The notes beneath the pieces are model-generated. The model was not told the origin of the DNA, did no database searches, and saw only the letters and a program-made list of their open reading frames with translations. This document shows positions 1 through 64,000 of a DNA stretch of 64,000 nt, in pieces. Origin of the DNA: Siccibacter colletis. GTDB taxonomy: Bacteria; Pseudomonadota; Gammaproteobacteria; Enterobacterales; Enterobacteriaceae. The stretch covers positions 1 to 64,000 of the forward strand of contig NZ_JMSQ01000007.1 in assembly GCF_000696575.1 (NCBI RefSeq), given 5' to 3'. The translations under genes were made by a program, and so were the position numbers. How positions within the stretch are numbered: position 1 is the first letter of the stretch; the number at the start of each line of letters is the position of its first letter.

Positions 1-37
1 AAAGCTTATGGCCGCGAGGCGGTAAGCGAACAGAATT

Positions 38-157
38 TGCCTGGCGGCTGTAGCGCGGTGGTCCCACCTGACCCCATGCCGAACTCAGAAGTGAAACGCC
101 GTAGCGCCGATGGTAGTGTGGGGTCTCCCCATGCGAGAGTAGGGAACTGCCAGGCAT
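38..157 (+). rRNA. rrf: 5S ribosomal RNA (3' gene of an rrn operon; window starts in 23S-5S spacer)
   Basis: 120-nt sequence tgcctggcggc...gaactgccaggcat is nearly identical to enterobacterial 5S rRNA; upstream ...acagaatt matches the 23S-5S spacer. Confidence 0.95.
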
Positions 158-169
158 CAAATTAAAGAA

Positions 170-199
170 CCCTCAGCGAAAGCTGAGGGTTTTTTGCTT
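170..199 (+). terminator. rrn operon intrinsic terminator (T1-like)
   Basis: hairpin ccctcagc-gaaa-gctgaggg followed by a T-run (tttttgcttttg). Confidence 0.85.
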
Positions 200-574
200 T
201 TGTATTCCTGAAAACGTCCCGGCAGGTCATCTGCCCGTACCATCCCTGGCTGTCATCCAGGCTTCTGCCACCGCCGGCAGCTGCAGGATCAACCCTGTTG
301 GGTATCAGTCCATACCATCACAACACCGGCTGCCACCACATCCCTGCGCAGGGCCGCGCCGCCGGGCGCGGATGTGAGCGTTGCGCCACTCTGCAGGGAA
401 GCGGCACACCACCCGTAAACGACCCGGTAGCAGACTGAAACTCCCCCAGCACACGTTAACGGTTAACAGGCTTTACGCCTCCCGGAAGCCTGCCGCACCC
501 TGTACCTTGAAACTTTCTCACCTTCCGCTTGCAGACTCGACATTCAGGCCATTTCTGGTTAATGTTGGGCATCT

Positions 575-598
575 GGATGTCTAAACGTTTAAACGTAT
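575..598 (+). promoter_or_regulatory. three tandem 8-bp MetJ-box-like repeats (GGATGTCT AAACGTTT AAACGTAT) in the metA promoter region
   Basis: tandem octamers resembling the AGACGTCT met-box consensus, about 20 nt upstream of the metA start. Confidence 0.5.
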
Positions 599-616
599 GA
601 TTTGAGGAAAAAGGTT

Positions 617-1546
617 ATGCCAATAAGGGTGCCTGATGAGTTACCTGCCGTAAATTTCCTGCGTGAGGAAAATGTCTTTGTTATGACGCATTCCCGCGCC
701 AGTAATCAGGAGATCCGACCGCTTAAGGTGCTCATCCTCAATCTGATGCCAAAGAAAATCGAGACGGAAAATCAGTTCCTGCGCCTGCTGTCGAACTCCG
801 CTCTGCAGCTCGATATTCAGCTGCTGCGTATCGATAGCCGTGAATCACGTAATACGCCGGCGGAACATCTCAATAACTTCTACTGTAATTTTGAAGATAT
901 TCAGAACGACAATTTCGATGGGCTGATCGTTACCGGTGCGCCGCTTGGTCTGGTTGAATTTAATGACGTTGCTTACTGGCCGCAGATCAAACAGGTGCTG
1001 GAGTGGGCAAAAGATCACGTTACCTCCACGCTATTCGTCTGCTGGGCCGTACAGGCCGCGTTAAATATCCTTTACGGTATCCCGAAGCAGACCCGCAGCG
1101 AGAAGCTTTCCGGTGTCTATGAGCATTTCATCACCCATCCACACGCGCTGCTGACCCGTGGTTTTGATGATTCCTTCCTGGCTCCGCATTCGCGCTATGC
1201 TGATTTCCCGGCGGCGCTGATCCGCGATTACACCGATCTTGAGATTCTGGCTGAATCACAGGATGGCGACGCCTACCTGTTTGCCAGCAAAGATAAACGT
1301 ATCGCCTTTGTCACCGGGCATCCGGAATATGATGCCAATACCCTCGCTGGAGAGTATTTCCGCGACGTAGAAGCCGGCATCGATCCCTCTGTGCCGTACA
1401 ACTACTTCCCGGGCGACGATCCACAGCAGAAGCCGCGCGCAACGTGGCGCAGCCACGGTAACCTGTTGTTTACTAACTGGCTAAATTACTATGTTTACCA
1501 GATCACGCCGTTCGATCTGCGCCACATGAATCCCACGCTGGATTGA
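617..1546 (+). CDS. metA: homoserine O-succinyltransferase
   Basis: protein [23 protein letters not shown]... is collinear with E. coli MetA; ATG at 617 preceded by a GAGG RBS; the ORF-track start at 602 is a TTG artefact. Confidence 0.97.
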
Positions 1547-1564
1547 TCCTCTCCTTACGAATCA

Positions 1565-1590
1565 GGCACCTTCGGGTGCCTTTTTTATTT
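1565..1590 (+). terminator. metA intrinsic terminator
   Basis: hairpin ggcacc-ttcg-ggtgcc followed by ttttttatttt. Confidence 0.7.
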
Positions 1591-1664
1591 TCAAAATCTC
1601 CTCTCAATGTTGTCACAACTTTAATCGTTTATTAAATAACGGTTTACCTCAATGCAATACATAA

Positions 1665-1690
1665 AATGGAAATTGTTTTTGATTTTAGAA
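1665..1690 (+). promoter_or_regulatory. IclR operator-like site in the aceB promoter region
   Basis: atggaaattgtttttgatttt matches the E. coli aceB IclR box (TGGAAAT...); the surrounding region is AT-rich. Confidence 0.5.
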
Positions 1691-1789
1691 ATAGATTAAG
1701 TAGATTTAATGGTGCTGAACGAATATTACGCAAAGGATCGTGCCCATGATTAGCCGCGTAAAACAGGATCAATCGGGAGGAGGAGCATT

Positions 1790-3388
1790 ATGTCGCAACA
1801 GGCTACAACCACTGAGTTAAGCTTCACCCAGCGTTTTGGCAAGCAGGAGCAGCAGATCCTGACGCCAGACGCTATCGCGTTTCTCACTGAACTGGTGTCA
1901 CGCTTTACGCCGCAGCGCAATACGCTTCTGGCTGCGCGCGTACACCAGCAGGCACAGATTGATGCCGGCACGCTGCCTGATTTTATTTCGGAAACCGCTT
2001 CCATAAGAGAAAGCGCATGGAAAATTCGGGGCATACCGGACGACCTGCTCGATCGCCGCGTTGAGATCACCGGTCCGGTAGAGCGCAAGATGGTGATCAA
2101 TGCGCTGAACGCGAACGTGAAAGTATTTATGGCCGACTTCGAAGACTCGCTGTCGCCGGCGTGGAGCAAACTGATCGAGGGCCAGATCAACCTGCGCGAT
2201 GCCGTGAATGGCACCATCACCTGGACCAATGAAGCCGGTAAAATCTATCAGCTCAAACCCACCCCTGCGGTGCTGGTGTGCCGCGTGCGCGGTCTGCATC
2301 TGCCGGAAAAGCACGTCACCTGGCGTGAGGAACCAATCCCGGGCAGCCTGTTCGATTTTGCGCTCTACTTTTTCCACAACCATCAGCAGCTGCTCGCCAA
2401 AGGCAGCGGCCCCTATTTTTATCTGCCGAAAACCCAGTCCTGGCAGGAGGCCGCCTGGTGGAGCGAAGTATTCAGCTTTACCGAAGATCGCTTTGGCCTG
2501 ACGCGCGGCACAATTAAAGCCACGCTGTTGATTGAAACCCTGCCAGCGGTGTTCCAGATGGACGAAATTCTGCATGCGCTGCGCGACCACATCGTCGGCC
2601 TCAACTGCGGGCGCTGGGATTACATCTTCAGCTATATCAAAACGCTGAAAAATCACGGCGATCGGGTTTTACCAGACCGTCAGGTCGTTACCATGGATAA
2701 ACCTTTCCTGAGCGCCTATTCCCGGCTGCTCATCAAAACCTGTCACCGCCGTGGGGCGTTTGCGATGGGCGGTATGGCGGCGTTCATCCCGAGCAAAGAC
2801 GCGGAGCGTAACAGCTGGGTGCTGAACAAGGTAAAAGCGGATAAATCGCTGGAAGCGCAGAACGGCCACGACGGTACCTGGATTGCGCATCCGGGGCTCG
2901 CCGACACCGCGATGGCGATATTCGACCAGGCGCTGGGCGAACATAAAAATCAGCTGCACGTCACCCGTGAAGAAGACGCCCCGATTACCGCAGCCGAATT
3001 GCTGGCACCGTGCGACGGCGAGCGCAGCGAAGAGGGGATGCGCGCCAATATCCGCGTCGCGGTGCAGTACATCGAAGCCTGGATCTCGGGCAACGGCTGC
3101 GTACCTATCTATGGCCTGATGGAGGACGCGGCCACGGCGGAAATTTCGCGTACCTCGATCTGGCAGTGGATCCATCACCACAAAACCCTGAACGACGGCA
3201 CGCCGGTCACCAACGCGCTGTTCCGCCAGTGGCTGGATGAAGAGATGATGGTGATCCGCGAAGAGCTGGGCGAGCACCGTTTCAGCAACGGTCGCTTCAG
3301 TGAAGCGGCCAGGCTGATGGAGCAGATCACCACCTCCGATACGCTGATCGACTTCCTCACCCTGCCGGGCTACCGCTGGCTGGCCTGA
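1790..3388 (+). CDS. aceB: malate synthase A
   Basis: 532 aa, collinear with E. coli AceB (…VNALNANVKVFMADFEDS…TLPGYRWLA); RBS ggagga. Confidence 0.97.
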   Translation: MSQQATTTELSFTQRFGKQEQQILTPDAIAFLTELVSRFTPQRNTLLAARVHQQAQIDAGTLPDFISETASIRESAWKIRGIPDDLLDRRVEITGPVERKMVINALNANVKVFMADFEDSLSPAWSKLIEGQINLRDAVNGTITWTNEAGKIYQLKPTPAVLVCRVRGLHLPEKHVTWREEPIPGSLFDFALYFFHNHQQLLAKGSGPYFYLPKTQSWQEAAWWSEVFSFTEDRFGLTRGTIKATLLIETLPAVFQMDEILHALRDHIVGLNCGRWDYIFSYIKTLKNHGDRVLPDRQVVTMDKPFLSAYSRLLIKTCHRRGAFAMGGMAAFIPSKDAERNSWVLNKVKADKSLEAQNGHDGTWIAHPGLADTAMAIFDQALGEHKNQLHVTREEDAPITAAELLAPCDGERSEEGMRANIRVAVQYIEAWISGNGCVPIYGLMEDAATAEISRTSIWQWIHHHKTLNDGTPVTNALFRQWLDEEMMVIREELGEHRFSNGRFSEAARLMEQITTSDTLIDFLTLPGYRWLA

Positions 3389-3498
3389 ATTACCCGGTAA
3401 AGACGCCCGCGGTCAGAGTGAAAACTGATGTCGTCTGCGGTCTGACGGTTTGCATCCTTAACGCCTGACACAGGCACGATAAGAACGGAGCATCTGCC

Positions 3499-4806
3499 AT
3501 GACACTTTCACGTACCCAACAAATCGAACAGCTGGAACATGAATGGAAGCAGGCGCGCTGGCAGGGGATTGTTCGTCCCTACAGCGCAGAAGAGGTGATA
3601 AAGCTGCGCGGCTCGGTCAATCCGGCCTGCACTCTGGCCCAGCGTGGCGCGGAGAAACTCTGGCGCTTGCTGAACGGCGAGTCGAAGAAGGGCTATATCA
3701 ATAGCCTGGGCGCGCTCACCGGCGGGCAGGCGCTGCAGCAGGCGAAGGCGGGGATTGAAGCCATCTATCTCTCCGGCTGGCAGGTGGCCGCAGACGCTAA
3801 CCTCGCCGCCAGCATGTATCCGGATCAGTCGCTCTATCCGGCGAACTCAGTGCCTGCGGTGGTCGATCGGATCAACAACACTTTCCGACGGGCGGATCAG
3901 ATCCAGTGGGCGTCCGGGATCGAGCCGGGCGATCGGGGCTATACCGATTATTTTCTGCCGATCGTCGCCGATGCCGAAGCCGGATTCGGCGGTGTGCTTA
4001 ACGCGTTCGAGCTGATGAAATCGATGATCGAAGCCGGGGCGGCGGGGGTCCACTTTGAGGATCAGCTGGCCTCGGTGAAAAAGTGCGGCCATATGGGCGG
4101 CAAAGTGCTGGTGCCTACCCAGGAAGCGATCCAGAAGCTGGTCGCCGCCCGGCTGGCAGCCGACGTGATGGGCGTACCGACGCTGCTGATTGCCCGCACC
4201 GACGCCGATGCTGCGGATCTCATTACTTCCGATTGCGACGACTACGACCGCGAATTTATTGTCGGCGAGCGTACCTCTGAAGGCTTCTATCGTACTCATG
4301 CCGGCATTGAGCAGGCCATCAGCCGCGGACTGGCTTACGCGCCCTATGCCGACCTGGTGTGGTGCGAAACTTCCACCCCGGACCTCGACCAGGCGCGCCG
4401 TTTTGCCGAGGCTATTCATGCCCGCTTCCCCGGTAAACTGCTGGCCTACAACTGTTCGCCGTCGTTCAACTGGAAGAAAAAGCTCGACGACGACACCATC
4501 GCGCGTTTCCAGGATGCGCTGTCGGCGATGGGTTACAAGTACCAGTTCATTACCCTCGCCGGTATTCACAGCATGTGGTTCAACATGTTCGACCTGGCGC
4601 ACGCCTACGCGCAGGGCGAGGGCATGAAGCACTATGTGGAGAAAGTGCAGCAGCCTGAATTTGCCGCCGGGAAGGATGGCTACACCTTCGTGTCGCACCA
4701 GCAGGAGGTGGGGACGGGCTACTTTGACCATGTCACCACCATCATTCAGGGCGGCGCATCGTCGGTGACTGCGCTCACCGGTTCGACCGAAGAGCAGCAG
4801 TTCTAG
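3499..4806 (+). CDS. aceA: isocitrate lyase
   Basis: 435 aa, collinear with E. coli AceA (…[17 protein letters not shown]…). Confidence 0.97.
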
Positions 4807-4813
4807 CGGCGCG

Positions 4814-4850
4814 CACGGCGGGCAAGCGTCAGCGTTACCCGCCGTGTTTT
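4814..4850 (+). terminator. REP-like hairpin with U-tract between aceA and aceK (intra-operon attenuator)
   Basis: cacggcgggcaa-gcgtcagcg-ttacccgccgtg (12-bp stem, one mismatch) followed by tttt; the E. coli aceA-aceK spacer also carries REP hairpins that lower aceK expression. Confidence 0.55.
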
Positions 4851-4894
4851 CGGTTATCTCTCGGTTGCATCACCTTTCCCTCAGGAGCCTGCCT

Positions 4895-6637
4895 GTGACA
4901 CGCGGACTGGAACTGTTGATTGCGCAGACCATACTGCAGGGCTTCGACGCCCAGTATGGCCGTTTTCTCGAAGTGACTGCCGGGGCGCAGCAGCGCTTCG
5001 AACAGGCGGACTGGCACGCTGTGCAGCAGGCGATGAAAAGCCGCATCCATCTCTACGATCACCACGTAGGTCTGGTGGTGGAGCAGGTCAGGTGCATCAT
5101 GGCAGGCAAACGCACCGACGCCACTTTTTTACTGCGGGTAAAAGCGCAGTACACCGATCTGCTGCCGGGCTATCCGCGTTTTGAAATTGCCGAAAGCTTT
5201 TTTAACTCTGTCTACTGTCGGCTGTTCGATCACCGCGCGCTCTCCCCCGAGCGCCTGTTTATTTTCAGCTCGCAGTCCCCGCAGCGCTTTCGCAATCCGC
5301 CGCGTCCGTTGAGCAAAACCTTTCAACCGGACCGGGGTTGGGAGAAGCTGCTTACTACCTTACTGCGGGATCTGCCGCTGCGCCTGCCGTGGCAGGATCT
5401 GGCGCGCGACGTGGGCTACATTACCGCGCACCTGGCGGAGAGCCTCGGCCCGGAGATGATGCGTAAGGCCTCGCTGGAGATGGTAAACGAGCTGTTCTGG
5501 CGCAACAAAGCCGCCTGGCTGGTGGCGAAGCTGATCCTGCCGGGCGGTACGCTACCGTTTCTGCTGCCGATCCACCGAAGCGATGACGGCACGCTGTTTA
5601 TCGATACCTGCCTCACGCGCCACGCCGAGGCGAGCATCGTTTTTGGTTTCGCGCGCAGCTATTTCATGGTGTACGCCCCGCTGCCGGGCGCGCTGGTGGA
5701 GTGGCTGCGGGAAATCCTTCCGGGGAAAACCACGGCGGAACTCTATATGGCAATTGGCTGCCAGAAACACGGCAAAACCGAAAGCTATCGCGAATATCTG
5801 CACTACATCACCGCCACCGATGAGCAGTTTGTCGAAGCGCCCGGCATTCGCGGCATGGTGATGCTGGTGTTCACGCTGCCCGGCTTTGACCGGGTATTTA
5901 AGGTGATCAAAGACCGCTTCGCACCGCAAAAAGAGATGAGCGCGGCCCACGTCCGGGCCTGCTATCAGCTGGTAAAGGAGCACGACCGCGTTGGCCGTAT
6001 GGCGGACACCCAGGAGTTTGAAAATTTCGTGCTGGAGAAGCGGCACATCAGCCCGTCGCTGATGGCGTTGTTGCAGGCTGAAGTGGCGGAGAAGATCACC
6101 GATCTGGGAGATCGCATCAGCCTCAGCCATCTCTATATTGAACGCCGCATGGTGCCGTTGAATATCTGGTTTGAACAGGTCAGCGGCGCTCAGCTACGCA
6201 ACGCGGTGGAGGAGTACGGAAATGCCATCCGTCAGCTGGCGGCGGCCAATATCTTTCCCGGCGATATGCTGTTTAAAAACTTCGGCGTCACGCGCCACGG
6301 CCGGGTGGTGTTCTACGACTACGATGAGATCTGCTACATGACGGAAGTGAACTTCCGCGATATTCCGCCCGCGCGCTACCCGGAAGACGAACTGAGCGCC
6401 GAGCCCTGGTACAGCGTGGCGCCCGGCGATGTGTTTCCTGAGGAGTTCCGCCACTGGCTGTGTGCCGATCCACGTATCGGGCCGCTGTTTGAAGAGATGC
6501 ACGCCGACCTGTTCCGCGCCGCCTGGTGGCGCGAGCTGCAGGCGCGCATTCGCAGCGGCCACGTGGAGGACGTCTATGCGTACCGTAGACGCCAGCGGTT
6601 CAGCGTGCGCTACGGTCAGCGCCGGCAGGCGGGGTAG
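4895..6637 (+). CDS. aceK: isocitrate dehydrogenase kinase/phosphatase
   Basis: collinear with E. coli AceK from (M)[16 protein letters not shown]; GTG at 4895 is 7 nt after aggag and in frame with the longer track ORF (4844). Confidence 0.93.
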
Positions 6638-6639
6638 CC

Positions 6640-7578
6640 TCAGGTAAAGTAGTAGCGAACGACGTGGAAAAAGACCGGCGCGGCAAAGCACAGGGAATCA
6701 ATACGATCCATCATGCCGCCGTGGCCTTCCAGCATCGCGCCAAAATCTTTTACGCCGCGATCGCGTTTGATGGCAGACATGCACAGCCCGCCGGCAAAGC
6801 CCAGCAGCGTAATCAGCAGCGAGATAAAGAACGCCTGGAGCGGGTTAAAGGGCGTGATCCACCACAGCCCGGCGCCTACCAGGCTGGCAGTGAAAATGCC
6901 GCCGATGAACCCCTCTACCGTCTTGTTCGGGCTGAGCTTTGGCACGATGGCGCGCTTACCCCACAGCTTGCCGAACACATACTGCAGCACGTCGGAGATC
7001 TGCACCACAATCATCATGAACAGAATGAGTTTGATGTTCTGGCCTGCGTAACCGGGGATGTCGAGCATCAGCAGGGCGGGCGCATGACTGACGCAGTAGA
7101 TCGCCATCATCAGGCTCCACTGGATTTTGGCGCTGCGTTCCAGGAAATGCTGTGTATCGCCCGCCAGCGCGACGCGTACCGGGATAAACAGGAACGCGTA
7201 CACCGGAATGAAGATCACGAATACCCCGTACCAGTCGAAACCGACGAGGAAATACTGCACCGGCAGAATGGCGAAGAAGCACCAGAACAGCGCCTCGTGG
7301 TCCCCGCGCCGGGTCGGCATCAGGGTTATGCACTCCCGCAGCGCGAAAAACGACATCAGGGCAAACAGCACCACGGAACCTATAGGGCCGATCAGCATGG
7401 CGATGACCGACACGGTACACATCAGCCACCAGGCGCGGATGCGGGCGTTGAGGTTGGCGATAGTGGCGTTCTTGTAGCGGCGCGACAGGGCGAAACCAAT
7501 GATGCTCGCCACGGCTAACACGCCAAACAGGCCCATCAGCAGCAGACTGAGAGCGGGATCCATATTAATCATTCGCAA
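6640..7578 (-). CDS. CdsA-family phosphatidate cytidylyltransferase paralog (YnbB-like)
   Basis: 312-aa polytopic membrane protein carrying the CdsA signature (…KTVEGFIGGIFTASL…RDRGVKDFGAMLEGHGGMMDRIDS…); start overlaps the upstream gene's stop (alternative Met codons at 7572 and 7563). Confidence 0.8.
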   Translation of the reverse strand: MRMINMDPALSLLLMGLFGVLAVASIIGFALSRRYKNATIANLNARIRAWWLMCTVSVIAMLIGPIGSVVLFALMSFFALRECITLMPTRRGDHEALFWCFFAILPVQYFLVGFDWYGVFVIFIPVYAFLFIPVRVALAGDTQHFLERSAKIQWSLMMAIYCVSHAPALLMLDIPGYAGQNIKLILFMMIVVQISDVLQYVFGKLWGKRAIVPKLSPNKTVEGFIGGIFTASLVGAGLWWITPFNPLQAFFISLLITLLGFAGGLCMSAIKRDRGVKDFGAMLEGHGGMMDRIDSLCFAAPVFFHVVRYYFT

Positions 7579-8227
7579 GCGCCCCCAGCGCCGTTTTTGC
7601 CCGTGCTAAAAAGTCCTGTTTTGATTCATCCCCGGCAGGCGCGTCAATCGGCGCGCCAAAAGTGGCGGTACAGATAATCGGCACCACCAGACGCGAGCCT
7701 TTCGGCAGCACCCGGTTCATATTTTCCAGCCACACAGGGACCAGCTGCGCCTCCGGCATACGGCGTGCCAGGTGGTACAGCCCGCTTTTGAACGTGGCTA
7801 CCCCATTCCCGTCACCGCGAGTACCTTCCGGGAAGATGATCAGCGACTCGCCTTTCTCCAGCGCGTCTGCCAGCGAGGCCAGCGGATCGCGCGGCGCGGC
7901 AGACTCGCTCGCTTCCGGCGTATCTGCGGCCTGGCGACGGCGTTCAACCAGCACGGCATTAAACACGCGCGAAGCGAGGTAGCGGCGCAGCGGCGTTTTT
8001 TGCCAGTAGTCTGCCGCCGCCACCGGATGAACCTGGTTACGCAGCGCGCGCGGCAAGCTGGCCCAGATCACCAGCCCGTCCAGATGGCTGCTGTGGTTGG
8101 CGTAGTAGATAGTGGGGCGGTCTTTTTGCGGCACCTGATGCCAGAACGACTTTACGCCAGTCAACAGGCGGCACAGGGTGACCAGAAAGGATTGCACAAG
8201 GGTTTTATCCAGCGAGAAACGGCTCAT
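7565..8227 (-). CDS. PlsC-family 1-acyl-glycerol-3-phosphate (lysophospholipid) acyltransferase
   Basis: acyltransferase motifs NHSSHLD (HX4D) and FPEGTR; start ATG at 8227-8225 forms an ATGA overlap with the upstream gene's stop; the longer track ORF (to 8341) lacks homology in its N-terminal extension. Confidence 0.8.
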   Translation of the reverse strand: MSRFSLDKTLVQSFLVTLCRLLTGVKSFWHQVPQKDRPTIYYANHSSHLDGLVIWASLPRALRNQVHPVAAADYWQKTPLRRYLASRVFNAVLVERRRQAADTPEASESAAPRDPLASLADALEKGESLIIFPEGTRGDGNGVATFKSGLYHLARRMPEAQLVPVWLENMNRVLPKGSRLVVPIICTATFGAPIDAPAGDESKQDFLARAKTALGALAND

Positions 8228-8886
8228 CCGGCTTCTCCCTGACGCAAGCGGGCTAACACATCCCGGGTGCGGAGCAGCGCGGTCAGCGCAGAGCCTGCGG
8301 CAATAATGGCGAGCGTTGCCAGCAGGATCGGCTCGCCCCACTGCGGCACAACGGCAGCAAGTACCGCGGCCCCGGTCAACAGCGCCATACGGTGCTGCTT
8401 CGCCATCGGGCCGGTGAAACGCTGCGCCAGCCCGCAGGTGCCGCCCAGCAGGCGAACATAGGCGGTAAAGATAGCAAAGAACGCGGCGGCCCAGGCCAGC
8501 TCCACGCCATACGCAACCTGCGTCAGGCCATAGCCCGCGCCGAGAAACAGCAGCGTATCGGAGAGGCGGTCGGGCAGCTCGTTAAATACGGCACCCGCCG
8601 GGCTGCGCATGCCGCCTTCCACGGCGACCATGCCGTCGAGCAGATTGCAGATCAGGCGCCCCTGAATGCCCACCGCCGCGACCAGCAGCGCGCCGCGTTG
8701 CAGCAGGCTGTTGTCGAGATGCCAGACGCAGAGAAAACAGAGTGCAGAAAGTGCAGCGCAGACGATGCTGAAGAGAGAGATGCCGTTCGGCGTGCATCCC
8801 TTATGCCGTAAAAACGCAGCGGCAGACACCGCCCACTGCGCATCGCGCGTCTTTACCGGACGGCGATCGTGAATATCCTTTTCCAT
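8224..8886 (-). CDS. CDP-alcohol phosphatidyltransferase family protein (YnbA/PgsA-like)
   Basis: D-G-x2-A-R...G...D...D signature (NLLDGMVAVEGGMRSPAGAVFNELPDRLSDTL) and multiple TM segments. Confidence 0.8.
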   Translation of the reverse strand: MEKDIHDRRPVKTRDAQWAVSAAAFLRHKGCTPNGISLFSIVCAALSALCFLCVWHLDNSLLQRGALLVAAVGIQGRLICNLLDGMVAVEGGMRSPAGAVFNELPDRLSDTLLFLGAGYGLTQVAYGVELAWAAAFFAIFTAYVRLLGGTCGLAQRFTGPMAKQHRMALLTGAAVLAAVVPQWGEPILLATLAIIAAGSALTALLRTRDVLARLRQGEAG

Positions 8887-8943
8887 TTAAGTCATTAACC
8901 AGGTTGGTAAAATTTGGGCACCCAGTATAAAACCAATCAGGAA

Positions 8944-9780
8944 TTAACGCACTCCACCATATTTTAGTGTGACCTCTTTCGCCGCTTTGATTACCAGCGC
9001 CCCCAGCTCGGTCACGCGATCGTCGGTAATGCGTGAAATCGGGCCGGAGATGGAGATGGCGGCAAACGGCTCGTGATGTTCGTCGTAGATGCAGGCCGCC
9101 ACGCAGCGCAGGCCGAGGGCGTGCTCCTCGTCATCAAACGAATAGCCGCGTTTGCGGGTCTGGGCGAGATCGTCTTTCAGGTGCAGCGGGGAAACCAGCG
9201 TCGCCGGGGTATAAGCGTGCAGCCCTTTACGGTGCAGCAGACCGGTGACCTGCTCCTCGCTGAGCTGCGACAGAAAGGCTTTTCCCGCCCCGGAAGCATG
9301 CATGGGCAGCTTGCCGCCGATTGGCGCGGACATGCGCATCAGCTGGGTGCACTGCACCTGGTCAATGATAATCGCCTGATGATCGTTCTGGTCGAGCACC
9401 GCCAGGTTTACCGTCTCCCCTGACTCTTCCATCAGCTTACGCAGCACCGGGTGGACAATCGCCAGCAGATTGCGGCTCTGCAGGAAGCTGCTGCCAATGA
9501 TGAACGCGTGCGCGCCGATGGACCAGTGGCCGAGATCGCCAACCTGATGCACAAAGCCGAGCTGTTGCATGGTGGTGAGCAGGCGGTGCGTGGTGGAGTT
9601 CGGCAGGCCAGCCTGCTGCGCCAGCTCGGTCAGGGCGACGCTGCCCTGGGATTCCGCGATCCACTCCAGCAGCTTCAGGCCACGGGTCAGAGACTGTACC
9701 TGCCCGGTAGCGGGCGCTGGCGCGGCAGCGACGGCAGTGCGGGGTTTTTTACCGCGTTTGGCGGGGACGGGCGCGACCAT
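8944..9780 (-). CDS. iclR: glyoxylate-bypass transcriptional repressor IclR
   Basis: 278 aa, about 90% identical to E. coli IclR by eye (MVAP.PAKRG…GLPNSTTHRLLTTMQQ…). Confidence 0.97.
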   Translation of the reverse strand: MVAPVPAKRGKKPRTAVAAAPAPATGQVQSLTRGLKLLEWIAESQGSVALTELAQQAGLPNSTTHRLLTTMQQLGFVHQVGDLGHWSIGAHAFIIGSSFLQSRNLLAIVHPVLRKLMEESGETVNLAVLDQNDHQAIIIDQVQCTQLMRMSAPIGGKLPMHASGAGKAFLSQLSEEQVTGLLHRKGLHAYTPATLVSPLHLKDDLAQTRKRGYSFDDEEHALGLRCVAACIYDEHHEPFAAISISGPISRITDDRVTELGALVIKAAKEVTLKYGGVR

Positions 9781-9971
9781 AACGGACTCCTTTTCTGTAT
9801 CGTGGAAATCATTTTCGTTTCATCTGGCGATAATGCAACCGGCGTCTGACTGATCGGATGAGTCAATTATGAACATGTCTCATGTTACTGCAGTGTGACT
9901 TTTCCACCCTGGTGCTTTATGCCAGTATGGTTCGCTGGCCTGTTGGCCTGACTATAACGCCGGGAGTGAAT

Positions 9972-12900
9972 GTGAGTAGCACTGTTGAACAACTGCACGC
10001 GCAGCTAGCCAGACGAATTCTGGTGCTGGATGGCGGCATGGGGACCATGATCCAGAGCTATCGCCTGGAGGAAGCGGATTTTCGCGGCGCACGTTTCGCC
10101 GACTGGCCCTGCGACCTGAAAGGCAATAACGATCTGCTGGTGCTCAGCAAACCGGAGATCATTGCCGCGATCCACTCCGCCTACTTCGAAGCGGGCGCTG
10201 ACATTGTGGAAACCAACACCTTCAACTCCACCACTATCGCGATGGCCGACTACCAGATGGAAGCGCTGTCGGCGGAAATCAATTTTGAGGCCGCGAAGCT
10301 GGCCCGCGCCTGTGCGGACGAGTGGACGGCGCGCACGCCGGATAAACCGCGCTATGTCGCGGGCGTGCTTGGCCCGACGAACCGCACGGCCTCCATTTCG
10401 CCCGACGTGAATGACCCGGCCTACCGTAACGTCACCTTTGATGAGCTGGTGGTGGCCTACCGGGAATCAACCCGCGCGCTGGTGGAAGGCGGGTCGGACC
10501 TGATCCTGATCGAGACGGTGTTCGACACCCTGAATGCGAAAGCCGCGATCTACGCGGTGAAAGCGGAATTTGAGGCGCTGGGCGTTGACCTGCCGATCAT
10601 GATTTCCGGCACCATTACCGATGCATCCGGGCGCACGCTCTCCGGCCAGACCACCGAGGCGTTCTACAACTCCCTGCGCCATGCCGATGCGCTCTCCTTC
10701 GGCCTGAACTGCGCACTGGGGCCGGACGAACTGCGCCAGTACGTGCAGGAGCTGTCGCGCATCGCCGAATGCTACGTCACCGCCCACCCAAACGCCGGCT
10801 TGCCAAACGCCTTCGGGGAATATGACCTCGACCCGGCACCAATGGCGGCGCAAATCGGTGAATGGGCGCAGGCCGGTTTTCTGAACATTGTCGGCGGCTG
10901 CTGCGGCACCACGCCGGAACATATCGCGGCCATGAGCCGCGCGGTAGAAGGCGTTGCCCCACGCCCACTGCCGGAAATCCCGGTCGCCTGCCGTCTGGCA
11001 GGGCTGGAGCCGCTCACGATTGGCGACGATTCGCTGTTCGTGAACGTCGGCGAGCGCACCAACGTCACCGGCTCGGCAAAATTCAAGCGCCTGATTAAAG
11101 AAGAGAAGTACAGCGAAGCGCTGGACGTGGCGCGTCAGCAGGTGGAAAGCGGCGCGCAGATTATCGATATCAACATGGATGAGGGGATGCTCGACGCCGA
11201 AGCGGCGATGGTGCGTTTTCTCAACCTGATTGCTGGCGAGCCTGACATCGCCCGCGTGCCGATCATGATCGACTCCTCAAAGTGGGAGGTGATTGAAAAA
11301 GGGCTGAAGTGCATTCAGGGCAAAGGCATCGTTAACTCCATCTCGATGAAAGAAGGCGTCGACACCTTTATTCATCACGCGAAGCTGGTGCGCCGCTACG
11401 GTGCCGCAGTGGTGGTGATGGCCTTCGATGAAGTGGGCCAGGCCGATACCCGCGCGCGCAAAATCGAGATCTGCCGCCGGGCCTATAAAATTCTCACCGA
11501 AGAGGTGGGCTTCCCGCCGGAAGATATCATCTTCGACCCGAACATCTTTGCCGTGGCGACCGGCATCGAAGAGCATAACAACTACGCCCAGGACTTCATT
11601 GGCGCCTGCGAAGACATCAAGCGTGAATTGCCGCATGCGCTGATCTCCGGTGGCGTGTCCAACGTCTCTTTCTCGTTCCGCGGTAATGACCCGGTGCGCG
11701 AAGCCATTCACGCGGTGTTCCTCTACTACGCGATCCGCAACGGCATGGACATGGGGATCGTGAACGCCGGTCAGCTGGCAATCTACGACGATCTGCCGGC
11801 AGAGCTGCGTGATGCGGTCGAGGATGTGATCCTCAATCGCCGGGACGACAGCACCGAGCGGATGCTCGATCTGGCCGAAAAGTATCGCGGCAGCAAAAGC
11901 GACGAGGCCGCCAATGCCCAGCAGGCGGAGTGGCGCAGCTGGGAGGTGAAAAAACGGCTTGAGTACTCGCTGGTGAAGGGCATTACCGAGTTTATCGAGC
12001 AGGATACCGAAGAGGCACGCCAGCAGGCGGAGCGCCCGATTCAGGTGATTGAAGGGCCGCTGATGGACGGCATGAACGTGGTCGGCGACCTGTTCGGCGA
12101 AGGCAAAATGTTCCTGCCGCAGGTAGTGAAATCCGCCCGCGTGATGAAACAGGCGGTGGCGTACCTGGAGCCCTTTATCGAAGCCAGCAAAGAGAAGGGC
12201 AAAACGAACGGCAAGATGGTGATCGCCACCGTGAAGGGTGACGTGCATGACATCGGCAAAAACATCGTCGGCGTGGTGCTCCAGTGCAATAACTATGAAA
12301 TTGTTGACCTTGGCGTGATGGTGCCGACGGAGAAAATCCTCAAAACCGCGCGCGAGGTGAATGCGGACCTGATTGGCCTCTCGGGGCTGATCACCCCGTC
12401 GCTGGACGAGATGGTGAACGTGGCGAAAGAGATGGAGCGTCAGGGCTTTACCATTCCGCTGCTGATTGGCGGAGCGACCACGTCGAAAGCGCATACCGCG
12501 GTGAAGATTGAGCAAAATTACAGCGGCCCGACGGTCTACGTGCAAAACGCCTCGCGCACCGTGGGCGTGGTGTCGTCGCTGCTCTCCGATACCCTGCGCG
12601 ATGAGTTCGTGGCGCGTACCCGTAAAGAGTACGACACCGTGCGTATTCAGCATGCGCGTAAGAAACCCCGTACCCCGCCGGTCACGCTGCACGCGGCGCG
12701 GGAAAACGATCTGGCCTTCGACTGGGAGAGTTACACTCCGCCCGCTGCGCACCGCCTCGGTGTTGAAGAAGTGACTGCCAGCATCGACACGCTGCGCAAC
12801 TACATCGACTGGACGCCGTTCTTTATGACCTGGTCGCTGGCCGGGAAATACCCGCGCATTCTTGAAGATGACGTCGTGGGCGAGGAGGCGCAGCGCCTGT

Positions 12901-13655
12901 TTAAGGATGCCAACGAGATGCTTGACCAGCTCGCGGCGGAAAAATCACTCACGCCGCGCGGCGTAGTGGGGATCTTCCCGGCGAACCGGGTGGGCGACGA
13001 CGTGGAAGTCTACCGCGACGAGACGCGCACCCACGTGCTGGCGGTCAGCCGCCATCTGCGCCAGCAAACCGAGAAGGTCGGCTTCGCTAACTACTGCCTG
13101 GCAGACTTCGTGGCACCGAAACTGAGCGGTAAAGCGGATTATCTTGGCGCGTTTGCCGTCACCGGCGGGCTGGAGGAGGACGCGCTGGCCGACGCCTTCG
13201 ACGCGCAGCACGACGACTACAACAAGATCATGATTAAAGCGGTGGCCGACCGCCTGGCGGAAGCCTTTGCCGAGTATCTGCACGAGCGGGTGCGCAAAGT
13301 GATCTGGGGCTACGCCCCGAATGAAAACCTCAGTAATGAGGACCTGATCCGCGAGAACTATCAGGGCATCCGCCCGGCACCAGGCTATCCCGCCTGCCCG
13401 GAGCACACCGAGAAGGCCACCATCTGGCAATTGCTGGATGTGGAAACCCGCATCGGGATGAAGCTCACCGAGTCTTACGCCATGTGGCCGGGCGCGTCGG
13501 TGTCCGGCTGGTATTTCAGCCATCCCGACAGCAAGTACTTCGCCGTGGCGCAAATCCAGCGCGATCAGGTGGAGGATTACGCCCAGCGTAAAGGCATGAG
13601 CGTCAGCGAGGTGGAGCGGTGGCTCGCCCCGAATTTGGGGTACGATGCGGACTGA
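9972..13655 (+). CDS. metH: cobalamin-dependent methionine synthase
   Basis: 1227 aa from a GTG start ([24 protein letters not shown]…), full-length collinear with E. coli MetH; the track ORF start at 9882 is an upstream in-frame extension. Confidence 0.96.
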
Positions 13656-13737
13656 TCTGATCCTACGCGCATAAAAGGCCATAACGTCATGGCGGTGGAT
13701 AATTACGTCTCCCCGCCATGATTATCGACTCATTGCC

Positions 13738-13768
13738 GTGTAGGGCGGGTAAGCCTGCGCACCCGCCA
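13738..13768. repeat. REP-like palindromic element (GTAGGGCGGGTAAGC-n-GCGCACCCGCC)
   Basis: imperfect palindrome of the same family seen at 4814-4846 and 57481-57570. Confidence 0.5.
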
Positions 13769-13947
13769 TAACAAGCGGTACGGTGTGGATGTACTCACCC
13801 GTCAGTAACAGCCTTCACCCACACAACGCGCAACCGCCCCCGTCTGGCATTAACCCTTTATACTCATCTTATCGCGCCTTGCTGGCTCAACGCTTTTGTG
13901 CGAAGTAAGGACATACTAACTTCAACCATCATTACAGAGGAGAAACC

Positions 13948-15579
13948 GTGTTAACTCTGCTGCACCTGCTTTCTGCGGTAGCGCTCCTGGTATGGGGCAC
14001 CCACATTGTACGCACCGGCGTGATGCGCGTGTACGGTGCGCGGCTGCGCACAGTGCTGAGCCGCAGCGTAGAGAAGAAACCCTTCGCGTTTTGTTCCGGG
14101 ATTGGCGTCACGGCGCTGGTGCAGAGCAGTAACGCCACGACTATGCTGGTCACCTCATTCGTCGCCCAGGACCTGGTGGCGCTCGCACCGGCGCTGGTGA
14201 TTGTGCTCGGGGCCGACGTCGGCACGGCGCTGATGGCCCGGGTGCTGACCTTCGATCTCTCCTGGCTTTCGCCGCTGCTGATTTTTATCGGCGTCATTTT
14301 CTTCCTCAGCAAAAAACAGAGCCGTGCCGGACAGCTCGGGCGCGTCAGCATCGGCCTGGGCCTGATTCTGCTGGCGCTGGAGCTGATTGTGCAGGCGGTA
14401 ACGCCTATCACCCAGGCCTCCGGCGTACAGGTGATCTTTGCTTCCCTCACCGGGGATATGCTGCTGGATGCGCTGATTGGCGCCGTGTTTGCCGTGATCA
14501 CTTACTCCAGCCTCGCAGCGGTGCTGCTCACCGCGACGCTCAACGCCACCGGGGTCATCTCCTTTGATGTGGCGCTCTGCCTGGTCATTGGTGCCAACCT
14601 CGGCTCAGGCCTGCTGGCGATGCTGAACAACAGCGCCGCGACCCCCGCCGCACGCCGCGTGGCGCTCGGTAGCCTGCTGTTTAAGCTGGTGGGTAGCCTG
14701 CTGGTACTGCCGTTTGTGCACCTGCTGGCCGACGCGATGCGTCAGATTTCCCTGCCCGAGTCCGAACTGGTGATCTATTTCCACGTCTTCTACAACCTGA
14801 TCCGCTGCCTGGTGATGGTGCCCTTTGTCGAACCGATGGCGCGTTTCTGCCAGCGGGTCATTGCCGATGCGCCGGAAGCAGATACGCGCCTGAAGCCGAA
14901 GCATCTTGATAACACCGCGCTCGACACACCGGCGCTGGGGCTGGCAAACGCGGCGCGGGAAACCCTGCGCATGGGCGAGGCGCTGGAGCAGATGCTGACG
15001 ATGTGGGGTAACGTGATCCGCGGCGAACCGCGTCAGGAGCGCGAGTTGCGCAAGCTGGCCGACGATGTGGACGTGCTCTACACCGCCATCAAGCTCTATC
15101 TGGCGCAGATGCCAAAAGAGGATTTAACCGGGGACGAGTCGCGCCGCTGGGCGGAGATTATTGAGATGTCGCTCAACCTGGAGCAGGCCGCGGACATCAT
15201 CGAACGTATGGCCAGCGACGTGGCGCGTAAGTCCTTCGCCGCGCGGCGCGCGTTTTCCGCCGAGGGGCTTCAGGAGCTGGACGCATTGCTGGAACAGCTC
15301 TCCGACAACCTTAAGCTGGCGCTGACGGTCTTTTTCTCCGGCGACGTTGCGGGTGCACGGCGTCTGCGCCGCAACAAGCATCGCCTGCGCATTCTCAGCC
15401 GCCGTTACTCCCACGCTCACGTTAACCGTCTGCACCAGCAAAACGTGCAGAGCATCGAAACCAGCTCGCTGCATCTGGGGTTACTGAGCGATATGAAGCG
15501 CCTGAACTCGTTGTTCTGTGCCGTGGCGTACAGCGTGCTGGAGCAGCCGGATGAGGATGATGCGCGGGAAGAGAAGTAA
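13948..15579 (+). CDS. yjbB: Na/Pi-cotransporter family protein with PhoU-like domains
   Basis: 543 aa, collinear with E. coli YjbB (…ALVQSSNATTMLVTSFVAQ…). Confidence 0.9.
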   Translation: MLTLLHLLSAVALLVWGTHIVRTGVMRVYGARLRTVLSRSVEKKPFAFCSGIGVTALVQSSNATTMLVTSFVAQDLVALAPALVIVLGADVGTALMARVLTFDLSWLSPLLIFIGVIFFLSKKQSRAGQLGRVSIGLGLILLALELIVQAVTPITQASGVQVIFASLTGDMLLDALIGAVFAVITYSSLAAVLLTATLNATGVISFDVALCLVIGANLGSGLLAMLNNSAATPAARRVALGSLLFKLVGSLLVLPFVHLLADAMRQISLPESELVIYFHVFYNLIRCLVMVPFVEPMARFCQRVIADAPEADTRLKPKHLDNTALDTPALGLANAARETLRMGEALEQMLTMWGNVIRGEPRQERELRKLADDVDVLYTAIKLYLAQMPKEDLTGDESRRWAEIIEMSLNLEQAADIIERMASDVARKSFAARRAFSAEGLQELDALLEQLSDNLKLALTVFFSGDVAGARRLRRNKHRLRILSRRYSHAHVNRLHQQNVQSIETSSLHLGLLSDMKRLNSLFCAVAYSVLEQPDEDDAREEK

Positions 15580-15587
15580 AGCGGCAA

Positions 15588-15610
15588 GCGCCTCTGCGGA
15601 GGCGTTTTTT
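15588..15610 (+). terminator. yjbB intrinsic terminator (abuts the stop of the convergent toxin gene)
   Basis: gcgcctc-tgcg-gaggcgt followed by ttttt. Confidence 0.6.
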
Positions 15611-15917
15611 ATCCAAAAAGCTCGCTGTGAGTACCAATATCGATAAAGGTCAGCAGGTTTTGCGCCGGACTGAAGCGGTAAACCAGCAGGAAATCCCCGC
15701 CGATATGCAGCTCTCTTGCGCCTTCCCACTGTTCGCCCTTCAGTTGATGATCGCAGTAGCTGGCTGGCAAAACACTGCCGTGGAAAAGGCGCGTCATTAC
15801 CTCGACCAGGGCAGGCATGTCATGACGCCCCGCTTTGTTATAACGCTCCCAGGATTTTGCAAAGGTACGCGTGTAGTCCACGCGTCGAGGCAAGCTACTT
15901 TTCTTGTTTCTCATCAT
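15609..15917 (-). CDS. type II toxin, YafQ/RelE family (mRNA interferase)
   Basis: C-terminal half aligns with E. coli YafQ (…DHQLKGEQWEGARELHIGGDFLLVYRF…IDIGTHSELFG versus …DHPLQGSWKGYRDAHVEPDWILIYKL…ERTGTHAALFG). Confidence 0.8.
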   Translation of the reverse strand: MMRNKKSSLPRRVDYTRTFAKSWERYNKAGRHDMPALVEVMTRLFHGSVLPASYCDHQLKGEQWEGARELHIGGDFLLVYRFSPAQNLLTFIDIGTHSELFG

Positions 15918-16173
15918 GGCTCAGTTCCTTGAGCATGTCGTCTGACGACGTGAAGCGGTGGCTGGCATGTGCTTCAATGTCGCGTGCTTCCTGCAGCGCG
16001 GCTTGCATTTTGATCGAGGGGCGTTTGACTTCGAACGGTATGCCCTGATGGCTCACGACCTGTTCCAGAAACAGGCGTATTGCGCTACTGACGGTGAGGC
16101 CACAGTCGCGCAGGATATGCGTAGCTTCGTTTTTCAGCTCTTCGGAAATACGCATTTTGATGCTGGATTGCAT
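15895..16173 (-). CDS. type II antitoxin, DinJ/RelB family
   Basis: MQSSIKMRISEELKNEATHILRDCGLTVSSAIRLFLEQVV… aligns with DinJ (MAANAFVRARIDEDLKNQAADVLAGMGLTISDLVRITLTKV…); the start is chosen at the Met matching DinJ and the track ORF extends to 16230; the 3' end overlaps the toxin's 5' end by about 20 nt. Confidence 0.75.
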   Translation of the reverse strand: MQSSIKMRISEELKNEATHILRDCGLTVSSAIRLFLEQVVSHQGIPFEVKRPSIKMQAALQEARDIEAHASHRFTSSDDMLKELSHDEKQEK

Positions 16174-16318
16174 AACATCACCTCGCTTTTTTTGTGGGTA
16201 CATTGTGCTCACGATGTGGTTATTTTTCAAGCGGTGATTTCTCGGGTCGATAAACTTACGCGTGCACGGTTTTTATCGTCCCGCAGGCAGGTTATATTTC
16301 GCCTTTACAGGAGAAACT

Positions 16319-17200
16319 ATGCTGCCAACTCACTCTACCCGATTAAATAAATACATTAGCGAGAGCGGGATTTGCTCACGCCGCGATGCCGATCGTTATA
16401 TCGAGCAAGGGAATGTGTTCATCAACGGCAAGCGTGCCGGCATTGGCGATCAGGTGGTTGCTGGCGATGTGGTGAAGGTCAACGGCCAGCTGATTGAGCC
16501 GCGCGATGAAGAAGATCTGGTGCTGATTGCGCTCAACAAGCCGGTCGGCATCGTGAGCACTACCGAAGAGGGCGAGCGGGATAACATCGTTGATTACGTG
16601 AATCACAGCAAGCGCATCTTCCCGATTGGTCGCCTGGATAAAGATTCTCAGGGGCTGATTTTCCTGACCAATCACGGCGATCTGGTGAATAAGATCCTGC
16701 GCGCCGGCAACGACCACGAAAAAGAGTATGTGGTAACGGTGAACAAGCCCGTCACCGACGACTTTATTCGTGGCATGGGCGCGGGCGTACCGATCCTCGG
16801 CACCGTGACCAAAAAGTGTAAGGTCAAAAAAGAAGGGCCGTTCTCATTCCGTATCGTGCTGGTGCAGGGGCTGAACCGTCAGATTCGCCGCATGTGCGAG
16901 CACTTCGGGTTTGAGGTGACGAAGCTTGAACGCACCCGCATCATGAACGTCAGTCTGACCGGGCTGCCGCCGGGCGAGTGGCGCGATTTAACCGACGATG
17001 AGCTGATCGACCTGTTTAAGCTGATTGAAAACTCGTCCTCGGAAGCCAAACCGGCAAAAGCGGTGAAAAAAGCGAAACCCAAAGCCGCCGTGGCGAAAAC
17101 CCCGGCTGCCAGCGGATCGAAAAGCATGGCGAAAACCCCGGCCGAGCTGGCATCACGCAAGCGTTTCAACCAGCCAGGACGGAAGAAGAAAGGGCGTTAA
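16319..17200 (+). CDS. rluF: 23S rRNA pseudouridine(2604) synthase
   Basis: [22 protein letters not shown]… is collinear with E. coli RluF; ATG at 16319 follows aggagaaact; the track ORF start at 16262 is an extension. Confidence 0.93.
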
Positions 17201-17201
17201 G

Positions 17202-17474
17202 CTAACGCTTACCACGGGTATGGTTGCTGGCTGACCACGAGAACGTCGCTTCCGTGTCAGGCTTGAACGCCTGCTTTTTTTTCTGCGCACGGGCCTGCTT
17301 TGCAGCGGTAGCGCGCTCGGCCATCAGCTTATCGATGTACTCTTTCTTTACGTGATTGGTTTCGGAATTGGTAAGAGGGCGGCCATGCGAGATACGGGCT
17401 TTATCGAGCAGCGTTTTCAGTTCGCGCTGTTCGCTTTCCGTCATCTCTTTTTGCGTCAGTCGGGATGTGGACAT
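17202..17474 (-). CDS. yjbD: DUF3811 protein YjbD
   Basis: 90 aa; …TQKEMTE.EQRELKTLLD.ARI.HGRPLTNSETN.VKK.YIDKLM… matches E. coli YjbD. Confidence 0.9.
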   Translation of the reverse strand: MSTSRLTQKEMTESEQRELKTLLDKARISHGRPLTNSETNHVKKEYIDKLMAERATAAKQARAQKKKQAFKPDTEATFSWSASNHTRGKR

Positions 17475-17554
17475 TATTGCGACCTCGGAAGGAAAGAGTC
17501 TGCAGTGTAAAGCAAAGCGGTGCGCGCCTCAGTAAAATCTGCACCTTAACCTGC

Positions 17555-17582
17555 GAAAAAAAGCCCGCGTCTGCGGGCTTTA
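17555..17582 (-). terminator. intrinsic terminator downstream of the BASS transporter gene
   Basis: agcccgc-gtct-gcgggct; on the minus strand it is followed by ttttttt. Confidence 0.7.
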
Positions 17583-17588
17583 TTGTTT

Positions 17589-18536
17589 TCAGGCGCGGCG
17601 CTTTTTAAGCGCGCGGGCGCGGTTATCGTTAATCGGTTTGCCGGACCAGTAGCCCGCCAGCAGCGAACCAGAGAGGTTATGCCAGACCGAGAACAGCGCG
17701 CCGGGCAGGGCGGCGAGCGGGGAGAAGTAGATTTTCCCGAGCGCCGCTGCGAGGCCGGAGTTCTGCATTCCCACTTCGATAGCCAGCGTGCGGCAGGTAG
17801 ACTCGTCGAAACCAAACAGGCGTCCGCCCCAGTATCCGGCCAGCAGGCCGATGGTGTTGTGCAGGATCACCGCCACGATCACCACCAGGCCTACAGAGGC
17901 GATATGCGCTGCCGAGCCGGCCACGACCGCACTGATGATGGCGAGGATACAGACCATCGAGAACGCGGGTAGGTACGGCTCCACGGCTCTCACCACGCGC
18001 GGGAACAGGTGATGGATCACCAGCCCCAGCGCAATCGGGATCACCACAATCTGCAGAATGCTGAGCAGCATCCCCATCACGTCCACCTGGATATGCGCAT
18101 CCACATACAGACGGGTCAGCAGCGGTGTGGCGATGACGCCCACCAGGGTGGAGACCGACGAGATGGTGACCGAGAGCGCAACGTCGCCCTTTGCCAGATA
18201 GATCATAACGTTTGATGCGGTGCCGCTGGCGACGCTACCCACCAGCACCATGCCAGCGGAGAGATCCGGCGGCATATCAAACAGCATCGCCAGCAGCCAC
18301 GCGGCGAGCGGCATCACCAGATAGTGTAAAAACGTGCCGGCTGCTACCGGGGCCGGACGCGAGAGCACGCGCTTGAAGTCGTCGAGTTTCAGATGCACGC
18401 CCATGCCGAACATAATCAGCATCAGCAGCGTGGTGACCCAGGGGCCAACGGGCGTAAAGGTGGCGGGCGTATAATACGCAATTACCGAGAGCAGCAGCGC
18501 CCAGAGCGGGAACAGCCGCGTGAGAGTGGCAAGCAT
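17589..18536 (-). CDS. bile acid:sodium symporter (BASS/SBF) family transporter
   Basis: 315-aa polytopic protein with BASS-family blocks (…[15 protein letters not shown]…SGTASNVM…[13 protein letters not shown]…); not present at this position in E. coli. Confidence 0.85.
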
Positions 18537-18611
18537 GATATTTTCCTTGCGGTCGGAAGAGTGTCGTTGTGTTTTCCCGTGCCGCTGTAGCCGCGGCGTG
18601 CGTTTACGCTC

Positions 18612-18644
18612 CGGGAATGAAAAAGGCCGGGTGAACGCCCGGCC
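18612..18644 (-). terminator. rtcR intrinsic terminator
   Basis: ggccgggt-gaac-gcccggcc; on the minus strand it is followed by tttttcatt. Confidence 0.6.
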
Positions 18645-18686
18645 AGAGGTATTGTTTATCGTGCTAAGGATTTTTATTCAAATAAA

Positions 18687-20294
18687 TTATGATGAAATGC
18701 CTTCATCGTTGGCGCGGATCTGCTCCCAGCTGAGATCGAAGCGGGCAAGGTATTTCCGCAGCCGATCGGCATCGTTAGGGTTCTGCTTCTTCTGACGCGA
18801 TACCGCAAACAGGGTGCGACCCGCTTCCGACAGCGAGGCGCTGCGGCGACACACCTCAATTACCGTTTCCAGCTGGCGCTGGTCAAAAAGATCGATCTCG
18901 TCCTGCACCGGCAGCGACGCCGGAGCGGGATTGCTGCTGCGCCAGTTCTGCCGCAGGCGTGCCGTCTCCTCCTCCACCAGACCCAGCGTAATGCGCCCCT
19001 GCTCGGCAAGCGTTGCCATACGCGCGACCGAGGCGCTCAGCTCGCGAAAGTTGCCGCGCCAGGCTGCCTGAGGCGAGCAGGCGAAGGCCAGATACGCTGC
19101 CTTCGCCTCTTTATCGAAGCGTACCTGCGTCTGTTGCTGCCCGGCAAAGCGCTGCAGCTCATATTCCACGTTGGGGGGAATGTCCTCCCGGCGCTGCGCG
19201 AGGCCTGGCAGGGCAAAGGTCCACATGTTGATGCGGGCATAGAGATCTTCACGAAAACGGCCCTCCGCTACCCACTGCGGCATATCCCGGTGGGTGCCGG
19301 CGATCAGCTGGAAGTCGCTGCGCACCTCGTTATCCGCGCCGAACGGCAGGAAGGTTTTCTCTTCGATGGCCTTGAGCAGCATCGCCTGTTCGTCGAGGCC
19401 CAGCTCTGCAATCTCATCAAGAAATAACACGCCACCGTCCGCTTCGCGCAGCAGACCCGCCCGCGCCTGCAACGCGCCGGTAAACGCACCTTTGACATGG
19501 CCGAACAGGGTCGACATGGCGTTATCCCCACGCAGCGTCGCGCAGTTCACTGCCACCAGCCGGCCCTGTACTTGATGGCGCGACTGCCGCAGCTGGAAGA
19601 TGCGCTGCGCCAGGAACGATTTTCCGGCCCCGGTCGGCCCGGTAAGCAGGATCGGGGCGGTTGAACGCAGGGCCACGCGTTCGATCTGGTCAATCAGACG
19701 GTTAAAGGTGGCATTGCGGGTGTCGATGCCGGCCTTGAGGAAAGAGACCGACTGCTGCTGTTCGCGCTGGAAGCGGCTGGTGAGCGTGGTGTAGCGGCTC
19801 AGATCGAGATCGATAACCGAGTAGGTTCCGGCTGCGGTCAGGGCGGCATCGGTGACATCGCGATGCGCCGGGCTGGTCTGCACCAGGCCCGCGGGCAGGT
19901 AGCGGGCTTCGGTCAGCAGGAACCAGCAGATCTGCGCGACGTGGGTGCCGGTAGTGATGTGGACCAGATACTCCTCGCGTTCGGTATCGAACGGGTAGCG
20001 GGTGGCAAAGTCGAGCAGCGCGGCGTACACCTCCTCGAAATCCCAGGGATCGTTGAGCGTCACGGTGTGCGGGCGAACCTCGGTATGCGGCGAGGCGAGG
20101 GCGATATCTTCCACCACCCGCTGCGCCAGCACGGCGTCACGCGGCTGGCACAGCAGCTCAAACCGATCCACAGGCAGATCGGGATGCAGGCACAGCCCGA
20201 CCGTCGGTCGCCACTTGTTCCAGCGGTTGGCGCGTTTTCCGCGCTTGTCCAGCACGGTACCCAGCATGCCAATCACCACCCGACGCTTTTTCAT
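18687..20294 (-). CDS. rtcR: sigma54-dependent RNA-repair operon activator RtcR (CARF-like N-terminal domain plus AAA+ domain)
   Basis: 535 aa, collinear with E. coli RtcR (…WRPT…NPWDFEEVYA…HITTGTHVAQICWFLL…GPTGAGKSF…GAFTGA…RYLARFDL.WE…). Confidence 0.93.
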   Translation of the reverse strand: MKKRRVVIGMLGTVLDKRGKRANRWNKWRPTVGLCLHPDLPVDRFELLCQPRDAVLAQRVVEDIALASPHTEVRPHTVTLNDPWDFEEVYAALLDFATRYPFDTEREEYLVHITTGTHVAQICWFLLTEARYLPAGLVQTSPAHRDVTDAALTAAGTYSVIDLDLSRYTTLTSRFQREQQQSVSFLKAGIDTRNATFNRLIDQIERVALRSTAPILLTGPTGAGKSFLAQRIFQLRQSRHQVQGRLVAVNCATLRGDNAMSTLFGHVKGAFTGALQARAGLLREADGGVLFLDEIAELGLDEQAMLLKAIEEKTFLPFGADNEVRSDFQLIAGTHRDMPQWVAEGRFREDLYARINMWTFALPGLAQRREDIPPNVEYELQRFAGQQQTQVRFDKEAKAAYLAFACSPQAAWRGNFRELSASVARMATLAEQGRITLGLVEEETARLRQNWRSSNPAPASLPVQDEIDLFDQRQLETVIEVCRRSASLSEAGRTLFAVSRQKKQNPNDADRLRKYLARFDLSWEQIRANDEGISS

Positions 20295-20430
20295 TGATTA
20301 TCCTTAAAGATAAAAATCGATACCAAAAGATAAATAGTAGCGCTTTCCTGCCCGGGGGTCCTGAAAAGACAGAAAAATTAAATTGATAAATTTCATATGG
20401 TTATGAATTTATTTTCGCCTTAAATGAAAC

Positions 20431-20446
20431 TGGCACGCTTCTGGCA
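20431..20446 (+). promoter_or_regulatory. sigma54 (-24/-12) promoter TGGCACGCTTCTGGCA driving the rtcB operon
   Basis: GG and GC elements at the canonical spacing, 137 nt from the divergent rtcR start; an AT-rich spacer (20300-20430) is consistent with an enhancer/IHF region. Confidence 0.7.
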
Positions 20447-20456
20447 AAGATAACCT

Positions 20457-20600
20457 CGTCAGCACGCTGGAATCGCAGGGAATCATCATCCCGCCGGCGC
20501 ACCGGGAACAGTAACAGGTTATCCACGGGGCGTTCCGCCAGCAGCGAGACACCGGCAAAACATCGGTTTATCAGGTTCGAATCCTGAATTTGCATTCTCC
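20457..20600 (+). ncRNA. candidate structured leader / tRNA-like (YrlA-type) RNA element
   Basis: perfect T-arm mimic tcagg-TTCGAAT-cctga at 20571-20587 followed by the 7-nt strand atttgca; lies in the 310-nt untranslated stretch between the sigma54 promoter and the first CDS; boundaries are approximate. Confidence 0.35.
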
Positions 20601-20768
20601 TCCAGAGAACTTAAACAGCAGTACCCGGCGGTTGGGTTGGTAACGACCGCCCAGAGCTGACGCCGGTAACGGCGCCGGGCGGCAGGCAGAAAAGACCAGA
20701 GCAGCGGTCACTTCCCCCTCCCGCTTCGCGCCTGCATTCGCGCCAGCCACAACATTAAGGAAAGCAAA

Positions 20769-21914
20769 ATGAATAACACATTGACGATTCGTAAAGGCCA
20801 GCTGGGTTTACTGGCAAAACAGGGCGACTTTTATCAGATTCTGGAAGCGGGCGAGCATCGCCTGCCGTGGTTTAACAAACCGGACGTGGTGGTGATCGAC
20901 GTAAACAGCGGCGACGTAGCCCCCGAACTGGCTGACTACCTGCGCCGGTTTCAGCCTGCATGGGTAGAGAAATACTGCCTGGTGGTCGATACCGCCGATA
21001 ACGAAACGGCGGCGATCTGGCGCGACAACGTGCTGGTGGAGATCGTCCCTCCTGGCGCACGGCGTCTGTTCTGGCGCGACGGCGACAGCCTGCGGGCCGT
21101 GCATCTGGATACCCGTGAGGTGCAGGTGCCGGCAGAGATCGTGACTGCCGTTCTGCAACCGCGTGGCCGCGATGCGGCGGTGAAGGGGCGCGAGGCGATC
21201 CTCATCGTTAACGTACCGGCGTGGCACGTTGGGGTGCTGAAAATTGATGGCGTCACGCAGCCGCTGCTGTCGCCGGGGTTAAGCGCGTACTGGAAAATCA
21301 ATCATCTGGTGGAAGCGGAAGCGGTGGATACCCGCCTGCAGGCGCTGGAGGTTTCCGGTCAGGAGATCCTGACTAAAGATAAGGTGAATCTGCGTATTAA
21401 CCTCGGTGCCAACTGGCGCTACGGCGACGTGTTACAGGCATACAGCCAGCTGGCTAAGCCGCTTGAGCACCTCTATCGCGAGCTGCAGTTTGCCCTGCGT
21501 GAAGCGGTGGGTACCCGCACGCTGGATGAGCTGCTGGAAAATAAGCAGGTTATCGACGAGGTGGTGAGCGCCCAGGTAGTAACGCGCATGGCACCGTTTG
21601 GCATTGAGATTGCCTCCATTGGGGTGAAGGATATTGTGCTGCCGGGCGAGATGAAAACCATCCTCTCGCGGCTGGTTGAGGCGGAGAAACTGGCCCAGGC
21701 TAACGTTATTCGCCGACGTGAAGAGACCGCTGCGACCCGCTCGCTGCTGAACACGGCAAAAGTGATGGAGAACAACCCGGTGGCGTTGCGTCTTAAGGAG
21801 ATGGAAACCCTGGAGCGCGTTGCGGAGCGCATCGATAAAATTTCGGTCTACGGCGGCCTGGACCAGGTTCTGCACGGCCTCGTGAACATTAAAGGAAACA
21901 TCCATGCAGCATAA
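20769..21914 (+). CDS. SPFH/band-7 (slipin-family) domain protein without an N-terminal TM anchor
   Basis: 381 aa; stomatin/prohibitin-like core (…KDKVNLRINLGANWRY…IEIASIGVKDIVLPGEMKTILSRLVEAEKLAQANVIRRREETAATRSL…); RBS aagga; its 3' end overlaps rtcB by 11 nt. Confidence 0.85.
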   Translation: MNNTLTIRKGQLGLLAKQGDFYQILEAGEHRLPWFNKPDVVVIDVNSGDVAPELADYLRRFQPAWVEKYCLVVDTADNETAAIWRDNVLVEIVPPGARRLFWRDGDSLRAVHLDTREVQVPAEIVTAVLQPRGRDAAVKGREAILIVNVPAWHVGVLKIDGVTQPLLSPGLSAYWKINHLVEAEAVDTRLQALEVSGQEILTKDKVNLRINLGANWRYGDVLQAYSQLAKPLEHLYRELQFALREAVGTRTLDELLENKQVIDEVVSAQVVTRMAPFGIEIASIGVKDIVLPGEMKTILSRLVEAEKLAQANVIRRREETAATRSLLNTAKVMENNPVALRLKEMETLERVAERIDKISVYGGLDQVLHGLVNIKGNIHAA

Positions 21915-23130
21915 CGACTATCAACTGATGGCGCGGGAGAACACCGCGCCGGTAAAAATGTGGACGCACGGCGTGCCGGTGGAGCCTGAAGCGCGCGAGC
22001 AGCTGCTGAAAACCGCACAGATGCCGTTTATTTTCAGACACCTGGCCGTGATGCCGGATGTGCACCTGGGGAAAGGCTCCACCATTGGCAGCGTGATCCC
22101 GACCAAAGGGGCGATTATTCCGGCGGCAGTGGGTGTGGATATCGGCTGCGGGATGATCGCGGTGCGCACCTCGCTGACGGCAGGGGATCTGCCGGATAAC
22201 CTGAGCGGGCTGCGCAGCGCCATTGAGCAGGCCGTGCCGCACGGGCGCACCGGCTCCCGCACCCAGCGCGATAAAGGCGCATGGGCGCGTCCGCCGCAGG
22301 AGGTGGATAGCCACTGGGCGCAGCTGGCTCCGCGCTTTAAGCGCCTGACGGATAAATACCCGCAGCTGCTGAAAACCAACAACTATCAGCATCTGGGTAC
22401 GCTGGGAACCGGGAATCACTTCATCGAGATCTGTCTCGACGAACAGCAGCGGGTATGGGTGATGCTGCACAGCGGCTCGCGCGGCGTGGGCAACGCCATC
22501 GGCACGCTGTTCATCAGCCTCGCGCAGAAGGACATGCAACGCCATATCGCAACGCTGCCCGACCGCGACCTCGCTTATTTTGCAGAGGGCAGCAAACACT
22601 ATGCGGATTACATCGAGGCAGTGGAGTGGGCGCAGGATTATGCCCGCCATAACCGGGAAGTGATGATGTCGCGCGTGCTGTCGGCGCTCTCCTCGGCGAT
22701 CGCGAAGCCGTTTATGACTCAGCAGGAAGCGGTTAACTGCCATCACAACTATGTGCAGAAAGAGCAGCACTTTGGTGAAGAGGTGCTGGTGACGCGTAAA
22801 GGCGCGGTGTCGGCGCAGAAAGGGCAGATGGGCATCATCCCCGGTTCGATGGGAGCGAAAAGTTTCATTGTGCGCGGGCTGGGCAATGAAGAGAGCTTCT
22901 GCTCCTGTAGCCACGGTGCCGGGCGCGCCATGAGCCGGACCGCTGCGAAAAAGCGCTATACCGTTGAGGATCAGATCCGCGCCACCGCGCACGTCGAGTG
23001 CCGTAAGGACAGCGAGGTGATCGACGAGATCCCGATGGCGTATAAAGATATTGATGCGGTGATGACCGCTCAGGCTTCGCTGGTGGAAGTGGTGCATACG
23101 CTGCGCCAGGTGGTCTGCGTAAAAGGATAA
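21904..23130 (+). CDS. rtcB: RNA-splicing ligase RtcB (3'-phosphate/5'-OH RNA ligase)
   Basis: 408 aa, roughly 80% identical to E. coli RtcB by eye (…PFIF.H.AVMPDVHLGKGSTIGSVIPTKGAIIPAAVGVDIGCGM…NCHHNYVQKEQHFGEE…CSHGAGR…). Confidence 0.97.
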   Translation: MQHNDYQLMARENTAPVKMWTHGVPVEPEAREQLLKTAQMPFIFRHLAVMPDVHLGKGSTIGSVIPTKGAIIPAAVGVDIGCGMIAVRTSLTAGDLPDNLSGLRSAIEQAVPHGRTGSRTQRDKGAWARPPQEVDSHWAQLAPRFKRLTDKYPQLLKTNNYQHLGTLGTGNHFIEICLDEQQRVWVMLHSGSRGVGNAIGTLFISLAQKDMQRHIATLPDRDLAYFAEGSKHYADYIEAVEWAQDYARHNREVMMSRVLSALSSAIAKPFMTQQEAVNCHHNYVQKEQHFGEEVLVTRKGAVSAQKGQMGIIPGSMGAKSFIVRGLGNEESFCSCSHGAGRAMSRTAAKKRYTVEDQIRATAHVECRKDSEVIDEIPMAYKDIDAVMTAQASLVEVVHTLRQVVCVKG

Positions 23131-23134
23131 GACA

Positions 23135-23920
23135 ATGAACAACAACGGAGTGAGCACTGCCATGCGCGAGCGCGTGCGGCAGGTGCTGAAAGAAGTGGAG
23201 CAGCGCGATAACGTGCGTGTGCTGTATGCCTGCGAGTCGGGCAGCCGGGGCTGGGGGTTCGCTTCCCCGGACAGCGATTATGATGTGCGTTTCCTCTACG
23301 TTCATCCCCCGGAATGGTATCTGCGCGTCGATCCGCCGCGGGATGTGATCGAGCTGCCCATTGATGAGGTGCTGGACGTGTCGGGCTGGGAGTGGCGCAA
23401 AGCGCTGGGTCTGCTCAAGCGCGCCAACCCGACGCTCATCGAGTGGCTGGATTCGCCGGTGGTCTATCAGCAGGATGACCACGCGCTGGCAGCGCTACGG
23501 GCGCAGGTGCCGGCGTGGTTCTCCGCCGAGCGGGCGCGCTGGCACTACTATTCAATGGCGCGCAAAAACTTTCACGGCTATTTGCAGGGCGACACAGTGC
23601 GGCTGAAAAAGTATTTCTACGTGCTGCGTCCGTTGCTGGCGGTGCGCTGGATCGAAGCCGGGAAGGGAATGCCGCCGATGCGCTTTGCGCAGCTGCTGGA
23701 GGGGACGGTGGAGGATGCGCTGCTGCGCCGGGAGATCGACGAGCTGCTCGCCATCAAACAGCGGGCCGGTGAAGCGGAATATGGGGCAATGCGCCCGCAC
23801 ATCCACGCGTTTATCCTGCAGGAACTGGCGCGAGGGGAAACGCCGCCCGAACTGCCCGGCAGCAATAACGCCGACCCGGCGCTGCTCGACGACTTACTGT
23901 TCCGCACGGTGATGGCCTGA
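23135..23920 (+). CDS. Pol-beta-superfamily nucleotidyltransferase (RtcB-associated, occupies the rtcA position)
   Basis: 261 aa; GS-x9-DxD motif (ESGSRGWGFASPDSDYDVRFLY); starts 4 nt after the rtcB stop with an agga RBS. Confidence 0.85.
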   Translation: MNNNGVSTAMRERVRQVLKEVEQRDNVRVLYACESGSRGWGFASPDSDYDVRFLYVHPPEWYLRVDPPRDVIELPIDEVLDVSGWEWRKALGLLKRANPTLIEWLDSPVVYQQDDHALAALRAQVPAWFSAERARWHYYSMARKNFHGYLQGDTVRLKKYFYVLRPLLAVRWIEAGKGMPPMRFAQLLEGTVEDALLRREIDELLAIKQRAGEAEYGAMRPHIHAFILQELARGETPPELPGSNNADPALLDDLLFRTVMA

Positions 23921-23941
23921 CGTTGTCAGGCCATTTTTTTA
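23914..23941. terminator. bidirectional intrinsic terminator between the NTase gene and lysC
   Basis: ggcctgac-gtt-gtcaggcc followed by attttttt; the NTase stop codon lies within the stem. Confidence 0.7.
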
Positions 23942-25294
23942 TCACTCGAACAGGTTGTGATGCAGCTTCTGCACCACCTGCTCGGCGTCATTGCCCGGCA
24001 CCAGGAAGCAGAGGTTGTAGCTGGAAGCACCGTAGCAAATCATGCGAATGTTGAACGGCTCCAGCACGCCAAACACCTCTTTGCCGACGCCGCAGGCTTT
24101 GGAAAGGTTGTTACCGATCAGTGCCACCAGCGCCAGATTCTCTTCCACCTCCACGCGGCACAGGGAAGAAAGCTCAGTCAGTAAGCCCTGGGTCAGCAAC
24201 GTATCGCCGGTGGAAGTAGAGCCGGTGGTATCGAGGGTCAGGGCAACGCTCACTTCCGACGTGGTAATCAGATCCACCGAGATATTGTGGCGCGCCAGGA
24301 TGCTGAACACTTCGGCGAGGAAACCGCGCGAGTGCAGCATGTTGAGACTGTGCAGGGTAAGCAGCGTCTGCTTGCGGCGCATCGCCAGCGCGCGGAACAG
24401 CGGCGGATTGGTGGTTTTGTTACACACCAGCGTGCCGCCCGCCGCCGGATCTTTGCTGGAACCGACGAACACCGGAATATCGCTGCGCACCGCAGGCAGC
24501 AGCGTTGCCGGATGCAGCACTTTCGCGCCGAAGGTCGCCATCTCGGCCGCTTCTTCAAAGGCGATCTCATCGATGCGCTTCGCTGCCGGCACTACGCGCG
24601 GGTCGGTGGTGTAGATGCCTGGTACGTCGGTCCAGATATCCACGCGCGCTGCCTTCAACGCTTCACCGAGCAGCGCTGCGGTGTAATCGCTGCCGCCACG
24701 ACCCAGCGTGGTGGTGCGGCCTTTACCTTCGCTGCCGATAAAACCCTGGGTGATCACCAGGCCTTCGCGAATGCGCGGCTGCAGCTGCTGAACGCAGAGC
24801 TCGGCCAGGGCGGTAACGTCCGGCTCGGCGCGGCCAAAGCGGTCGCTGGTGCGCATCACCTTGCGCACGTCAAACCACTGCGCCTCCACCGCGCGTTCGC
24901 GCAGCACTTCGACAAACAGCAGGGTGGACATCAGTTCGCCGTGGCTTACCAGCTCGTCAGTGAGGGCAGTGGAGGTCGCGAGCGACGCCGCTTCGGACAG
25001 GGTGGCGATGTTCTCCAGCAGACGATCGATTTCGTCGCGGATAACGGTCGGGTTTTGCAGGCGTTCGAGGATGTCATACTGGATTTTGCGGATCGCATCG
25101 AGCTTGACGAAGCGCTCGGTCGCTTCCGGACCTTCTGCCAGCGCCACCAGCAAATTAGTGATGCCCGCCGAGGCGGAAAGCACCACCAGACGCACGGTAT
25201 CATCGGAAAGGACCACGTCGGCGCTGCGGTTCATCGCGTCGAAATCGGCCACACTGGTGCCGCCAAATTTGGCGACAACAAAAGCATTTGTCAT
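23942..25294 (-). CDS. lysC: lysine-sensitive aspartokinase III
   Basis: 450 aa, collinear with E. coli LysC (…KFGGTSVADFDAMNRSAD.VLSD..VRLVVLSASAGITN…). Confidence 0.97.
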   Translation of the reverse strand: MTNAFVVAKFGGTSVADFDAMNRSADVVLSDDTVRLVVLSASAGITNLLVALAEGPEATERFVKLDAIRKIQYDILERLQNPTVIRDEIDRLLENIATLSEAASLATSTALTDELVSHGELMSTLLFVEVLRERAVEAQWFDVRKVMRTSDRFGRAEPDVTALAELCVQQLQPRIREGLVITQGFIGSEGKGRTTTLGRGGSDYTAALLGEALKAARVDIWTDVPGIYTTDPRVVPAAKRIDEIAFEEAAEMATFGAKVLHPATLLPAVRSDIPVFVGSSKDPAAGGTLVCNKTTNPPLFRALAMRRKQTLLTLHSLNMLHSRGFLAEVFSILARHNISVDLITTSEVSVALTLDTTGSTSTGDTLLTQGLLTELSSLCRVEVEENLALVALIGNNLSKACGVGKEVFGVLEPFNIRMICYGASSYNLCFLVPGNDAEQVVQKLHHNLFE

Positions 25295-25404
25295 AACAAC
25301 CTCGTGTCAGGGAGCCATCCGGGATGGCACAACGTTATTCAGCCATGGCACAAGGAGAGAGCGGTAAGGGGGCGGACGCAGACGGGAAAAACCACAACCA
25401 CATT

Positions 25405-25594
25405 CACCCAGAAGCGCTCCACCTTGCGAAGCGTCCGACTGCGGGCGCTTCGGGTGACAACCCAGGGGATTCAGCCCCTGCGGTCGATAGCACGCGTTGC
25501 CAGACGCTGCGCTACCTCGGCGTTGCTCCCCCTCTCGTGCGGTCTGCGGACTGGCTCCTCACACACGATACCTGGGCAACGCGCCTCTTCTGGC
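25405..25594 (-). ncRNA. lysine riboswitch (L-box) in the lysC leader
   Basis: the reverse complement is near-identical to the E. coli lysC leader aptamer (…gccagaagaggcgcgttgcccaggta…gggctgaatcccctgggttgtcacc…cttctgggtg…). Confidence 0.8.
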
Positions 25595-25610
25595 CATACC
25601 CCTTGCCTGA

Positions 25611-27515
<1,905 letters not shown>

Positions 27516-27534
27516 GCAATAGTTTCTTCTTATA

Positions 27535-27559
27535 AAGCGCCAGCGTAATGCTGGCGCTT
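27535..27559 (+). terminator. strong hairpin after pgi (weak U-tract)
   Basis: aagcgccagc-gtaat-gctggcgctt, a 10-bp stem followed by attctc. Confidence 0.5.
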
Positions 27560-27884
27560 ATTCTCAGACTAATCTTCTTGTCGCTTATTTCCCTGCCTTC
27601 ACACCGATCAGGTTAATCTGAAAGTCGCTATAGCTGTGCAGATGACATGCCATCCTTTTCAGAAAACCCCGACGTTCATACTCTGGTGGTTATATTTTAA
27701 CTAATTGTAATTTAACGTTTTTATATTAAATTATATTGTCATTGTGATATATATTATCTGCTAGTCCTAAAACTCTTCCGCTATTTCCCCGGCACGTAAA
27801 CGTGAAGGGGTTGTTGTGTATACTCGAATGCGCCTGAAAAGCTTTTTGGGCACCTCTCCATTCATTAAATGAAGGGAAATAGTT

Positions 27885-28133
27885 ATGAAGAAAATTATTT
27901 ATGGCATTCTTGCCATATCCTCGCTGGCGGCTTCGTCTGCCTGGGCGGATCCGGTTGCGGTCGGTGAAGCAGCAGGTAGCGCGGCAACGTCTGTGTCTGC
28001 AGGTAGTTCTACTGCGACCAGCGCCAGTACTGTAGGGTCGGTAGTCGGTGTGGCACTTGCTGCTACCGGTGGTGGCGATGGTTCTAACACCGGGACCACC
28101 ACAACTACCACAACCAGTACCGCCACCCAGTAA
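27885..28133 (+). CDS. yjbE: Thr-rich secreted protein YjbE (exopolysaccharide-production operon)
   Basis: 82 aa; signal peptide; …[18 protein letters not shown]… as in E. coli YjbE. Confidence 0.9.
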
Positions 28134-28193
28134 TCAGGGTGTTTTAACCATAACCACACTTCGGTGTGGTTATTTTGACCTCGGGGAAATATC

Positions 28194-28832
28194 GTGCAGC
28201 GAGTTGCGATAATTTTAGTGTGCCTGCTTCTACAAGCGTGCTCATCCACCACTAAAGGGTTGGGCACAACCCTCTGGAATAGCGTGCTTGGCGAAGATGG
28301 CGTACAGCTCACGGATGACGACATCCAGAACATGCCTTATGCCAGCCAGTATGTCCGGCTGAACAACGGACCCCAGCTGTTTGTCGTGCTGGCGTTTGCC
28401 GAAAACGGCCAGCAAAAATGGGTAACCCAGGACCAGGCGACGCTGGTGACGCAAAAAGGGCGACTGGTAAAAACCCTGCTCGGCGGCGACAACCTGATTG
28501 ACGTCTCTAACCTTTCCGCTGACCCGCTGGCAAAGCCGAATCAAATCATTGACGGCACAGGCTGGACGCGCACCATCGGCTGGACCGAACACAAGCGCGT
28601 GCGCTATGCCACGGCCCGCTCCACCTTTAGCTGGGATGGCAATGACACCCTGACCGTGGGCAGCAGCGTGACGCCGGTGCGCGTGCTCGTTGAAGAGGTC
28701 GAAACCGATCATAAAAGCTGGCGCAATCGCTACTGGATAGATAGCGAGGGCATTATCCGCCAGTCGCAACAGTACCTTGGTGCAGACTATTTTCCTGTCA
28801 CCATGACATTGATTAAGGCAGCGAAAGAATGA
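28194..28832 (+). CDS. yjbF: lipoprotein YjbF
   Basis: 212 aa; lipobox LLQAC; synteny after yjbE. Confidence 0.88.
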   Translation: MQRVAIILVCLLLQACSSTTKGLGTTLWNSVLGEDGVQLTDDDIQNMPYASQYVRLNNGPQLFVVLAFAENGQQKWVTQDQATLVTQKGRLVKTLLGGDNLIDVSNLSADPLAKPNQIIDGTGWTRTIGWTEHKRVRYATARSTFSWDGNDTLTVGSSVTPVRVLVEEVETDHKSWRNRYWIDSEGIIRQSQQYLGADYFPVTMTLIKAAKE

Positions 28833-29566
28833 AACACACAGCACTCGCTTCGCTCATTTTCTGCCTCTCTTCCACCGCGGTTCTCGCCGATGCCACGGTC
28901 ACTGTGATGCAGGGACCGGGCGTCGCGCCGCTGACCATTAGCGGTGCCAAAAGGCTGGCGGATGTGGTTTCCCAGCCGGCGCTGGCGCGCACCTGGTGGC
29001 CGGGAGCGGTAATTAGCGAACGCCAGGCGACGGCCGTGGCAGAGCAGCAGCACAAGCAGCTACTGAATACGCTGCGCCAGGTGGCCGCCGAAGAGGGTGG
29101 GGATGACGGCGCGGCAATCAACAGCCTGCGTGCCCAGCTTGAGGCGATCAAGGTGACCGGGCGGCAGATTGTCAATCTCGACCCCGATCGGGTACGCGTG
29201 CGCCAGCAGGATAACGTACCGGTAGAGGGGCAGTATCAGCTGTGGGTCGGGGCGCAGCCCTCCACGGTAACGATGTTTGGCCTGATCAATAAGCCTGGCC
29301 GCGTCACCTTCTCCGCGGGCCGCTCGGTGGTGGACTATCTGGATGATGTCAGCCTGTTGAGCGGCGCAGAGCGCAGCTATGCCTGGATTATTTATCCGGA
29401 TGGACGGACGGAGAAAACGCCGGTGGCGTACTGGAACCGACGTCATGTCGAGCCGATGCCCGGCAGCATCATTTTTGTCGGCTTCGCGGATTCCCTGTTT
29501 AGCTCCACCTGGGAAGACCTCAATGCGCAAATCCTTCGCTCTCTGACCCATCGGATACCGGATTGA
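28829..29566 (+). CDS. yjbG: capsule/EPS biosynthesis GfcC-like protein YjbG
   Basis: 245 aa with a signal peptide; its start overlaps the yjbF stop by 4 nt. Confidence 0.88.
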
Positions 29567-31662
29567 TGAAAAAGACCTGTCTCTACAGCGTGCTGGCGCT
29601 CGCCGTTTCGGCAGCCTGCCACGCTGAAACCTTGCCGCCGCCGGTTGGCCCGTCGCAGTCTGACTTCGGCGGCGTTGGCCTGATGCAGACGCCCACCGCG
29701 CGTATGGCGCGCGAGGGTGAAATCAGCCTTAACTACCGCGATAACGATCAGTACCGCTACTACTCCGCCTCGGTGCAGCTGTTCCCGTGGCTGGAAACCA
29801 CGCTGCGCTACACCGATGTGCGTACCCGTGATTACAGTAACGTTGACTCCTTCTCCGGCGACCAGACCTATAAAGATAAAGCCTTCGATCTCAAACTGCG
29901 CCTGTGGGAAGAGGGCTACTGGCTGCCGCAGGTGGCGGTGGGCGCGCGCGATATCGGCGGTACCGGCCTGTTTGATGCCGAATACCTCGTTGCCAGCAAG
30001 GCCTGGGGGCCATTCGACTTTACGCTCGGCATGGGCTGGGGCTACCTCGGCACCAATGCCAACGTCCGTAACCCGTTCTGCTCCTACAGCGATAAGTTCT
30101 GCTATCGCGACGGCAGCTATCAGCGCGCCGGTTCCGTAGACAGCAGCGACATGTTCCACGGCCCGGCGGCGCTGTTCGGCGGGATTGAATACCAGACGCC
30201 GTGGCAGCCGCTGCGCCTGAAGGTCGAGTACGAAGGCAACAACTACAGCGAAGAGTTCGCTGGCAAGATTGAGCAGAAGCGCAAGTTCAACGTCGGGGCC
30301 ATCTATCGCGTCACCGACTGGGCCGACGTTAACGTCAGCTACGAGCGCGGAAACACCGTGATGTTCGGGGTGACGCTGCGCAATAACTTCAATGACCTGC
30401 GTCCGTCGTATAGCGACAACGCGCGTCCGGCATATCGTCCGCAGCCGCAGGATGCGATCCTTCAGCACTCGGTGGTTGCCAACCAGCTTACCCAGCTGAA
30501 ATACAATGCCGGGCTGACCAACCCGCGGATTCAGGTGAAAGGCGACACGCTGTATGTCACCGGCGAACAGGTGAAATACCGTGATTCGCGCGAAGGCATC
30601 GAACGTGCCAACCGCATCGTGATGAACGATCTGCCGGACGGGGTGCGCACTATCCGCATCACGGAAAACCGTCTCAATATGCCGCAGGTGACGACCGAGA
30701 CCGATGTCGCCAGCCTGAAGCGTCATCTGGAAGGTGAGCCGCTGGGTCACGAAACTGAACTGGTGCAGCATCGCACCACGCCGATCGTGCCGGATCAGAC
30801 CGATCAGGGCTGGTACATTGAGAAGAAGGACTTTGATATTCACTTTGACCCGGTGCTGAACCAGTCCTTCGGCGGCCCGGAAAGCTTCTACATGTACCAG
30901 GTTGGCCTGATGGGCACCGCTGACTGGTGGCTGACCGACCACCTGCTGACCACCGGTAGCCTGTTTGGCAATATCGCCAACAACTACGACAAGTTCAGCT
31001 ACAGCGACTCGCCGGGCGACTCCTCGCTGCCGCGCGTGCGTACTATGGTGCGTGAGTACGTGAAGAACAACGTTTACGTCAACAACCTTCAGGCCAACTA
31101 CTTCCAGTATCTGGGAAATGATTTCTACGGCCAGGTGTACGGCGGTTACCTGGAAACCATGTACGGCGGTGCCGGTGCCGAAGTGCTGTGGCGTCCGGTG
31201 GACAGCAACTGGGCGCTGGGCGTCAACGCCAACTACGTGAAGCAGCGTGACTGGCGTAGCGCGCAGGACATGATGAAATTCACCGACTACAGCGTGAAAA
31301 CCGGTCACCTGACCGCCTACTGGACGCCGCCGTTTGCGCAGGACGTGCTGATCAAGGCCAGCGTCGGCCAGTATCTGGCAGGCGATAAGGGCGGCACGCT
31401 GGAAGTGGCGAAGCATTACGACAGCGGCGTGGTCGTGGGGGCGTATGCCACTATCACCAACGTGTCGGCGGAAGCCTACGGCGAAGGGGAGTTCACCAAA
31501 GGGGTGTACGTCTCTGTGCCGCTGGATCTGTTCACCGCCGGGCCAACCCGTAGCCGCGCGGCTATTGGCTGGACGCCGCTGACGCGTGACGGTGGTCAGA
31601 TGCTGGGTCGTAAGTTCGATCTCTACAGCATGACCAGCGACAAGAGCATTAACTTCCGTTAA
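29563..31662 (+). CDS. yjbH: outer-membrane beta-barrel YjbH (GfcD-like)
   Basis: 699 aa; signal peptide; C-terminus …DKSINFR; overlaps the yjbG stop by 4 nt. Confidence 0.9.
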
Positions 31663-31668
31663 TCAGTG

Positions 31669-31696
31669 AACAGCCCTCTCTCCGGAGAGGGCTGTT
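31669..31696 (+). terminator. hairpin after yjbH
   Basis: aacagccctctc-tccg-gagagggctgtt; weak U-tract. Confidence 0.45.
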
Positions 31697-31876
31697 CATG
31701 TCTTACTTTGTCAGCCATCTCAATAACTTCACCTGCTTTCATCTCTTTTCGAATAACCGCGTTTGTCCCTCCACGCTCCTGCGGTAAACGCACACTAAAG
31801 ATAAGCAAATAATGTGGATCTGGATCACACTTTTACCGTATAACGGATTTCCCGATTCGGTTAATAAAGGTGCGCT

Positions 31877-32299
31877 ATGTCCTCAATGCTCCCGTCTTCA
31901 CGCCCGCGCGTTGAGTGGGTCTCTTCCATCCTGCAAACGGTGCTTAACCTGGCGCTGTTATGCCTCGGGATCATCCTGATTATCTTTCTGGGTAAAGAGA
32001 CGCTGCACCTCGCTGACGTGCTGTTCAGCGACGGGGAAAAAATCACCAAGTATGAGCTGGTGGAAGGGCTGGTGGTCTATTTCCTCTATTTCGAATTTAT
32101 CGCGCTGATCGTGAAGTACTTCCAGTCCGGGTTCCACTTTCCGCTGCGCTATTTCATCTATATCGGCATCACGGCCATTATCCGGCTGATCATCATCGAC
32201 CATAAATCGCCGATGGATGTGCTGATCTATTCCGGGGCCATCCTGCTGATGGTGATCACGCTCTGGCTGTGTAACTCTAAACGCCTGAAGCGAGAATAA
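31877..32299 (+). CDS. psiE: phosphate-starvation-inducible membrane protein PsiE
   Basis: 140 aa; …[34 protein letters not shown]… matches E. coli PsiE. Confidence 0.95.
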
Positions 32300-32303
32300 A
32301 AAA

Positions 32304-32326
32304 AAGCGGCCCGCAGGCCGCAACAA
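32304..32326 (-). terminator. terminator for malG (minus strand); may also act on psiE
   Basis: gcggcc-cgca-ggccgc; on the minus strand it is followed by tttttttt. Confidence 0.7.
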
Positions 32327-32381
32327 ACATCATAGTAAGGGATAACAGAACGCGCAGTGGCACAGCTTAACGATAACAAGG

Positions 32382-33272
32382 TCAACCTTTAACGCCGCCC
32401 GCCGTCAGCCCGCTGACCAGCCAGCGCTGGGCCAGCAGGAACACCACGGTAATCGGGATGGCAGAGAGCACCGCCGCTGCTGCGAAGTCGCCCCACAGGT
32501 AGTTCTGCGGATTGAGATACTGCTGCATCCCCACCGCCAGCGTGTAGCTGTTCACGTCACGCAGCAGCAGCGAAGCAACCGGCACTTCGGTAATCGCGGC
32601 AATAAATGACAGAATAAACACCACTGCCAGAATCGGCACCGACAGCGGCAGCAGCACCAGACGGAACGCCTGCCACGGCGTCGCGCCATCCAGCGCAGCA
32701 GCCTCTTCTAGCGACCCGTCAATGGTTTCGAAATAGCCCTTAATCGTCCAGACATGCAGCGCGATGCCGCCCAGATAGGCGAAGATCACGCCGCCGTGGG
32801 TGTTTAGCCCGATAAACGGAATGTACTGGCCGAGACGGTCAAACAGCGCGTAGAGCGCCACCAGCGACAGCACCGCGGGGAACATCTGGAAAATCAGCAT
32901 CCCTTTCAGCAGCGTCGCTTTACCGGGGAAACGCATACGGGCGAATGCATAGGCGCAGGTGGTCGAGAGCGCGACAATGCCAATGGCGGTGATCGCCGCG
33001 ACCTTAATCGAGTTCCACAGCCACAGCAGCACCGGGAACGGCGGCGGGGTGACCCTGCCATCGGCGTGCTCAACGCTGAATCCCAGCGCCAGCCGCCAGT
33101 GCTCCCAGGAGATCTGCTCCGGGATCAGGCTGCCCGTGGCGAAGTTGCCCGCGCGCAGCGAGATGGCAATGACCATCAGCAGCGGAAACATAATGGCCGC
33201 GATAAACAGCAGCAGTCCGGCATGCGTTATCAGCAGGCGCAGCTTTTGAGATTTGGGTTGAACCATAGCCAT
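32382..33272 (-). CDS. malG: maltose ABC transporter permease
   Basis: [10 protein letters not shown]… is collinear with E. coli MalG (296 aa); the track ORF start at 33287 is a 5-codon extension. Confidence 0.97.
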
Positions 33273-33283
33273 CGTATTTCTCC

Positions 33284-34828
33284 TCAATCAAACTTCATGC
33301 GTGTGGCTTTGAGATTCACAATCGCCAGCGCACCCACCAGCAGGAAGATCAGCGTGGCGATCGCGGCCGCCAGCCCGAAGTCCTGGCCGCCGCCGCCCTC
33401 GAAGGCGATACGGTAGGTGTAGCTCACCAGCAGATCGGTATAGCCCGCCGGCGTGGTGGTGCCGAGGCGATCCGGCCCGCCGTTGGTCAGCAGCTGGATC
33501 AGCACGAAGTTATTAAAGTTGAAGGCAAAGCTGGCGATCATCAGCGGCGTCAGCGGCTTGATCAGCAGCGGTAGCGTAATTTTGAAAAAATTCTGGAACG
33601 GACCCGCGCCGTCCATCGCCGAGGCTTCATAGAGATCGTCCGGAATCGCTTTCAGCAGCCCCATGCAGAGGATCATCATGTACGGATAGCCAAGCCAGGT
33701 GTTAACGATTACCACCATCGCGCGGGCGGTGTTCGGGTCGCTGAACCAGGCGGGTTTGATGCCGAACAGGCCGCTCAGCATCATGTTGATCTCACCGAAG
33801 CTCTGGTTGAACAACCCTTTGAAAATTAGGATCGAGATAAACGACGGCACCGCGTAGGGCAGGATCAGCAGCACGCGGTAAATGGCTTTGCCCTTCAGGG
33901 ATTCCCACTGCACCAGACACGCCAGTACCATCCCCACCGCCACGGTCAGCACCACCGTTAACAGCGAGAACACCACGGTCCAGACGAAGATCGCGATAAA
34001 CGGTTTCTGGATGCCTTCGTCAACGAAGACGCGCATGAAGTTATCCCAGCCGATAGTCACCGTATAACCCGGACTGAGCTTGTCGCCCGCCCAGCCGCCA
34101 TCGGCGTTCACCGACTCGTAGAAGCCAATGTCATTATTGGGCTGATACTTCACGCCGCTCTGGTTGTTGGTCAGCGTGCCGTTATCGGCCAGAGTATAGA
34201 GCGGGCGCGTACCGGAGAACTGACGCAGGGAGCTCATCACCAGTTCGCTCTCGTCCGGAAGCCGGGCGGTGATCTGGCTCAGCGCCTGGCGGTTCTGGGT
34301 GATCGCGCGCAGCGTAGCGCGTTCGCCGGCGGGCAGGGCGTCGGCCTCGTTCAGGGTTAACGTCTGCTCGCCGCCAAATGTAAAGGCGTCGGAAAGATAG
34401 TATTTGCCGCTGTCGCCATCGGTCAGCGCCAGCTGCCAGGCATCGCCCGACGGATAGAGGCCAAAGCTGTAGCTTTTCCCGGCCTGATACTGACGATCCA
34501 GCAGCACCTGTTGCGCGCGCTCCTGGGTGAGCTGGTTGGTGCTACTGTAGTTGGTGAAGGCAATGGCAATGGTGCAGACCAGCGGGAACAGAACGAACAG
34601 CCCCATGCCGGCAAGGCCAGGATAGACATAGCGCCAGGCGTAGGTTTTACGTCTGGCGAAAATATAGAGCCCCGTGGCGCTGAGCAGCAGCGTCATGATG
34701 GCAAACAGGTACTCCCCCTGGGCGTACATCAGAACGACAAGATATCCCACCAGCAGGCCGAGCAGCGCGATAACCGACCATTTGAGCGTATCGCTTTGCC
34801 ACCAGTGGGTCTTTCTTACAACATCCAT
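33284..34828 (-). CDS. malF: maltose ABC transporter permease
   Basis: 514 aa, collinear with E. coli MalF. Confidence 0.97.
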
Positions 34829-34941
34829 GGGGTTCTTCCTCTACAACTGTGAATACTGACGTCAGGTGCGCTGCGCTTACCTGACCTACGGACCACGCCG
34901 CAGGACCAGGCGGGTGAGCGGAACGCCACCCGCCGTGTTGC

Positions 34942-36279
<1,338 letters not shown>

Positions 36280-36375
36280 TTATGTGTCCAGGCGCACACA
36301 AAAAGGCGCGGAAAATTAAAACCTTCGTCACGAAAATCGCTGTCGCCGCGCCTGGCCGGTGGCAGACGTCCGGCC

Positions 36376-36425
36376 CTCATCCTCCCGCCTCCTCCCCCAT
36401 AAAAAAGCATGGGGGTGGAGGATTA
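36376..36425. promoter_or_regulatory. MalT-box cluster in the malE / malK divergent control region
   Basis: ctcatcctcccgcctcctcccccataaaaaagcatgggggtggaggatt is near-identical to the E. coli malKp MalT sites (GGAGGA/GGGGGA repeats); CRP-like TGTG…CACA motifs lie at about 36245-36300. Confidence 0.6.
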
Positions 36426-36498
36426 CCTGAACCGGGTCAGCTCGCATAGTCACGGCATTGTTGTTTTTGGCTGACCGTTGTAACGAAGGGAGAAAGGC

Positions 36499-37608
36499 AT
36501 GGCGAGCGTGCAGTTGCGGAATGTAACGAAGTCCTGGGGTGACGTGGTGGTATCGAAAGATATCAACCTCGACATTCAGGAAGGGGAGTTCGTGGTATTT
36601 GTCGGGCCATCTGGCTGCGGCAAATCAACGCTGCTGCGCATGATTGCCGGGCTTGAAACCATCACCAGCGGCGATTTGCACATTGGTGCTACGCGCATGA
36701 ACGATGTCCCGCCCGCCGAGCGCGGCGTCGGCATGGTGTTCCAGTCCTATGCGCTCTACCCGCATCTTTCCGTCGCGGAGAACATGTCTTTCGGCCTGAA
36801 GCTGGCCGGTGCCAAAAAAGATTTGATTAATCAGCAGGTCACCCAGGTCGCTGACGTGCTGCAGCTCGGACATTTGCTGGATCGCCGTCCGAAAGCGCTT
36901 TCCGGCGGGCAGCGCCAGCGCGTCGCCATTGGCCGTACGCTGGTGGCGCAGCCGCGGGTGTTCCTGCTGGATGAACCGCTGTCGAACCTGGATGCAGCGC
37001 TGCGCGTACAGATGCGCATAGAGATTTCCCGTCTGCATAAGCGACTCGGGCGCACCATGATTTACGTCACCCACGATCAGGTCGAAGCGATGACGCTGGC
37101 CGACAAAATCGTGGTGCTGGATGCCGGGCGCGTGGCGCAGGTCGGCAAACCGCTGGAGCTGTACCACTATCCGGCAGATCGCTTTGTCGCGGGCTTTATC
37201 GGCTCGCCGAAGATGAACTTCCTGCCGGTGAAAGTGACAGCCACCGCTATCGATCAGGTGCAGGTTGAGTTACCGAACCGTCAGCAGGTCTGGCTGCCGG
37301 TTGACAGTGAAAACGTGCAGGTGGGTGCCAACATGTCGCTGGGCATTCGTCCTGAACATCTGCTGCCCAGCGATATCGCTGACGTCACGCTGGAAGGCGT
37401 GGTGCAGGTTGTCGAACAGCTCGGCCACGAAACGCAGATTCATATCCAAATTCCGGCCATTCGTCAGAACCTGGTCTACCGCCAGAATGACGTGGTGCTG
37501 GTAGAAGAGGGTGCCACATTCGCCATCGGTTTGCCGCCAGAGCGTTGCCATCTGTTCCGTGAAGATGGAACCGCGTGCCGTCGGCTGCATAAAGAGCCAG
37601 GCGTTTAA
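36499..37608 (+). CDS. malK: maltose ABC transporter ATP-binding subunit
   Basis: 369 aa, collinear with E. coli MalK (Walker [10 protein letters not shown]; signature LSGGQRQR). Confidence 0.97.
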
Positions 37609-37619
37609 GCATTCCATAA

Positions 37620-38969
<1,350 letters not shown>

Positions 38970-39092
38970 TTCTGTGTCATGACCACATGAGGGGCGCTGC
39001 CCCTCATTCGTTAACCCTCAATTAAGTAAGAGCCTTAGTGAAGCGCGCTATTGCCTGGCTACCGCTTCACTTCATCATCTGAGGTCATCACA

Positions 39093-40064
39093 ATGAAAAT
39101 GAAAAAAAGCGTCATTGCACTCTGCCTGAGCGCAAGCCTGTTGGCCGTGCTGCCCGTAACCGGCTTCGCGGAAGTGAACATCGTGCCGCAGAATACCGCC
39201 GCCGCACCGGCCATCCCGGCCTCGGCGCTGCAACAGATTGTCTGGACCCCGGTTGCGCCGTCGCAAACCCAGACCGCCGTGCTTGCCAGCGCGGGTCAGT
39301 CGCTCAACGCACCTGGTATCAGCGGGAAAGTTGCCGCCTGGAGCGTCCCGGCTAATGTCGGCGAGCTCACCATCACCCTGACCAGCGTGGCCGATAAGCA
39401 GCGCAGCGTGTTCGCACCGAACGTGCTGGTGCTCGATGAGAATCTCTCTCCGGCGGCCTATTTCCCGTCGAGCTACTTCGAATACAAAGAGCCGGGCGTG
39501 GTGTCTGAAGACCGCCTGGAAGGCACCATCAAGCTGACCCCGGCATTAGGGCAGCAGAAGATCTATGTGCTGGCCTTTACCACACCGCAGGATCTCCAGC
39601 AGACCACCACCATGACCAACCCTGCGAAAGCCTATGCGAAGGGCGTAGGGAATGCGGTGCCTGACATTGCTGACCCGGTAGCGCGTCATACCGCTGACGG
39701 CACGCTGAGATTGAAAGTAAGTACTAACTCAGCCTCCAGTATTCTGGTTGGCCCGCTGTTTGGCTCCTCCGGCCAGGCATCGGTGACCGTGGGCAATACC
39801 GCTGCGCCCGCGCAGGCTTACAGCGCCCCGGCACCGGCCCAGGCTTATGCCGCACCCGCCCCGGCCAGCGTGCCAGCCCAGGCGCCAGCGCCGAAAGCGG
39901 CTCCGGTACTGAACGATACGGAAGCCTACTTCAATCAGGCCATCAAGCAGGCCGTTGCCAGTGGGGATGTCGATAAAGCCCTGAAACTGCTGAATGAAGC
40001 CGAGCGTCTGGGTTCCACCTCCGCCCGTTCTGTTTTTATCAGCAGTGTAAAAGGCAAGGGGTGA
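39093..40064 (+). CDS. malM: maltose operon periplasmic protein MalM
   Basis: MKMKKSVIALCLSASLLA… is collinear with E. coli MalM; RBS gaggt; the track ORF start at 39051 is an extension. Confidence 0.95.
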   Translation: MKMKKSVIALCLSASLLAVLPVTGFAEVNIVPQNTAAAPAIPASALQQIVWTPVAPSQTQTAVLASAGQSLNAPGISGKVAAWSVPANVGELTITLTSVADKQRSVFAPNVLVLDENLSPAAYFPSSYFEYKEPGVVSEDRLEGTIKLTPALGQQKIYVLAFTTPQDLQQTTTMTNPAKAYAKGVGNAVPDIADPVARHTADGTLRLKVSTNSASSILVGPLFGSSGQASVTVGNTAAPAQAYSAPAPAQAYAAPAPASVPAQAPAPKAAPVLNDTEAYFNQAIKQAVASGDVDKALKLLNEAERLGSTSARSVFISSVKGKG

Positions 40065-40217
40065 TCGTTTCCCCACATTGCTGATGCTTGCAATACCTGG
40101 TGCGCTTCGGCGCACCCTTTTTCCTGTGGCGAACGCTTGCGTTATCCCTCACCTTTCCCCATCCTGTTCCGGTTCTGCGTTACAATGCTTGTTATGACGA
40201 CTTCCGGAGTGAAACGC

Positions 40218-40727
40218 ATGTCCCACCCTGCGCTGGCGGAGCTTCGCGCACTGTCCTTTTTTGATGAGATCCCCTCCCTGAGCGGCGAACTGCTCGACTG
40301 GCTGTTGCTGGAAGATTCCATGACCAAACGCTTCGAACAGCACTGCGAAAAGGTGAGCGTAATTGTCGTTAACGAAGGTTTTGTCGGCCCGGACATGGCG
40401 CGCGATGCCCTTGAGCTGCTGCCCGCAGAACCGCGTTACTGGCTGCGGGAGATCCTGCTGTGCGGTGATGGCGAACCCTGGCTTGCCGGGCGCACGCTGG
40501 TCCCCGAGTCCACCCTGAGTGGCCCGGAACTGGCGCTGCAGCAGCTTGGTACCACGCCGCTCGGGCGCTACCTTTTTACCGCATCCACCCTGACACGCGA
40601 TTTTATTCAGGTAGGCCAGCGTGATGCGCTCTGGGGGCGACGTTCGCGCCTGCGCCTGTCAGGCAAGCCGCTGCTGCTGACCGAGCTGTTTTTGACAGCA
40701 TCACCACTATATGAAGGGGAAAACTAA
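40218..40727 (+). CDS. ubiC: chorismate pyruvate-lyase
   Basis: MSHPAL.ELRAL…[17 protein letters not shown]… matches E. coli UbiC; the track ORF start at 40137 is an extension. Confidence 0.93.
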
Positions 40728-41599
40728 TGGAGTGGAGTCTGACGCAAAGCAAGCTGCTGGCTTACCATCGGCTGATGCGTACTGACAAACCTATCGGCGC
40801 GCTGCTGCTGCTGTGGCCGACGCTGTGGGCGCTGTGGGTCGCTGCACCCGGCGTTCCGCCGCTGTGGATCCTGGCGGTGTTTGTCACCGGCGTCTGGCTG
40901 ATGCGCGCCGCGGGCTGCGTGGTTAACGACTACGCCGATCGTAAAATCGACGGGCACGTTAAGCGAACCGCGCATCGTCCGCTACCGAGCGGGGCGGTGA
41001 CGGAAAAAGAGGCGCGCAACCTGTTCATTATTCTGGTGCTGCTCGCCTTTGCGCTGGTGTTGACGCTGAACCTGATGACCATCCTGCTGTCGGTGGCTGC
41101 GTTGGGGCTGGCATGGATGTATCCATTCATGAAACGCTACACCCATCTGCCGCAGGTGGTGCTGGGCGCTGCGTTTGGCTGGTCGATCCCGATGGCGTTT
41201 TCCGCCGTCAGCGAAACGCTGCCGCTGAGCTGCTGGCTGATGTTCTTCGCCAACATCTGCTGGACCGTAGCCTATGACACCCAGTATGCGATGGTCGATC
41301 GTGACGACGACCTGAAAATCGGCGTGAAATCCACGGCAATCCTGTTTGGACGTTTCGACAATATGATTATCGGCATCCTGCAAATTATGGTACTGGCGCT
41401 GATGGCGACGGTAGGCTGGCTGAACGGGCTGGGCTGGGTGTTCTACGCTTCGCTGGCAGTGGCGGGCGCGCTGTTTATCTATCAGCAGCGTATCACCGCC
41501 GGACGCGAGCGCGAGGCCTGTTTCCGCGCGTTTCTGAACAATAATTACGCAGGGATGGCGCTGTTTATTGGTATTGCGGTCAGCTACCTGACGCGTTAA
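40727..41599 (+). CDS. ubiA: 4-hydroxybenzoate octaprenyltransferase
   Basis: 290 aa, [35 protein letters not shown]… as in E. coli UbiA; its ATG overlaps the ubiC TAA. Confidence 0.97.
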
Positions 41600-41630
41600 T
41601 CCACCCAGCATGGGCTACGGAGATGAAAAA

Positions 41631-41654
41631 GGCGGGAGAACCCCGCCTTTTTTA
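41631..41654. terminator. bidirectional intrinsic terminator (ubiA / plsB)
   Basis: an A-run, then ggcggg-agaac-cccgcc, then ttttttatt. Confidence 0.8.
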
Positions 41655-41672
41655 TTGGCTAACGTTCGGCTG

Positions 41673-44096
41673 TCAGCTGGTCTGCGCCGAGGCGCTTTCA
41701 ATAGTCAGACGCACGTCAGAGGTCACCAGCTCGCCCAGCAGCTGGTAAATCGCCATGGTGCGGGTCGGATCGGCATCTCCGGTATCGCTGATGTAACCTT
41801 CGTCGCGCAGCGTCAGCACCAGCGTGCTGAAGACCGCTTTGTCGAAGAACTCCGGCGCGTTGATGCCGTGCAGCACCGACAGGCGCTGAGCCACGGTACG
41901 GCTCTCTTTTTCCAGCGTACCGCGGTTGATCGCCGGGTTAGCGCTCAGCAGCCAGAAGGTAATGGCGTAGCGCTGAAGCGTTTCCCGCACCCCGGCAGCC
42001 AGCAGCTGCAGCGTGCGTGAGCGTGCCGGATTAAGCTGAAGCTGCTCGCCGTTGGCGACGATTAACCCCTGCTGCAGCATCTCTTCCAGCAGGGCATCAA
42101 TGACGCCACCCAGCTCTGATTTATCCCAGCGCAGGAACAGCTCGGTTTTCAGCATCGGATAGATAACTTCAATCTGGCTCAGCAGCGTTTCACGGCTGAT
42201 GTTGCGGTGCTGGGTAACAATCGCGGCAATCAGCGATGGCAGCACCAGCATGTGCAGAATGTTATTACGGTAGTACGTCATCAGCACTGCCTGCTCGCGC
42301 GGCAGGATGATGATGTCGCCGATGGTATCTTTCTCAACTTCGAACTTGTTCATCTGCAGCGCGTGATCGATAAGCTCATCGGCGGTGGCAGCAGGCACGG
42401 TCGCGTCCGCGGCATACGGCACGTTACGCAGCAGGCTGAGATAGCAGTTCAGCTGCTCGGTAAGCTGTTCGCGGGTCAGCGAACGCTGGCGTGACGCAAG
42501 CAGGGCTGTGCAGCAGAGGTTCATGGCGTTAGCCGCACCGGCGTTGTTGATGCGCACCATCAGTTCACCGGCAATGCCGTTGACGGTTGGCGTCAGCCAC
42601 GCCGGACGTATCGCTTCGATCGGGTCAACCGATTCGCGCCACTCCGGCACGTTATCATTCAGCCATGAGGTCAGCGACATCGGCTCGCCGAAGTTGACAT
42701 AGCCCTGGCCGAGATTGCGCAGCTTGCTCAGCCCGCGCACCATCTGCAGCAGGCTCTCTTTCTCTTTCGTAGCGCCGCGCAGCTCTTTGGCATAGGTGCC
42801 CACTTCCATGACGTGCTCGTAGCCGATGTAAATCGGCACCAGCGTAATCGGACGAGTGCCGCCGCGCAGCATCGCCTGAATGGTCATCGAAAGCGTGCCG
42901 GTTTTCGGATCCAGCAGGCGACCGGTACGGGAGCGTCCGCCTTCCACGAAATATTCAACCGAGTAGCCGCGGCTGAACAGTTCGCCGAGGTACTCACGGA
43001 ACACCGTGGAATAGAGCTTGTTGCCTTTAAAAGTACGACGGATAAAGAACGCGCCCAGACGGCGGAAAATCGGGCCAGCGGGCCAGAAATTCAGGTTGAT
43101 GCCCGCAGCAATGTGTGGCGGTACCAGCCCCTGGTGATAGAGCACGTAAGAGAGCAGCAGATAGTCCATATGGCTGCGGTGGCAGGGCACATAGACGATC
43201 TCGTGACCGTCGTGGGCCAGCTGACGTACGCGCTCAGCGTTATGAACGTTGATGCCCTGATAGAGACGGTTCCAGGTAAAGCCCAGCACGCGATCGCTCA
43301 CGCGAATAGCTTCATAGGAGAAGTCAGCCGCGATCTCTTCCATCAGCGCGACGGCATTCTGCTGCGCCTTTTCATGGGAGATCTTTTTGGTACGCGCTTC
43401 GTCCTCTACCGCACGGGCAATCGCTTTTGACGCCAGCAGCTTATTGAACAGATCCTGACGCACCGGCAGGCGTGGGCCAACGGTGGCCAGACGCTGGCGG
43501 GCAAAATGCATACGCGCCACGCGCGCCAGCTTTTGCGCGATAATTTTATCGGTGCCGTGTTCGGTGGCCATGCGGCGCAGCGAAACCGGCGGCGAGAAGC
43601 GCACAAAGCTATCGCGCCCCAGCCAGGAGATAGCGACGAACTTCTGAATGCCGTTCAGCATGCGCAGCGGCGGGTTAACCTCGCCCTTTTCGCGGCCCGG
43701 AGAGCGGCCAAACATCACCGAAACCGGCACCATCTGCACATCGAGATTCGGGTTGCTGCGGTGTAAATCCAGATAGTCGTGGAAGAGCTTAATAGACTCT
43801 TCTTTCGGCGTGTAATAGGTGAATACGCGCGGCCCGCTGTGAATGAACACGTAGCGCGGCAGAATAGCGCCGTCGATTTCCAGCGGTTCAAGCGGGTCGG
43901 GTAAATCATGCGCCAGGCATTGTTCGCGCAGCGCCAGCAAATCTGCCTTAGAGTTATAGGGCAGCACATACATAATAGGGCGAGAGGTATCCAGCCCTAA
44001 TTCGGCGCAGGGGTCTGCCGGAATAGACTTGGTCTTTACCAGGACGCTTAATGGTAAATTCAGTAATTTGTAGTAAATTCGTGGCCAACCGGACAT
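41673..44096 (-). CDS. plsB: glycerol-3-phosphate 1-O-acyltransferase
   Basis: 807 aa, collinear with E. coli PlsB ([17 protein letters not shown]…). Confidence 0.97.
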
Positions 44097-44226
44097 AAAC
44101 GATGTAAAGCCTCTGGTTAATAATGCAATCGCGCCGCAAGAATATCAGAATCCGTTGGGAATTTCTGTGCTGCGCTGAAGGCGACGTAAAAGCATTGACG
44201 CTCAGAATTCAAAAAGGTTTCTTTTC

Positions 44227-44595
44227 ATGGCGAATAACACCACCGGGTTAACCCGTATTATCAAAGCTGCAGGCTACTCCTGGAAAGGATATCGCGCAGC
44301 ATGGAAAAATGAAGCCGCCTTCCGCCAGGAGGCCGTCGCGGCAGTTGTGGCAATTGCGATTGCATGCTGGCTGGATGTTGATGCCATCACGCGCGTTTTG
44401 CTGATCGGTTCCGTTTTGCTGGTCATGATTGTCGAAATCCTTAATAGCGCCATTGAGGCGGTAGTGGACCGAATCGGGCCGGAATTCCACGAGCTTTCCG
44501 GGCGTGCCAAAGATATGGGGTCCGGTGCGGTACTGCTGTCTATCATCACCGCTCTTATCACCTGGGGCACGCTACTTTGGCAGCATTTGCGATAA
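44227..44595 (+). CDS. dgkA: diacylglycerol kinase
   Basis: 122 aa, MANNTTG.TRIIKAAGYSWKG.RAAW.NEAAFRQE… as in E. coli DgkA. Confidence 0.95.
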   Translation: MANNTTGLTRIIKAAGYSWKGYRAAWKNEAAFRQEAVAAVVAIAIACWLDVDAITRVLLIGSVLLVMIVEILNSAIEAVVDRIGPEFHELSGRAKDMGSGAVLLSIITALITWGTLLWQHLR

Positions 44596-44659
44596 CCTTT
44601 CCAGAACGGGCCGTGTGTCTGGTTTTTTGCGCATTTTGTGGTTCCAAAGTCGCCTTTGA

Positions 44660-44696
44660 CTGTATATACTCACAGCATAACTGTATATACACCCAG
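44660..44696 (+). promoter_or_regulatory. two tandem LexA (SOS) boxes in the lexA promoter
   Basis: CTGTATATACTCACAG (44660-44675) and CTGTATATACACCCAG (44681-44696). Confidence 0.9.
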
Positions 44697-44704
44697 GGGG
44701 CGGA

Positions 44705-45313
44705 ATGAAAGCGTTAACGACCAGGCAGCAAGAGGTGTTCGATCTCATTCGGGATCATATCGGCCAGACCGGCATGCCGCCTACTCGTGCGGAAATTGCA
44801 GCGCGTTTGGGGTTCCGTTCCCCGAACGCGGCGGAAGAGCACCTGAAAGCGCTGGCGCGTAAAGGCGTCATTGAGATCGTTTCAGGCGCATCGCGCGGCA
44901 TTCGTCTGCTCATTGAAGAAGCTGAAGGGCTGCCGCTGATTGGTCGCGTTGCGGCGGGTGAACCGCTGCTGGCCTCCCAGCATATCGAAGGTCACTATCA
45001 GGTTGACCCTTCCCTGTTCAAGCCGAGCGCAGACTTTCTGCTGCGTGTCAGCGGTATGTCGATGAAAGACATCGGCATTATGGATGGCGATCTGCTGGCG
45101 GTGCATAAAACCGAAGAAGCGCGTAACGGCCAGGTTGTGGTGGCGCGTATCGAAGATGAAGTGACCGTAAAACGTCTCAAAAAACAGGGCAACATCGTTC
45201 AGCTGTTGCCTGAAAACAGCGACTTCGATCCTATCGTGGTTGACCTGCGCGAACAGAGCTTCACAATCGAAGGCCTGGCGGTGGGTGTGATCCGCAACGG
45301 CGAGTGGCTGTAA
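44705..45313 (+). CDS. lexA: SOS repressor LexA
   Basis: 202 aa, [51 protein letters not shown]…. Confidence 0.97.
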
Positions 45314-45393
45314 CCTCCCTCTGATTTTAACCTCATGGCGCTGCGTGTTGCCGTGAGGTTAGCCTTCTGACCTCATTACCAGTTCGGGGCAGC

Positions 45394-46713
45394 ATGTCGT
45401 TCTTCTCCTCCACTGATAAAGCGTTGTGGCGTCTTGCGCTGCCAATGATCTTCTCGAATATCACCGTGCCGCTGCTTGGCCTGGTGGATACGGCGGTGAT
45501 TGGTCATCTCGACAGCGCAGCCTATCTTGGCGGCGTGGCGGTAGGGTCAATGGCCACCAGCTTCCTGTTTATGCTGCTGCTGTTCCTGCGTATGAGCACC
45601 ACCGGGCTGACGGCCCAGGCCTTTGGTGCGAAAGACCCCGCCGGTCTGGCGCGGGCGCTGGTACAGCCGCTGATGCTGGCGCTTATTGCTGGCTTCGCCA
45701 TTTTTCTTCTGCGTACTCCGCTTATCAATCTTGCGCTGCATATCACCGGTGGTAGCGACGACGTCCTGCTTCAGGCGCGCCGCTTTCTTGAGATCCGCTG
45801 GCTGAGCGCGCCCGCCTCGCTGGCAAATCTGGTGCTGCTCGGCTGGTTGCTGGGCGTGCAGTATGCCCGTGCACCGGTGATCCTGCTGGTGGTGGGTAAC
45901 CTGCTTAACATCGTGCTCGACCTGTGGCTGGTAATGGGGCTGCAGATGAATGTGCAGGGCGCGGCGCTCTCAACGGTTATCGCCGAATATGTCACCTTTC
46001 TTATCGGCCTGCTGATGGCGTGGAAAGTCCTGCGGCTGCGGGGTGTCAGCGTAACCATGCTGAAAGCGGCATGGCGCGGGAATATGCGTAAGCTGCTGGC
46101 GCTTAACCGCGACATTATGCTGCGATCGCTGCTGCTCCAGCTCTGCTTCGGTTCCATTACCGTCCTCGGGGCGCGGCTGGGGGCTGAGGTGGTGGCGGTG
46201 AATGCTGTGCTGATGACGCTCCTCACTTTCACGGCCTATGCGCTCGACGGTTTTGCCTATGCGGTGGAAGCGCATTCCGGCCACGCGTTTGGCGCGCGCG
46301 ATCGCTCTTCGCTGCTTGATGTCTGGCGCGCTGCCTGTCGGCAGGCGGGGATTGTCGCGCTGGCATTTGCCCTGGTCTATGCCTGTTTCGGTTCGACTAT
46401 TGTCGCCATGCTGACCTCCATCGACAGCCTGCGGCAGCTTGCCGGGCACTATCTGCCGTGGCAAATCCTGCTGCCGCTGGTGGGTGTCTGGTGTTATCTG
46501 CTGGACGGTATGTTTATTGGCGCCACCCGTGGCCGGGAGATGCGTAACAGCATGGCGCTGGCCGCGCTGGGGTTTGCCCTGACGCTGCTGTCGCTTCCGC
46601 TGCTGGGTAATCATGGTTTGTGGCTGGCGCTGTGCGTCTTCCTGGCGCTGCGAGGTGTGACGCTGGGCTGGATGTGGCGGCGTTTCTGGCAACAAGACCG
46701 CTGGTTTACATAG
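45394..46713 (+). CDS. dinF: MATE-family efflux protein DinF (damage-inducible)
   Basis: 439 aa, …DKALWRLALPMIFSNITVPLLGLVDTAVIGHLDS… is collinear with E. coli DinF. Confidence 0.95.
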   Translation: MSFFSSTDKALWRLALPMIFSNITVPLLGLVDTAVIGHLDSAAYLGGVAVGSMATSFLFMLLLFLRMSTTGLTAQAFGAKDPAGLARALVQPLMLALIAGFAIFLLRTPLINLALHITGGSDDVLLQARRFLEIRWLSAPASLANLVLLGWLLGVQYARAPVILLVVGNLLNIVLDLWLVMGLQMNVQGAALSTVIAEYVTFLIGLLMAWKVLRLRGVSVTMLKAAWRGNMRKLLALNRDIMLRSLLLQLCFGSITVLGARLGAEVVAVNAVLMTLLTFTAYALDGFAYAVEAHSGHAFGARDRSSLLDVWRAACRQAGIVALAFALVYACFGSTIVAMLTSIDSLRQLAGHYLPWQILLPLVGVWCYLLDGMFIGATRGREMRNSMALAALGFALTLLSLPLLGNHGLWLALCVFLALRGVTLGWMWRRFWQQDRWFT

Positions 46714-46942
46714 TCAGTTACATCCCTTTACCGGGCTTTAAGCAGCCTCCAGCTTCCTGATTTTGCAGCCCTTTCATGGTCTTTTTTCATGCGTCAGGGG
46801 GTGAAAATGGTTAAATATTCCGAATCACCGCCCCGTTCCCGCAGGCTCGTCTACAATTATTATCACGTCCAGCAGGAAATGAGATGAATGTCAGGACGGT
46901 TCATAAACGCAATCTCATAAACCGAACGATGAGGACATTATC

Positions 46943-47152
46943 ATGAATAAAGACGAAGTCGGCGGTAACTGGAAACAGTTCAAAGGTAAAGCGAAAGAAC
47001 AATGGGGTAAATTAACCGACGATGACATGACTGTCATTGAAGGTAAGCGCGATCAGCTGGTTGGTAAGATCCAGGAGCGCTACGGCAACAGCAAAGACGA
47101 GGCTGATAAGCAGGTTACTGACTGGGAAACCCGTCATAACTATCGCTGGTAA
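46943..47152 (+). CDS. yjbJ: CsbD-family stress protein YjbJ
   Basis: 69 aa, MNKDE.GGNWKQFKGK.KEQWGKLTDDDMT.IEGKRDQLVGKIQERYG…. Confidence 0.93.
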   Translation: MNKDEVGGNWKQFKGKAKEQWGKLTDDDMTVIEGKRDQLVGKIQERYGNSKDEADKQVTDWETRHNYRW

Positions 47153-47228
47153 CGCACGCTAACTCAATTGTGCTGACCCTCGGGGCCTACCCAGCCCAGG
47201 TACAAGGATGTACCACTTAACCCCTTCA

Positions 47229-47750
47229 TTACTTCCCGCGCTTTTTTCCCTGCACTGAATGGTCATGATCGCATGCACCCGGATGGCGGCAGGCTTCAAC
47301 TTCAACACAGCCAGAACACAACCCGTGTGCTTCAATCACATTGTGGCGCAAGGCAAAGCCCATCCGCGCCGCGACGGCCTGGAGAATATCTTCTACCCCA
47401 TCCGCACTCTGCTCTTTCACCTGCCCGCAGCGATCGCAAATGTACATCGCTGAGGTATGGGTCGGCTGATCGATCAGATGGCACAGCACATAGCTGTTGG
47501 TGGATTCCACCTTATGCACAAACCCCTGCTCAAGCAGAAAATCCAGCGCGCGATAAACGGTGGGCGGCTTGGCCTGCGGTTCGCTCTCGCGCAATAAATC
47601 CAGCAGATCGTAAGCGCTGATTGCCCCTTTTTGCAGCGTCATCAGACGCAACACTTCAAGGCGCTGTGGCGTCAGGCGCACATTACGCTGCAGACAGAGC
47701 TTTTCAGCCTGCGTTAACACGTTTTGAGATGTGGTCATATCCATCAGCAA
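47229..47750 (-). CDS. zur: zinc uptake regulator Zur
   Basis: …RNVRLTPQRLEVLRLM.LQ.GAISAYDLLDLLRE.EPQAKPPTVYRALDFLLEQGFVHKVESTNSYVLCH… matches E. coli Zur; the true start may be Met3 or Met5 (47744 or 47738). Confidence 0.93.
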   Translation of the reverse strand: MLMDMTTSQNVLTQAEKLCLQRNVRLTPQRLEVLRLMTLQKGAISAYDLLDLLRESEPQAKPPTVYRALDFLLEQGFVHKVESTNSYVLCHLIDQPTHTSAMYICDRCGQVKEQSADGVEDILQAVAARMGFALRHNVIEAHGLCSGCVEVEACRHPGACDHDHSVQGKKRGK

Positions 47751-47844
47751 CCTCCGGGAAAAGTAGGGTGTTACTTTATCACAAAGCTGATAAAACTCCG
47801 AGACAGCACTTCTGTTCGGTGCCGCTCAACCATTCGCGAGGTTA

Positions 47845-48336
47845 ATGATGAAACGTCCTGAATTTATCCGCCACTGGCGCGAACTTGAAGGGAAAGACGA
47901 TTCGGCCTATCCGGATAGCCCGGAGTTGTTCTCCATCGGCGCACCGCTGGCGCGAAGCCTCGGTCTCTCGCGGCTCGGGATCCATCACGAACGCCTGCCA
48001 CCGGGCCGCCGTACTTCTTATCCTCATGCCGAAAGTGCGGAAGAGGAGTTCGTGTTTGTGCTGGAAGGGTTTCCTGAAGCATGGATCAACGGCGAGTTAT
48101 GGCCGCTGGAGCCGGGCGACAGCATCGCTTTTCCTGCCGGAACAGGGATTTGCCATACCTTTATCAATAACACCGACAGCGAGGTTCGCCTGTTAGTTAT
48201 TGGCGAAGCCAATAAATCCAGCAACCGTATTTATTACCCGTTAAACCCCGACTATGCCGCCACGCGTCCCGATCGCTGGATTGACCCTCCCCACCAGATT
48301 TTTACATCTCATAACGGCAAACCTTCACGAAAATGA
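47845..48336 (+). CDS. cupin-domain protein (no E. coli K-12 counterpart at this position)
   Basis: 163 aa; cupin_2-like core …HAESAEEEFVFVLEGFPEAWINGELWPLEPGDSIAFPAGTGICHTFIN…. Confidence 0.75.
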   Translation: MMKRPEFIRHWRELEGKDDSAYPDSPELFSIGAPLARSLGLSRLGIHHERLPPGRRTSYPHAESAEEEFVFVLEGFPEAWINGELWPLEPGDSIAFPAGTGICHTFINNTDSEVRLLVIGEANKSSNRIYYPLNPDYAATRPDRWIDPPHQIFTSHNGKPSRK

Positions 48337-48497
48337 AACCCTCGTCTATATACATTGAGTAACATAAAAAAAGTACAGGGAAGTCGGGAACTTTTTGGGT
48401 CATACCCGTTTTGATTCGGTAACACAGCAATCACCAACCTCTGGCCGCTTGAAAAGGCGGGGGTATAAGTCTTCATCTGATAATAAGACGGTACACT

Positions 48498-49775
48498 GTG
48501 AAAAAAATAATCAAACCTTCGGTGATATCTATCGCACTTTCATTGGTACTTGCGCACCAGGCAAATGCAGCAAATAACTGGGCGGAAGCACGTAACGATG
48601 CGATGGGCGGAACGGGCGTTGCGTCAGCCCGCTATGGCAGTGGTGTGTTAATCAACCCGGCGTTACTGGCGAAAGCCAACCCCGAGGATGACATTACGGT
48701 GATCTTGCCTTCGGTTCAGGCGCAAATTACCGATCCGGATAATCTGCGTGATGAAATCGATGAGATTAACGATCGTATTGATTACTACGACGATATCGTT
48801 GACAGCCTGGGGCCAGAGGATCTGCTGAATATCGGCACCCGTTTCCGCCAGTTCCAGGGCGCAGCGGGCGAGCTGGCAGACAAGCTTGAATATCTTGATG
48901 GTAAATCGGCTCGCGCCAGCGCTGCGGCAGGCGTGGCGGTGAGCATTCCGAACGATGTCTTGTCAGTGGCATTTGTTACCAAAGCTTATGCCCACGCGCG
49001 CATCAGCTCGGACGTCGATCCGAACGACATCACCTATCTGCGTAATATCCAGAATAACGATCTATTCGCCGGGGGCGAGATCCTCGACGCGGTGATTAAC
49101 GGCGGAGATGCCATCACCGACAACCTGCGCTCGTCGGCATTTGGTCGTGCAGCTATCGTCACCGATTACGGCGTGGCGGTGGCGAAAAAGTTTGATATCG
49201 GCGGTGTGCCGGTCTCCCTGGGCGTGACGCCGAAACTGCAGCAAACCTGGCTGTATAACTATTCCGCGTCCATCTACAACTACGACAGCAGCGATCTGCG
49301 TAACAGCCGCTATCGTAAGGATGACACCGGCTTCAACGTTGACGCTGGTATCGCGGCCGATCTCAGTGAGAACTGGAGCGTCGGGTTAAGTGGGCAAAAC
49401 CTGATGTCGCGCGACCTCGACACTAAAGAGGTTAACGGCTTCAAGGATACCTATCAGATCCGTCCGCTGGTGACCGCCGGCGTTTCCTGGCAAAACGATC
49501 TGGTTACGCTCAGCGCCGATGGCGATCTGACGCCAACCAAACACTTCAAGAGTGAAGATGACTCACAGTACGTTGGCGTCGGTGGCGAAATTCGTCCGCT
49601 GAGCTGGCTGGCGCTGCGTGCCGGTTACCGGGCGGACGTCAAAGATAACGATGCTGACGTCGTCACCGCCGGTGTGGGCTTTGCACCATTCGAAAAAGTA
49701 CGTGTCGATCTCGCCGGGATGGTGGGTGAAGACGAAACCTGGGGGGCCGGGGCGCAGCTGAGCCTCACCTTCTGA
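48498..49775 (+). CDS. putative outer-membrane beta-barrel protein (TraF-like family)
   Basis: 425 aa; signal peptide MKKIIKPSVISIALSLVLAHQANA; alternating amphipathic strands; C-terminal …GAQLSLTF (terminal aromatic residue typical of outer-membrane proteins). Confidence 0.65.
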   Translation: MKKIIKPSVISIALSLVLAHQANAANNWAEARNDAMGGTGVASARYGSGVLINPALLAKANPEDDITVILPSVQAQITDPDNLRDEIDEINDRIDYYDDIVDSLGPEDLLNIGTRFRQFQGAAGELADKLEYLDGKSARASAAAGVAVSIPNDVLSVAFVTKAYAHARISSDVDPNDITYLRNIQNNDLFAGGEILDAVINGGDAITDNLRSSAFGRAAIVTDYGVAVAKKFDIGGVPVSLGVTPKLQQTWLYNYSASIYNYDSSDLRNSRYRKDDTGFNVDAGIAADLSENWSVGLSGQNLMSRDLDTKEVNGFKDTYQIRPLVTAGVSWQNDLVTLSADGDLTPTKHFKSEDDSQYVGVGGEIRPLSWLALRAGYRADVKDNDADVVTAGVGFAPFEKVRVDLAGMVGEDETWGAGAQLSLTF

Positions 49776-49782
49776 TGCGATG

Positions 49783-49812
49783 CCGGAGGCTCACGCCTCC
49801 GGTTCTTTTTTA
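49783..49812 (+). terminator. intrinsic terminator after the TraF-like gene
   Basis: ccggaggc-tcac-gcctccgg followed by ttcttttttat. Confidence 0.75.
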
Positions 49813-49863
49813 TGCTATAGTGCCGCCCCTGTTTTTGACCGGTAAACCGAACCTGTAGCCACT

Positions 49864-50862
49864 ATGTTGCCTGAAAACCCCGTTTCGACTTTTCCCGCAC
49901 ACCGCTTTTCCATCGCGCCGATGCTCGACTGGACCGATCGCCACTGCCGCTATTTCCTGCGTCTGCTGACGCAGCATACGCTGCTGTACACCGAAATGGT
50001 CACCACCGGGGCCATCATTCACGGCAAAGGGGATTACCTGGCGTACAGCGAAGAGGAACACCCGGTCGCACTGCAGCTTGGCGGCAGCGATCCGGCGCAG
50101 CTGGCGCACTGCGCAAAGCTGGCCGAAGCGCGTGGCTATGATGAGATCAACCTTAACGTCGGATGCCCTTCTGACCGTGTGCAGAATGGTCGTTTCGGTG
50201 CCTGCCTGATGGGCGATGCCCAGCTGGTGGCCGACTGCGTAAAAGCGATGCGTGATGTGGTGTCGATTCCGGTTACCGTTAAAACCCGTATCGGCATTGA
50301 TGAGCAGGACAGCTACGAATTTCTCTGTGACTTTATCGACACCGTCTCCGGGCGCGGCGAGTGTGAGATGTTTATCATCCACGCCCGCAAGGCTTGGCTC
50401 TCCGGCTTAAGCCCGAAAGAGAACCGCGAGATCCCGCCGCTGGACTACCCACGCGTCTGGCAGCTCAAGCGCGACTTCCCGCATCTGACGATGTCGATTA
50501 ACGGCGGTATTAAAACCCTGGCCGATGCGAAATCGCACCTTGAGCATCTCGATGGCGTAATGGTCGGGCGTGAGGCCTATCAGAACCCCGGTATTCTGGC
50601 GACGGTTGACCGTGAGATCTTCGGCGTGGCGGGCAGCGACCGCGACCCGTTCGACGTCGTACGCGCTATGTATCCCTATATCGAGCGTGAATTAAGCCAG
50701 GGAACTTACCTCGGGCACGTCACCCGTCATATGCTCGGCCTGTTCCAGGGCATTCCCGGCGCACGCCAGTGGCGTCGTTATCTCAGCGAGAACGCCCATA
50801 AGCCAGGGGCTGATATTCAGGTGCTGGAGAACGCGCTGCAGCAGGTTGCAGGTCGGCGTTAA
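49864..50862 (+). CDS. dusA: tRNA-dihydrouridine(20/20a) synthase
   Basis: 332 aa, …[21 protein letters not shown]…[39 protein letters not shown]… is collinear with E. coli DusA (which has a longer N-terminus). Confidence 0.95.
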
Positions 50863-50942
50863 TCACGCTAAAAGATAGTGAATTTGACCACGCCCTGTGC
50901 TTTTGCACGGGGCGTTTTGTTTGTTAATCAACACGTTATTTC

Positions 50943-50958
50943 TGGCACGGATCTTGTA
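50943..50958 (+). promoter_or_regulatory. candidate sigma54 promoter of pspG (TGGCACGGATCTTGTA)
   Basis: a -24 TGGCAC element and a -12 TTGTA (GC replaced by GT) element, 35 nt upstream of pspG; pspG is PspF/sigma54-dependent in E. coli. Confidence 0.5.
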
Positions 50959-50992
50959 ATAACCCCGTATCATTTTCAGGAGGACAAGAACC

Positions 50993-51235
50993 ATGCTGGA
51001 GCTACTGTTTGTGGTGGCGTTTTTTCTGGTGCTGCTGGGTACCGGCGTTTCGCTGTTCGGCATTCTGGCGGCGTTGATTCTGGCAAGCGTGGTGATGATG
51101 CTGGGCGGGCTGTTCGCGCTGTTTATTCAGATGCTGCCGTGGCTGCTGCTGGCGGTGATCGTGGTGTGGATCGTGCGAGCGATAAAAAGACCCGATTCAA
51201 CGCGTTATTACAAAAAGCGTCGCTGGCGTTACTGA
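50993..51235 (+). CDS. pspG: phage-shock protein G
   Basis: 80 aa, MLELLFV..FF…LPWLLLA..VVW…RWRY as in E. coli PspG. Confidence 0.9.
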   Translation: MLELLFVVAFFLVLLGTGVSLFGILAALILASVVMMLGGLFALFIQMLPWLLLAVIVVWIVRAIKRPDSTRYYKKRRWRY

Positions 51236-51379
51236 TTCCTGAGCGCTTGATCACATCTTTGTAACCTGGTGTGCAGTTTGGCGGGTGCAGAATAGGATTT
51301 ACGGCGGCAATCTGTCACTATGCACCGGCTGTAACGCAAATTCATCGTTCTGTACCCTACATACAGACGAACAAAAAGA

Positions 51380-51402
51380 AAAGGGCTTCCTTCGGGAAGC
51401 CC
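51380..51402 (-). terminator. qor terminator (also placed to act on pspG)
   Basis: gggcttcc-ttcg-ggaagccc; on the minus strand it is followed by ttttctttttg. Confidence 0.65.
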
Positions 51403-51409
51403 TGATTAT

Positions 51410-52393
51410 TTATGGGATCAGCAGGCTCGATCCCTGAGTGGCACGGCTCTCCAGCGTTTCGTGGGCGCGCTGCGCATCCGCGAGCGCAAAGCGCTGACTC
51501 TCCGGCACTTCAACTTTGATAACCCCACTGGCAATCAGCGAGAACAGTTCGGCGCTGGCTTCGTCCAGCTCCTCGCGGTTGGTAATGTAGCCCTGAAGCG
51601 AAGGGCGGGTGACGTAGAGCGAGCCTTTCTGATTGAGAATGCCGAGGTTCACGCCGGTGACCGCGCCGGAAGAGTTGCCGAAGCTCACCATCAGCCCGCG
51701 GCGCTGCAGGCAGTCGAGGGACGACTCCCAGGTATCTTCCCCTACCGAGTCATACACCACGCGCAGCTTTTTACCGCCGGTCAGTTCGCGTACCCGTTCG
51801 CCGACGTTCTCTTCCCGATAGTTGATGATCTCCCAGGCTCCGGCCTGCTTCGCCCGCTGCGCCTTCTCGGCGGAGCCGACGGTGCCGATAAGCTTCGCAC
51901 CCAGCGCTTTTGCCCACTGGCAGGCGATAAGCCCCACGCCCCCGGCGGCGGCATGGAACAGAAACGGCTCGTCCGGCTGGATCTCGTAGGTTTTACGCAG
52001 CAGATAAAACACCGTCAGCCCTTTCAGGAACGAGGCCGCCGCCTGTTCGAAGGAGATCGCGTCCGGCAGCAGCGCCGCTTTGTCAGCCGGCACGTTATGC
52101 ACCGAACTGTACGCGCCCAGCGCGGACTGCGCGTACACCACGCGGTCACCCGCTTTAAGGTGCTTTACGTCGCGACCGACCTTGCTGACAACACCAGCGG
52201 CTTCGGTGCCAAGACCCGCCGGCAGGGCCGGAGGAGGATAAAGCCCGCTGCGGATATAGGTATCGATATAGTTAATACCGATCGCTTTATTCTCTACCTG
52301 AATCTCATGGGCAGCGGGGTCGGCTGGGGTAAACTCCACGGCGTTAAGTACCTCAGGCCCACCATGCTTGTGAAATTCGATACGTGTTGCCAT
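51410..52393 (-). CDS. qor: NADPH:quinone oxidoreductase
   Basis: MATRIEFHKHGGPEVL… 327 aa, collinear with E. coli Qor; RBS aggag; the track ORF start at 52438 is an extension. Confidence 0.95.
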   Translation of the reverse strand: MATRIEFHKHGGPEVLNAVEFTPADPAAHEIQVENKAIGINYIDTYIRSGLYPPPALPAGLGTEAAGVVSKVGRDVKHLKAGDRVVYAQSALGAYSSVHNVPADKAALLPDAISFEQAAASFLKGLTVFYLLRKTYEIQPDEPFLFHAAAGGVGLIACQWAKALGAKLIGTVGSAEKAQRAKQAGAWEIINYREENVGERVRELTGGKKLRVVYDSVGEDTWESSLDCLQRRGLMVSFGNSSGAVTGVNLGILNQKGSLYVTRPSLQGYITNREELDEASAELFSLIASGVIKVEVPESQRFALADAQRAHETLESRATQGSSLLIP

Positions 52394-52532
52394 GTCTCCT
52401 CCGGTGTCATATCGTTGTGCGGCGGCGATACCCGTCACCCGGTCGCATCACGGCCAATGCCGCATGTAACCTGATTCAACAAGGGTATATAATGCCCCGT
52501 CTCCCTAATCTAACTCGGTAACTCCATTCACT

Positions 52533-53939
52533 ATGGCAGGAAATAAACCCTTCAACAAACCTTCTGAAACGCGCGATCCACAGGTCGCCGGGCTGAAAGT
52601 GCCGCCACACTCTATCGAGGCGGAGCAGTCGGTGTTGGGTGGGTTGATGCTGGACAACGAGCGCTGGGACGACGTCGCGGAGCGCGTAGTACCCAACGAT
52701 TTTTATACCCGTCCCCATCGTCATATTTTTACCGAAATGCAGCGCCTGCAGGAGATGGGTAAACCCATCGACCTGATTACGCTTTCGGAATCGCTGGAGC
52801 AGCAGGGCCAGCTTGAGGGCGTGGGCGGCTTTGCCTATCTGGCAGACCTGTCGCGCAACACGCCAAGTGCGGCGAACATCAGCGCTTACGCCGACATCGT
52901 GCGCGAACGTGCGGTGGTGCGCGATATGATCAGCGTCGCCAACGAAATTGCCGATGCCGGGTTTGACCCGCAAGGGCGTAACAGCGATGAGCTGCTCGAC
53001 CTGGCGGAATCGCGCGTGTTCCAGATTGCGGAAAACCGGGCCAATAAAGACGAAGGCCCGAAAAGCGTCGATCAGATTCTGGAAGCCACGGTTGCGCGTA
53101 TCGAGACCCTGTTCCAGCAGCCGCATGACGGCGTGACCGGCGTGGATACCGGCTATCAGGATCTCAACAAAAAGACCGCCGGCCTGCAGCGCTCGGATCT
53201 GATTATCGTGGCGGCGCGTCCGTCGATGGGTAAAACCACCTTCGCCATGAACCTGTGCGAAAACGCGGCAATGTTGCAGGACAAACCGGTGCTGATTTTC
53301 AGTCTGGAGATGCCCGCAGAGCAGATCATGATGCGTATGCTCGCCTCGCTTTCCCGCGTCGACCAGACCCGTATCCGTACCGGCCAGCTTGACGACGAAG
53401 ACTGGGCGCGTATCTCCGGCACCATGGGTATTCTGCTGGAGAAGCGCAATATGTACATTGATGACTCCTCCGGCCTGACCCCGACCGAAGTTCGCTCCCG
53501 CGCCCGCCGCATCTTCCGCGAGCACGGCGGTCTGAGCCTGATCATGGTCGACTACCTGCAGCTGATGCGCGTGCCGTCGCTTTCCGATAACCGTACGCTG
53601 GAGATCGCTGAGATCTCGCGCTCGCTTAAAGCACTGGCGAAAGAGCTGCAGGTGCCGGTGGTGGCGCTCTCGCAGCTTAACCGCTCACTGGAGCAGCGCG
53701 CCGACAAACGCCCGGTGAACTCGGACCTGCGTGAATCCGGCTCCATCGAGCAGGATGCCGACCTGATCATGTTTATCTACCGTGATGAGGTGTACCACGA
53801 GAACAGCGACATGAAAGGCATTGCTGAGATCATCCTCGGCAAGCAGCGTAACGGCCCAATCGGTACGGTGCGCCTGACGTTTAACGGGCAGTGGTCGCGG
53901 TTTGATAACTATGCTGGCCCGCAGTACGACGACGAATAA
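52533..53939 (+). CDS. dnaB: replicative DNA helicase
   Basis: 468 aa, collinear with E. coli DnaB (Walker A ARPSMGKTTFA). Confidence 0.97.
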   Translation: MAGNKPFNKPSETRDPQVAGLKVPPHSIEAEQSVLGGLMLDNERWDDVAERVVPNDFYTRPHRHIFTEMQRLQEMGKPIDLITLSESLEQQGQLEGVGGFAYLADLSRNTPSAANISAYADIVRERAVVRDMISVANEIADAGFDPQGRNSDELLDLAESRVFQIAENRANKDEGPKSVDQILEATVARIETLFQQPHDGVTGVDTGYQDLNKKTAGLQRSDLIIVAARPSMGKTTFAMNLCENAAMLQDKPVLIFSLEMPAEQIMMRMLASLSRVDQTRIRTGQLDDEDWARISGTMGILLEKRNMYIDDSSGLTPTEVRSRARRIFREHGGLSLIMVDYLQLMRVPSLSDNRTLEIAEISRSLKALAKELQVPVVALSQLNRSLEQRADKRPVNSDLRESGSIEQDADLIMFIYRDEVYHENSDMKGIAEIILGKQRNGPIGTVRLTFNGQWSRFDNYAGPQYDDE

Positions 53940-54108
53940 TTAATTTGGCTATTTTACTTGCGATTTTGGGCTTGGGCAGTGCTCGCCATCCTCACGTACT
54001 TCAGTACGCTCCGGTGGCTGTGCGCTGGCCGCGCCCAAACTCGCTGCGCCAATAACGCCAAATTATTGATTAAAAAAACCAGAGACTTAACAACAGCAAG
54101 GAAAGACA

Positions 54109-55188
54109 ATGCAAGCGGCAACCGTAGTCGTAAATCGCCGCGCTCTGCGACACAACCTGCAACGCCTGCGCGAACTGGCACCTGCCAGTCGGCTGGTGGC
54201 GGTGGTGAAAGCAAACGCCTATGGGCACGGTCTGCTGGAGACCGCCCGTTCACTTCCCGATGCCGATGCGTTCGGCGTGGCCCGTCTTGAAGAGGCGCTG
54301 CGCCTGCGCGAAGGCGGTATCACACAACCCATTCTGCTGCTGGAAGGCTTCTTTAACGCCGACGATCTGCCGATGATTTCCGCGCTGGGGCTGCATACGG
54401 CGGTGCACAGCGATGAGCAGCTGGTCGCGCTGGAACAGGCGAAGCTTGATAAGCCGGTCACGGTGTGGATGAAGCTGGATACCGGGATGCATCGCCTGGG
54501 CGTGCAGCCGGAAGAGGCAGAGGCGTTTTATCAGCGTCTGGTCCGCTGCCCGAACGTATGCCAGCCGGTAAACGTTGTCAGCCACTTCGCCCGCGCCGAT
54601 GAACCAGCGTGTGGCGCAACCGAGCGCCAGCTGGATATCTTTGCCACCTTTAGCGAAGGGAAGCCGGGGTTGCGCTCGATAGCGGCGTCTGCCGGCATTC
54701 TGCTGTGGCCGCAGTCGCATTTTGACTGGGTACGTCCGGGGATCATCCTCTATGGCGTCTCGCCGCTGGAAGGCGGGGCGCGCGCCGCCGATGCCGGGTT
54801 TATGCCGGCGATGTCGCTCACCTCCAGCCTGATTGCCGTGCGCTCCCACAAAGCGGGCGAGCCGGTAGGCTATGGCGGAACCTGGGTCAGCGCCCGCGAT
54901 ACCCGGCTCGGCGTGGTGGCAATGGGGTACGGCGACGGCTATCCGCGTTGTGCGCCCTCGGGCACGCCAGTCATCGTTAACGGTCGGGAAGTGCCGATTG
55001 TGGGGCGTGTGGCGATGGACATGATTTGTGTCGATCTTGGCCCTGAGGCGCAGGAGCGTGCCGGGGATGAAGTGCTGCTCTGGGGCGACGCGCTGCCGGT
55101 TGAGCGCATCGCGGAAATCACAAAAGTGAGTGCTTACGAACTTATTACGCGCCTGACTTCGCGGGTGGCGATGAAGTACGTGGAGTAA
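54109..55188 (+). CDS. alr: alanine racemase (biosynthetic)
   Basis: 359 aa, …[11 protein letters not shown]… PLP-binding Lys motif; synteny dnaB-alr-tyrB. Confidence 0.96.
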
Positions 55189-55335
55189 TCCTGCTGTGTC
55201 TGGCGGGTCTCGCCCTGAGGCCCGCTGCAAACGCCGGTTCCGGCCACAGGCTAAACGCCTCAGTAACCTCTCGATCTCATCCTCTTTCCGGTTTATTGTG
55301 TCCGCTTACCCCACCGTAAAGCAGGAGAACCACGC

Positions 55336-56529
55336 GTGTTCCAGAATGTTGACGCCTACGCCGGCGACCCGATTCTTTCCCTGATGGAGCGTTTCAAAGA
55401 AGACCCCAGCCCGGACAAAGTCAACCTCAGCATCGGCCTCTACTACAACGAAGCGGGCATCATTCCGCAGCTCGATGCCGTAGCGCAGGCCGAAGCGCGT
55501 CTCAACGCTCAGCCGCACGGTGCGTCGCTCTATCTGCCGATGGAAGGCCTGGTCTCCTACCGTAACGCCATCGCGCCGCTGCTGTTCGGCGACGCTCACC
55601 CGGCGCTGCGCGACGGACGTATTGCCACTATTCAGACGCTCGGCGGCTCTGGCGCGCTGAAGGTGGGTGCCGATTTCCTGAAACGCTACTTCCCCGGTTC
55701 GCAGGTCTGGGTCAGCGATCCGACGTGGGAAAACCATGTCGCTATCTTTGCTGGTGCGGGCTTTGAGGTACACACCTACCCGTGGTTCGACGACGCCACC
55801 GGCGGCGTGCGCGTCGATGCGCTGCTGGAAACGCTGAATACCCTGCCGGCGCAGAGTATCGTGCTACTGCATCCGTGCTGCCATAACCCGACCGGTGCGG
55901 ATCTGACCAATGATGAGTGGGACCGCGTCACTGAAGTGCTGAAAGCGCGCGAGCTGATCCCGTTCCTCGATATCGCCTACCAGGGCTTTGGTGCAGGCAT
56001 GGAAGAGGACGCTTATGCTATTCGCGCCATCGCCCGCGCCGGATTGCCTGCGCTGGTCAGCAACTCGTTCTCAAAAATCTTCTCGCTCTACGGTGAGCGC
56101 GTCGGCGGTCTGTCCGTGGTGTGCGATGATGCGGATGCCGCCAGCCGCGTGCTGGGCCAGCTGAAAGCGACGGTGCGCCGCATCTACTCCAGCCCGCCGA
56201 ACTTTGGTGCGCAGGTGGTGGCTACCGTGCTGAACGATGCCACGCTGAAAGCCAGCTGGCTGGCGGAAGTGGAGGCCATGCGCCTGCGTATCCTGGCGAT
56301 GCGTGAAGAGCTGGTTAAGGTGCTGGAAACCGCCATGCCGGGCCGCGATTTTGGCTATCTGCTGCGCCAGCGCGGCATGTTCAGCTACACCGGCCTGAGT
56401 GCCGCTCAGGTCGAGCGGCTGCGCGAGGAGTTTGGGGTTTACCTGATCGCCAGCGGACGCATGTGCGTCGCCGGCCTCAACAGTCACAATGTGCATCGCG
56501 TCGCGCAGGCATTTGCTGCTGTGATGTAA
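55336..56529 (+). CDS. tyrB: aromatic-amino-acid aminotransferase
   Basis: 397 aa from a GTG start ([24 protein letters not shown]…), as in E. coli tyrB. Confidence 0.95.
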
Positions 56530-56555
56530 GCACTTGCTTACTTCTGACACCAGAA

Positions 56556-56588
56556 GCGAGGCGGGAAACCGGCCTCGCTTTTTTATTG
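56556..56588 (+). terminator. tyrB intrinsic terminator
   Basis: gcgaggcggg-aaa-ccggcctcgc followed by ttttttattg. Confidence 0.75.
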
Positions 56589-56683
56589 TTGTTGCCGCTA
56601 TTTACATTAAATTACCGCGAAGATTTTGCCTTTTGGCGCGCAGCCTACACACTTAACGGGACATTCTTTCACAGGAGCGAATT

Positions 56684-57106
56684 ATGTGGGTTCAACAGAC
56701 CGTGACGCTGAATGCCAGGTCACGCGGTTTTCATCTGGTTACCGATGAGATCCTCGACCAGCTAGCGGATCTTTCACGCGTTAAAACGGGCCTGCTTCAC
56801 CTGCTGCTCCAGCATACTTCCGCTTCCCTTACGCTCAATGAAAACTGCGACCCGACGGTACGCCAGGATATGGAACGCCATTTCCTGAAAGCGGTGCCGG
56901 AGGATGCCCCGTACGAGCACGATTATGAAGGCCCGGACGATATGCCCGCGCACATCAAATCGTCGTTGCTGGGGGTATCGCTGATGCTGCCGGTAAGTCA
57001 CGGGCGGCTGCAGCTCGGCACCTGGCAGGGCATCTGGCTGGGGGAACACCGTATTCATGGCGGTGCGCGAAAAATTATCGCCACGCTACAAGGAGATGAA
57101 AAATGA
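56684..57106 (+). CDS. yjbQ: UPF0047/YjbQ family protein
   Basis: 140 aa, …[30 protein letters not shown]… YjbQ family. Confidence 0.9.
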
Positions 57107-57456
57107 CCCATTCGGAGATCCTGCAATACTGCATGAATAAAGCGGGCGCCAGCCAGGATATACATAGCGGCCTCGATGCGACGCAGATAAAAGTGGCGGA
57201 TGTGCTGTTCGCGATGGTGCACGAGGCGGATGGTCGCCCGGTGGTATCGCTGAAAACCAGCCCGGCGCTGGCGGAACTGCTGCGCGACGAGCATGAGGAT
57301 GTTTTCCCCAGCGCGCAGCTGAATAAAGCGCACTGGAGCACGGTGCATCTGGACGGCGAGCTGCCGGATTCCCAGATTTATTTCCTGGTGGATGCCTCGT
57401 ACCAGCAGGTGATTGATACGCTACCGGACAGTGCCCGCCAGCAGTTAGGCAGTTAA
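57103..57456 (+). CDS. yjbR: MmcQ/YjbR family protein
   Basis: 117 aa; ATGA overlap with yjbQ; matches E. coli YjbR. Confidence 0.9.
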
Positions 57457-57603
57457 AAAAAACGCCCCGACCGGGGCGTACTGTAGGGTGGGTAAGCGAA
57501 GCGCACCCACCTTCGGGTAGCCGCCGTGGCGGGTGCGCAGGCTTACCCGCCCTACGCTGCGCCACGGCTCACCATAAAAAAACGCCCCGACCGGGGCGTT
57601 TTA
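57455..57603. repeat. composite repeat: two direct copies of the hairpin AAAAAAACGCCCCGACCGGGGCGT flanking a REP-like palindromic unit of about 95 bp; the second copy is the bidirectional yjbR/uvrA terminator
   Basis: copy 1 at 57455-57479 and copy 2 at 57576-57599, the latter followed by TTTT and the uvrA stop; the internal ggtgggtaagcgaagcgcacccacc and gccgtggcg…cgccacggc are palindromes. Confidence 0.65.
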
Positions 57604-60432
57604 TCAGGCTTTCAGCAGCGGTTTCAGGAAGCGCGCCGTGTGCGACGCTTCACACTCTGCCACGGTTTCCGGCGTGCCGGAAACGAGGATCTCCCCGCCG
57701 CCGCTCCCGCCTTCCGGGCCGAGATCGACAATCCAGTCCGCGGTTTTAATCACGTCCAGATTGTGTTCAATCACCACGATGGTATTGCCCTGATCGCGCA
57801 GCTGGTGCAGCACTTCCAGCAGCTGCTGGATATCGGCGAAGTGCAGACCGGTGGTCGGCTCATCAAGAATATAGAGCGTCTGCCCGGTGCCGCGCTTCGA
57901 CAGCTCGCGCGCCAGCTTCACGCGCTGGGCTTCACCGCCGGAAAGCGTGGTGGCCGACTGACCGAGACGAATATAGGTCAGACCCACATCCATCAGCGTC
58001 TGCAGCTTACGCGCCAGCGCCGGTACGGCATCAAAGAACTCGCGTGCTTCTTCAATGGTCATATCCAGCACTTCGTGGATGGTCTTGCCCTTATATTTGA
58101 TCTCCAGGGTTTCGCGGTTATAGCGCTTGCCCTTGCACTGGTCGCACGGGACGTAGATGTCCGGCAGGAAGTGCATCTCAACCTTGATCACCCCGTCGCC
58201 CTGACAGGCTTCGCAGCGCCCGCCGCGCACGTTAAAGCTGAAGCGGCCCGGCGTATAGCCGCGTGAACGCGCTTCCGGCACTCCGGCAAACAGCTCGCGC
58301 ACCGGCGTGAACACGCCAGTGTAGGTCGCCGGGTTAGAGCGCGGCGTGCGGCCGATCGGGCTCTGGTCGATGTCGATAACCTTATCGAAATGCTCCAGCC
58401 CCTGAATCTCGCGGTACGGCGCCGGCTCGGCCAGCGTGCCACCGTTGAGCTGGCGCTGGGCCAGCGGGAACAGCGTATCGTTAATCAGCGTCGATTTGCC
58501 CGAGCCGGAAACACCGGTCACGCAGGTAAACAGGCCAACCGGCAGCGTCAGGGTGACGTCTTTCAGGTTGTTGCCGCGCGCGCCGCTGAGCTTCAGCACT
58601 TTTTCCGGATCGGCCGGGACGCGGTTTTTCGGCACCGTAATCTGGCGCTTCCCGCTCATAAACTGCCCGGTCAGGGATTCCGGCACCGCCATAATGTCTT
58701 TCAGCGTGCCTTCCGCGACCACCTGGCCGCCGTGCACCCCGGCACCTGGCCCGATATCAATCACGTGATCCGCTGCGCGAATCGCGTCTTCGTCATGCTC
58801 CACCACGATCACGGTGTTGCCGAGGTTGCGCAGATGAATAAGCGTGCCGAGCAGGCGTTCGTTGTCGCGCTGGTGCAGACCGATAGACGGCTCATCCAGC
58901 ACGTACATCACACCCACGAGACCGGCACCAATCTGGCTGGCCAGACGAATACGCTGCGCCTCACCGCCGGAGAGGGTTTCTGCCGAGCGGGAGAGCGTCA
59001 GGTAGTTCAGGCCGACGTTCACCAGGAATTTCAGGCGATCGCCAATCTCTTTCAGCACTTTTTCAGCGATTTTCGCGCGCTGGCCGGAGAGCTTCATGTT
59101 GTTGAAGAACTCCATCGCGTGACCGATGCTCATATCAGAGATGGTCGGCAACGCGGTGTTTTCAACAAACACGTGGCGCGCTTCGCGGTTCAGACGCGTG
59201 CCTTCGCAGGTTGCGCACGGGCGGTTGCTGATAAATTTCGCCAGGTCTTCGCGCACCGCAGAGGATTCGGTCTCTTTGTAGCGGCGCTCCATATTGTGCA
59301 GCACGCCTTCGAACGGATGACGGCGTACGGACGTGTCGCCGCGATCGTTGATGTACTTGAATTCAATTGTCTCTTTGCCAGAGCCGAACAGCACCACTTT
59401 CTGCACGCTGGCGCTCAGGCTGTCCCACGGGGCATCGACATCGAACTTATAGTGCTCCGCCATCGAGCGCAGCATCTGGAAATAGTAGAAGTTACGGCGA
59501 TCCCAGCCGCGGATCGCGCCGCCGGCCAGCGACAGCTCGCCGTTCTGGATCACGCGGTCCGGGTCGAAATACTGCTGCACGCCCAGGCCGTCACAGGTCG
59601 GGCAGGCACCGGCCGGGTTGTTGAACGAGAACAGACGCGGTTCCAGCTCGCGCATGCTGTAGCCGCAAATAGGGCAGGCGAAGTTCGCCGAGAACAGCAG
59701 TTCAGGCACGCTGGTGTCGTCCATGTCGGCAACTATCGCGGTGCCGCCGGAGAGATCCAGCGCGGTTTCAAACGACTCGGCCAGGCGCTGGGTCAGATCT
59801 TCACGTACCTTAAAGCGATCGATGACCACTTCAATGGTGTGTTTCTTCTGCAACTCAAGCTTCGGCGGATCGGAGAGATCGCACACTTCACCGTCGATAC
59901 GCGCGCGGATATAACCCTGGCTTGCAAGGTTTTCCAGCGTTTTGGTGTGTTCACCTTTGCGCTCTTTGATGATGGGTGCCAGCAGCATCAGGCGTTTACC
60001 TTCCGGCTGCGCCAGCACGTTATCCACCATCTGGCTGACGGTCTGCGCCGCCAGCGGCACGTCGTGATCCGGACAGCGCGGCTCGCCGACGCGGGCATAA
60101 AGCAGACGCAGATAGTCGTGAATTTCGGTGATGGTCCCCACGGTCGAGCGCGGGTTGTGCGAGGTGGATTTCTGCTCGATAGAGATCGCGGGCGACAGCC
60201 CTTCGATATGATCGACATCCGGCTTTTCCATCAGGGACAGGAACTGACGCGCATAGGCCGAGAGCGACTCGACGTAGCGACGCTGCCCTTCCGCATAAAG
60301 GGTGTCAAAAGCCAGAGAGGATTTGCCTGAACCCGAAAGCCCGGTAACGACAATCAGTTTGTCGCGAGGGATAACGAGATTGATGTTTTTGAGATTATGG
60401 GTGCGGGCGCCCCGAACTTCGATCTTATCCAT
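57604..60432 (-). CDS. uvrA: excinuclease ABC subunit A
   Basis: 942 aa, [53 protein letters not shown]… about 95% identical to E. coli UvrA by eye. Confidence 0.97.
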
Positions 60433-60577
60433 TCACCTTTCCCGGAATAAACGCGTAAGCCTGGTATTTTCTCCACCTTGAGTGACATAACAGCGACATA
60501 GCGACGGTCATGTCATCGCGGCCGGAGACAGAAGGACAACCGGCGATCTGAAACGGCTAATTATGACACAAATTAAC

Positions 60578-60593
60578 CTGAATGGATATACAG
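60578..60593 (-). promoter_or_regulatory. LexA box in the shared uvrA/ssb control region
   Basis: the reverse complement CTGTATATCCATTCAG matches the E. coli uvrA SOS box (TACTGTATATTCATTCAGGT). Confidence 0.8.
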
Positions 60594-60742
60594 TATTGGG
60601 AGGCGCTTTCCGGATGAGGCTGCAAAAATGTTTATCGGGAAAGACATTGTGGAATGAGCCTCCCAGCGATTACACTGCGCGGTTTCAATGGTAGACTTCA
60701 CGGTTTACACTCTTAAAGAATCGTTTTTCAGGAGACATGAAC

Positions 60743-61285
60743 ATGGCCAGCAGAGGCGTAAACAAGGTGATTCTCGTCGGGAATCTGGGTCAGGACCCGG
60801 AAGTGCGCTATATGCCGAATGGTGGCGCAGTTGCCAACATTACCCTGGCCACGTCAGAGTCATGGCGCGACAAACAAACCGGCGAAACCAAAGAGAAAAC
60901 TGAATGGCACCGCGTTGTGCTGTTCGGCAAGCTGGCTGAAGTGGCCGGTGAATACCTGCGCAAAGGTTCTCAGGTTTATATCGAAGGTTCCCTGCAGACC
61001 CGCAAATGGACCGACCAGGCCGGTGTTGAGAAGTACACCACGGAAGTCGTGGTTAACGTCGGCGGCACCATGCAGATGCTGGGTGGCCGTCAGGGCGGCG
61101 GTGCACCGGCTGGCGGCGGCATGGGCGGCGGTCAGCAGCAGCAGGGCGGTTGGGGTCAGCCTCAGCAGCCGCAGGGTGGCAACCAGTTCAGCGGCGGCGC
61201 GCAGTCTCGCCCGCAGCAGCAGAACAATGCCCCGGCGCAGTCTAACGAACCGCCGATGGATTTCGACGACGACATCCCGTTCTGA
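60743..61285 (+). CDS. ssb: single-stranded DNA-binding protein
   Basis: [44 protein letters not shown]… with a Gly/Gln-rich tail ending DFDDDIPF; RBS aggaga; the track ORF start at 60737 adds two codons. Confidence 0.97.
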
Positions 61286-61318
61286 TTTGCAGCACTGTTT
61301 GCATCCGGAAACAAAAAA

Positions 61319-61343
61319 GCCTCTGTTTACAGAGGCTTTTTTT
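61319..61343 (+). terminator. ssb intrinsic terminator
   Basis: gcctctg-ttta-cagaggc followed by tttttttat. Confidence 0.85.
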
Positions 61344-61388
61344 ATGTCATTTCATTTCCGCTACGCTGAAACGCAGGCAAACCGGTGA

Positions 61389-61664
61389 TTACATCACCGG
61401 AAACTGCGGCGGTGCCTGGTACGCCATATCCACCATAATGGTCTTGATATTGGCCCAGACGCGGGCGATATCGATCAGGGTGATCCCCAGCAGGCCGGTG
61501 GCGAACCAGCAGGCAGCCGCGATACCGAGGCCGGTGCAGACGATTGCCAGACCGCGATAGTCAGTCTTACGCAGCTGAATATGCAGCGTGCTGGCCATAA
61601 ACATCAGCAGCGCACTCAGTAACGGCCAGCGCATCAGTAATACGCCGGTAGTGATGGTAGCCAT
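61389..61664 (-). CDS. yjcB: small membrane protein YjcB
   Basis: MATITTGVLLMRWPLLSALLMFMASTL… matches E. coli YjcB (about 92 aa); the track ORF start at 61736 is an extension. Confidence 0.85.
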   Translation of the reverse strand: MATITTGVLLMRWPLLSALLMFMASTLHIQLRKTDYRGLAIVCTGLGIAAACWFATGLLGITLIDIARVWANIKTIMVDMAYQAPPQFPVM

Positions 61665-62113
61665 CAAAACATCCTCAACAGAAAACCATCTCCGCCAGCA
61701 CATCAGGGCAGATGTACGCCGCGGAGAAAACGTCACAAACAGGAAATTGCACTCTGTTACAAGAGTTGTGTGAACTATATCACGTTTGGTTATTAATTCG
61801 CCAGATGCCGCGCCGCTTTACGCCCCGGTTTTACAAATCTCACGTTGGCCCGCACATGGCGGCTGACCCGAATGCTCTCTTAACCGCAGCGTCTGGTTTT
61901 TTGCTCTGAGAATAAAAAAAGCACAGCCCGCAGAAAATAAAAAACGTCATGCCGTAATGAAAGCATCTGAATTTAGCTTTAGGCAATTTGCTTATATTAT
62001 CAGCAGCCCTCAGCAGGCCGCCTGAAATACAAAAGTCAGTTGCTAAAATGCCACTCTTCATGCACCGTAATGCGATTTTGTGAATGTCTGAACGCGGTCA
62101 AAAGTGACACGTT

Positions 62114-63724
62114 TTGCAGGGATATCAAACCATCATGCATCACAGGGCAGGGCGTAACGCGTTGCGTATTACCGGTATTATCATGGTGGTGTTATTGCCT
62201 GTGATTTTTGCCGTCTGGTTTGCTCAGCTGCGTGCGGTCAGCGATACCCGGGATCACCTGCGCTCCTTCGCACACTTAATACTCAACCGCACCAGTATTG
62301 TCGTGGATGATGCGATGCGCGCTCGCGCGATGGCAGAATCATTCCGCGGGGCATCATGCAGTGACGATCATCGAAAATTTATGCTCGATATTGTACGCGG
62401 GCATTTATTTGTTGAAGATCTTGTTTATGCCCGCGGAAATAATTTCCTGTGTTCGACTCAATTAACGCTTTCAACGCCGTTAACCCTGCGACGGGCAAAT
62501 TTCAGCGATACGTCTGATACGGCTATTTATTATTATCGTGATACCCCGTTTTATGCCGGCTATAAAATGTTATATATGCAGCGTGGGAATTATGCTGTGG
62601 TGATTAATCCGCGCGCGTTTGGCGATGTGATGTCTGACGATACCTCGCTGGTGTATGGCACCTATGACACGGTTAATGACGAATTCTTTTCCCTGAGCGC
62701 ACACGCCGATATGCAGACGTTAAGTCCGCTGATTCAGCGCAATCAGCAGACGTTCCAGCTCGACGGGCGCTTTTATACTATTGCCCGCTCCGCGACGCGT
62801 CCGGTTGCGATTATTGTCTCCACGACCATGACGCGGTTTCACGAACAATTCTGGCATCAGTTAACCCTGACGCTACCGCTGGGGCTGATTTGTAGTCTTA
62901 TTGTCTCGCTGGTATGGTCGCGCACACGTCAGCAGCTAAAGTCCCCGCGCCGCCGGCTGCAGCGTGCGCTGCGCCGTCAACAGCTGCGTCTTTATTATCA
63001 GCCGATTATTGATATTCGACAGGGGCGCTGTGTCGGGGCGGAAGCATTACTTCGCTGGCCGGGTTTTAATGGCACGGTAATGAGCCCGGCGGAATTTATT
63101 CCGCTGGCGGAAAGTGAAGGCATGATTGCCCAGGTCACCGACTACGTTGTCGATCAGCTGTTCATCGATCTGGGTGATTATCTGGCCCGTCACCCTGATA
63201 TTTATATTTCGCTCAACCTGTCGGCATCGGATTTTCATTCGCCGCGGCTTATTGCAATGATCGCTGAAAAAGCGAAACAGCATCAGGTGCGCCCGCAGCA
63301 GATTAAAATTGAAGTTACCGAGCGGGGCTTTATTGATGTCCCTAAAACCACGCCGGTTATTCAGGCGTTTCGTCAGGCCGGGTATGAAATTGCGATTGAC
63401 GATTTCGGCACCGGCTATTCCAACCTGCACAACCTCTATTCGCTCAACGTCGATATTCTGAAGATCGATAAATCCTTTATCGACACGCTCGCCACCAACA
63501 GTACCAGCCACCTTGTCGCTGAACATATTATTGATATGGCCCACAGCCTGCGCCTGAAGATTATTGCCGAAGGGGTGGAAACTGCCGAGCAGGTGAGCTG
63601 GCTTCTGAAACGTGGCGTCCAGTATTGCCAGGGCTGGTATTTTGCGGAGGCGCTGCCGCCTCAGGGATTTATCGCCTGGATGGATAAACCTGAGGCGGCG
63701 GAGCCTGCCCGGCAAGGCGCGTAA
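62114..63724 (+). CDS. pdeC: c-di-GMP phosphodiesterase with a CSS-motif sensor domain and an EAL domain (PdeC/YjcC)
   Basis: 536 aa; TM and periplasmic domain with two Cys, then a second TM, then an EAL domain (…YYQPI…EALLRW…DDFGTGYS…KIDKSFI…); the true start may be Met8. Confidence 0.9.
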   Translation: MQGYQTIMHHRAGRNALRITGIIMVVLLPVIFAVWFAQLRAVSDTRDHLRSFAHLILNRTSIVVDDAMRARAMAESFRGASCSDDHRKFMLDIVRGHLFVEDLVYARGNNFLCSTQLTLSTPLTLRRANFSDTSDTAIYYYRDTPFYAGYKMLYMQRGNYAVVINPRAFGDVMSDDTSLVYGTYDTVNDEFFSLSAHADMQTLSPLIQRNQQTFQLDGRFYTIARSATRPVAIIVSTTMTRFHEQFWHQLTLTLPLGLICSLIVSLVWSRTRQQLKSPRRRLQRALRRQQLRLYYQPIIDIRQGRCVGAEALLRWPGFNGTVMSPAEFIPLAESEGMIAQVTDYVVDQLFIDLGDYLARHPDIYISLNLSASDFHSPRLIAMIAEKAKQHQVRPQQIKIEVTERGFIDVPKTTPVIQAFRQAGYEIAIDDFGTGYSNLHNLYSLNVDILKIDKSFIDTLATNSTSHLVAEHIIDMAHSLRLKIIAEGVETAEQVSWLLKRGVQYCQGWYFAEALPPQGFIAWMDKPEAAEPARQGA

Positions 63725-63732
63725 CCTGTCAC

Positions 63733-64000
63733 TTACGCACTCTGGCGATAGTCGGTCGGCGTGCGGTCAAACTCGCGGCGAAAAACGCGCGAAAAAGTCT
63801 GCTGCGACACATAACCGTAATCCATCGCAATATCGAAAATGGGCCGTTCTGTGGTGCGCAGCGCTTCCGCCGCCATCAGCAGACGGCGCTGACGAATGTA
63901 TTCCCCCAGCGTCTGGCGCTTCACGGTACGGAACATCCGCTGCAGATACCATTTTGAATAGCCTGACTTCTTTGCCACCACGTCGATATTCATGGGTTGA
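63733..64000 (-). CDS. soxS: superoxide-response AraC-family regulator SoxS (partial; N-terminus lies beyond the window end)
   Basis: …NIDVVAKKSGYSKWYLQRMFRTV…GEYIRQRRLL.AA.ELRTTERPIFDIAMD.GYVSQQTFSRVFRR.FDRTP.DYR matches E. coli SoxS C-terminal residues. Confidence 0.9.
   Translation of the reverse strand, partial: QPMNIDVVAKKSGYSKWYLQRMFRTVKRQTLGEYIRQRRLLMAAEALRTTERPIFDIAMDYGYVSQQTFSRVFRREFDRTPTDYRQSA

Follow-up and report, generated by a model that had tools for sequence, protein, structure and literature searches.

A trio of lipid-enzyme genes between aceK and iclR of Siccibacter colletis as a probable auxiliary phospholipid pathway

To characterise a cluster of putative lipid genes in Siccibacter colletis, we analysed a stretch of 64,000 nucleotides (hereafter, the window) in which three minus-strand genes, here named g1, g2 and g3, lie between aceK and iclR (Table 1). 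The open reading frames and their flanks confirm the initial annotation in that the trio occupies the slot that holds arpA in E. coli K-12. According to the gene assignments of the window, metA, aceB and aceA form the upstream flank of the aceK side, and the sequence shows 2 nt between the stop codons of aceK and g3. An in-frame TAA directly 5' of the g1 ATG at 8886 makes this position the earliest possible start of the gene. As previously noticed, the stop codon of g1 and the start codon of g2 share the tetranucleotide ATGA (8227-8224). The overlap of g2 and g3 had been taken as 14 nt, which corresponds to a g3 start at TTG 7578; however, g3 probably starts at ATG 7572, since a GGGGG tract is located 9 nt 5' of it and the resulting 310-residue product is an exact sequence match to the NCBI protein WP_031521334, so the overlap is reduced to 8 nt (ATGATTAA). 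Translational coupling of g2 and g3 is plausible whichever start applies. The product of g1 is likewise an exact match to an NCBI protein (WP_031521337). It had been considered that these genes could be fragments or pseudogenes; instead, all three are full length, with a coverage of 99-100% against their orthologues, and the lengths and starts of the open reading frames are kept across genera.

Table 1. Features of the aceK-iclR region (coordinates refer to the window)
Feature	Coordinates	Strand	Description
g1	8886..8224	-	220 aa, ATG start; membrane CDP-alcohol phosphotransferase-fold enzyme, 'g1-type' subfamily
g2	8227..7565	-	220 aa, ATG start; LPLAT/PlsC-type acyltransferase
g3	7572..6640	-	310 aa; CdsA paralog, YnbB-like phosphatidate cytidylyltransferase
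iclR-g1 spacer	8887..8943	-	57 nt; -10-like TATACT at 8929-8924
iclR	9780..8944	-	NCBIfam IclR equivalog, 569.7 bits; same strand, upstream of g1; context, outside the lipid module
aceK	4844..6637	+	NCBIfam AceK equivalog, 905.6 bits; convergent with g3; context only
metH	9882..13655	+	flanking gene (profile assignment)

A scan of positions 6300-10000 for sigma-70 promoters and terminators detected no element in the iclR-g1 interval and, in the rest of the region, no signal that exceeded chance. The RNA fold of the spacer that separates these two genes was no better than that of shuffled sequences (z-score of 0.07), and no terminator-like structure was observed in it; its TATACT/TATAAT element is kept in Trabulsiella and Symbiopectobacterium. 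It is possible that g1, g2 and g3 are transcribed from a promoter of their own or by read-through from iclR. When an IclR box was searched for near g1, the sole match was the IclR-box-like site at 9803-9817, which is the one expected upstream of iclR.

The product of g2 belongs to the family PF01553 (E = 3e-18, 66.3 bits, cut-off 23) and matches the PlsC of T. maritima (5KYM, E = 2.5e-4). The HX4D and (F)PEGTR motifs by which PlsC/LPLAT enzymes are recognised are both present, as H45-x4-D50 and F132-P-E-G-x-R137, and both are invariant in 71 homologues. The product of g3 is a clear member of PF01148 (E = 2.5e-67, 227.9 bits); it matches TmCdsA (4Q2E/4Q2G, E ~1e-13) and is 42% identical over its full length to E. 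coli YnbB (E = 2e-65), in agreement with its previous description as YnbB-like. The C-terminal CdsA signature, S-x2-KR-x4-KD ... HGG-x2-DR-xD, is present, and residues S266, K269, R270, K275, G285, G286, D289, R290 and D292 are invariant.

The assignment of g1 is less direct. Its score against PF01066 (19.6 bits) lies below the gathering score of 22, and the precomputed Pfam domain is absent from nearly all of its homologues. The best matches among the NCBIfam equivalogs were the archaetidylinositol-phosphate synthase (AIPS, 53.7 bits, cut-off 180) and the PIP synthase (PIPS, 36.5 bits, cut-off 170), and no PgsA model matched in this search. A profile search of PDB sequences led to AF2299 and M. 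tuberculosis PgsA1; the sequence identity to PIPS-type enzymes is ~20%. The AF2 model of g1 (pLDDT of 85.9) has the predicted six-helix transmembrane fold of the class I CDP-alcohol phosphotransferases, and Foldseek placed PIPS, AF2299 and DIPPS first (probability 1.00, TMq 0.67-0.70, E ~1e-5), whereas the S. aureus PgsA gave a TMq of 0.47 and an E of 0.05. The three enzyme-family calls of the initial annotation thus hold, that of g1 with a sub-threshold Pfam score; its description as YnbA/PgsA-like stands loosely for YnbA, as a sister subfamily (see below), and fails for PgsA.

The signature motif of g1 reads N81-x2-D84-G-x2-A-V-x8-G98-x3-N102-x3-D106-R107-x2-D110. Compared with the canonical PF01066 signature, D1-x2-D2-G-x2-A-R-x8-G-x3-D3-x3-D4, residues D84, G85, A88, G98 and D106 are kept, whereas Asn is found at D1 (N81) and D3 (N102), and Val replaces the Arg (V89). 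The two Asn are not a peculiarity of S. colletis, with Asn at D1 in 146 and at D3 in 145 of 149 representatives of the g1 family. Because two of the four metal-ligand Asp are Asn and the motif Arg is Val, the chemistry of g1 may differ from canonical phosphatidyl transfer. The acceptor side is conserved. In M. tuberculosis PgsA1, residues R94, Y133, K135, R152, R155 and R195 line the inositol-phosphate pocket (PMC6506517); in the PDB profile alignment they correspond to R107, Y143, R145, K163, R166 and R206 of g1, all of which are invariant in 77 sequences of the g1 family. Judging from this alignment, g1 keeps a PIPS-like pocket for a phosphate-bearing alcohol acceptor.

None of the three proteins resembles its housekeeping counterpart closely. 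The product of g2 obtained 17.7 bits against the PlsC equivalog PRK15018 (cut-off 501) and 44 against TIGR00530 (cut-off 103), and that of g3 obtained 102.5 bits against the housekeeping CdsA equivalog (cut-off 385), in an alignment confined to the C-terminal half. The large shortfalls of the three proteins from the NCBIfam equivalog cut-offs (PlsC, CdsA and PIPS), together with the presence of a housekeeping plsB elsewhere in the window, point to g1, g2 and g3 being specialised paralogs. In annotation, they should not be called housekeeping pgsA, plsC and cdsA.

To evaluate the conservation of the cluster, we examined 80 genome loci from about nine phyla; in 75 of them the three genes are adjacent, mostly in the order g1-g2-g3 (59 loci), followed by g2-g3-g1 (8) and g1-g3-g2 (6). 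The taxa include Enterobacteriaceae, Akkermansia, Verrucomicrobiota, Acidobacteriota and Planctomycetota, and the trio is also carried by a Rhizobium etli plasmid and a Pseudomonas megaplasmid. The g1 family comprises 685 clusters at 50% identity (E <= 1e-30), and the catalytic signatures of the three enzymes are invariant in 71-77 homologues from many phyla. None of the 5,426 E. coli genomes searched contained DNA that matched the 2.2-kb region, hence these E. coli strains lack the trio. In one genome-reducing symbiont (locus L013) the trio is fragmented. No match to a defence system was obtained when the three proteins were scanned with PADLOC, and literature searches for the trio by several names yielded mentions in genome annotations only.

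The position beside the glyoxylate-shunt genes and their regulator had been regarded as notable; it turned out to be uninformative. Only a few Enterobacteriaceae share the placement between iclR and aceK, and in most taxa the trio lies in unrelated contexts, plasmids among them, so a functional linkage to aceK/iclR was rejected. Since no other conserved neighbour was found among the 80 loci, the position is incidental, and no metabolic meaning should be read into this neighbourhood.

Taken together, these data favour, at somewhat better than even odds (a probability of about 0.55), a self-contained and probably translationally coupled lipid pathway that would operate beside the housekeeping enzymes, in which lyso-PA would be channelled through PA and CDP-DAG to a phosphatidyl-(phospho-alcohol). 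The order in which the enzymes act, the channelling, the type of acceptor and the physiological role are our inferences, as follows. The g2 enzyme would acylate a lysophosphatidic-acid-like acceptor to phosphatidic acid, g3 would convert phosphatidic acid and CTP to CDP-diacylglycerol, and g1 would use a phosphorylated alcohol (glycerol-phosphate, inositol-phosphate or similar) as acceptor and attach the phosphatidyl moiety to its hydroxyl, which would yield an anionic phosphatidyl-(alcohol-phosphate) and CMP. The scheme by which activated CDP-DAG is passed to an alcohol had been put forward from the first reading of the locus, and the invariant catalytic motifs of the homologues are consistent with it. 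Counting against this pathway, the trio does not encode a phosphatase to mature the phosphorylated product, the metal site of g1 is altered (two Asn and one Val), and E. coli YnbB has been reported to feed MPIase synthesis and not phospholipids (PMC6362211). By analogy with ynbABCD and clusters of the Arc1 kind, a module for membrane remodelling or repair, expressed under certain conditions, is the most likely role of the trio, and not a bulk-lipid pathway.

The first alternative is a redundant or back-up branch of phosphatidylglycerol synthesis, in which plain isozymes of PlsC, CdsA and PgsA make PGP from glycerol-3-phosphate and PgpA/B/C dephosphorylate it. The three steps of the trio coincide exactly with the conversion of LPA to PGP, glycerol-3-phosphate is present in every phylum that bears the trio, the acceptor pocket of g1 suits a phosphate-bearing alcohol, and the Arc1 genes have been called homologous to PG-synthesis enzymes (Ting et al.). 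However, the fold of g1 is nearer to PIPS/AF2299 (TMq 0.68-0.70, E ~1e-5) than to PgsA (0.47, 0.05), its sequence has no NCBIfam PgsA match and its whole family has an altered metal-site motif; in addition, YnbB was unable to complement an E. coli cdsA knockout (PMC6362211). We therefore consider this branch unlikely.

If g1 were instead a true PIP synthase acting on inositol-1-phosphate, the trio would make a bacterial phosphatidylinositol-phosphate. This would agree with AIPS/PIPS being the best matches by NCBIfam, by PDB sequence and by fold, as well as with the conservation in g1 of all the inositol-phosphate pocket residues of PIPS. The score of 36.5 bits against an equivalog cut-off of 170 argues against it, as do the Asn that replace two metal-ligand Asp and the finding that none of the 80 loci has a linked gene for an inositol-phosphate synthase or a PIP phosphatase; moreover, Enterobacterales are not known as PI producers. 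Such a product is improbable.

A role in making a glycolipid precursor, with g3 feeding the formation of GlcNAc-PP-DAG (the first MPIase intermediate) and g1 coupling CDP-DAG to a sugar-1-phosphate through a pyrophosphate, is suggested by the 42% identity of g3 to YnbB, whose overproduction raises MPIase (PMC6362211), and the changed metal site of g1 could conceivably reflect, in part, a phosphate nucleophile. Nevertheless, the effect of YnbB on MPIase is marginal or auxiliary, and compound I was assigned to CdsA/YnbB and not to YnbA (PMC6362211). This precursor would also leave the conserved acyltransferase unexplained, and the pocket of g1 is that of an enzyme with a hydroxyl nucleophile. 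Furthermore, an ECA-like glycan is not expected in Verrucomicrobiota, Acidobacteriota and Planctomycetota, all of which include carriers of the trio. Accordingly, this role seems quite improbable. Finally, that the three genes encode decaying or inactive pseudo-enzymes tolerated in a variable intergenic slot, as could be thought from the loss of two canonical catalytic Asp in g1, the broken trio of the symbiont and its absence from E. coli, is very hard to reconcile with three full-length open reading frames whose lengths and starts are kept across genera, with dozens of residues invariant across phyla, including both substituted Asn, and with the adjacency in 75 of the 80 loci.

We also considered a more specific proposal, which we regard as speculative and rather doubtful. 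The motif N-x2-D-G ... N-x3-D-R-x2-D could form a reduced-charge, possibly single-metal site, and g1-type enzymes could then differ in catalysis from other CDP-alcohol phosphotransferases and make up a class of their own that, with the acyltransferase and the CdsA paralog, would make an undescribed anionic lipid (a phosphatidyl-polyol-phosphate or a pyrophosphate-linked one) as part of a general inducible pathway of membrane defence or repair.

Compared with known systems, the proposed pathway parallels the housekeeping PlsC-CdsA-PgsA route to phosphatidylglycerol phosphate in the type of all three reactions and in their metabolic order; the differences are that g2 and g3 fall far below the equivalog thresholds of PlsC and CdsA and that no PgsA model matches g1. 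In E. coli, the housekeeping genes plsC, cdsA and pgsA are not known to form an overlapping trio. The closest solved folds to g1 are the PIPS (M. tuberculosis PgsA1, R. salmoninarum and M. kansasii) and AF2299/DIPPS, and PIPS/AF2299 are also its closest sequence matches. The residues of the phospho-alcohol pocket are common to g1 and PIPS, whereas in g1 D68 and D89 are replaced by Asn, the motif Arg is Val, and no genes for the supply of inositol-phosphate are linked to the trio.

The E. coli ynbABCD cluster encodes a CDP-alcohol phosphotransferase-like protein (YnbA), a CdsA paralog (YnbB), a hydrolase/methyltransferase (YnbC) and a PAP2/DSP phosphatase (YnbD). Both it and the trio are non-housekeeping, and both pair a CdsA paralog with a CDP-alcohol phosphotransferase; however, the acyltransferase is absent from ynbABCD, and YnbC and YnbD are absent from the trio, in agreement with a tblastn search of the 64-kb window in which no homologues of either were found. 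The g1 and YnbA proteins are 35% identical over a core of 110 residues, and in both of them Asn replaces the first and the third Asp of the signature motif, but g1 represents a sister subfamily: unlike YnbA, it has Val at the motif Arg, and it keeps the pocket residues R107 and R145 that are missing in YnbA. Regarding function in E. coli, overproduction of YnbB raised MPIase as a marginal or auxiliary effect, the formation of compound I was attributed to CdsA/YnbB themselves and not to YnbA, and YnbB failed to complement a cdsA knockout (PMC6362211).

A further probable relative is the Arc1 cluster of P. aeruginosa (arc1A-F, PA2541-PA2536), which has equivalents in P. protegens, Burkholderia and Shinella. 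These six-gene clusters encode a transferase, a hydrolase/methyltransferase, a PAP2/DSP phosphatase, a small membrane protein, an acyltransferase and a CdsA-like protein; the trio represents three of these six gene types, and we observed the six-gene layout at two loci (L089 and L090). The composition of the Burkholderia and Shinella clusters fits the published description of Arc1 and of the P. protegens cluster, and the identity to their counterparts in them is 43-44% for the g2 product and 54-56% for that of g3, which is as high as between three-gene clusters. The transferase differs, since it is YnbA-type in the six-gene clusters and g1-type in the trio. No termini like those of PA2541 (MIS...QA) were found among the 149 g1-family representatives. 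A 23-nt pattern rebuilt from the published PA2536/PA2537 deletion primer gave three metagenome matches, which were discarded as chance hits at sigma/anti-sigma gene junctions of soil bacteria. In a separate search with the YnbC-like protein of locus L025, the best 120 matches were all environmental, and one of them was a YnbC and acyltransferase pair alone.

With Arc1 compared by gene composition and through the Burkholderia and Shinella proxies, the acyltransferase and CdsA-like genes of the trio are predicted orthologues of those of the Arc1/ynbABCD kind of cluster, and the trio itself would be the most reduced member of a broader set of auxiliary phospholipid clusters that includes both kinds. 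Like the trio, Arc1-type clusters sit apart from the housekeeping lipid genes. In P. aeruginosa, Gac/Rsm induces Arc1, the genes of which have been described as homologous to those of PG-synthesis enzymes (Ting et al.), and the cells require the cluster to resist T6SS attack, lipase effectors included; this control and this phenotype are known for P. aeruginosa only (PMC8926400, PMC12663445). The phenotype may not carry over to the trio, given that the six-gene clusters have a YnbA-type transferase in place of a g1-type one. Arc1 has a clear phenotype in interbacterial warfare. The trio is the smallest natural version of this group, and with three enzymes, without accessory genes and with ~685 clusters, it is the simplest choice both for identifying the lipid of the group and for asking what a transferase does when Asn takes two of the four metal-ligand positions.

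The interval between aceK and iclR holds three intact minus-strand ORFs, as judged from the ORF list and the sequence: g1, with a CDP-alcohol phosphotransferase fold; g2, an acyltransferase; and g3, a CdsA paralog. The three-gene arrangement described in the initial annotation is therefore real, including the ATGA overlap between g1 and g2. An overlap of 14 nt had been proposed for g2 and g3; an overlap does exist, but that length requires a TTG start at 7578. Eight nucleotides is more probable: a G-rich tract lies 9 nt before the ATG at 7572, and a start there yields exactly the 310-aa protein that NCBI gives for the identical sequence. By exact sequence match, the three proteins and IclR are those of Siccibacter colletis. 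The NCBI names are generic: 'CDP-alcohol phosphatidyltransferase family protein' (g1), 'lysophospholipid acyltransferase family protein' (g2) and 'phosphatidate cytidylyltransferase' (g3). The corresponding slot is occupied by arpA in E. coli K-12, and a search across 5,426 complete genomes of E. coli found no DNA resembling the trio region. The GC content of the trio resembles that of its flanks. The plus-strand aceK (end at 6637) and g3 converge with a gap of only 2 nt, so any terminator of either gene must fall within the coding sequence of the other.

Features of the aceK–iclR region and of the comparison loci
Feature	Sequence	Position	Strand	Remarks
g1	S. colletis	8886-8224	-	220 aa; in-frame TAA immediately before ATG
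g2	S. colletis	8227-7565	-	220 aa; ATG overlaps g1 stop (ATGA)
g3	S. colletis	7572-6640	-	310 aa; stop codon 6642-6640
Flanking genes	S. colletis			metA, aceB, aceA, aceK (+) on one side; iclR (-), metH (+) on the other
TATACT, -10-like	S. colletis	8924-8929	-	iclR-g1 spacer
IclR-box-like palindrome	S. colletis	9803-9817		iclR-metH spacer
plsB	S. colletis	41673-44096	-	housekeeping glycerol-3-phosphate acyltransferase; NCBIfam equivalog, 1290 bits
L013	Ca. Symbiopectobacterium endolongispinus	6100-10300		fragmented locus
L025	Bryobacteraceae MAG	8001-12565		five-gene hybrid
L085	Pseudomonas sp. FeN3W megaplasmid	1-16612		trio with flanks
L087		7001-9402		YnbC-like gene, then acyltransferase

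All three enzyme assignments made from the sequence proved correct at the family level. g1 scored 19.6 bits against PF01066, under the Pfam gathering threshold of 22, and its best named NCBIfam matches were archaetidylinositol-phosphate and phosphatidylinositol-phosphate (PIP) synthases, both far under their cut-offs. A profile built from 17 g1 homologues matched, among solved structures, AF2299 and PgsA1, the PIP synthase of M. tuberculosis. Similarly, the AlphaFold model of g1 (pLDDT 85.9) was nearest to PIP synthases, AF2299 and IPCT-DIPPS (TMq 0.67-0.70, E about 1e-5), and clearly more distant from the PGP synthase of S. aureus (TMq 0.47, E = 0.05). The trio could plausibly be no more than a back-up branch for PG, although g1 does not resemble PgsA. 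g2 clearly belongs to the LPLAT/PlsC acyltransferase family (PF01553, E = 3e-18) and also matches T. maritima PlsC. g3 matches the CdsA family as a full-length protein (PF01148, E = 2.5e-67), also matches TmCdsA, and aligns end to end with E. coli YnbB at 42% identity. This kinship to YnbB is what would favor a route to GlcNAc-PP-DAG, the first intermediate of the glycolipid MPIase; against it, the effect of YnbB has been described as auxiliary (PMC6362211).

Against the NCBIfam equivalog models for housekeeping enzymes, each of the three proteins falls far short of the cut-off. The presence of plsB elsewhere in the window shows that the main lipid pathway of the organism is separate from the trio. 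These scores and the separate plsB indicate that g1, g2 and g3 are specialized paralogs. A 122-aa ORF adjoining plsB, at the place where dgkA would lie, had no NCBIfam match at E ≤ 1e-20. PADLOC matched none of the three trio proteins.

In PgsA1, D68, D71 and D89 bind Mg-1, whereas Mg-2 is bound by D89 and by D93, the residue proposed to act as catalytic base (PMC6506517). A HMMER alignment, whose PgsA1 numbering agrees with that study, placed N81, D84, N102 and D106 of g1 at D68, D71, D89 and D93, and V89 at the motif Arg. Neither Asn substitution is confined to Siccibacter: among the top 149 family representatives at 50% identity, 146 and 145 carry them, as does E. coli YnbA. The metal site of g1 probably operates unlike the canonical one. 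The inositol-phosphate pocket of PgsA1, formed by R94, Y133, K135, R152, R155 and R195 (PMC6506517), corresponds in g1 to R107, Y143, R145, K163, R166 and R206, all invariant in the family homologues; the acceptor would thus be a phosphate-bearing alcohol, held as in PIP synthases. True PIP synthesis would fit this pocket, but no inositol-phosphate supply is linked to the trio in the loci analyzed and the scores of g1 are low. The catalytic signatures of the three proteins, including H45-x4-D50 and F132-P-E-G-x-R137 of g2 and S266, K269, R270, K275, G285, G286, D289, R290 and D292 of g3, were invariant across 71-77 homologues drawn from 80 genome loci, a conservation that contradicts the view of the trio as inactive remnants.

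The best-supported reading, given the family membership, the intact motifs, the linkage and the PIP synthase-like pocket, is that the trio constitutes a dedicated three-step lipid route. In the order we infer, g2 would convert lyso-PA to PA, g3 would convert PA to CDP-DAG, and g1 would transfer the phosphatidyl group to give a phosphatidyl-(alcohol-phosphate). Intermediates are probably channeled between the enzymes.

The 57-nt iclR-g1 spacer showed no terminator-like structure in a terminator scan and RNA folding. Its -10-like element, kept as TATACT or TATAAT in Trabulsiella and Symbiopectobacterium, may serve the trio as a promoter of its own, its -35 lying inside the end of iclR; transcripts could start there or read through from iclR. 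The sole IclR-box-like site found, TGGAAATCATTTTCG, with two mismatches to the query consensus, lies upstream of iclR and is consistent with iclR autoregulation; none was found near g1.

The g1 family comprises 685 clusters at 50% identity (E ≤ 1e-30). A scan in which each species was represented by a single genome yielded 593 relatives, of which the best 80 loci were analyzed. They belong to Gamma-, Beta- and Alphaproteobacteria, Verrucomicrobiota (including Akkermansia), Acidobacteriota, Planctomycetota, Chloroflexota, Gemmatimonadota, Eremiobacterota, Bdellovibrionota and Binatia. The three genes stood side by side in 75 of the 80, in the order g1-g2-g3 (59 loci), g2-g3-g1 (8, chiefly Rhizobiales) or g1-g3-g2 (6); contig ends account for most of the five incomplete cases. 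Clustering of all adjacent ORFs at these 80 loci revealed no additional neighbor common across taxa; what recurred were generic families, for example ABC transporters and histidine kinases. Plasmid pC of Rhizobium etli carries the trio (annotated pgsAc, cdsAc). On a Pseudomonas megaplasmid (L085), the trio is flanked to one side by integrase and TerD genes and to the opposite side by genes for WGR, RNA 2'-phosphotransferase, ATP-grasp and phosphoribosyltransferase proteins, a mobile, stress-island-like setting. Among the loci examined, only Trabulsiella, Pluralibacter and Symbiopectobacterium share the metH / iclR-g1-g2-g3 / aceK layout. Given these varied contexts, the trio is a portable, self-contained module, and little can be read about its function from where it lies in Siccibacter; the significance initially attached to the position between aceK and iclR should be dropped. 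The trio seems dispensable during genome reduction, since g1, g2, g3, iclR and metH are all split into fragments in one Symbiopectobacterium genome (L013), whereas the trio is intact in its sister (L003). Rather than a system of a new kind, the Siccibacter locus is a typical example of an uncharacterized three-gene module that is very widespread; it offers a clean, tractable way into an open problem of bacterial lipid biology.

Besides YnbA and YnbB, the products of the E. coli operon ynbABCD are YnbC, a hydrolase/methyltransferase, and YnbD, a PAP2/DSP phosphatase. No YnbC or YnbD homologues were found in the window. A P. protegens cluster is listed with a CDP-alcohol phosphatidyltransferase, a hydrolase/methyltransferase, a PAP2 phosphatase, PlsC and CdsA. 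In P. aeruginosa, Arc1 (PA2541-PA2536, arc1A-F) is Gac/Rsm-induced, has five phospholipid-related genes out of six and is required for survival when B. thailandensis attacks with its T6SS (PMC8926400); part of the resistance to T6SS lipase effectors is due to arc1A (PMC12663445). By analogy with Arc1, the trio would serve in conditional membrane remodeling or repair. Arc1 was compared with the trio through gene composition and the annotated six-gene clusters of Burkholderia ambifaria and Shinella, which encode a transferase, a hydrolase/methyltransferase, a PAP2/DSP phosphatase, a ~150-aa hypothetical protein, an acyltransferase (43-44% identical to g2) and a CdsA-like protein (54-56% identical to g3). 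In R. etli and Pseudomonas, the three-gene clusters show the same identity levels, so the acyltransferase and CdsA-like genes are orthologous between both cluster types. In contrast, the transferases diverge: that of the six-gene clusters is of the YnbA type (about 45% identical to YnbA, 32-37% to g1), and that of the three-gene clusters is of the g1 type (45-46% identity with g1). The motif Arg is retained in YnbA-type proteins, which have no equivalents of R107 and R145 of g1. The two types probably use different acceptors. The Bryobacteraceae hybrid, with a g1-type transferase, a YnbC-like protein, a DSP phosphatase, g2 and g3, links both cluster types. At locus L087 a YnbC-like hydrolase/methyltransferase gene is followed only by an acyltransferase gene, and no transferase or CdsA-like gene is nearby; evidently, the parts of these lipid clusters recombine modularly. 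Within the ynbABCD/Arc1 group, the trio represents a minimal variant that has its own transferase subfamily.

Follow-up and report, generated by a model that had tools for sequence, protein, structure and literature searches.

What kind of RNA-repair system is specified by a Siccibacter colletis locus in which the ligase gene rtcB follows a long leader and an SPFH/Band-7 gene and precedes a Pol-beta-fold nucleotidyltransferase gene? Analysis of the window, i.e. the whole 64-kb stretch of DNA studied, and of related loci indicated that it is probably (roughly 75%) a stress-inducible RNA-repair operon of the 'SPFH/Band-7 + tRNA-like RNA + RtcB + RlaP' class, under the control of a divergently encoded RtcR. 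What is new here is the nature of the long leader, a folded, conserved RNA in which no more than a piece of the tRNA-like RNA of related cassettes is left.

Organization of the locus

The cassette consists of rtcR on the minus strand and, divergently, a sigma54-type promoter, a leader of about 310 nt, the SPFH gene, rtcB, rlaP and a terminator. All ORFs, their coordinates being rechecked in the 64-kb window, were found where the original prediction had placed them.

18625-18644, minus strand: terminator-like hairpin and T-run downstream of rtcR (7 G-C pairs, TTTTTCATTC tail)
18687-20294, minus strand: rtcR, a CARF(RtcR)-AAA+(sigma54)-HTH enhancer-binding protein of 535 aa (NF038308, PF06956 and PF00158, PADLOC)
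20306-20337, no strand assigned: AAAGATAAA as two direct repeats with a 20-nt spacing, adjoining the start of rtcR; a candidate upstream activating sequence for RtcR
20431-20446, plus strand: sigma54 -24/-12 promoter TGGCACGCTTCTGGCA, the sole match in the window, kept in relatives
20769-21914, plus strand: soluble SPFH/Band-7 protein of 381 aa, with two N-terminal beta-rich modules (1-~135), an SPFH core (~144-290) and a long helix (293-354)
21904-23130, plus strand: rtcB, RNA 3'-phosphate ligase of 408 aa (PF01139, 442.8 bits; 73.5% identical to E. coli RtcB)
23135-23920, plus strand: rlaP, RNA-ligase-associated Pol-beta nucleotidyltransferase of 261 aa (PF10127 RlaP, 312.4 bits, full length)
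23911-23935, plus strand: predicted intrinsic terminator overlapping the rlaP stop, common to the convergent lysC

The divergent rtcR/sigma54 layout was borne out. The 64 kb contain just one instance of TGGCAC-N5-TKGCW (0.11 expected), namely TGGCACGCTTCTGGCA, and it occurs at an equal relative position in 12/12 enterobacterial relatives and in the majority of the proteobacterial relatives. The columns of the AAAGATAAA repeats were invariant in a five-genus alignment (A1), and motifs resembling them (AAAGA..GATA) were present in the rtc intergenic regions of Pseudomonas and E. coli. Since 322 nt separate the end of the -12 element from the SPFH ATG, the leader measures about 310 nt, in agreement with the distance first given. 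The tight gene coupling was confirmed as well: SPFH and rtcB overlap by 11 nt (ATG at 21904; TAA at 21912-21914), rtcB and rlaP are separated by 4 nt (TAA at 23128-23130; ATG at 23135), and the starts of rtcB and rlaP are each preceded, about 8 nt upstream, by an AGGA Shine-Dalgarno sequence. The terminator at 23911-23935 was the only plus-strand one found 3' of the three genes. The sequence points to a single transcription unit, running from the promoter at 20431-20446 to this terminator, with three translationally coupled genes.

Proteins encoded by the cassette

Profile searches assigned all four products, the SPFH protein and the nucleotidyltransferase included, to the families proposed for them. 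RtcR scored 840.8 bits on NCBIfam NF038308 (cutoff 650), matched Pfam RtcR (PF06956) and Sigma54_activat (PF00158), displayed the GAFTGA and Walker A motifs in its translation, and was typed by PADLOC as RtcR--CARF_AAA_HTH. The SPFH protein matched Band_7 (PF01145; 5e-26) over residues 148-319; its N-terminal beta modules gave no strong structural match. As no transmembrane helix was predicted in it (maximum Kyte-Doolittle 19-mer of 1.39), its earlier description as soluble is reasonable. In RtcB, the metal and GMP-His motifs were all present (DIGCGM, GNHF, HSGSRG, HHNY, and H337 in SHGAGR). Similarly, residues G36-S37, D46/D48/D50, D70 and D81 of RlaP were kept in 23 homologs.

The leader RNA

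The existence and length of the leader had been predicted correctly; its treatment as a plain leader did not hold, the RNA being folded, covarying and related to the Band-7-associated tRNA region. Its elements are the following.

20466-20542, plus strand: 5' domain, three-way junction (P1 GCUGG 20466-70 / CCAGC 20538-42; P2 hairpin 20475-94; P3 20495-20537)
20555-20594, plus strand: tRNA 'top-half'-like minihelix, acceptor-like GCAAA (20555-59) / UUUGC (20589-93) around a T-arm
20595-20609, plus strand: small hairpin UUCUC-CUCCA-GAGAA after the minihelix, at the same position as the hairpin behind the tRNA-like unit in Pseudomonas and Burkholderia
20616-20745, plus strand: 3' domain, with a conserved CAGCAGUACCCGGCGG motif (20616-31) and long-range helices 20658-20690 / 20713-20745

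The fold of the 5' domain was obtained with RNAalifold on 12 enterobacterial leaders; 94.9% of the cells were paired, versus 38-50% when slid, and compensatory changes affected 17 of the 26 pairs, a result matched by 0/500 shuffles. The helices of the 3' domain gave comparable values (94.8% paired; compensatory changes in 12/21 pairs; 0/500 shuffles). These compensatory substitutions argue for selection on the leader fold. The T-arm of the minihelix is perfect (UCAGG-UUCGAAU-CCUGA, 20571-87), its loop being invariant and its stem covarying across 12 genera, and the acceptor-like helix covaries too (GCAAA/UUUGC, GGAAA/UUUUC, GCGAA/UUCGC, UGAUA/UAUCG). In addition, a CM of the 5' domain matched upstream of beta-proteobacterial tRNA-like genes (L011, E=5.7e-8; L019, 3e-6), and the CAGCAGUACCCGGCGG motif was common to Pseudomonas, Burkholderia and Accumulibacter leaders. 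Among 85 surveyed loci encoding an SPFH protein, 73 were non-enteric, and 50 of these 73 had a same-strand tRNA(-like) gene upstream of SPFH, at a median distance of 329 nt.

Judged from these alignments, the ~310-nt leader is a conserved structured RNA showing strong covariation and is homologous to leaders with cloverleaf 'Band-7-associated tRNAs' of other Proteobacteria, the cloverleaf having shrunk, in the Enterobacteriaceae, to a T-arm plus a short (5-bp) acceptor-like helix inside conserved flanking domains. A full cloverleaf tRNA in the leader was ruled out: ARAGORN called no tRNA in the window, minihelix included, and the Rfam tRNA model had no window match at E<=10. Neither did the YrlA model at this threshold, and no Y RNA (YrlA or YrlB) was found in the window. 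The YrlA model did give a weak hit (27.7 bits, E 8e-4), below gathering, in a Pseudomonas relative, on its tandem tRNA-like units.

Proposed mechanism and role of the leader

As work on E. coli and Salmonella suggests, damaged RNA, for example tRNA halves ending in a 2',3'-cyclic phosphate, would lift the inhibition of RtcR by its CARF domain (for RtcR ligands, see PMC7790460), and RtcR would oligomerise at the AAAGATAAA repeats and open the sigma54 promoter at 20431-20446. Going by the biochemistry of its family, RtcB would then seal 3'-P or 2',3'>P ends to 5'-OH ends. The soluble SPFH protein may oligomerise, in line with the tendency of SPFH proteins to form rings or cages and by analogy with Ro60/Y RNA; by the same analogy, the tRNA-like leader RNA could be its RNA partner or a scaffold for the repair enzymes. 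In Anabaena, slipin, rtcB, HNH and a tRNA array are co-derepressed in translation stress (PMC10272220). In Salmonella and E. coli, RtcR activation requires RtcA (and RtcB) (PMC7790460); as the cassette has no rtcA, its induction logic may differ from theirs, unless the genome has rtcA outside the window. Besides this need for RtcA, it counts against the RNA-repair operon reading that RlaP products end in 3'-OH and cannot be ligated by RtcB, that the RNA of the window has no cloverleaf and that deletion in 2026 of PaFlo8, the SPFH gene of the P. aeruginosa rtc locus, gave no phenotype in general assays.

Alternatively, the leader may be a purely cis-regulatory 5'-UTR, either an attenuator or a sensor of tRNA-modifying/processing enzymes or of RNA damage, and no RNA partner of the SPFH protein. 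Its location between promoter and first gene, the 12 nt between its 3' domain and the Shine-Dalgarno sequence, the loss of the cloverleaf in enterics, and a weak terminator-like call for the T-arm with AUUUGCAUUC behind it are consistent with such a role, although the T-run of this site is poor. However, the homologous region holds complete, processable-looking tRNA-like genes in most other lineages, the tRNA-like unit lies between rtcB and SPFH, outside any 5'-UTR, in seven loci (L074, L079-L084), and the RNA accompanies the SPFH gene even without rtcR or rtcB (38 loci), which makes an exclusively regulatory leader possible but rather doubtful. Cis-regulatory and trans-acting roles are not mutually exclusive.

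Distribution of the cassette and loss of rtcB

The layout in which rtcR diverges from SPFH and rtcB, with or without RlaP and RtcA, was found in 27 of the 85 SPFH loci, in gamma- and beta-proteobacteria. Cronobacter, Franconibacter, Phytobacter and L087 have exactly the Siccibacter layout, likewise located at yjbD...lysC-pgi. A different reading is that of a mobile conflict island for phage defence or counter-defence, with SPFH-RlaP as the functional core and RNA ligation as an option. This would fit the patchy phyletic spread, the insertion into a variable region flanked by yjbD/SBF-transporter and lysC, the Gp49/HTH_37 toxin-antitoxin genes near the cassette in Citrobacter and Cronobacter, the zeta-toxin gene adjoining it in E. 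coli, and the loss of rtcB, with promoter, leader, SPFH and RlaP intact, in Citrobacter, Klebsiella, Superficieibacter, Lonsdalea, Mangrovibacter and some E. coli. Yet the island is unlikely to be of this kind: PADLOC called the RtcR CARF model alone and no defence-system protein, and the ORFs of the window comprised no integrase or other mobility gene flanking the cassette. Moreover, ligation need not be dispensable, because the E. coli strains with the SPFH-RlaP island have canonical rtcBA elsewhere.

RlaP and the absence of rtcA

As predicted, the locus contains neither rtcA nor rsr: the 64-kb window had no RtcA homolog (best tblastn E 0.034-0.29) and no Rsr. The original prediction went further, proposing that a template-independent nucleotidyltransferase in the rtcA slot replaces the RtcA cyclase as end-healing partner of RtcB, giving a distinct heal-and-seal chemistry. 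Besides the missing rtcA, the position of RlaP right after rtcB and six loci with rtcR, rtcB and RlaP lacking rtcA would favour this. However, RlaP and RtcA occur together with rtcR and rtcB in eight related loci (order RtcB-RlaP-RtcA or RtcB-RtcA-RlaP), four have rtcR, rtcB and RtcA without RlaP, and nine have neither RlaP nor RtcA, so that the two genes vary independently. RtcB needs no helper for 3'-P ends. The operons of P. fluorescens and P. aeruginosa also hold both genes, in the order RtcB-RlaP-RtcA, and the 3'-OH products of RlaP, the opposite of what RtcB needs, are not ligatable by RtcB, an incompatibility flagged by the RlaP authors (PMC12776372). The replacement is hence quite improbable. 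Because RlaP usually adjoins RtcA in the 85 SPFH loci, it is best regarded as an extra module that does not take the place of RtcA. The lack of rtcA, likewise missing in Cronobacter, Franconibacter, Phytobacter and some Burkholderia cassettes, is a lineage-specific absence and no pointer to different chemistry. Finally, a decaying, non-functional remnant, suggested by the disappearance of both rtcA and the tRNA cloverleaf and by the loss of rtcB in related genera, is very hard to reconcile with four full-length ORFs with intact catalytic motifs, a layout kept in at least four genera at 77-89% protein identity, and compensatory substitutions in the leader.

Comparison with known systems

Unlike the membrane SPFH assemblies (stomatin, HflK/C, prohibitin, QmcA), the Siccibacter SPFH protein is predicted to lack a membrane anchor; its similarity to the vault shell protein MVP is moderate, N-terminal homology and cage formation not being claimed. 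The Salmonella rsr-yrlBA-rtcBA operon shares RtcR control and, by analogy, an rtcB preceded by a scaffold protein that forms rings and by an ncRNA that mimics tRNA, but its scaffold is Ro60/TROVE instead of SPFH, and the Siccibacter window has neither a YrlA/YrlB match nor rtcA. E. coli rtcR-rtcBA resembles the cassette in RtcR (63% identity), RtcB (73.5%), divergent layout and sigma54 promoter (TGGCACG-N4-TTGCA), whereas it has rtcA, lacks SPFH and RlaP, and lies at glpR-malT instead of yjbD-lysC. Its rtcR-rtcB spacer is only 188 nt, with a leader of ~30 nt, and the long leader therefore belongs with the SPFH gene.

Burroughs and Aravind (NAR, 2016) reportedly predicted, by comparative genomics, RNA-repair operons of SPFH/Band-7, b7a-tRNA and RtcB, with or without RlaP. 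The operon type with SPFH/Band-7, tRNA-like RNA, RtcB and RlaP is credited to them in later sources (10.1101/312249; PMC12776372), and Band-7/b7a-tRNA is noted to adjoin RtcB (10.1101/312249). The cassette agrees with these operons in its four protein families, RtcR/sigma54 control and tRNA-related RNA directly upstream of SPFH, but differs in its RNA, a T-arm with a 5-bp acceptor-like helix instead of a cloverleaf, and in lacking rtcA. The earlier statement that no example had been characterised experimentally thus holds for the roles of the SPFH protein and the RNA, but not for the operon type, described in 2016, nor for PaFlo8, deleted in 2026, nor for Pseudomonas RlaP, whose activity and structure were reported in December 2025 (preprint, PMC12776372).

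The Pseudomonas loci, with features read from the survey and the P. aeruginosa order from PMC12776372, differ in that rtcA is present, that the tRNA-like RNA consists of two cloverleaf units in tandem whose 'anticodon' arms end in a tetraloop, and that SPFH and rtcB are often separated by a treble-clef zinc-finger ORF. Nevertheless, the Pseudomonas rtc locus (rtcR, PaFlo8 SPFH, rtcB, rlaP, rtcA) resembles the cassette in gene families and order, with RlaPs from these rtc operons being 56-62% and SPFH proteins 53-58% identical to those of Siccibacter (L010, L012, L026, L032), and the biochemistry of Pseudomonas RlaP is presumably transferable to the Siccibacter enzyme.

Organization of the cassette and identity of its genes

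The four long open reading frames (ORFs) of the cassette, located from a six-frame ORF list of the window, and their profile matches agreed in every detail with the ORF coordinates, the 11-nt overlap, the 4-nt gap, and the promoter of the original prediction.

Features of the cassette
18687-20294, minus strand: rtcR (RtcR PF06956, 278 bits; PF00158, 166.8 bits; NF038308, 840.8 bits)
20431-20446, plus strand: sigma54-type promoter TGGCACGCTTCTGGCA, 322 nt upstream of the SPFH gene and directed towards it
20769-21914, plus strand: SPFH/Band_7 gene (domain at residues 148-319, 5e-26)
21904-23130, plus strand: rtcB (PF01139, 442.8 bits)
23135-23920, plus strand: rlaP (PF10127, 312.4 bits, full length)
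23911-23935, plus strand: strong terminator hairpin with a T7 run, closing the transcription unit
23942-25294, minus strand: lysC, convergent to the cassette, with pgi next

The cassette is real and intact. The promoter TGGCACGCTTCTGGCA, which is conserved in relatives, was the sole sigma54-type match in 64 kb (0.11 expected). The SPFH gene and rtcB overlap by 11 nt, rlaP starts 4 nt after rtcB and so lies beside an RNA ligase gene, and an AGGA motif is found ~8 nt 5' of the start codons of both rtcB and rlaP. As read from the DNA and its comparison with relatives, these features show one terminator-bounded unit, predicted to be sigma54-promoted and translationally coupled, with a divergent CARF-type activator. 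The latter, RtcR, possesses RtcR/CARF and Sigma54_activat domains, the motifs GPTGAGKS and GAFTGA in its translation, and a full-length equivalog score above the NF038308 cutoff of 650 bits. Immediately next to the rtcR start codon lie two direct AAAGATAAA repeats (20306-20337) with a spacing of 20 nt. They are invariant in Siccibacter, Cronobacter, and Citrobacter, have similar counterparts in the rtc spacers of Pseudomonas and E. coli, and probably represent an RtcR binding site, a candidate UAS.

Profile searches matched each of the three downstream ORFs to the family proposed for it (SPFH/Band_7, RtcB, and RlaP). RtcB shares 73.5% identity with its E. coli counterpart and contains DIGCGM, GNHF, HSGSRG, HHNY, and SHGAGR (H337), the metal-binding and GMP-histidine motifs being kept. 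RlaP covers positions 1-248 of the 249 of PF10127, named 'RlaP - RNA repair pathway DNA polymerase beta family' in Pfam, and is predicted to be an active nucleotidyltransferase; its residues G36, S37, D46, D48 (D50), D70, and D81 are conserved at 95% or more in 23 homologs. A sequence search of the PDB with this protein returned no match. The SPFH protein has the alpha/beta core of the SPFH/Band-7 superfamily followed by a coiled-coil helix, and a database protein of Siccibacter colletis is 100% identical to it. Despite its NCBI name, it does not belong to the slipin/stomatin-type membrane proteins: it contains no hydrophobic segment (KD19 maximum 1.39), the model of its N-terminus consists of beta modules, its gene has no NfeD gene as a neighbour, and it scores far under the cutoffs of the HflK/HflC equivalogs. 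The bacterial MVP homologs of a 2019 preprint are different proteins.

As originally predicted, the cassette contains neither rtcA nor rsr. The operon is not a canonical rtcBA operon, the cassette and the 64-kb window lacking an RTC-family ORF, and hence any RtcA homolog; nor is it of the Ro60/Y-RNA type, a TROVE ORF and a YrlA match being absent. PADLOC retrieved only RtcR from the window and no other defence-system match.

Further features were noted around the cassette. A lysine riboswitch (RF00168; 25404-25597, minus strand; 90.6 bits) lies upstream of lysC, and the window opens with a 5S rRNA gene (RF00001; 40-155, plus strand; 91.2 bits), so that its first part is the tail of an rrn operon. 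The ORF at 15895-16230 (minus strand) is one that we take, by eye, to be DinJ/RelB-like. Pairs of Gp49 (HigB-like) and HTH_37 genes flank the islands of Citrobacter and Cronobacter (L001 3259-3950; L003 1760-2430; L numbers denote genomic loci of relatives used for comparison). Such toxin-antitoxin-like flanking genes fit a variable, horizontally exchanged region.

Distribution of RlaP, RtcA, and RtcB among related loci

The SPFH family is large (538 clusters at 50% identity with E<1e-30). Eighty loci were fetched through an alignment of 59 diverse members and another eight by exact protein look-up or BLAST, and RtcR, RtcB, RlaP, and RtcA were mapped onto them. The divergent arrangement of rtcR and SPFH-rtcB turned out to be common in gamma- and beta-proteobacteria. 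The window layout is matched exactly in Cronobacter, Franconibacter, Phytobacter, and locus L087, and at an identical chromosomal site (SBF transporter/yjbD ... lysC-pgi). In this respect the comparison of neighbourhoods bore out the expected architecture, but not the central idea attached to it, namely that the nucleotidyltransferase stands in for RtcA. Of the loci with both RtcR and RtcB, eight also had RlaP and RtcA, six (the window included) had RlaP without RtcA, four had RtcA without RlaP, and nine had neither, indicating that RlaP and RtcA vary independently. They are frequently found together, RtcB being followed by RlaP and then RtcA or by RtcA and then RlaP. Judged by gene content, RlaP is neither a positional nor a functional replacement of RtcA.

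In Citrobacter, Klebsiella, Superficieibacter, Lonsdalea, and Mangrovibacter, rtcR is divergent from an SPFH-RlaP pair from which rtcB is cleanly missing. These loci (~3900-7950 in L001 and L002 of Citrobacter, L005, L006 and L007 of Klebsiella, L008, and L044) have kept the promoter and the leader, and their SPFH and RlaP genes are 5-50 nt apart. The leader, SPFH, and RlaP thus stay together as a unit with no ligase in cis. Some E. coli strains carry only the promoter, leader, SPFH, and RlaP at yjbD-lysC, with an adjoining zeta-toxin gene, and a canonical rtcR-rtcBA elsewhere. This is the case for E. coli LHM10-1 (L088 3526-6940), in which the sigma54 promoter (3739-3753) is followed by the T-loop leader, SPFH, RlaP, and a zeta-toxin family gene. 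As rtcR is absent from this locus and a canonical rtcR-rtcBA is present in the same genome, control of the island in trans by the native RtcR is suggested.

Other loci differ in additional genes. Pseudomonas-type operons (L012 7200-7562; also L010, L018, and L020) contain an ORF for a treble-clef zinc finger of ~120-130 amino acids (PF13451) in the SPFH-rtcB interval; the Comamonadaceae loci L030, L033, and L034 contain instead an ORF of ~250-280 amino acids with no Pfam match.

A structured leader RNA related to tRNA-like regions

The leader between the promoter and the SPFH gene contains the following elements.

Elements of the leader RNA
20571-20587, plus strand: perfect tRNA T-arm, UCAGG-UUCGAAU-CCUGA
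20555-59/20589-93, plus strand: acceptor-like 5-bp helix GCAAA/UUUGC, closing the T-arm
20658-20690/20713-20745, plus strand: long-range helices of the 3' half, with covariation support

Taken singly, the sequence is unremarkable: its fold is no better than that of shuffles (z = -1.06), the T-loop 11-mer by itself is statistically unremarkable in 64 kb, ARAGORN retrieved no tRNA gene from the window, and Rfam gave no tRNA or YrlA match at E<=10 for 20200-20900. The structure became visible through comparative analysis, for which 12 enterobacterial leaders were aligned and their 5' and 3' halves considered separately. The 5' half forms a three-way junction plus the T-arm, with 94.9% of cells paired (38-50% in slid controls) and compensatory changes in 17 of 26 pairs, values reached by none of 500 shuffles. 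Similarly, the 3' half displays 94.8% pairing and 12 compensatory pairs out of 21 (0/500 shuffles). The acceptor-like helix covaries between genera (GCAAA/UUUGC, GGAAA/UUUUC, GCGAA/UUCGC, UGAUA/UAUCG) and is indistinct in the Citrobacter/Klebsiella/E. coli group. By this alignment, the leader is shown to be a covarying RNA. Two other pairings were discarded: an anticodon-like arm ACCGG/UCGGU (20551-67), which Cronobacter does not conserve, gave way to the covarying acceptor-like helix, and a local GNRA hairpin (20661-74) is not conserved in Franconibacter, covariation favouring the long-range helices.

In non-enterobacterial relatives, the corresponding region contains tRNA genes or tRNA-like genes. 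ARAGORN found one or two of these on the same strand upstream of the SPFH start in 50 of the 73 loci, at a median distance of 329 nt and with abnormal anticodon loops in eleven; it made no such call in any of the 11 enterobacterial loci. In thirteen loci, the region upstream of SPFH contains an array of 5-25 tRNA genes. Such arrays, co-oriented with SPFH and directly 5' of it, were seen in rtcR-less loci, with an HNH endonuclease ORF (Pfam HNH_5) often separating the array from the last tRNA-like unit.

Loci with tRNA arrays
1524-5661 of L057
1527-5580 of L035
51-4302 of L073
also L017, L025, L027, L028, L042, L045, L048, L050, and L068

In Pseudomonas and Burkholderia, the 5' part comprises the sigma54 promoter, a conserved domain (...CCCGCCGGUGC...GCAUGCCGCC), and two tRNA-like units in tandem, each with a tetraloop capping its 'anticodon' arm; in the 3' part, a hairpin follows and then a second conserved domain beginning GCAGUACCCGCCGG. 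The window leader has both flanking domains, with the T-arm and its 5-bp acceptor-like helix alone between them. Rfam calls one Pseudomonas-type unit a tRNA (43 bits). The Rfam YrlA model weakly matches L012 5641-5716 (27.7 bits, E 8e-4, below gathering), across the T-arm of the first unit and the D-arm of the second, so the tandem units of this Pseudomonas-type locus could adopt a permuted YrlA-like fold.

A covariance model built solely from the 5' halves of the enterobacterial leaders matched beta-proteobacterial loci at full length and where a leader would be expected, on the 5' side of the tRNA-like genes (L011, E=5.7e-8; L019, 3e-6; also L014, L020, L013, and L016), many of its weaker matches being mere T-arms of ordinary tRNAs. 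These full-length matches indicate that the enterobacterial and beta-proteobacterial leaders are homologous. When the window was searched with nhmmer profiles of non-enteric leaders, which use sequence alone, there was no match; the homology emerged only with the covariance model, run in the reverse direction. The canonical rtcR-rtcB spacer of E. coli measures just 188 nt and its leader ~30 nt, so the structured RNA is tied to the SPFH gene rather than being a general trait of Rtc operons. Band-7-associated tRNAs are defined by an adjacent cloverleaf on the same strand; in the window, only the T-arm and the acceptor-like helix remain. We read the enterobacterial leader as a reduced Band-7-associated tRNA region, in which the cloverleaf would have been lost and the tRNA 'top-half' minihelix kept.

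Possible function and comparison with known systems

The cassette itself adds little, since its operon class has been described already. The combination had been thought uncharacterised; yet Burroughs and Aravind had already listed its parts and linked them to one another in 2016, according to 10.1101/312249 and PMC12776372, and a Pseudomonas RlaP has been studied biochemically. The RlaP encoded in the P. fluorescens and P. aeruginosa rtc operons extends RNA 3'-OH ends by one or two NMPs, with a preference for mimics of broken tRNA and a requirement for Mn2+; a structure at 2.1 A was also reported (PMC12776372). In P. aeruginosa, the SPFH gene PaFlo8 is 'embedded within the rtc locus', and its deletion gave no phenotype in general assays. 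Of modest novelty are the enterobacterial leader as a conserved structured RNA keeping just the tRNA minihelix, and the natural rtcB-less and rtcA-less variants in tractable hosts.

Based on knowledge of the families, RtcR would be activated by RNA-damage signals, RtcB would seal 3'-P/>P to 5'-OH ends, and RlaP would refill one or two nucleotides on 3'-OH ends. Two loose ends are real. The 3'-OH products of RlaP are not substrates of RtcB, a 3'-phosphate ligase (PMC12776372). Further, the signal for RtcR in Salmonella consists of 5' tRNA halves with a 2',3'-cyclic phosphate end, and RtcA is needed for RtcR activation in Salmonella (PMC7790460) and in E. coli, yet it is absent from the window operon, which raises the question of how RtcR is switched on without an operon rtcA.

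A joint reading, to which we assign a probability of only about 0.2, is that the Band-7-associated tRNA of enterobacteria has been pared to an acceptor/T-arm minihelix within a covarying leader of ~310 nt. In place of a free tRNA-like molecule, this RNA would serve an SPFH protein, soluble and forming rings or cages, as its dedicated partner, or as damage sensor or decoy. The trio of SPFH protein, RNA, and RlaP would then be the functional core, able to function with no ligase encoded in cis, the situation in Citrobacter, Klebsiella, and some E. coli. If true, the trio would represent a Ro/vault-like RNP module of bacteria that is open to genetic work in enterics and may be induced by RtcR in the absence of RtcA. 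The enterobacterial versions offer compact natural variants in organisms amenable to genetics (Cronobacter, Citrobacter, Klebsiella, and some E. coli), having a minihelix in place of the cloverleaf, rtcB present or absent, and no rtcA.

By analogy, the SPFH protein may be an oligomeric scaffold that uses tRNA-like RNA as Ro60 uses Y RNA. A second parallel is found in Anabaena, in which a 26-tRNA array is under joint control of the repressor TrcR with rtcB and the genes for a slipin and an HNH endonuclease (PMC10272220). This stress-induced regulon resembles the surveyed loci with tRNA arrays, HNH endonuclease ORFs, and SPFH genes, whose neighbourhoods it mirrors, and is independent evidence for assigning these parts to a single translation-stress response.

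Follow-up and report, generated by a model that had tools for sequence, protein, structure and literature searches.

What is a tRNA T-arm doing in the untranslated leader of an RNA-repair operon? Rtc RNA-repair operons are induced by ribotoxins and ribosome-targeting antibiotics, and the one considered here lies in a 64-kb stretch of Siccibacter colletis DNA (the window), whose genes were assigned by Pfam and whose slipin protein is 100% identical to that of Siccibacter colletis. The locus reads rtcR, sigma54 promoter, 312-nt leader, slipin (Band-7), rtcB, and rlaP:

18687..20294, minus strand: rtcR, divergent, a sigma54 activator with an RtcR/CARF N-terminal domain (Pfam RtcR 3.5e-83, Sigma54_activat 4.5e-49)
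20431..20446, plus strand: sigma54 promoter TGGCACGCTTCTGGCA (TGGCAC-N5-TGGCA), read directly, with an equivalent motif at the equivalent place in homologous loci
20457..20768, plus strand: untranslated, multi-domain structured leader of 312 nt (RNAalifold and pairing statistics)
20757..20761, plus strand: AAGGA, ribosome-binding site of the slipin gene, outside the conserved helices
20769..21914, plus strand: slipin/SPFH (Band-7), the partner gene of the RNA element, with its ATG at 20769 (Pfam Band_7 5.1e-26)
21904..23130, plus strand: rtcB RNA ligase (Pfam RtcB 2.1e-132)
23135..23920, plus strand: rlaP (PF10127), RNA 3'-end nucleotidyltransferase (Pfam RlaP 3.2e-93)

Judging from the position of the promoter, transcription should start at about 20457. 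No plus-strand open reading frame of at least 50 amino acids lies within the leader, in agreement with a preliminary description of this DNA, which had read a sigma54 promoter followed by an untranslated leader of about 310 nt. The same description had recognized an RNA-repair setting with RtcR, RtcB, and a nucleotidyltransferase, borne out by the Pfam assignments, and had remarked on the lack of an rsr gene; indeed, none of the six genes around the element encodes a Ro (TROVE) domain according to Pfam. The slipin gene starts 176 nt 3' of the tRNA-like element; rtcB and rlaP come next, and rtcR points the other way. A recent preprint (10.64898/2025.12.29.696909) shows that RlaP extends damaged RNAs at their 3'-OH by one or two nucleotides.

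The tRNA-like element occupies a short segment of the leader:

20555..20559, plus strand: 5' strand GCAAA of an acceptor-like helix, pairing with TTTGC at 20589-20593 and covarying
20560..20570, plus strand: linker with a clade-invariant CGGTT (20564-20568; TCGGTT in the window), defined from alignment columns
20571..20587, plus strand: T-arm TCAGG/TTCGAAT/CCTGA, supported by direct reading, conservation, and covariation
20589..20593, plus strand: 3' strand TTTGC of the acceptor-like helix, with no CCA encoded behind it

Direct reading agrees with the hairpin as originally reported: a 5-bp stem made of TCAGG (20571-20575) and CCTGA (20583-20587) encloses the loop TTCGAAT (20576-20582), GGTTCGAATCC spans 20574-20584, and ATTTGCA (20588-20594) follows directly on the 3' side. 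Only five of the seven nucleotides of the latter strand, TTTGC, find a partner in GCAAA, and one unpaired A separates the T stem from the 3' strand of the acceptor-like helix. With its 5-bp stem and 7-nt TTCRANY loop, both under selection, the hairpin is a canonical T-arm; having no anticodon arm, the element lies outside the canonical decoding tRNAs, which are defined by a cloverleaf and a 7-nt anticodon loop. The window copy consists of a 5-bp covarying acceptor-like helix, the TCGGTT linker, and the T-arm, with neither D arm nor anticodon arm. From its sequence, the CGGTT linker is a possible mimic of the GG of a D-loop, and an analogous GGT(G) is found in the linkers of beta-proteobacterial minihelices.

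Programs that search for known RNAs pass over this element. ARAGORN finds 0 tRNA or tmRNA genes in the window. The expectation that the Y_RNA, YrlA, or tRNA (RF00005) models of Rfam would recognize it was disappointed, with no match even at E<=10, either in positions 18000-25000 or in the leader alone, and Rfam searches of the region and of the leader alone at permissive thresholds returned chance matches only. A sequence within one mismatch of GGTTCGAATCC is expected 1.26 times in the shuffled window and is found once, which is not beyond chance by itself. The significance of the motif comes from comparison across loci, not from the window alone.

Starting from an alignment of ten slipins, we collected 80 loci with a single genome for each species; they represent Enterobacteriaceae, Morganellaceae, Orbaceae, Pseudomonas, Burkholderia, Rhodocyclales, and other Burkholderiales. 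The arrangement around the Band-7 gene in these loci is that of the window, and a GTTCRANNC T-loop is present upstream of slipin in 78 of the 80, spanning Enterobacterales, Pseudomonadales, Burkholderiales, and Rhodocyclales; the two loci without it belong to Providencia (L015) and P. entomophila (L078). The T stem varies by compensatory changes (TCAGG/CCTGA, CCAGG/CCTGG, GCAGG/CCTGC, GCGGG/CCCGC, GTAGG/CCTAC, AAGGG/CCCTT, and TTGGG/CCCAA) while the loop TTCGANT stays nearly invariant. GGTTCGAWTCC is nearly unchanged in 15 Enterobacteriaceae and in more than 20 enterobacterial species, and the flanking leader diverges. In every case the element sits in the 5' leader immediately before slipin and in sense orientation; Enterobacterales have one copy, and most Pseudomonas and beta-proteobacterial loci have two, about 70 to 75 nt apart. 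The T-arm mimic that was first noticed from one sequence is, by this evidence, genuine and selected. Its position between promoter and gene is constant across four orders, and on this ground we rejected the idea that an integrated element had used it, as a tRNA fragment, for attachment. No match to the promoter and leader came up when 5,426 complete Escherichia coli genomes were searched with BLASTN.

Does the pairing extend beyond the T stem? For a 7-bp acceptor stem across all enteric elements, a permutation test was not significant (4.8 to 5.0 matched versus 4.8 mismatched), so closer relatives were fetched, adding Cronobacter and three relatives from public sequencing-run and metagenome assemblies. 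Within the clade of the window, a 5-bp acceptor-like helix covaries at two positions, reading GAAAA/TTTTC in Cronobacter and GCGAA/TTCGC in Franconibacter, Superficieibacter, and Mangrovibacter, and the 7-bp stem was dropped in its favor. The acceptor-like and T helices together pair in 97% of cells in this clade, and 4 of the 10 pairs change on both sides; none of 500 shuffles reaches 97%, and slid controls pair in 20 to 54% of cells. Covariation in orthologous loci, named from the start as a check on the element, is found in both the T stem and the acceptor-like helix, and the compensatory substitutions in the two indicate purifying selection on structure. A different form occurs in the Citrobacter/Klebsiella/Enterobacter/Phytobacter clade, in which a deletion of about 15 nt has removed the 5' strand and the linker and the T stem has 3 to 4 bp, yet GGTTCGATTCC is kept despite the deletion. 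In the Citrobacter clade, the strand 3' of the T-arm finds its partner on the downstream side instead of the upstream side. The form in the Citrobacter/Klebsiella/Enterobacter clade looks like either decay or a role that needs only the T-loop.

Outside the enteric bacteria, the same position is occupied by more complete molecules. Both ARAGORN and Rfam RF00005 place tRNA-like genes exactly at the T-loop positions in Pseudomonas, Burkholderiales, and Rhodocyclales, and neither makes a call in the loci of Enterobacteriaceae or Morganellaceae. The downstream one of these non-enteric elements is a full cloverleaf with canonical D-arm (TAGCTCAGTCGGGTAGAGCA) and T-arm. Among 43 distinct "anticodon" arms, however, 20 have 4-nt loops (GAAA, GCAA, TTCG, and similar), a 7-nt loop is present in only 9, and 3 combine such a loop with U33 and R37. 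Because these arms mostly end in tetraloops, the family cannot decode; the anticodons called by ARAGORN also vary between close relatives. Pseudomonas has another cloverleaf as its upstream element, and beta-proteobacteria have a minihelix there, composed of a 7-bp acceptor stem, a 12- to 28-nt linker, and a T-arm; the linker often contains GGT(G), and in some copies also a small tetraloop hairpin. The acceptor stem of the minihelix is supported by permutation, with a matched mean of 6.13 versus 5.14 mismatched that none of 5,000 permutations reaches, and of 40 distinct minihelix copies 12 are followed by an encoded N-CCA, versus about 1 in 64 expected by chance. The non-enteric elements are tandemly abutted in the manner of tRNA precursors.

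Are the enteric hairpin and these fuller elements homologous? MAFFT misaligned 5' acceptor strands with linkers of unequal length, and a length-homogeneous seed with iterative covariance-model search was used instead. Two models were trained without enteric sequences, R1 from 7 beta-proteobacterial minihelices and R2 from 23 non-enteric hits. R1 has a single match in the 64-kb window, at 20554-20595, full length and in the predicted register, but with only 13.6 bits (E=1.7). R2 recovers the element in every enteric locus, each time where it is expected, with E-values of 0.003 in L084 and 0.014 in L085 (two close relatives, both full length), 0.15 in Mangrovibacter, 0.43 in Franconibacter, 0.57 in Proteus, and 1.1 in Cronobacter; in the window its one match, again at this element, reaches 14.9 bits (E=6.6) and covers the T-arm only. 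The window copy by itself is sub-threshold for the minihelix models, and its homology to the minihelix and cloverleaf elements of other lineages is supported by position and by a chain of intermediates.

The remainder of the leader is also structured. Folded as a single sequence, the whole leader is unremarkable (z = -1.3). RNAalifold on 15 Enterobacteriaceae leaders gives 48 pairs, 26 of them with compensatory changes, and 96.7% of cells pair versus 38 to 54% in slid controls, a value reached by 0 of 500 shuffles. Four further domains can be delineated around the tRNA-like element:

20466..20542, plus strand: Module A, a 5' three-way junction supported by covariation, with helices P1 (20466-70/20538-42), P2 (20475-81/20489-94), and P3 (20495-507/20522-37, with a TT bulge)
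20595..20609, plus strand: small hairpin TTCTC-CTCCA-GAGAA following the tRNA-like element
20616..20659, plus strand: hairpin M, with core GGCGGT (20627-32)/ACCGCC (20646-51) and the conserved GCAGTACCCGGCGG before it
20658..20745, plus strand: Module C, a long irregular hairpin with conserved GGCA(A/G)AA and TTCCCC and helices 20658-67/20736-45, 20671-75/20728-32, and 20679-90/20713-24

The core of Module A, CCGGYGC ... GYRTKCCGCC together with the preceding GGGG/CCCC hairpin, aligns in 35 sequences from four orders with compensatory changes in 13 of 14 pairs, and lies behind the sigma54 promoter in all loci with a recognizable one; it also occurs in several loci in which no such promoter could be recognized. 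The small hairpin keeps its position in relatives with different sequences (TCACC/GGTGA, TTCATT/AATGAA, and CTGCC/GGCAG). Hairpin M recurs with covarying stems in single-sequence folds of 18 relatives, and its motif is conserved as far as Burkholderia and Dechloromonas; in Module C, 13 of 21 pairs change on both sides. Motifs of both (GCAGTACCCGCCGG, CCGGTA..., and GGCAAG/GGCAGAAAAG) are visible out to Pseudomonas and Burkholderia, and leaders in other lineages reach about 550 nt. About 12 nt separate the end of Module C from the ribosome-binding site that follows it, and about 23 nt separate it from the ATG. The preliminary description had paired cccggcg at 20624 with a cgccggg placed at 20683. 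The latter lies in fact at 20673-20679, and in place of a long-range helix between 20624-20630 and 20673-20679 the conserved fold has the local hairpin M and a helix of Module C, in which GGCGC (20671-75) pairs with GCGCC (20728-32). None of the leader domains (Module A, the hairpins, and Module C) has an Rfam match. When metagenomes were scanned for a degenerate Module A pattern, the 80 matches were GC-rich and due to chance; none came with a sigma54 promoter, T-loop, or related protein. Neither an Rtc nor a Band-7 motif is mentioned in the main text of Weinberg et al. 2017, and wider searching of the literature was likewise negative.

How should the whole be read? Classically, RNase P and the CCA-adding enzyme require no more of a tRNA substrate than its acceptor/T-arm top half. 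The 2016 abstract of Burroughs and Aravind is said to describe SPFH/Band-7 modules with "a novel tRNA-like molecule" as cognate RNA. Wang et al. (10.1101/312249), citing Burroughs and Aravind 2016, state in the available text that this b7a-tRNA strongly resembles authentic tRNA; its occurrence beside Band-7 and RtcB was, as of that preprint, a prediction without experimental validation, and the definition of b7a-tRNA used here is second-hand, from their description. We found no later reports on b7a-tRNA in a literature search, and the available text of the 2025 RlaP preprint (10.64898/2025.12.29.696909) does not mention it. The hairpin of the window is very probably the T-arm of a b7a-type tRNA-like module, and the preliminary idea of an "orphan" RNA gives way to an element tied to the slipin/Band-7 gene, an association that already bears the name b7a-tRNA.

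As a full account, we lean toward a reduced b7a-tRNA that is embedded in a multi-domain leader, is processed, and acts together with slipin. The RtcR/sigma54 promoter would transcribe the reduced b7a-tRNA as one domain of the 312-nt leader ahead of slipin-rtcB-rlaP, and tRNA-processing enzymes would recognize the tRNA-like fold through its acceptor/T-arm, which would release or mark the RNA. Processing out of the leader is probable because the element retains the minimal determinant for RNase P and the CCA enzyme and because its relatives abut like tRNA precursors and often encode CCA. The freed RNA might then work with slipin as a cofactor or scaffold through which RtcB and RlaP receive tRNA-shaped substrates or the 3' ends of such substrates. 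This trans-acting mechanism is put forward tentatively and by analogy: the pairing of slipin with the RNA would parallel that of Y RNA with Ro in Rsr-type Rtc operons, and the likeness to the tRNA-like Y RNA of those operons, drawn in the preliminary description, is upheld by the present comparison. It is also possible, if on the unlikely side, that the leader is a previously undescribed multi-domain structured RNA, conserved from Enterobacterales to Burkholderiales, that either supplies the RNA subunit for a repair particle of slipin, RtcB, and RlaP or works as a riboregulator that senses damage; of its tRNA character, only the elbow/acceptor would matter. The roles offered in the preliminary description, as substrate or decoy for RtcB or the nucleotidyltransferase or as ligand of the RtcR CARF domain, stand as hypotheses. 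A role as decoy for anticodon nucleases is disfavored, since the window copy has no anticodon arm and its full-length relatives mostly carry tetraloops.

The main rival to a processed b7a-tRNA is a cis-acting leader, in which the whole 312-nt RNA controls the stability, processing, or translation of the slipin-rtcB-rlaP mRNA and no free small RNA is made; the T-loop hairpin might serve as a tertiary-contact or protein-binding module, bound by an operon protein or a tRNA-binding factor. The invariable location of the element in the 5' leader, sense and directly upstream of slipin, fits this proposal, as do the conserved covarying structure of every part of the leader, the end of Module C about 12 nt before the ribosome-binding site, the downstream pairing of the strand after the T-arm in the Citrobacter clade, and the finding of no promoter or strong terminator between modules. 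However, the conserved fold contains neither a terminator/antiterminator pair nor a helix that sequesters the ribosome-binding site, and the complete, abutted tRNA-like genes of other lineages, often with CCA, are typical of RNAs processed to discrete molecules. We judge the cis-acting leader unlikely, and the remaining proposals less likely than this one.

Could the mimic instead be a sentinel, cut under RNA-damage stress so that fragments with 2',3'-cyclic phosphates bind the CARF domain of RtcR in positive feedback? In Salmonella, tRNA fragments that end in a cyclic phosphate activate RtcR (Hughes et al. 2020, PMC7790460), and the mimic is made from the RtcR-dependent promoter itself. The usual target of ribotoxins is missing, however, because the window copy has no anticodon loop and its relatives mostly have tetraloops; the tRNA-like YrlA of Salmonella is reported as uncleaved under inducing conditions in the same source; and a transcript that needs prior activation cannot start a response by feedback. 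Together these points make a sentinel improbable. That the enterobacterial hairpin is a functionless remnant of an ancestral tRNA-like gene is very improbable: loss of the D and anticodon arms throughout Enterobacterales, the further deleted 5' strand and shortened T stem of the Citrobacter clade, and the two loci without a T-loop (L015 and L078) would suit decay, but near-invariance of GGTTCGAWTCC across more than 20 enterobacterial species amid diverging flanks, together with the compensatory substitutions in both helices, would not. Scarcely credible, finally, are an orphan YrlA-type Y RNA, as first suggested because YrlA RNAs of Rsr-type Rtc operons have a tRNA-like domain with a T-arm, given no Y_RNA, YrlA, or tRNA match in Rfam at E<=10, no TROVE domain among the operon genes, and a closing helix of 5 bp rather than an evident long Ro-binding stem, and a weak intrinsic terminator or attenuator, as a consensus scan that flags the hairpin plus ATTTGCATTC as terminator-like might imply, given that the loop sequence rather than a U-tract is conserved and that relatives lack any U-run after the hairpin.

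Since an element of this kind had been predicted in 2016, the finding does not open a new category. What appears to go beyond the descriptions we found is the reduced, armless enterobacterial form, which tRNA and Rfam models miss, and the setting of a tRNA-like module between two further conserved RNA domains; the latter are flagged here and go unmentioned in the available text of the recent RlaP biochemistry (10.64898/2025.12.29.696909). Selection keeps the T-arm and the tRNA top half, and the anticodon arms are tetraloop-capped struts that Enterobacterales dispense with, which argues against decoding and anticodon-nuclease decoy roles. Candidate readers of the tRNA elbow and acceptor end would, judging from the retained parts, include RNase P, the CCA-adding enzyme, T-loop modification enzymes, and possibly RlaP. 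The reduced form brings the question into tractable and clinically relevant enterics such as Cronobacter, Citrobacter, Klebsiella oxytoca, Enterobacter, and Proteus, and it bears on the role of the accessory noncoding RNAs of Rtc operons, both Y RNAs and b7a-tRNA.

Among known systems, the window element resembles the acceptor/T-arm minihelix and the tRNA-like domain of tmRNA in that an acceptor helix is stacked on a T-arm and a short GG segment replaces the D arm, and it differs from them in a helix of 5 bp instead of 7 bp, an unpaired A, no CCA, and no tag-coding region. With YrlA, as described for rsr-yrlBA-rtcBA by Chen et al. 2014 (PMC4201824) and Wang et al. 2018, it shares the nature of a nondecoding tRNA mimic in an RtcR-controlled RtcB operon, a T-arm with a canonical T-loop, and a proposed part as the RNA partner of a scaffold protein. 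Its partner would be slipin/Band-7, whereas that of YrlA is Ro60/Rsr; it has no Ro-binding stem and no D-arm, and it sits in the 5' leader, whereas YrlA lies between rsr and rtcB. From b7a-tRNA, the window copy differs in having no D arm, anticodon arm, or encoded CCA, in going undetected by tRNA finders, and in sitting between two further conserved structured domains of which we found no description. Like b7a-tRNA, it stands immediately 5' of a Band-7/SPFH gene, with rtcB and the RlaP gene following under RtcR/sigma54 control, and it carries a canonical T-arm at the very position held by full tRNA-like genes elsewhere.

At its 5' end, the leader upstream of the slipin gene begins with Module A, whose core consists of a GGGG/CCCC hairpin, the strands CCGGYGC ... 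GYRTKCCGCC and a T(K) bulge. Covariation of this core spans Enterobacterales, Pseudomonadales, Burkholderiales and Rhodocyclales, and Module A had no match in Rfam. At the other end of the leader lies Module C, which contains numerous compensatory pairs and ends ~12 nt before the slipin ribosome-binding site and ~23 nt upstream of the ATG; motifs homologous to it are also seen in Pseudomonas.

Window 20466-20542: Module A, a conserved three-way-junction RNA domain directly 3' of the sigma54 start site
Window 20658-20745: Module C, an irregular, extended hairpin in which the segments GGCA(A/G)AA and TTCCCC are conserved

The tRNA-like element between these domains varies among homologous slipin loci. 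Two loci, L015 and L078, retain the sigma54 promoter, Module A and slipin and carry other hairpins in place of the T-loop element, representing its natural "knock-outs."

L015 (Providencia sp.), ~2684-3000: T-loop element absent
L078 (Pseudomonas entomophila), ~2557-3000: T-loop element absent

Within the Citrobacter/Klebsiella/Enterobacter clade, the small hairpin is built from the strand 3' of the T-arm, TTCATT or CTCACC, and its complement farther downstream, AATGAA or GGTGA (L003-L012, L023, and L086; for example, L004 2801-2850). An upstream GATGA or TGAG could be an alternative partner for the same strand, and a structural switch between the two pairings is possible. In beta-proteobacteria, the upstream tRNA-like copy (element 1) is an acceptor and T-arm minihelix (for example, L057 2604-2657 and L080 2607-2657). 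Because N-CCA is encoded directly after it in 12 of 40 distinct copies (loci L024-L080), and this CCA shares bases with the 5' strand of the following tRNA-like element (ACCACTGGATAGCTCAG), the sequences suggest tRNA-style maturation of these minihelices.

In several loci from Burkholderiales MAGs, canonical tRNA genes also occur in arrays 1 to 2 kb upstream of the Module A/tRNA-like/slipin unit, with Asp, Phe, Arg, Pro, His, and Glu among their specificities.

L055 1136-1696: tRNA array
L057 1485-1747: tRNA array
L062 1478-1819: tRNA array
L062 1928-2487: putative HNH-type ORF, with CxxC/DH/N motifs read in sequence only
L074 153-591 and 1825-2031: tRNA arrays

L062 further encodes a sigma54 activator C terminus, an integrase and, after slipin, a 276-aa gene of unknown kind, with no rtcB within 3 kb. 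It is possible that these array-bearing loci are mobile islands of "spare tRNA plus repair."

The slipin itself varies in length, being ~520 aa in some homologues. In the homologue P0006, the N-terminal segment before the SPFH domain (roughly 145 to 180 aa) is tandemly duplicated; loci with a long slipin match (1,527 to 1,566 nt) are L021, L022, L028, L032, L037, L054, and L070.

Downstream of rlaP, a hairpin with a weak isrO-like match in Rfam is probably the operon terminator.

Window 23905-23937: perfect GC-rich hairpin with TTTT directly after it, in the interval that separates rlaP from its convergent neighbour
Window 23942-25294: aspartokinase-like gene, convergent to rlaP

Compared with the rtcB-rlaP-rtcA operons of Pseudomonas (RlaP preprint, 10.64898/2025.12.29.696909), the operon in the window lacks rtcA.
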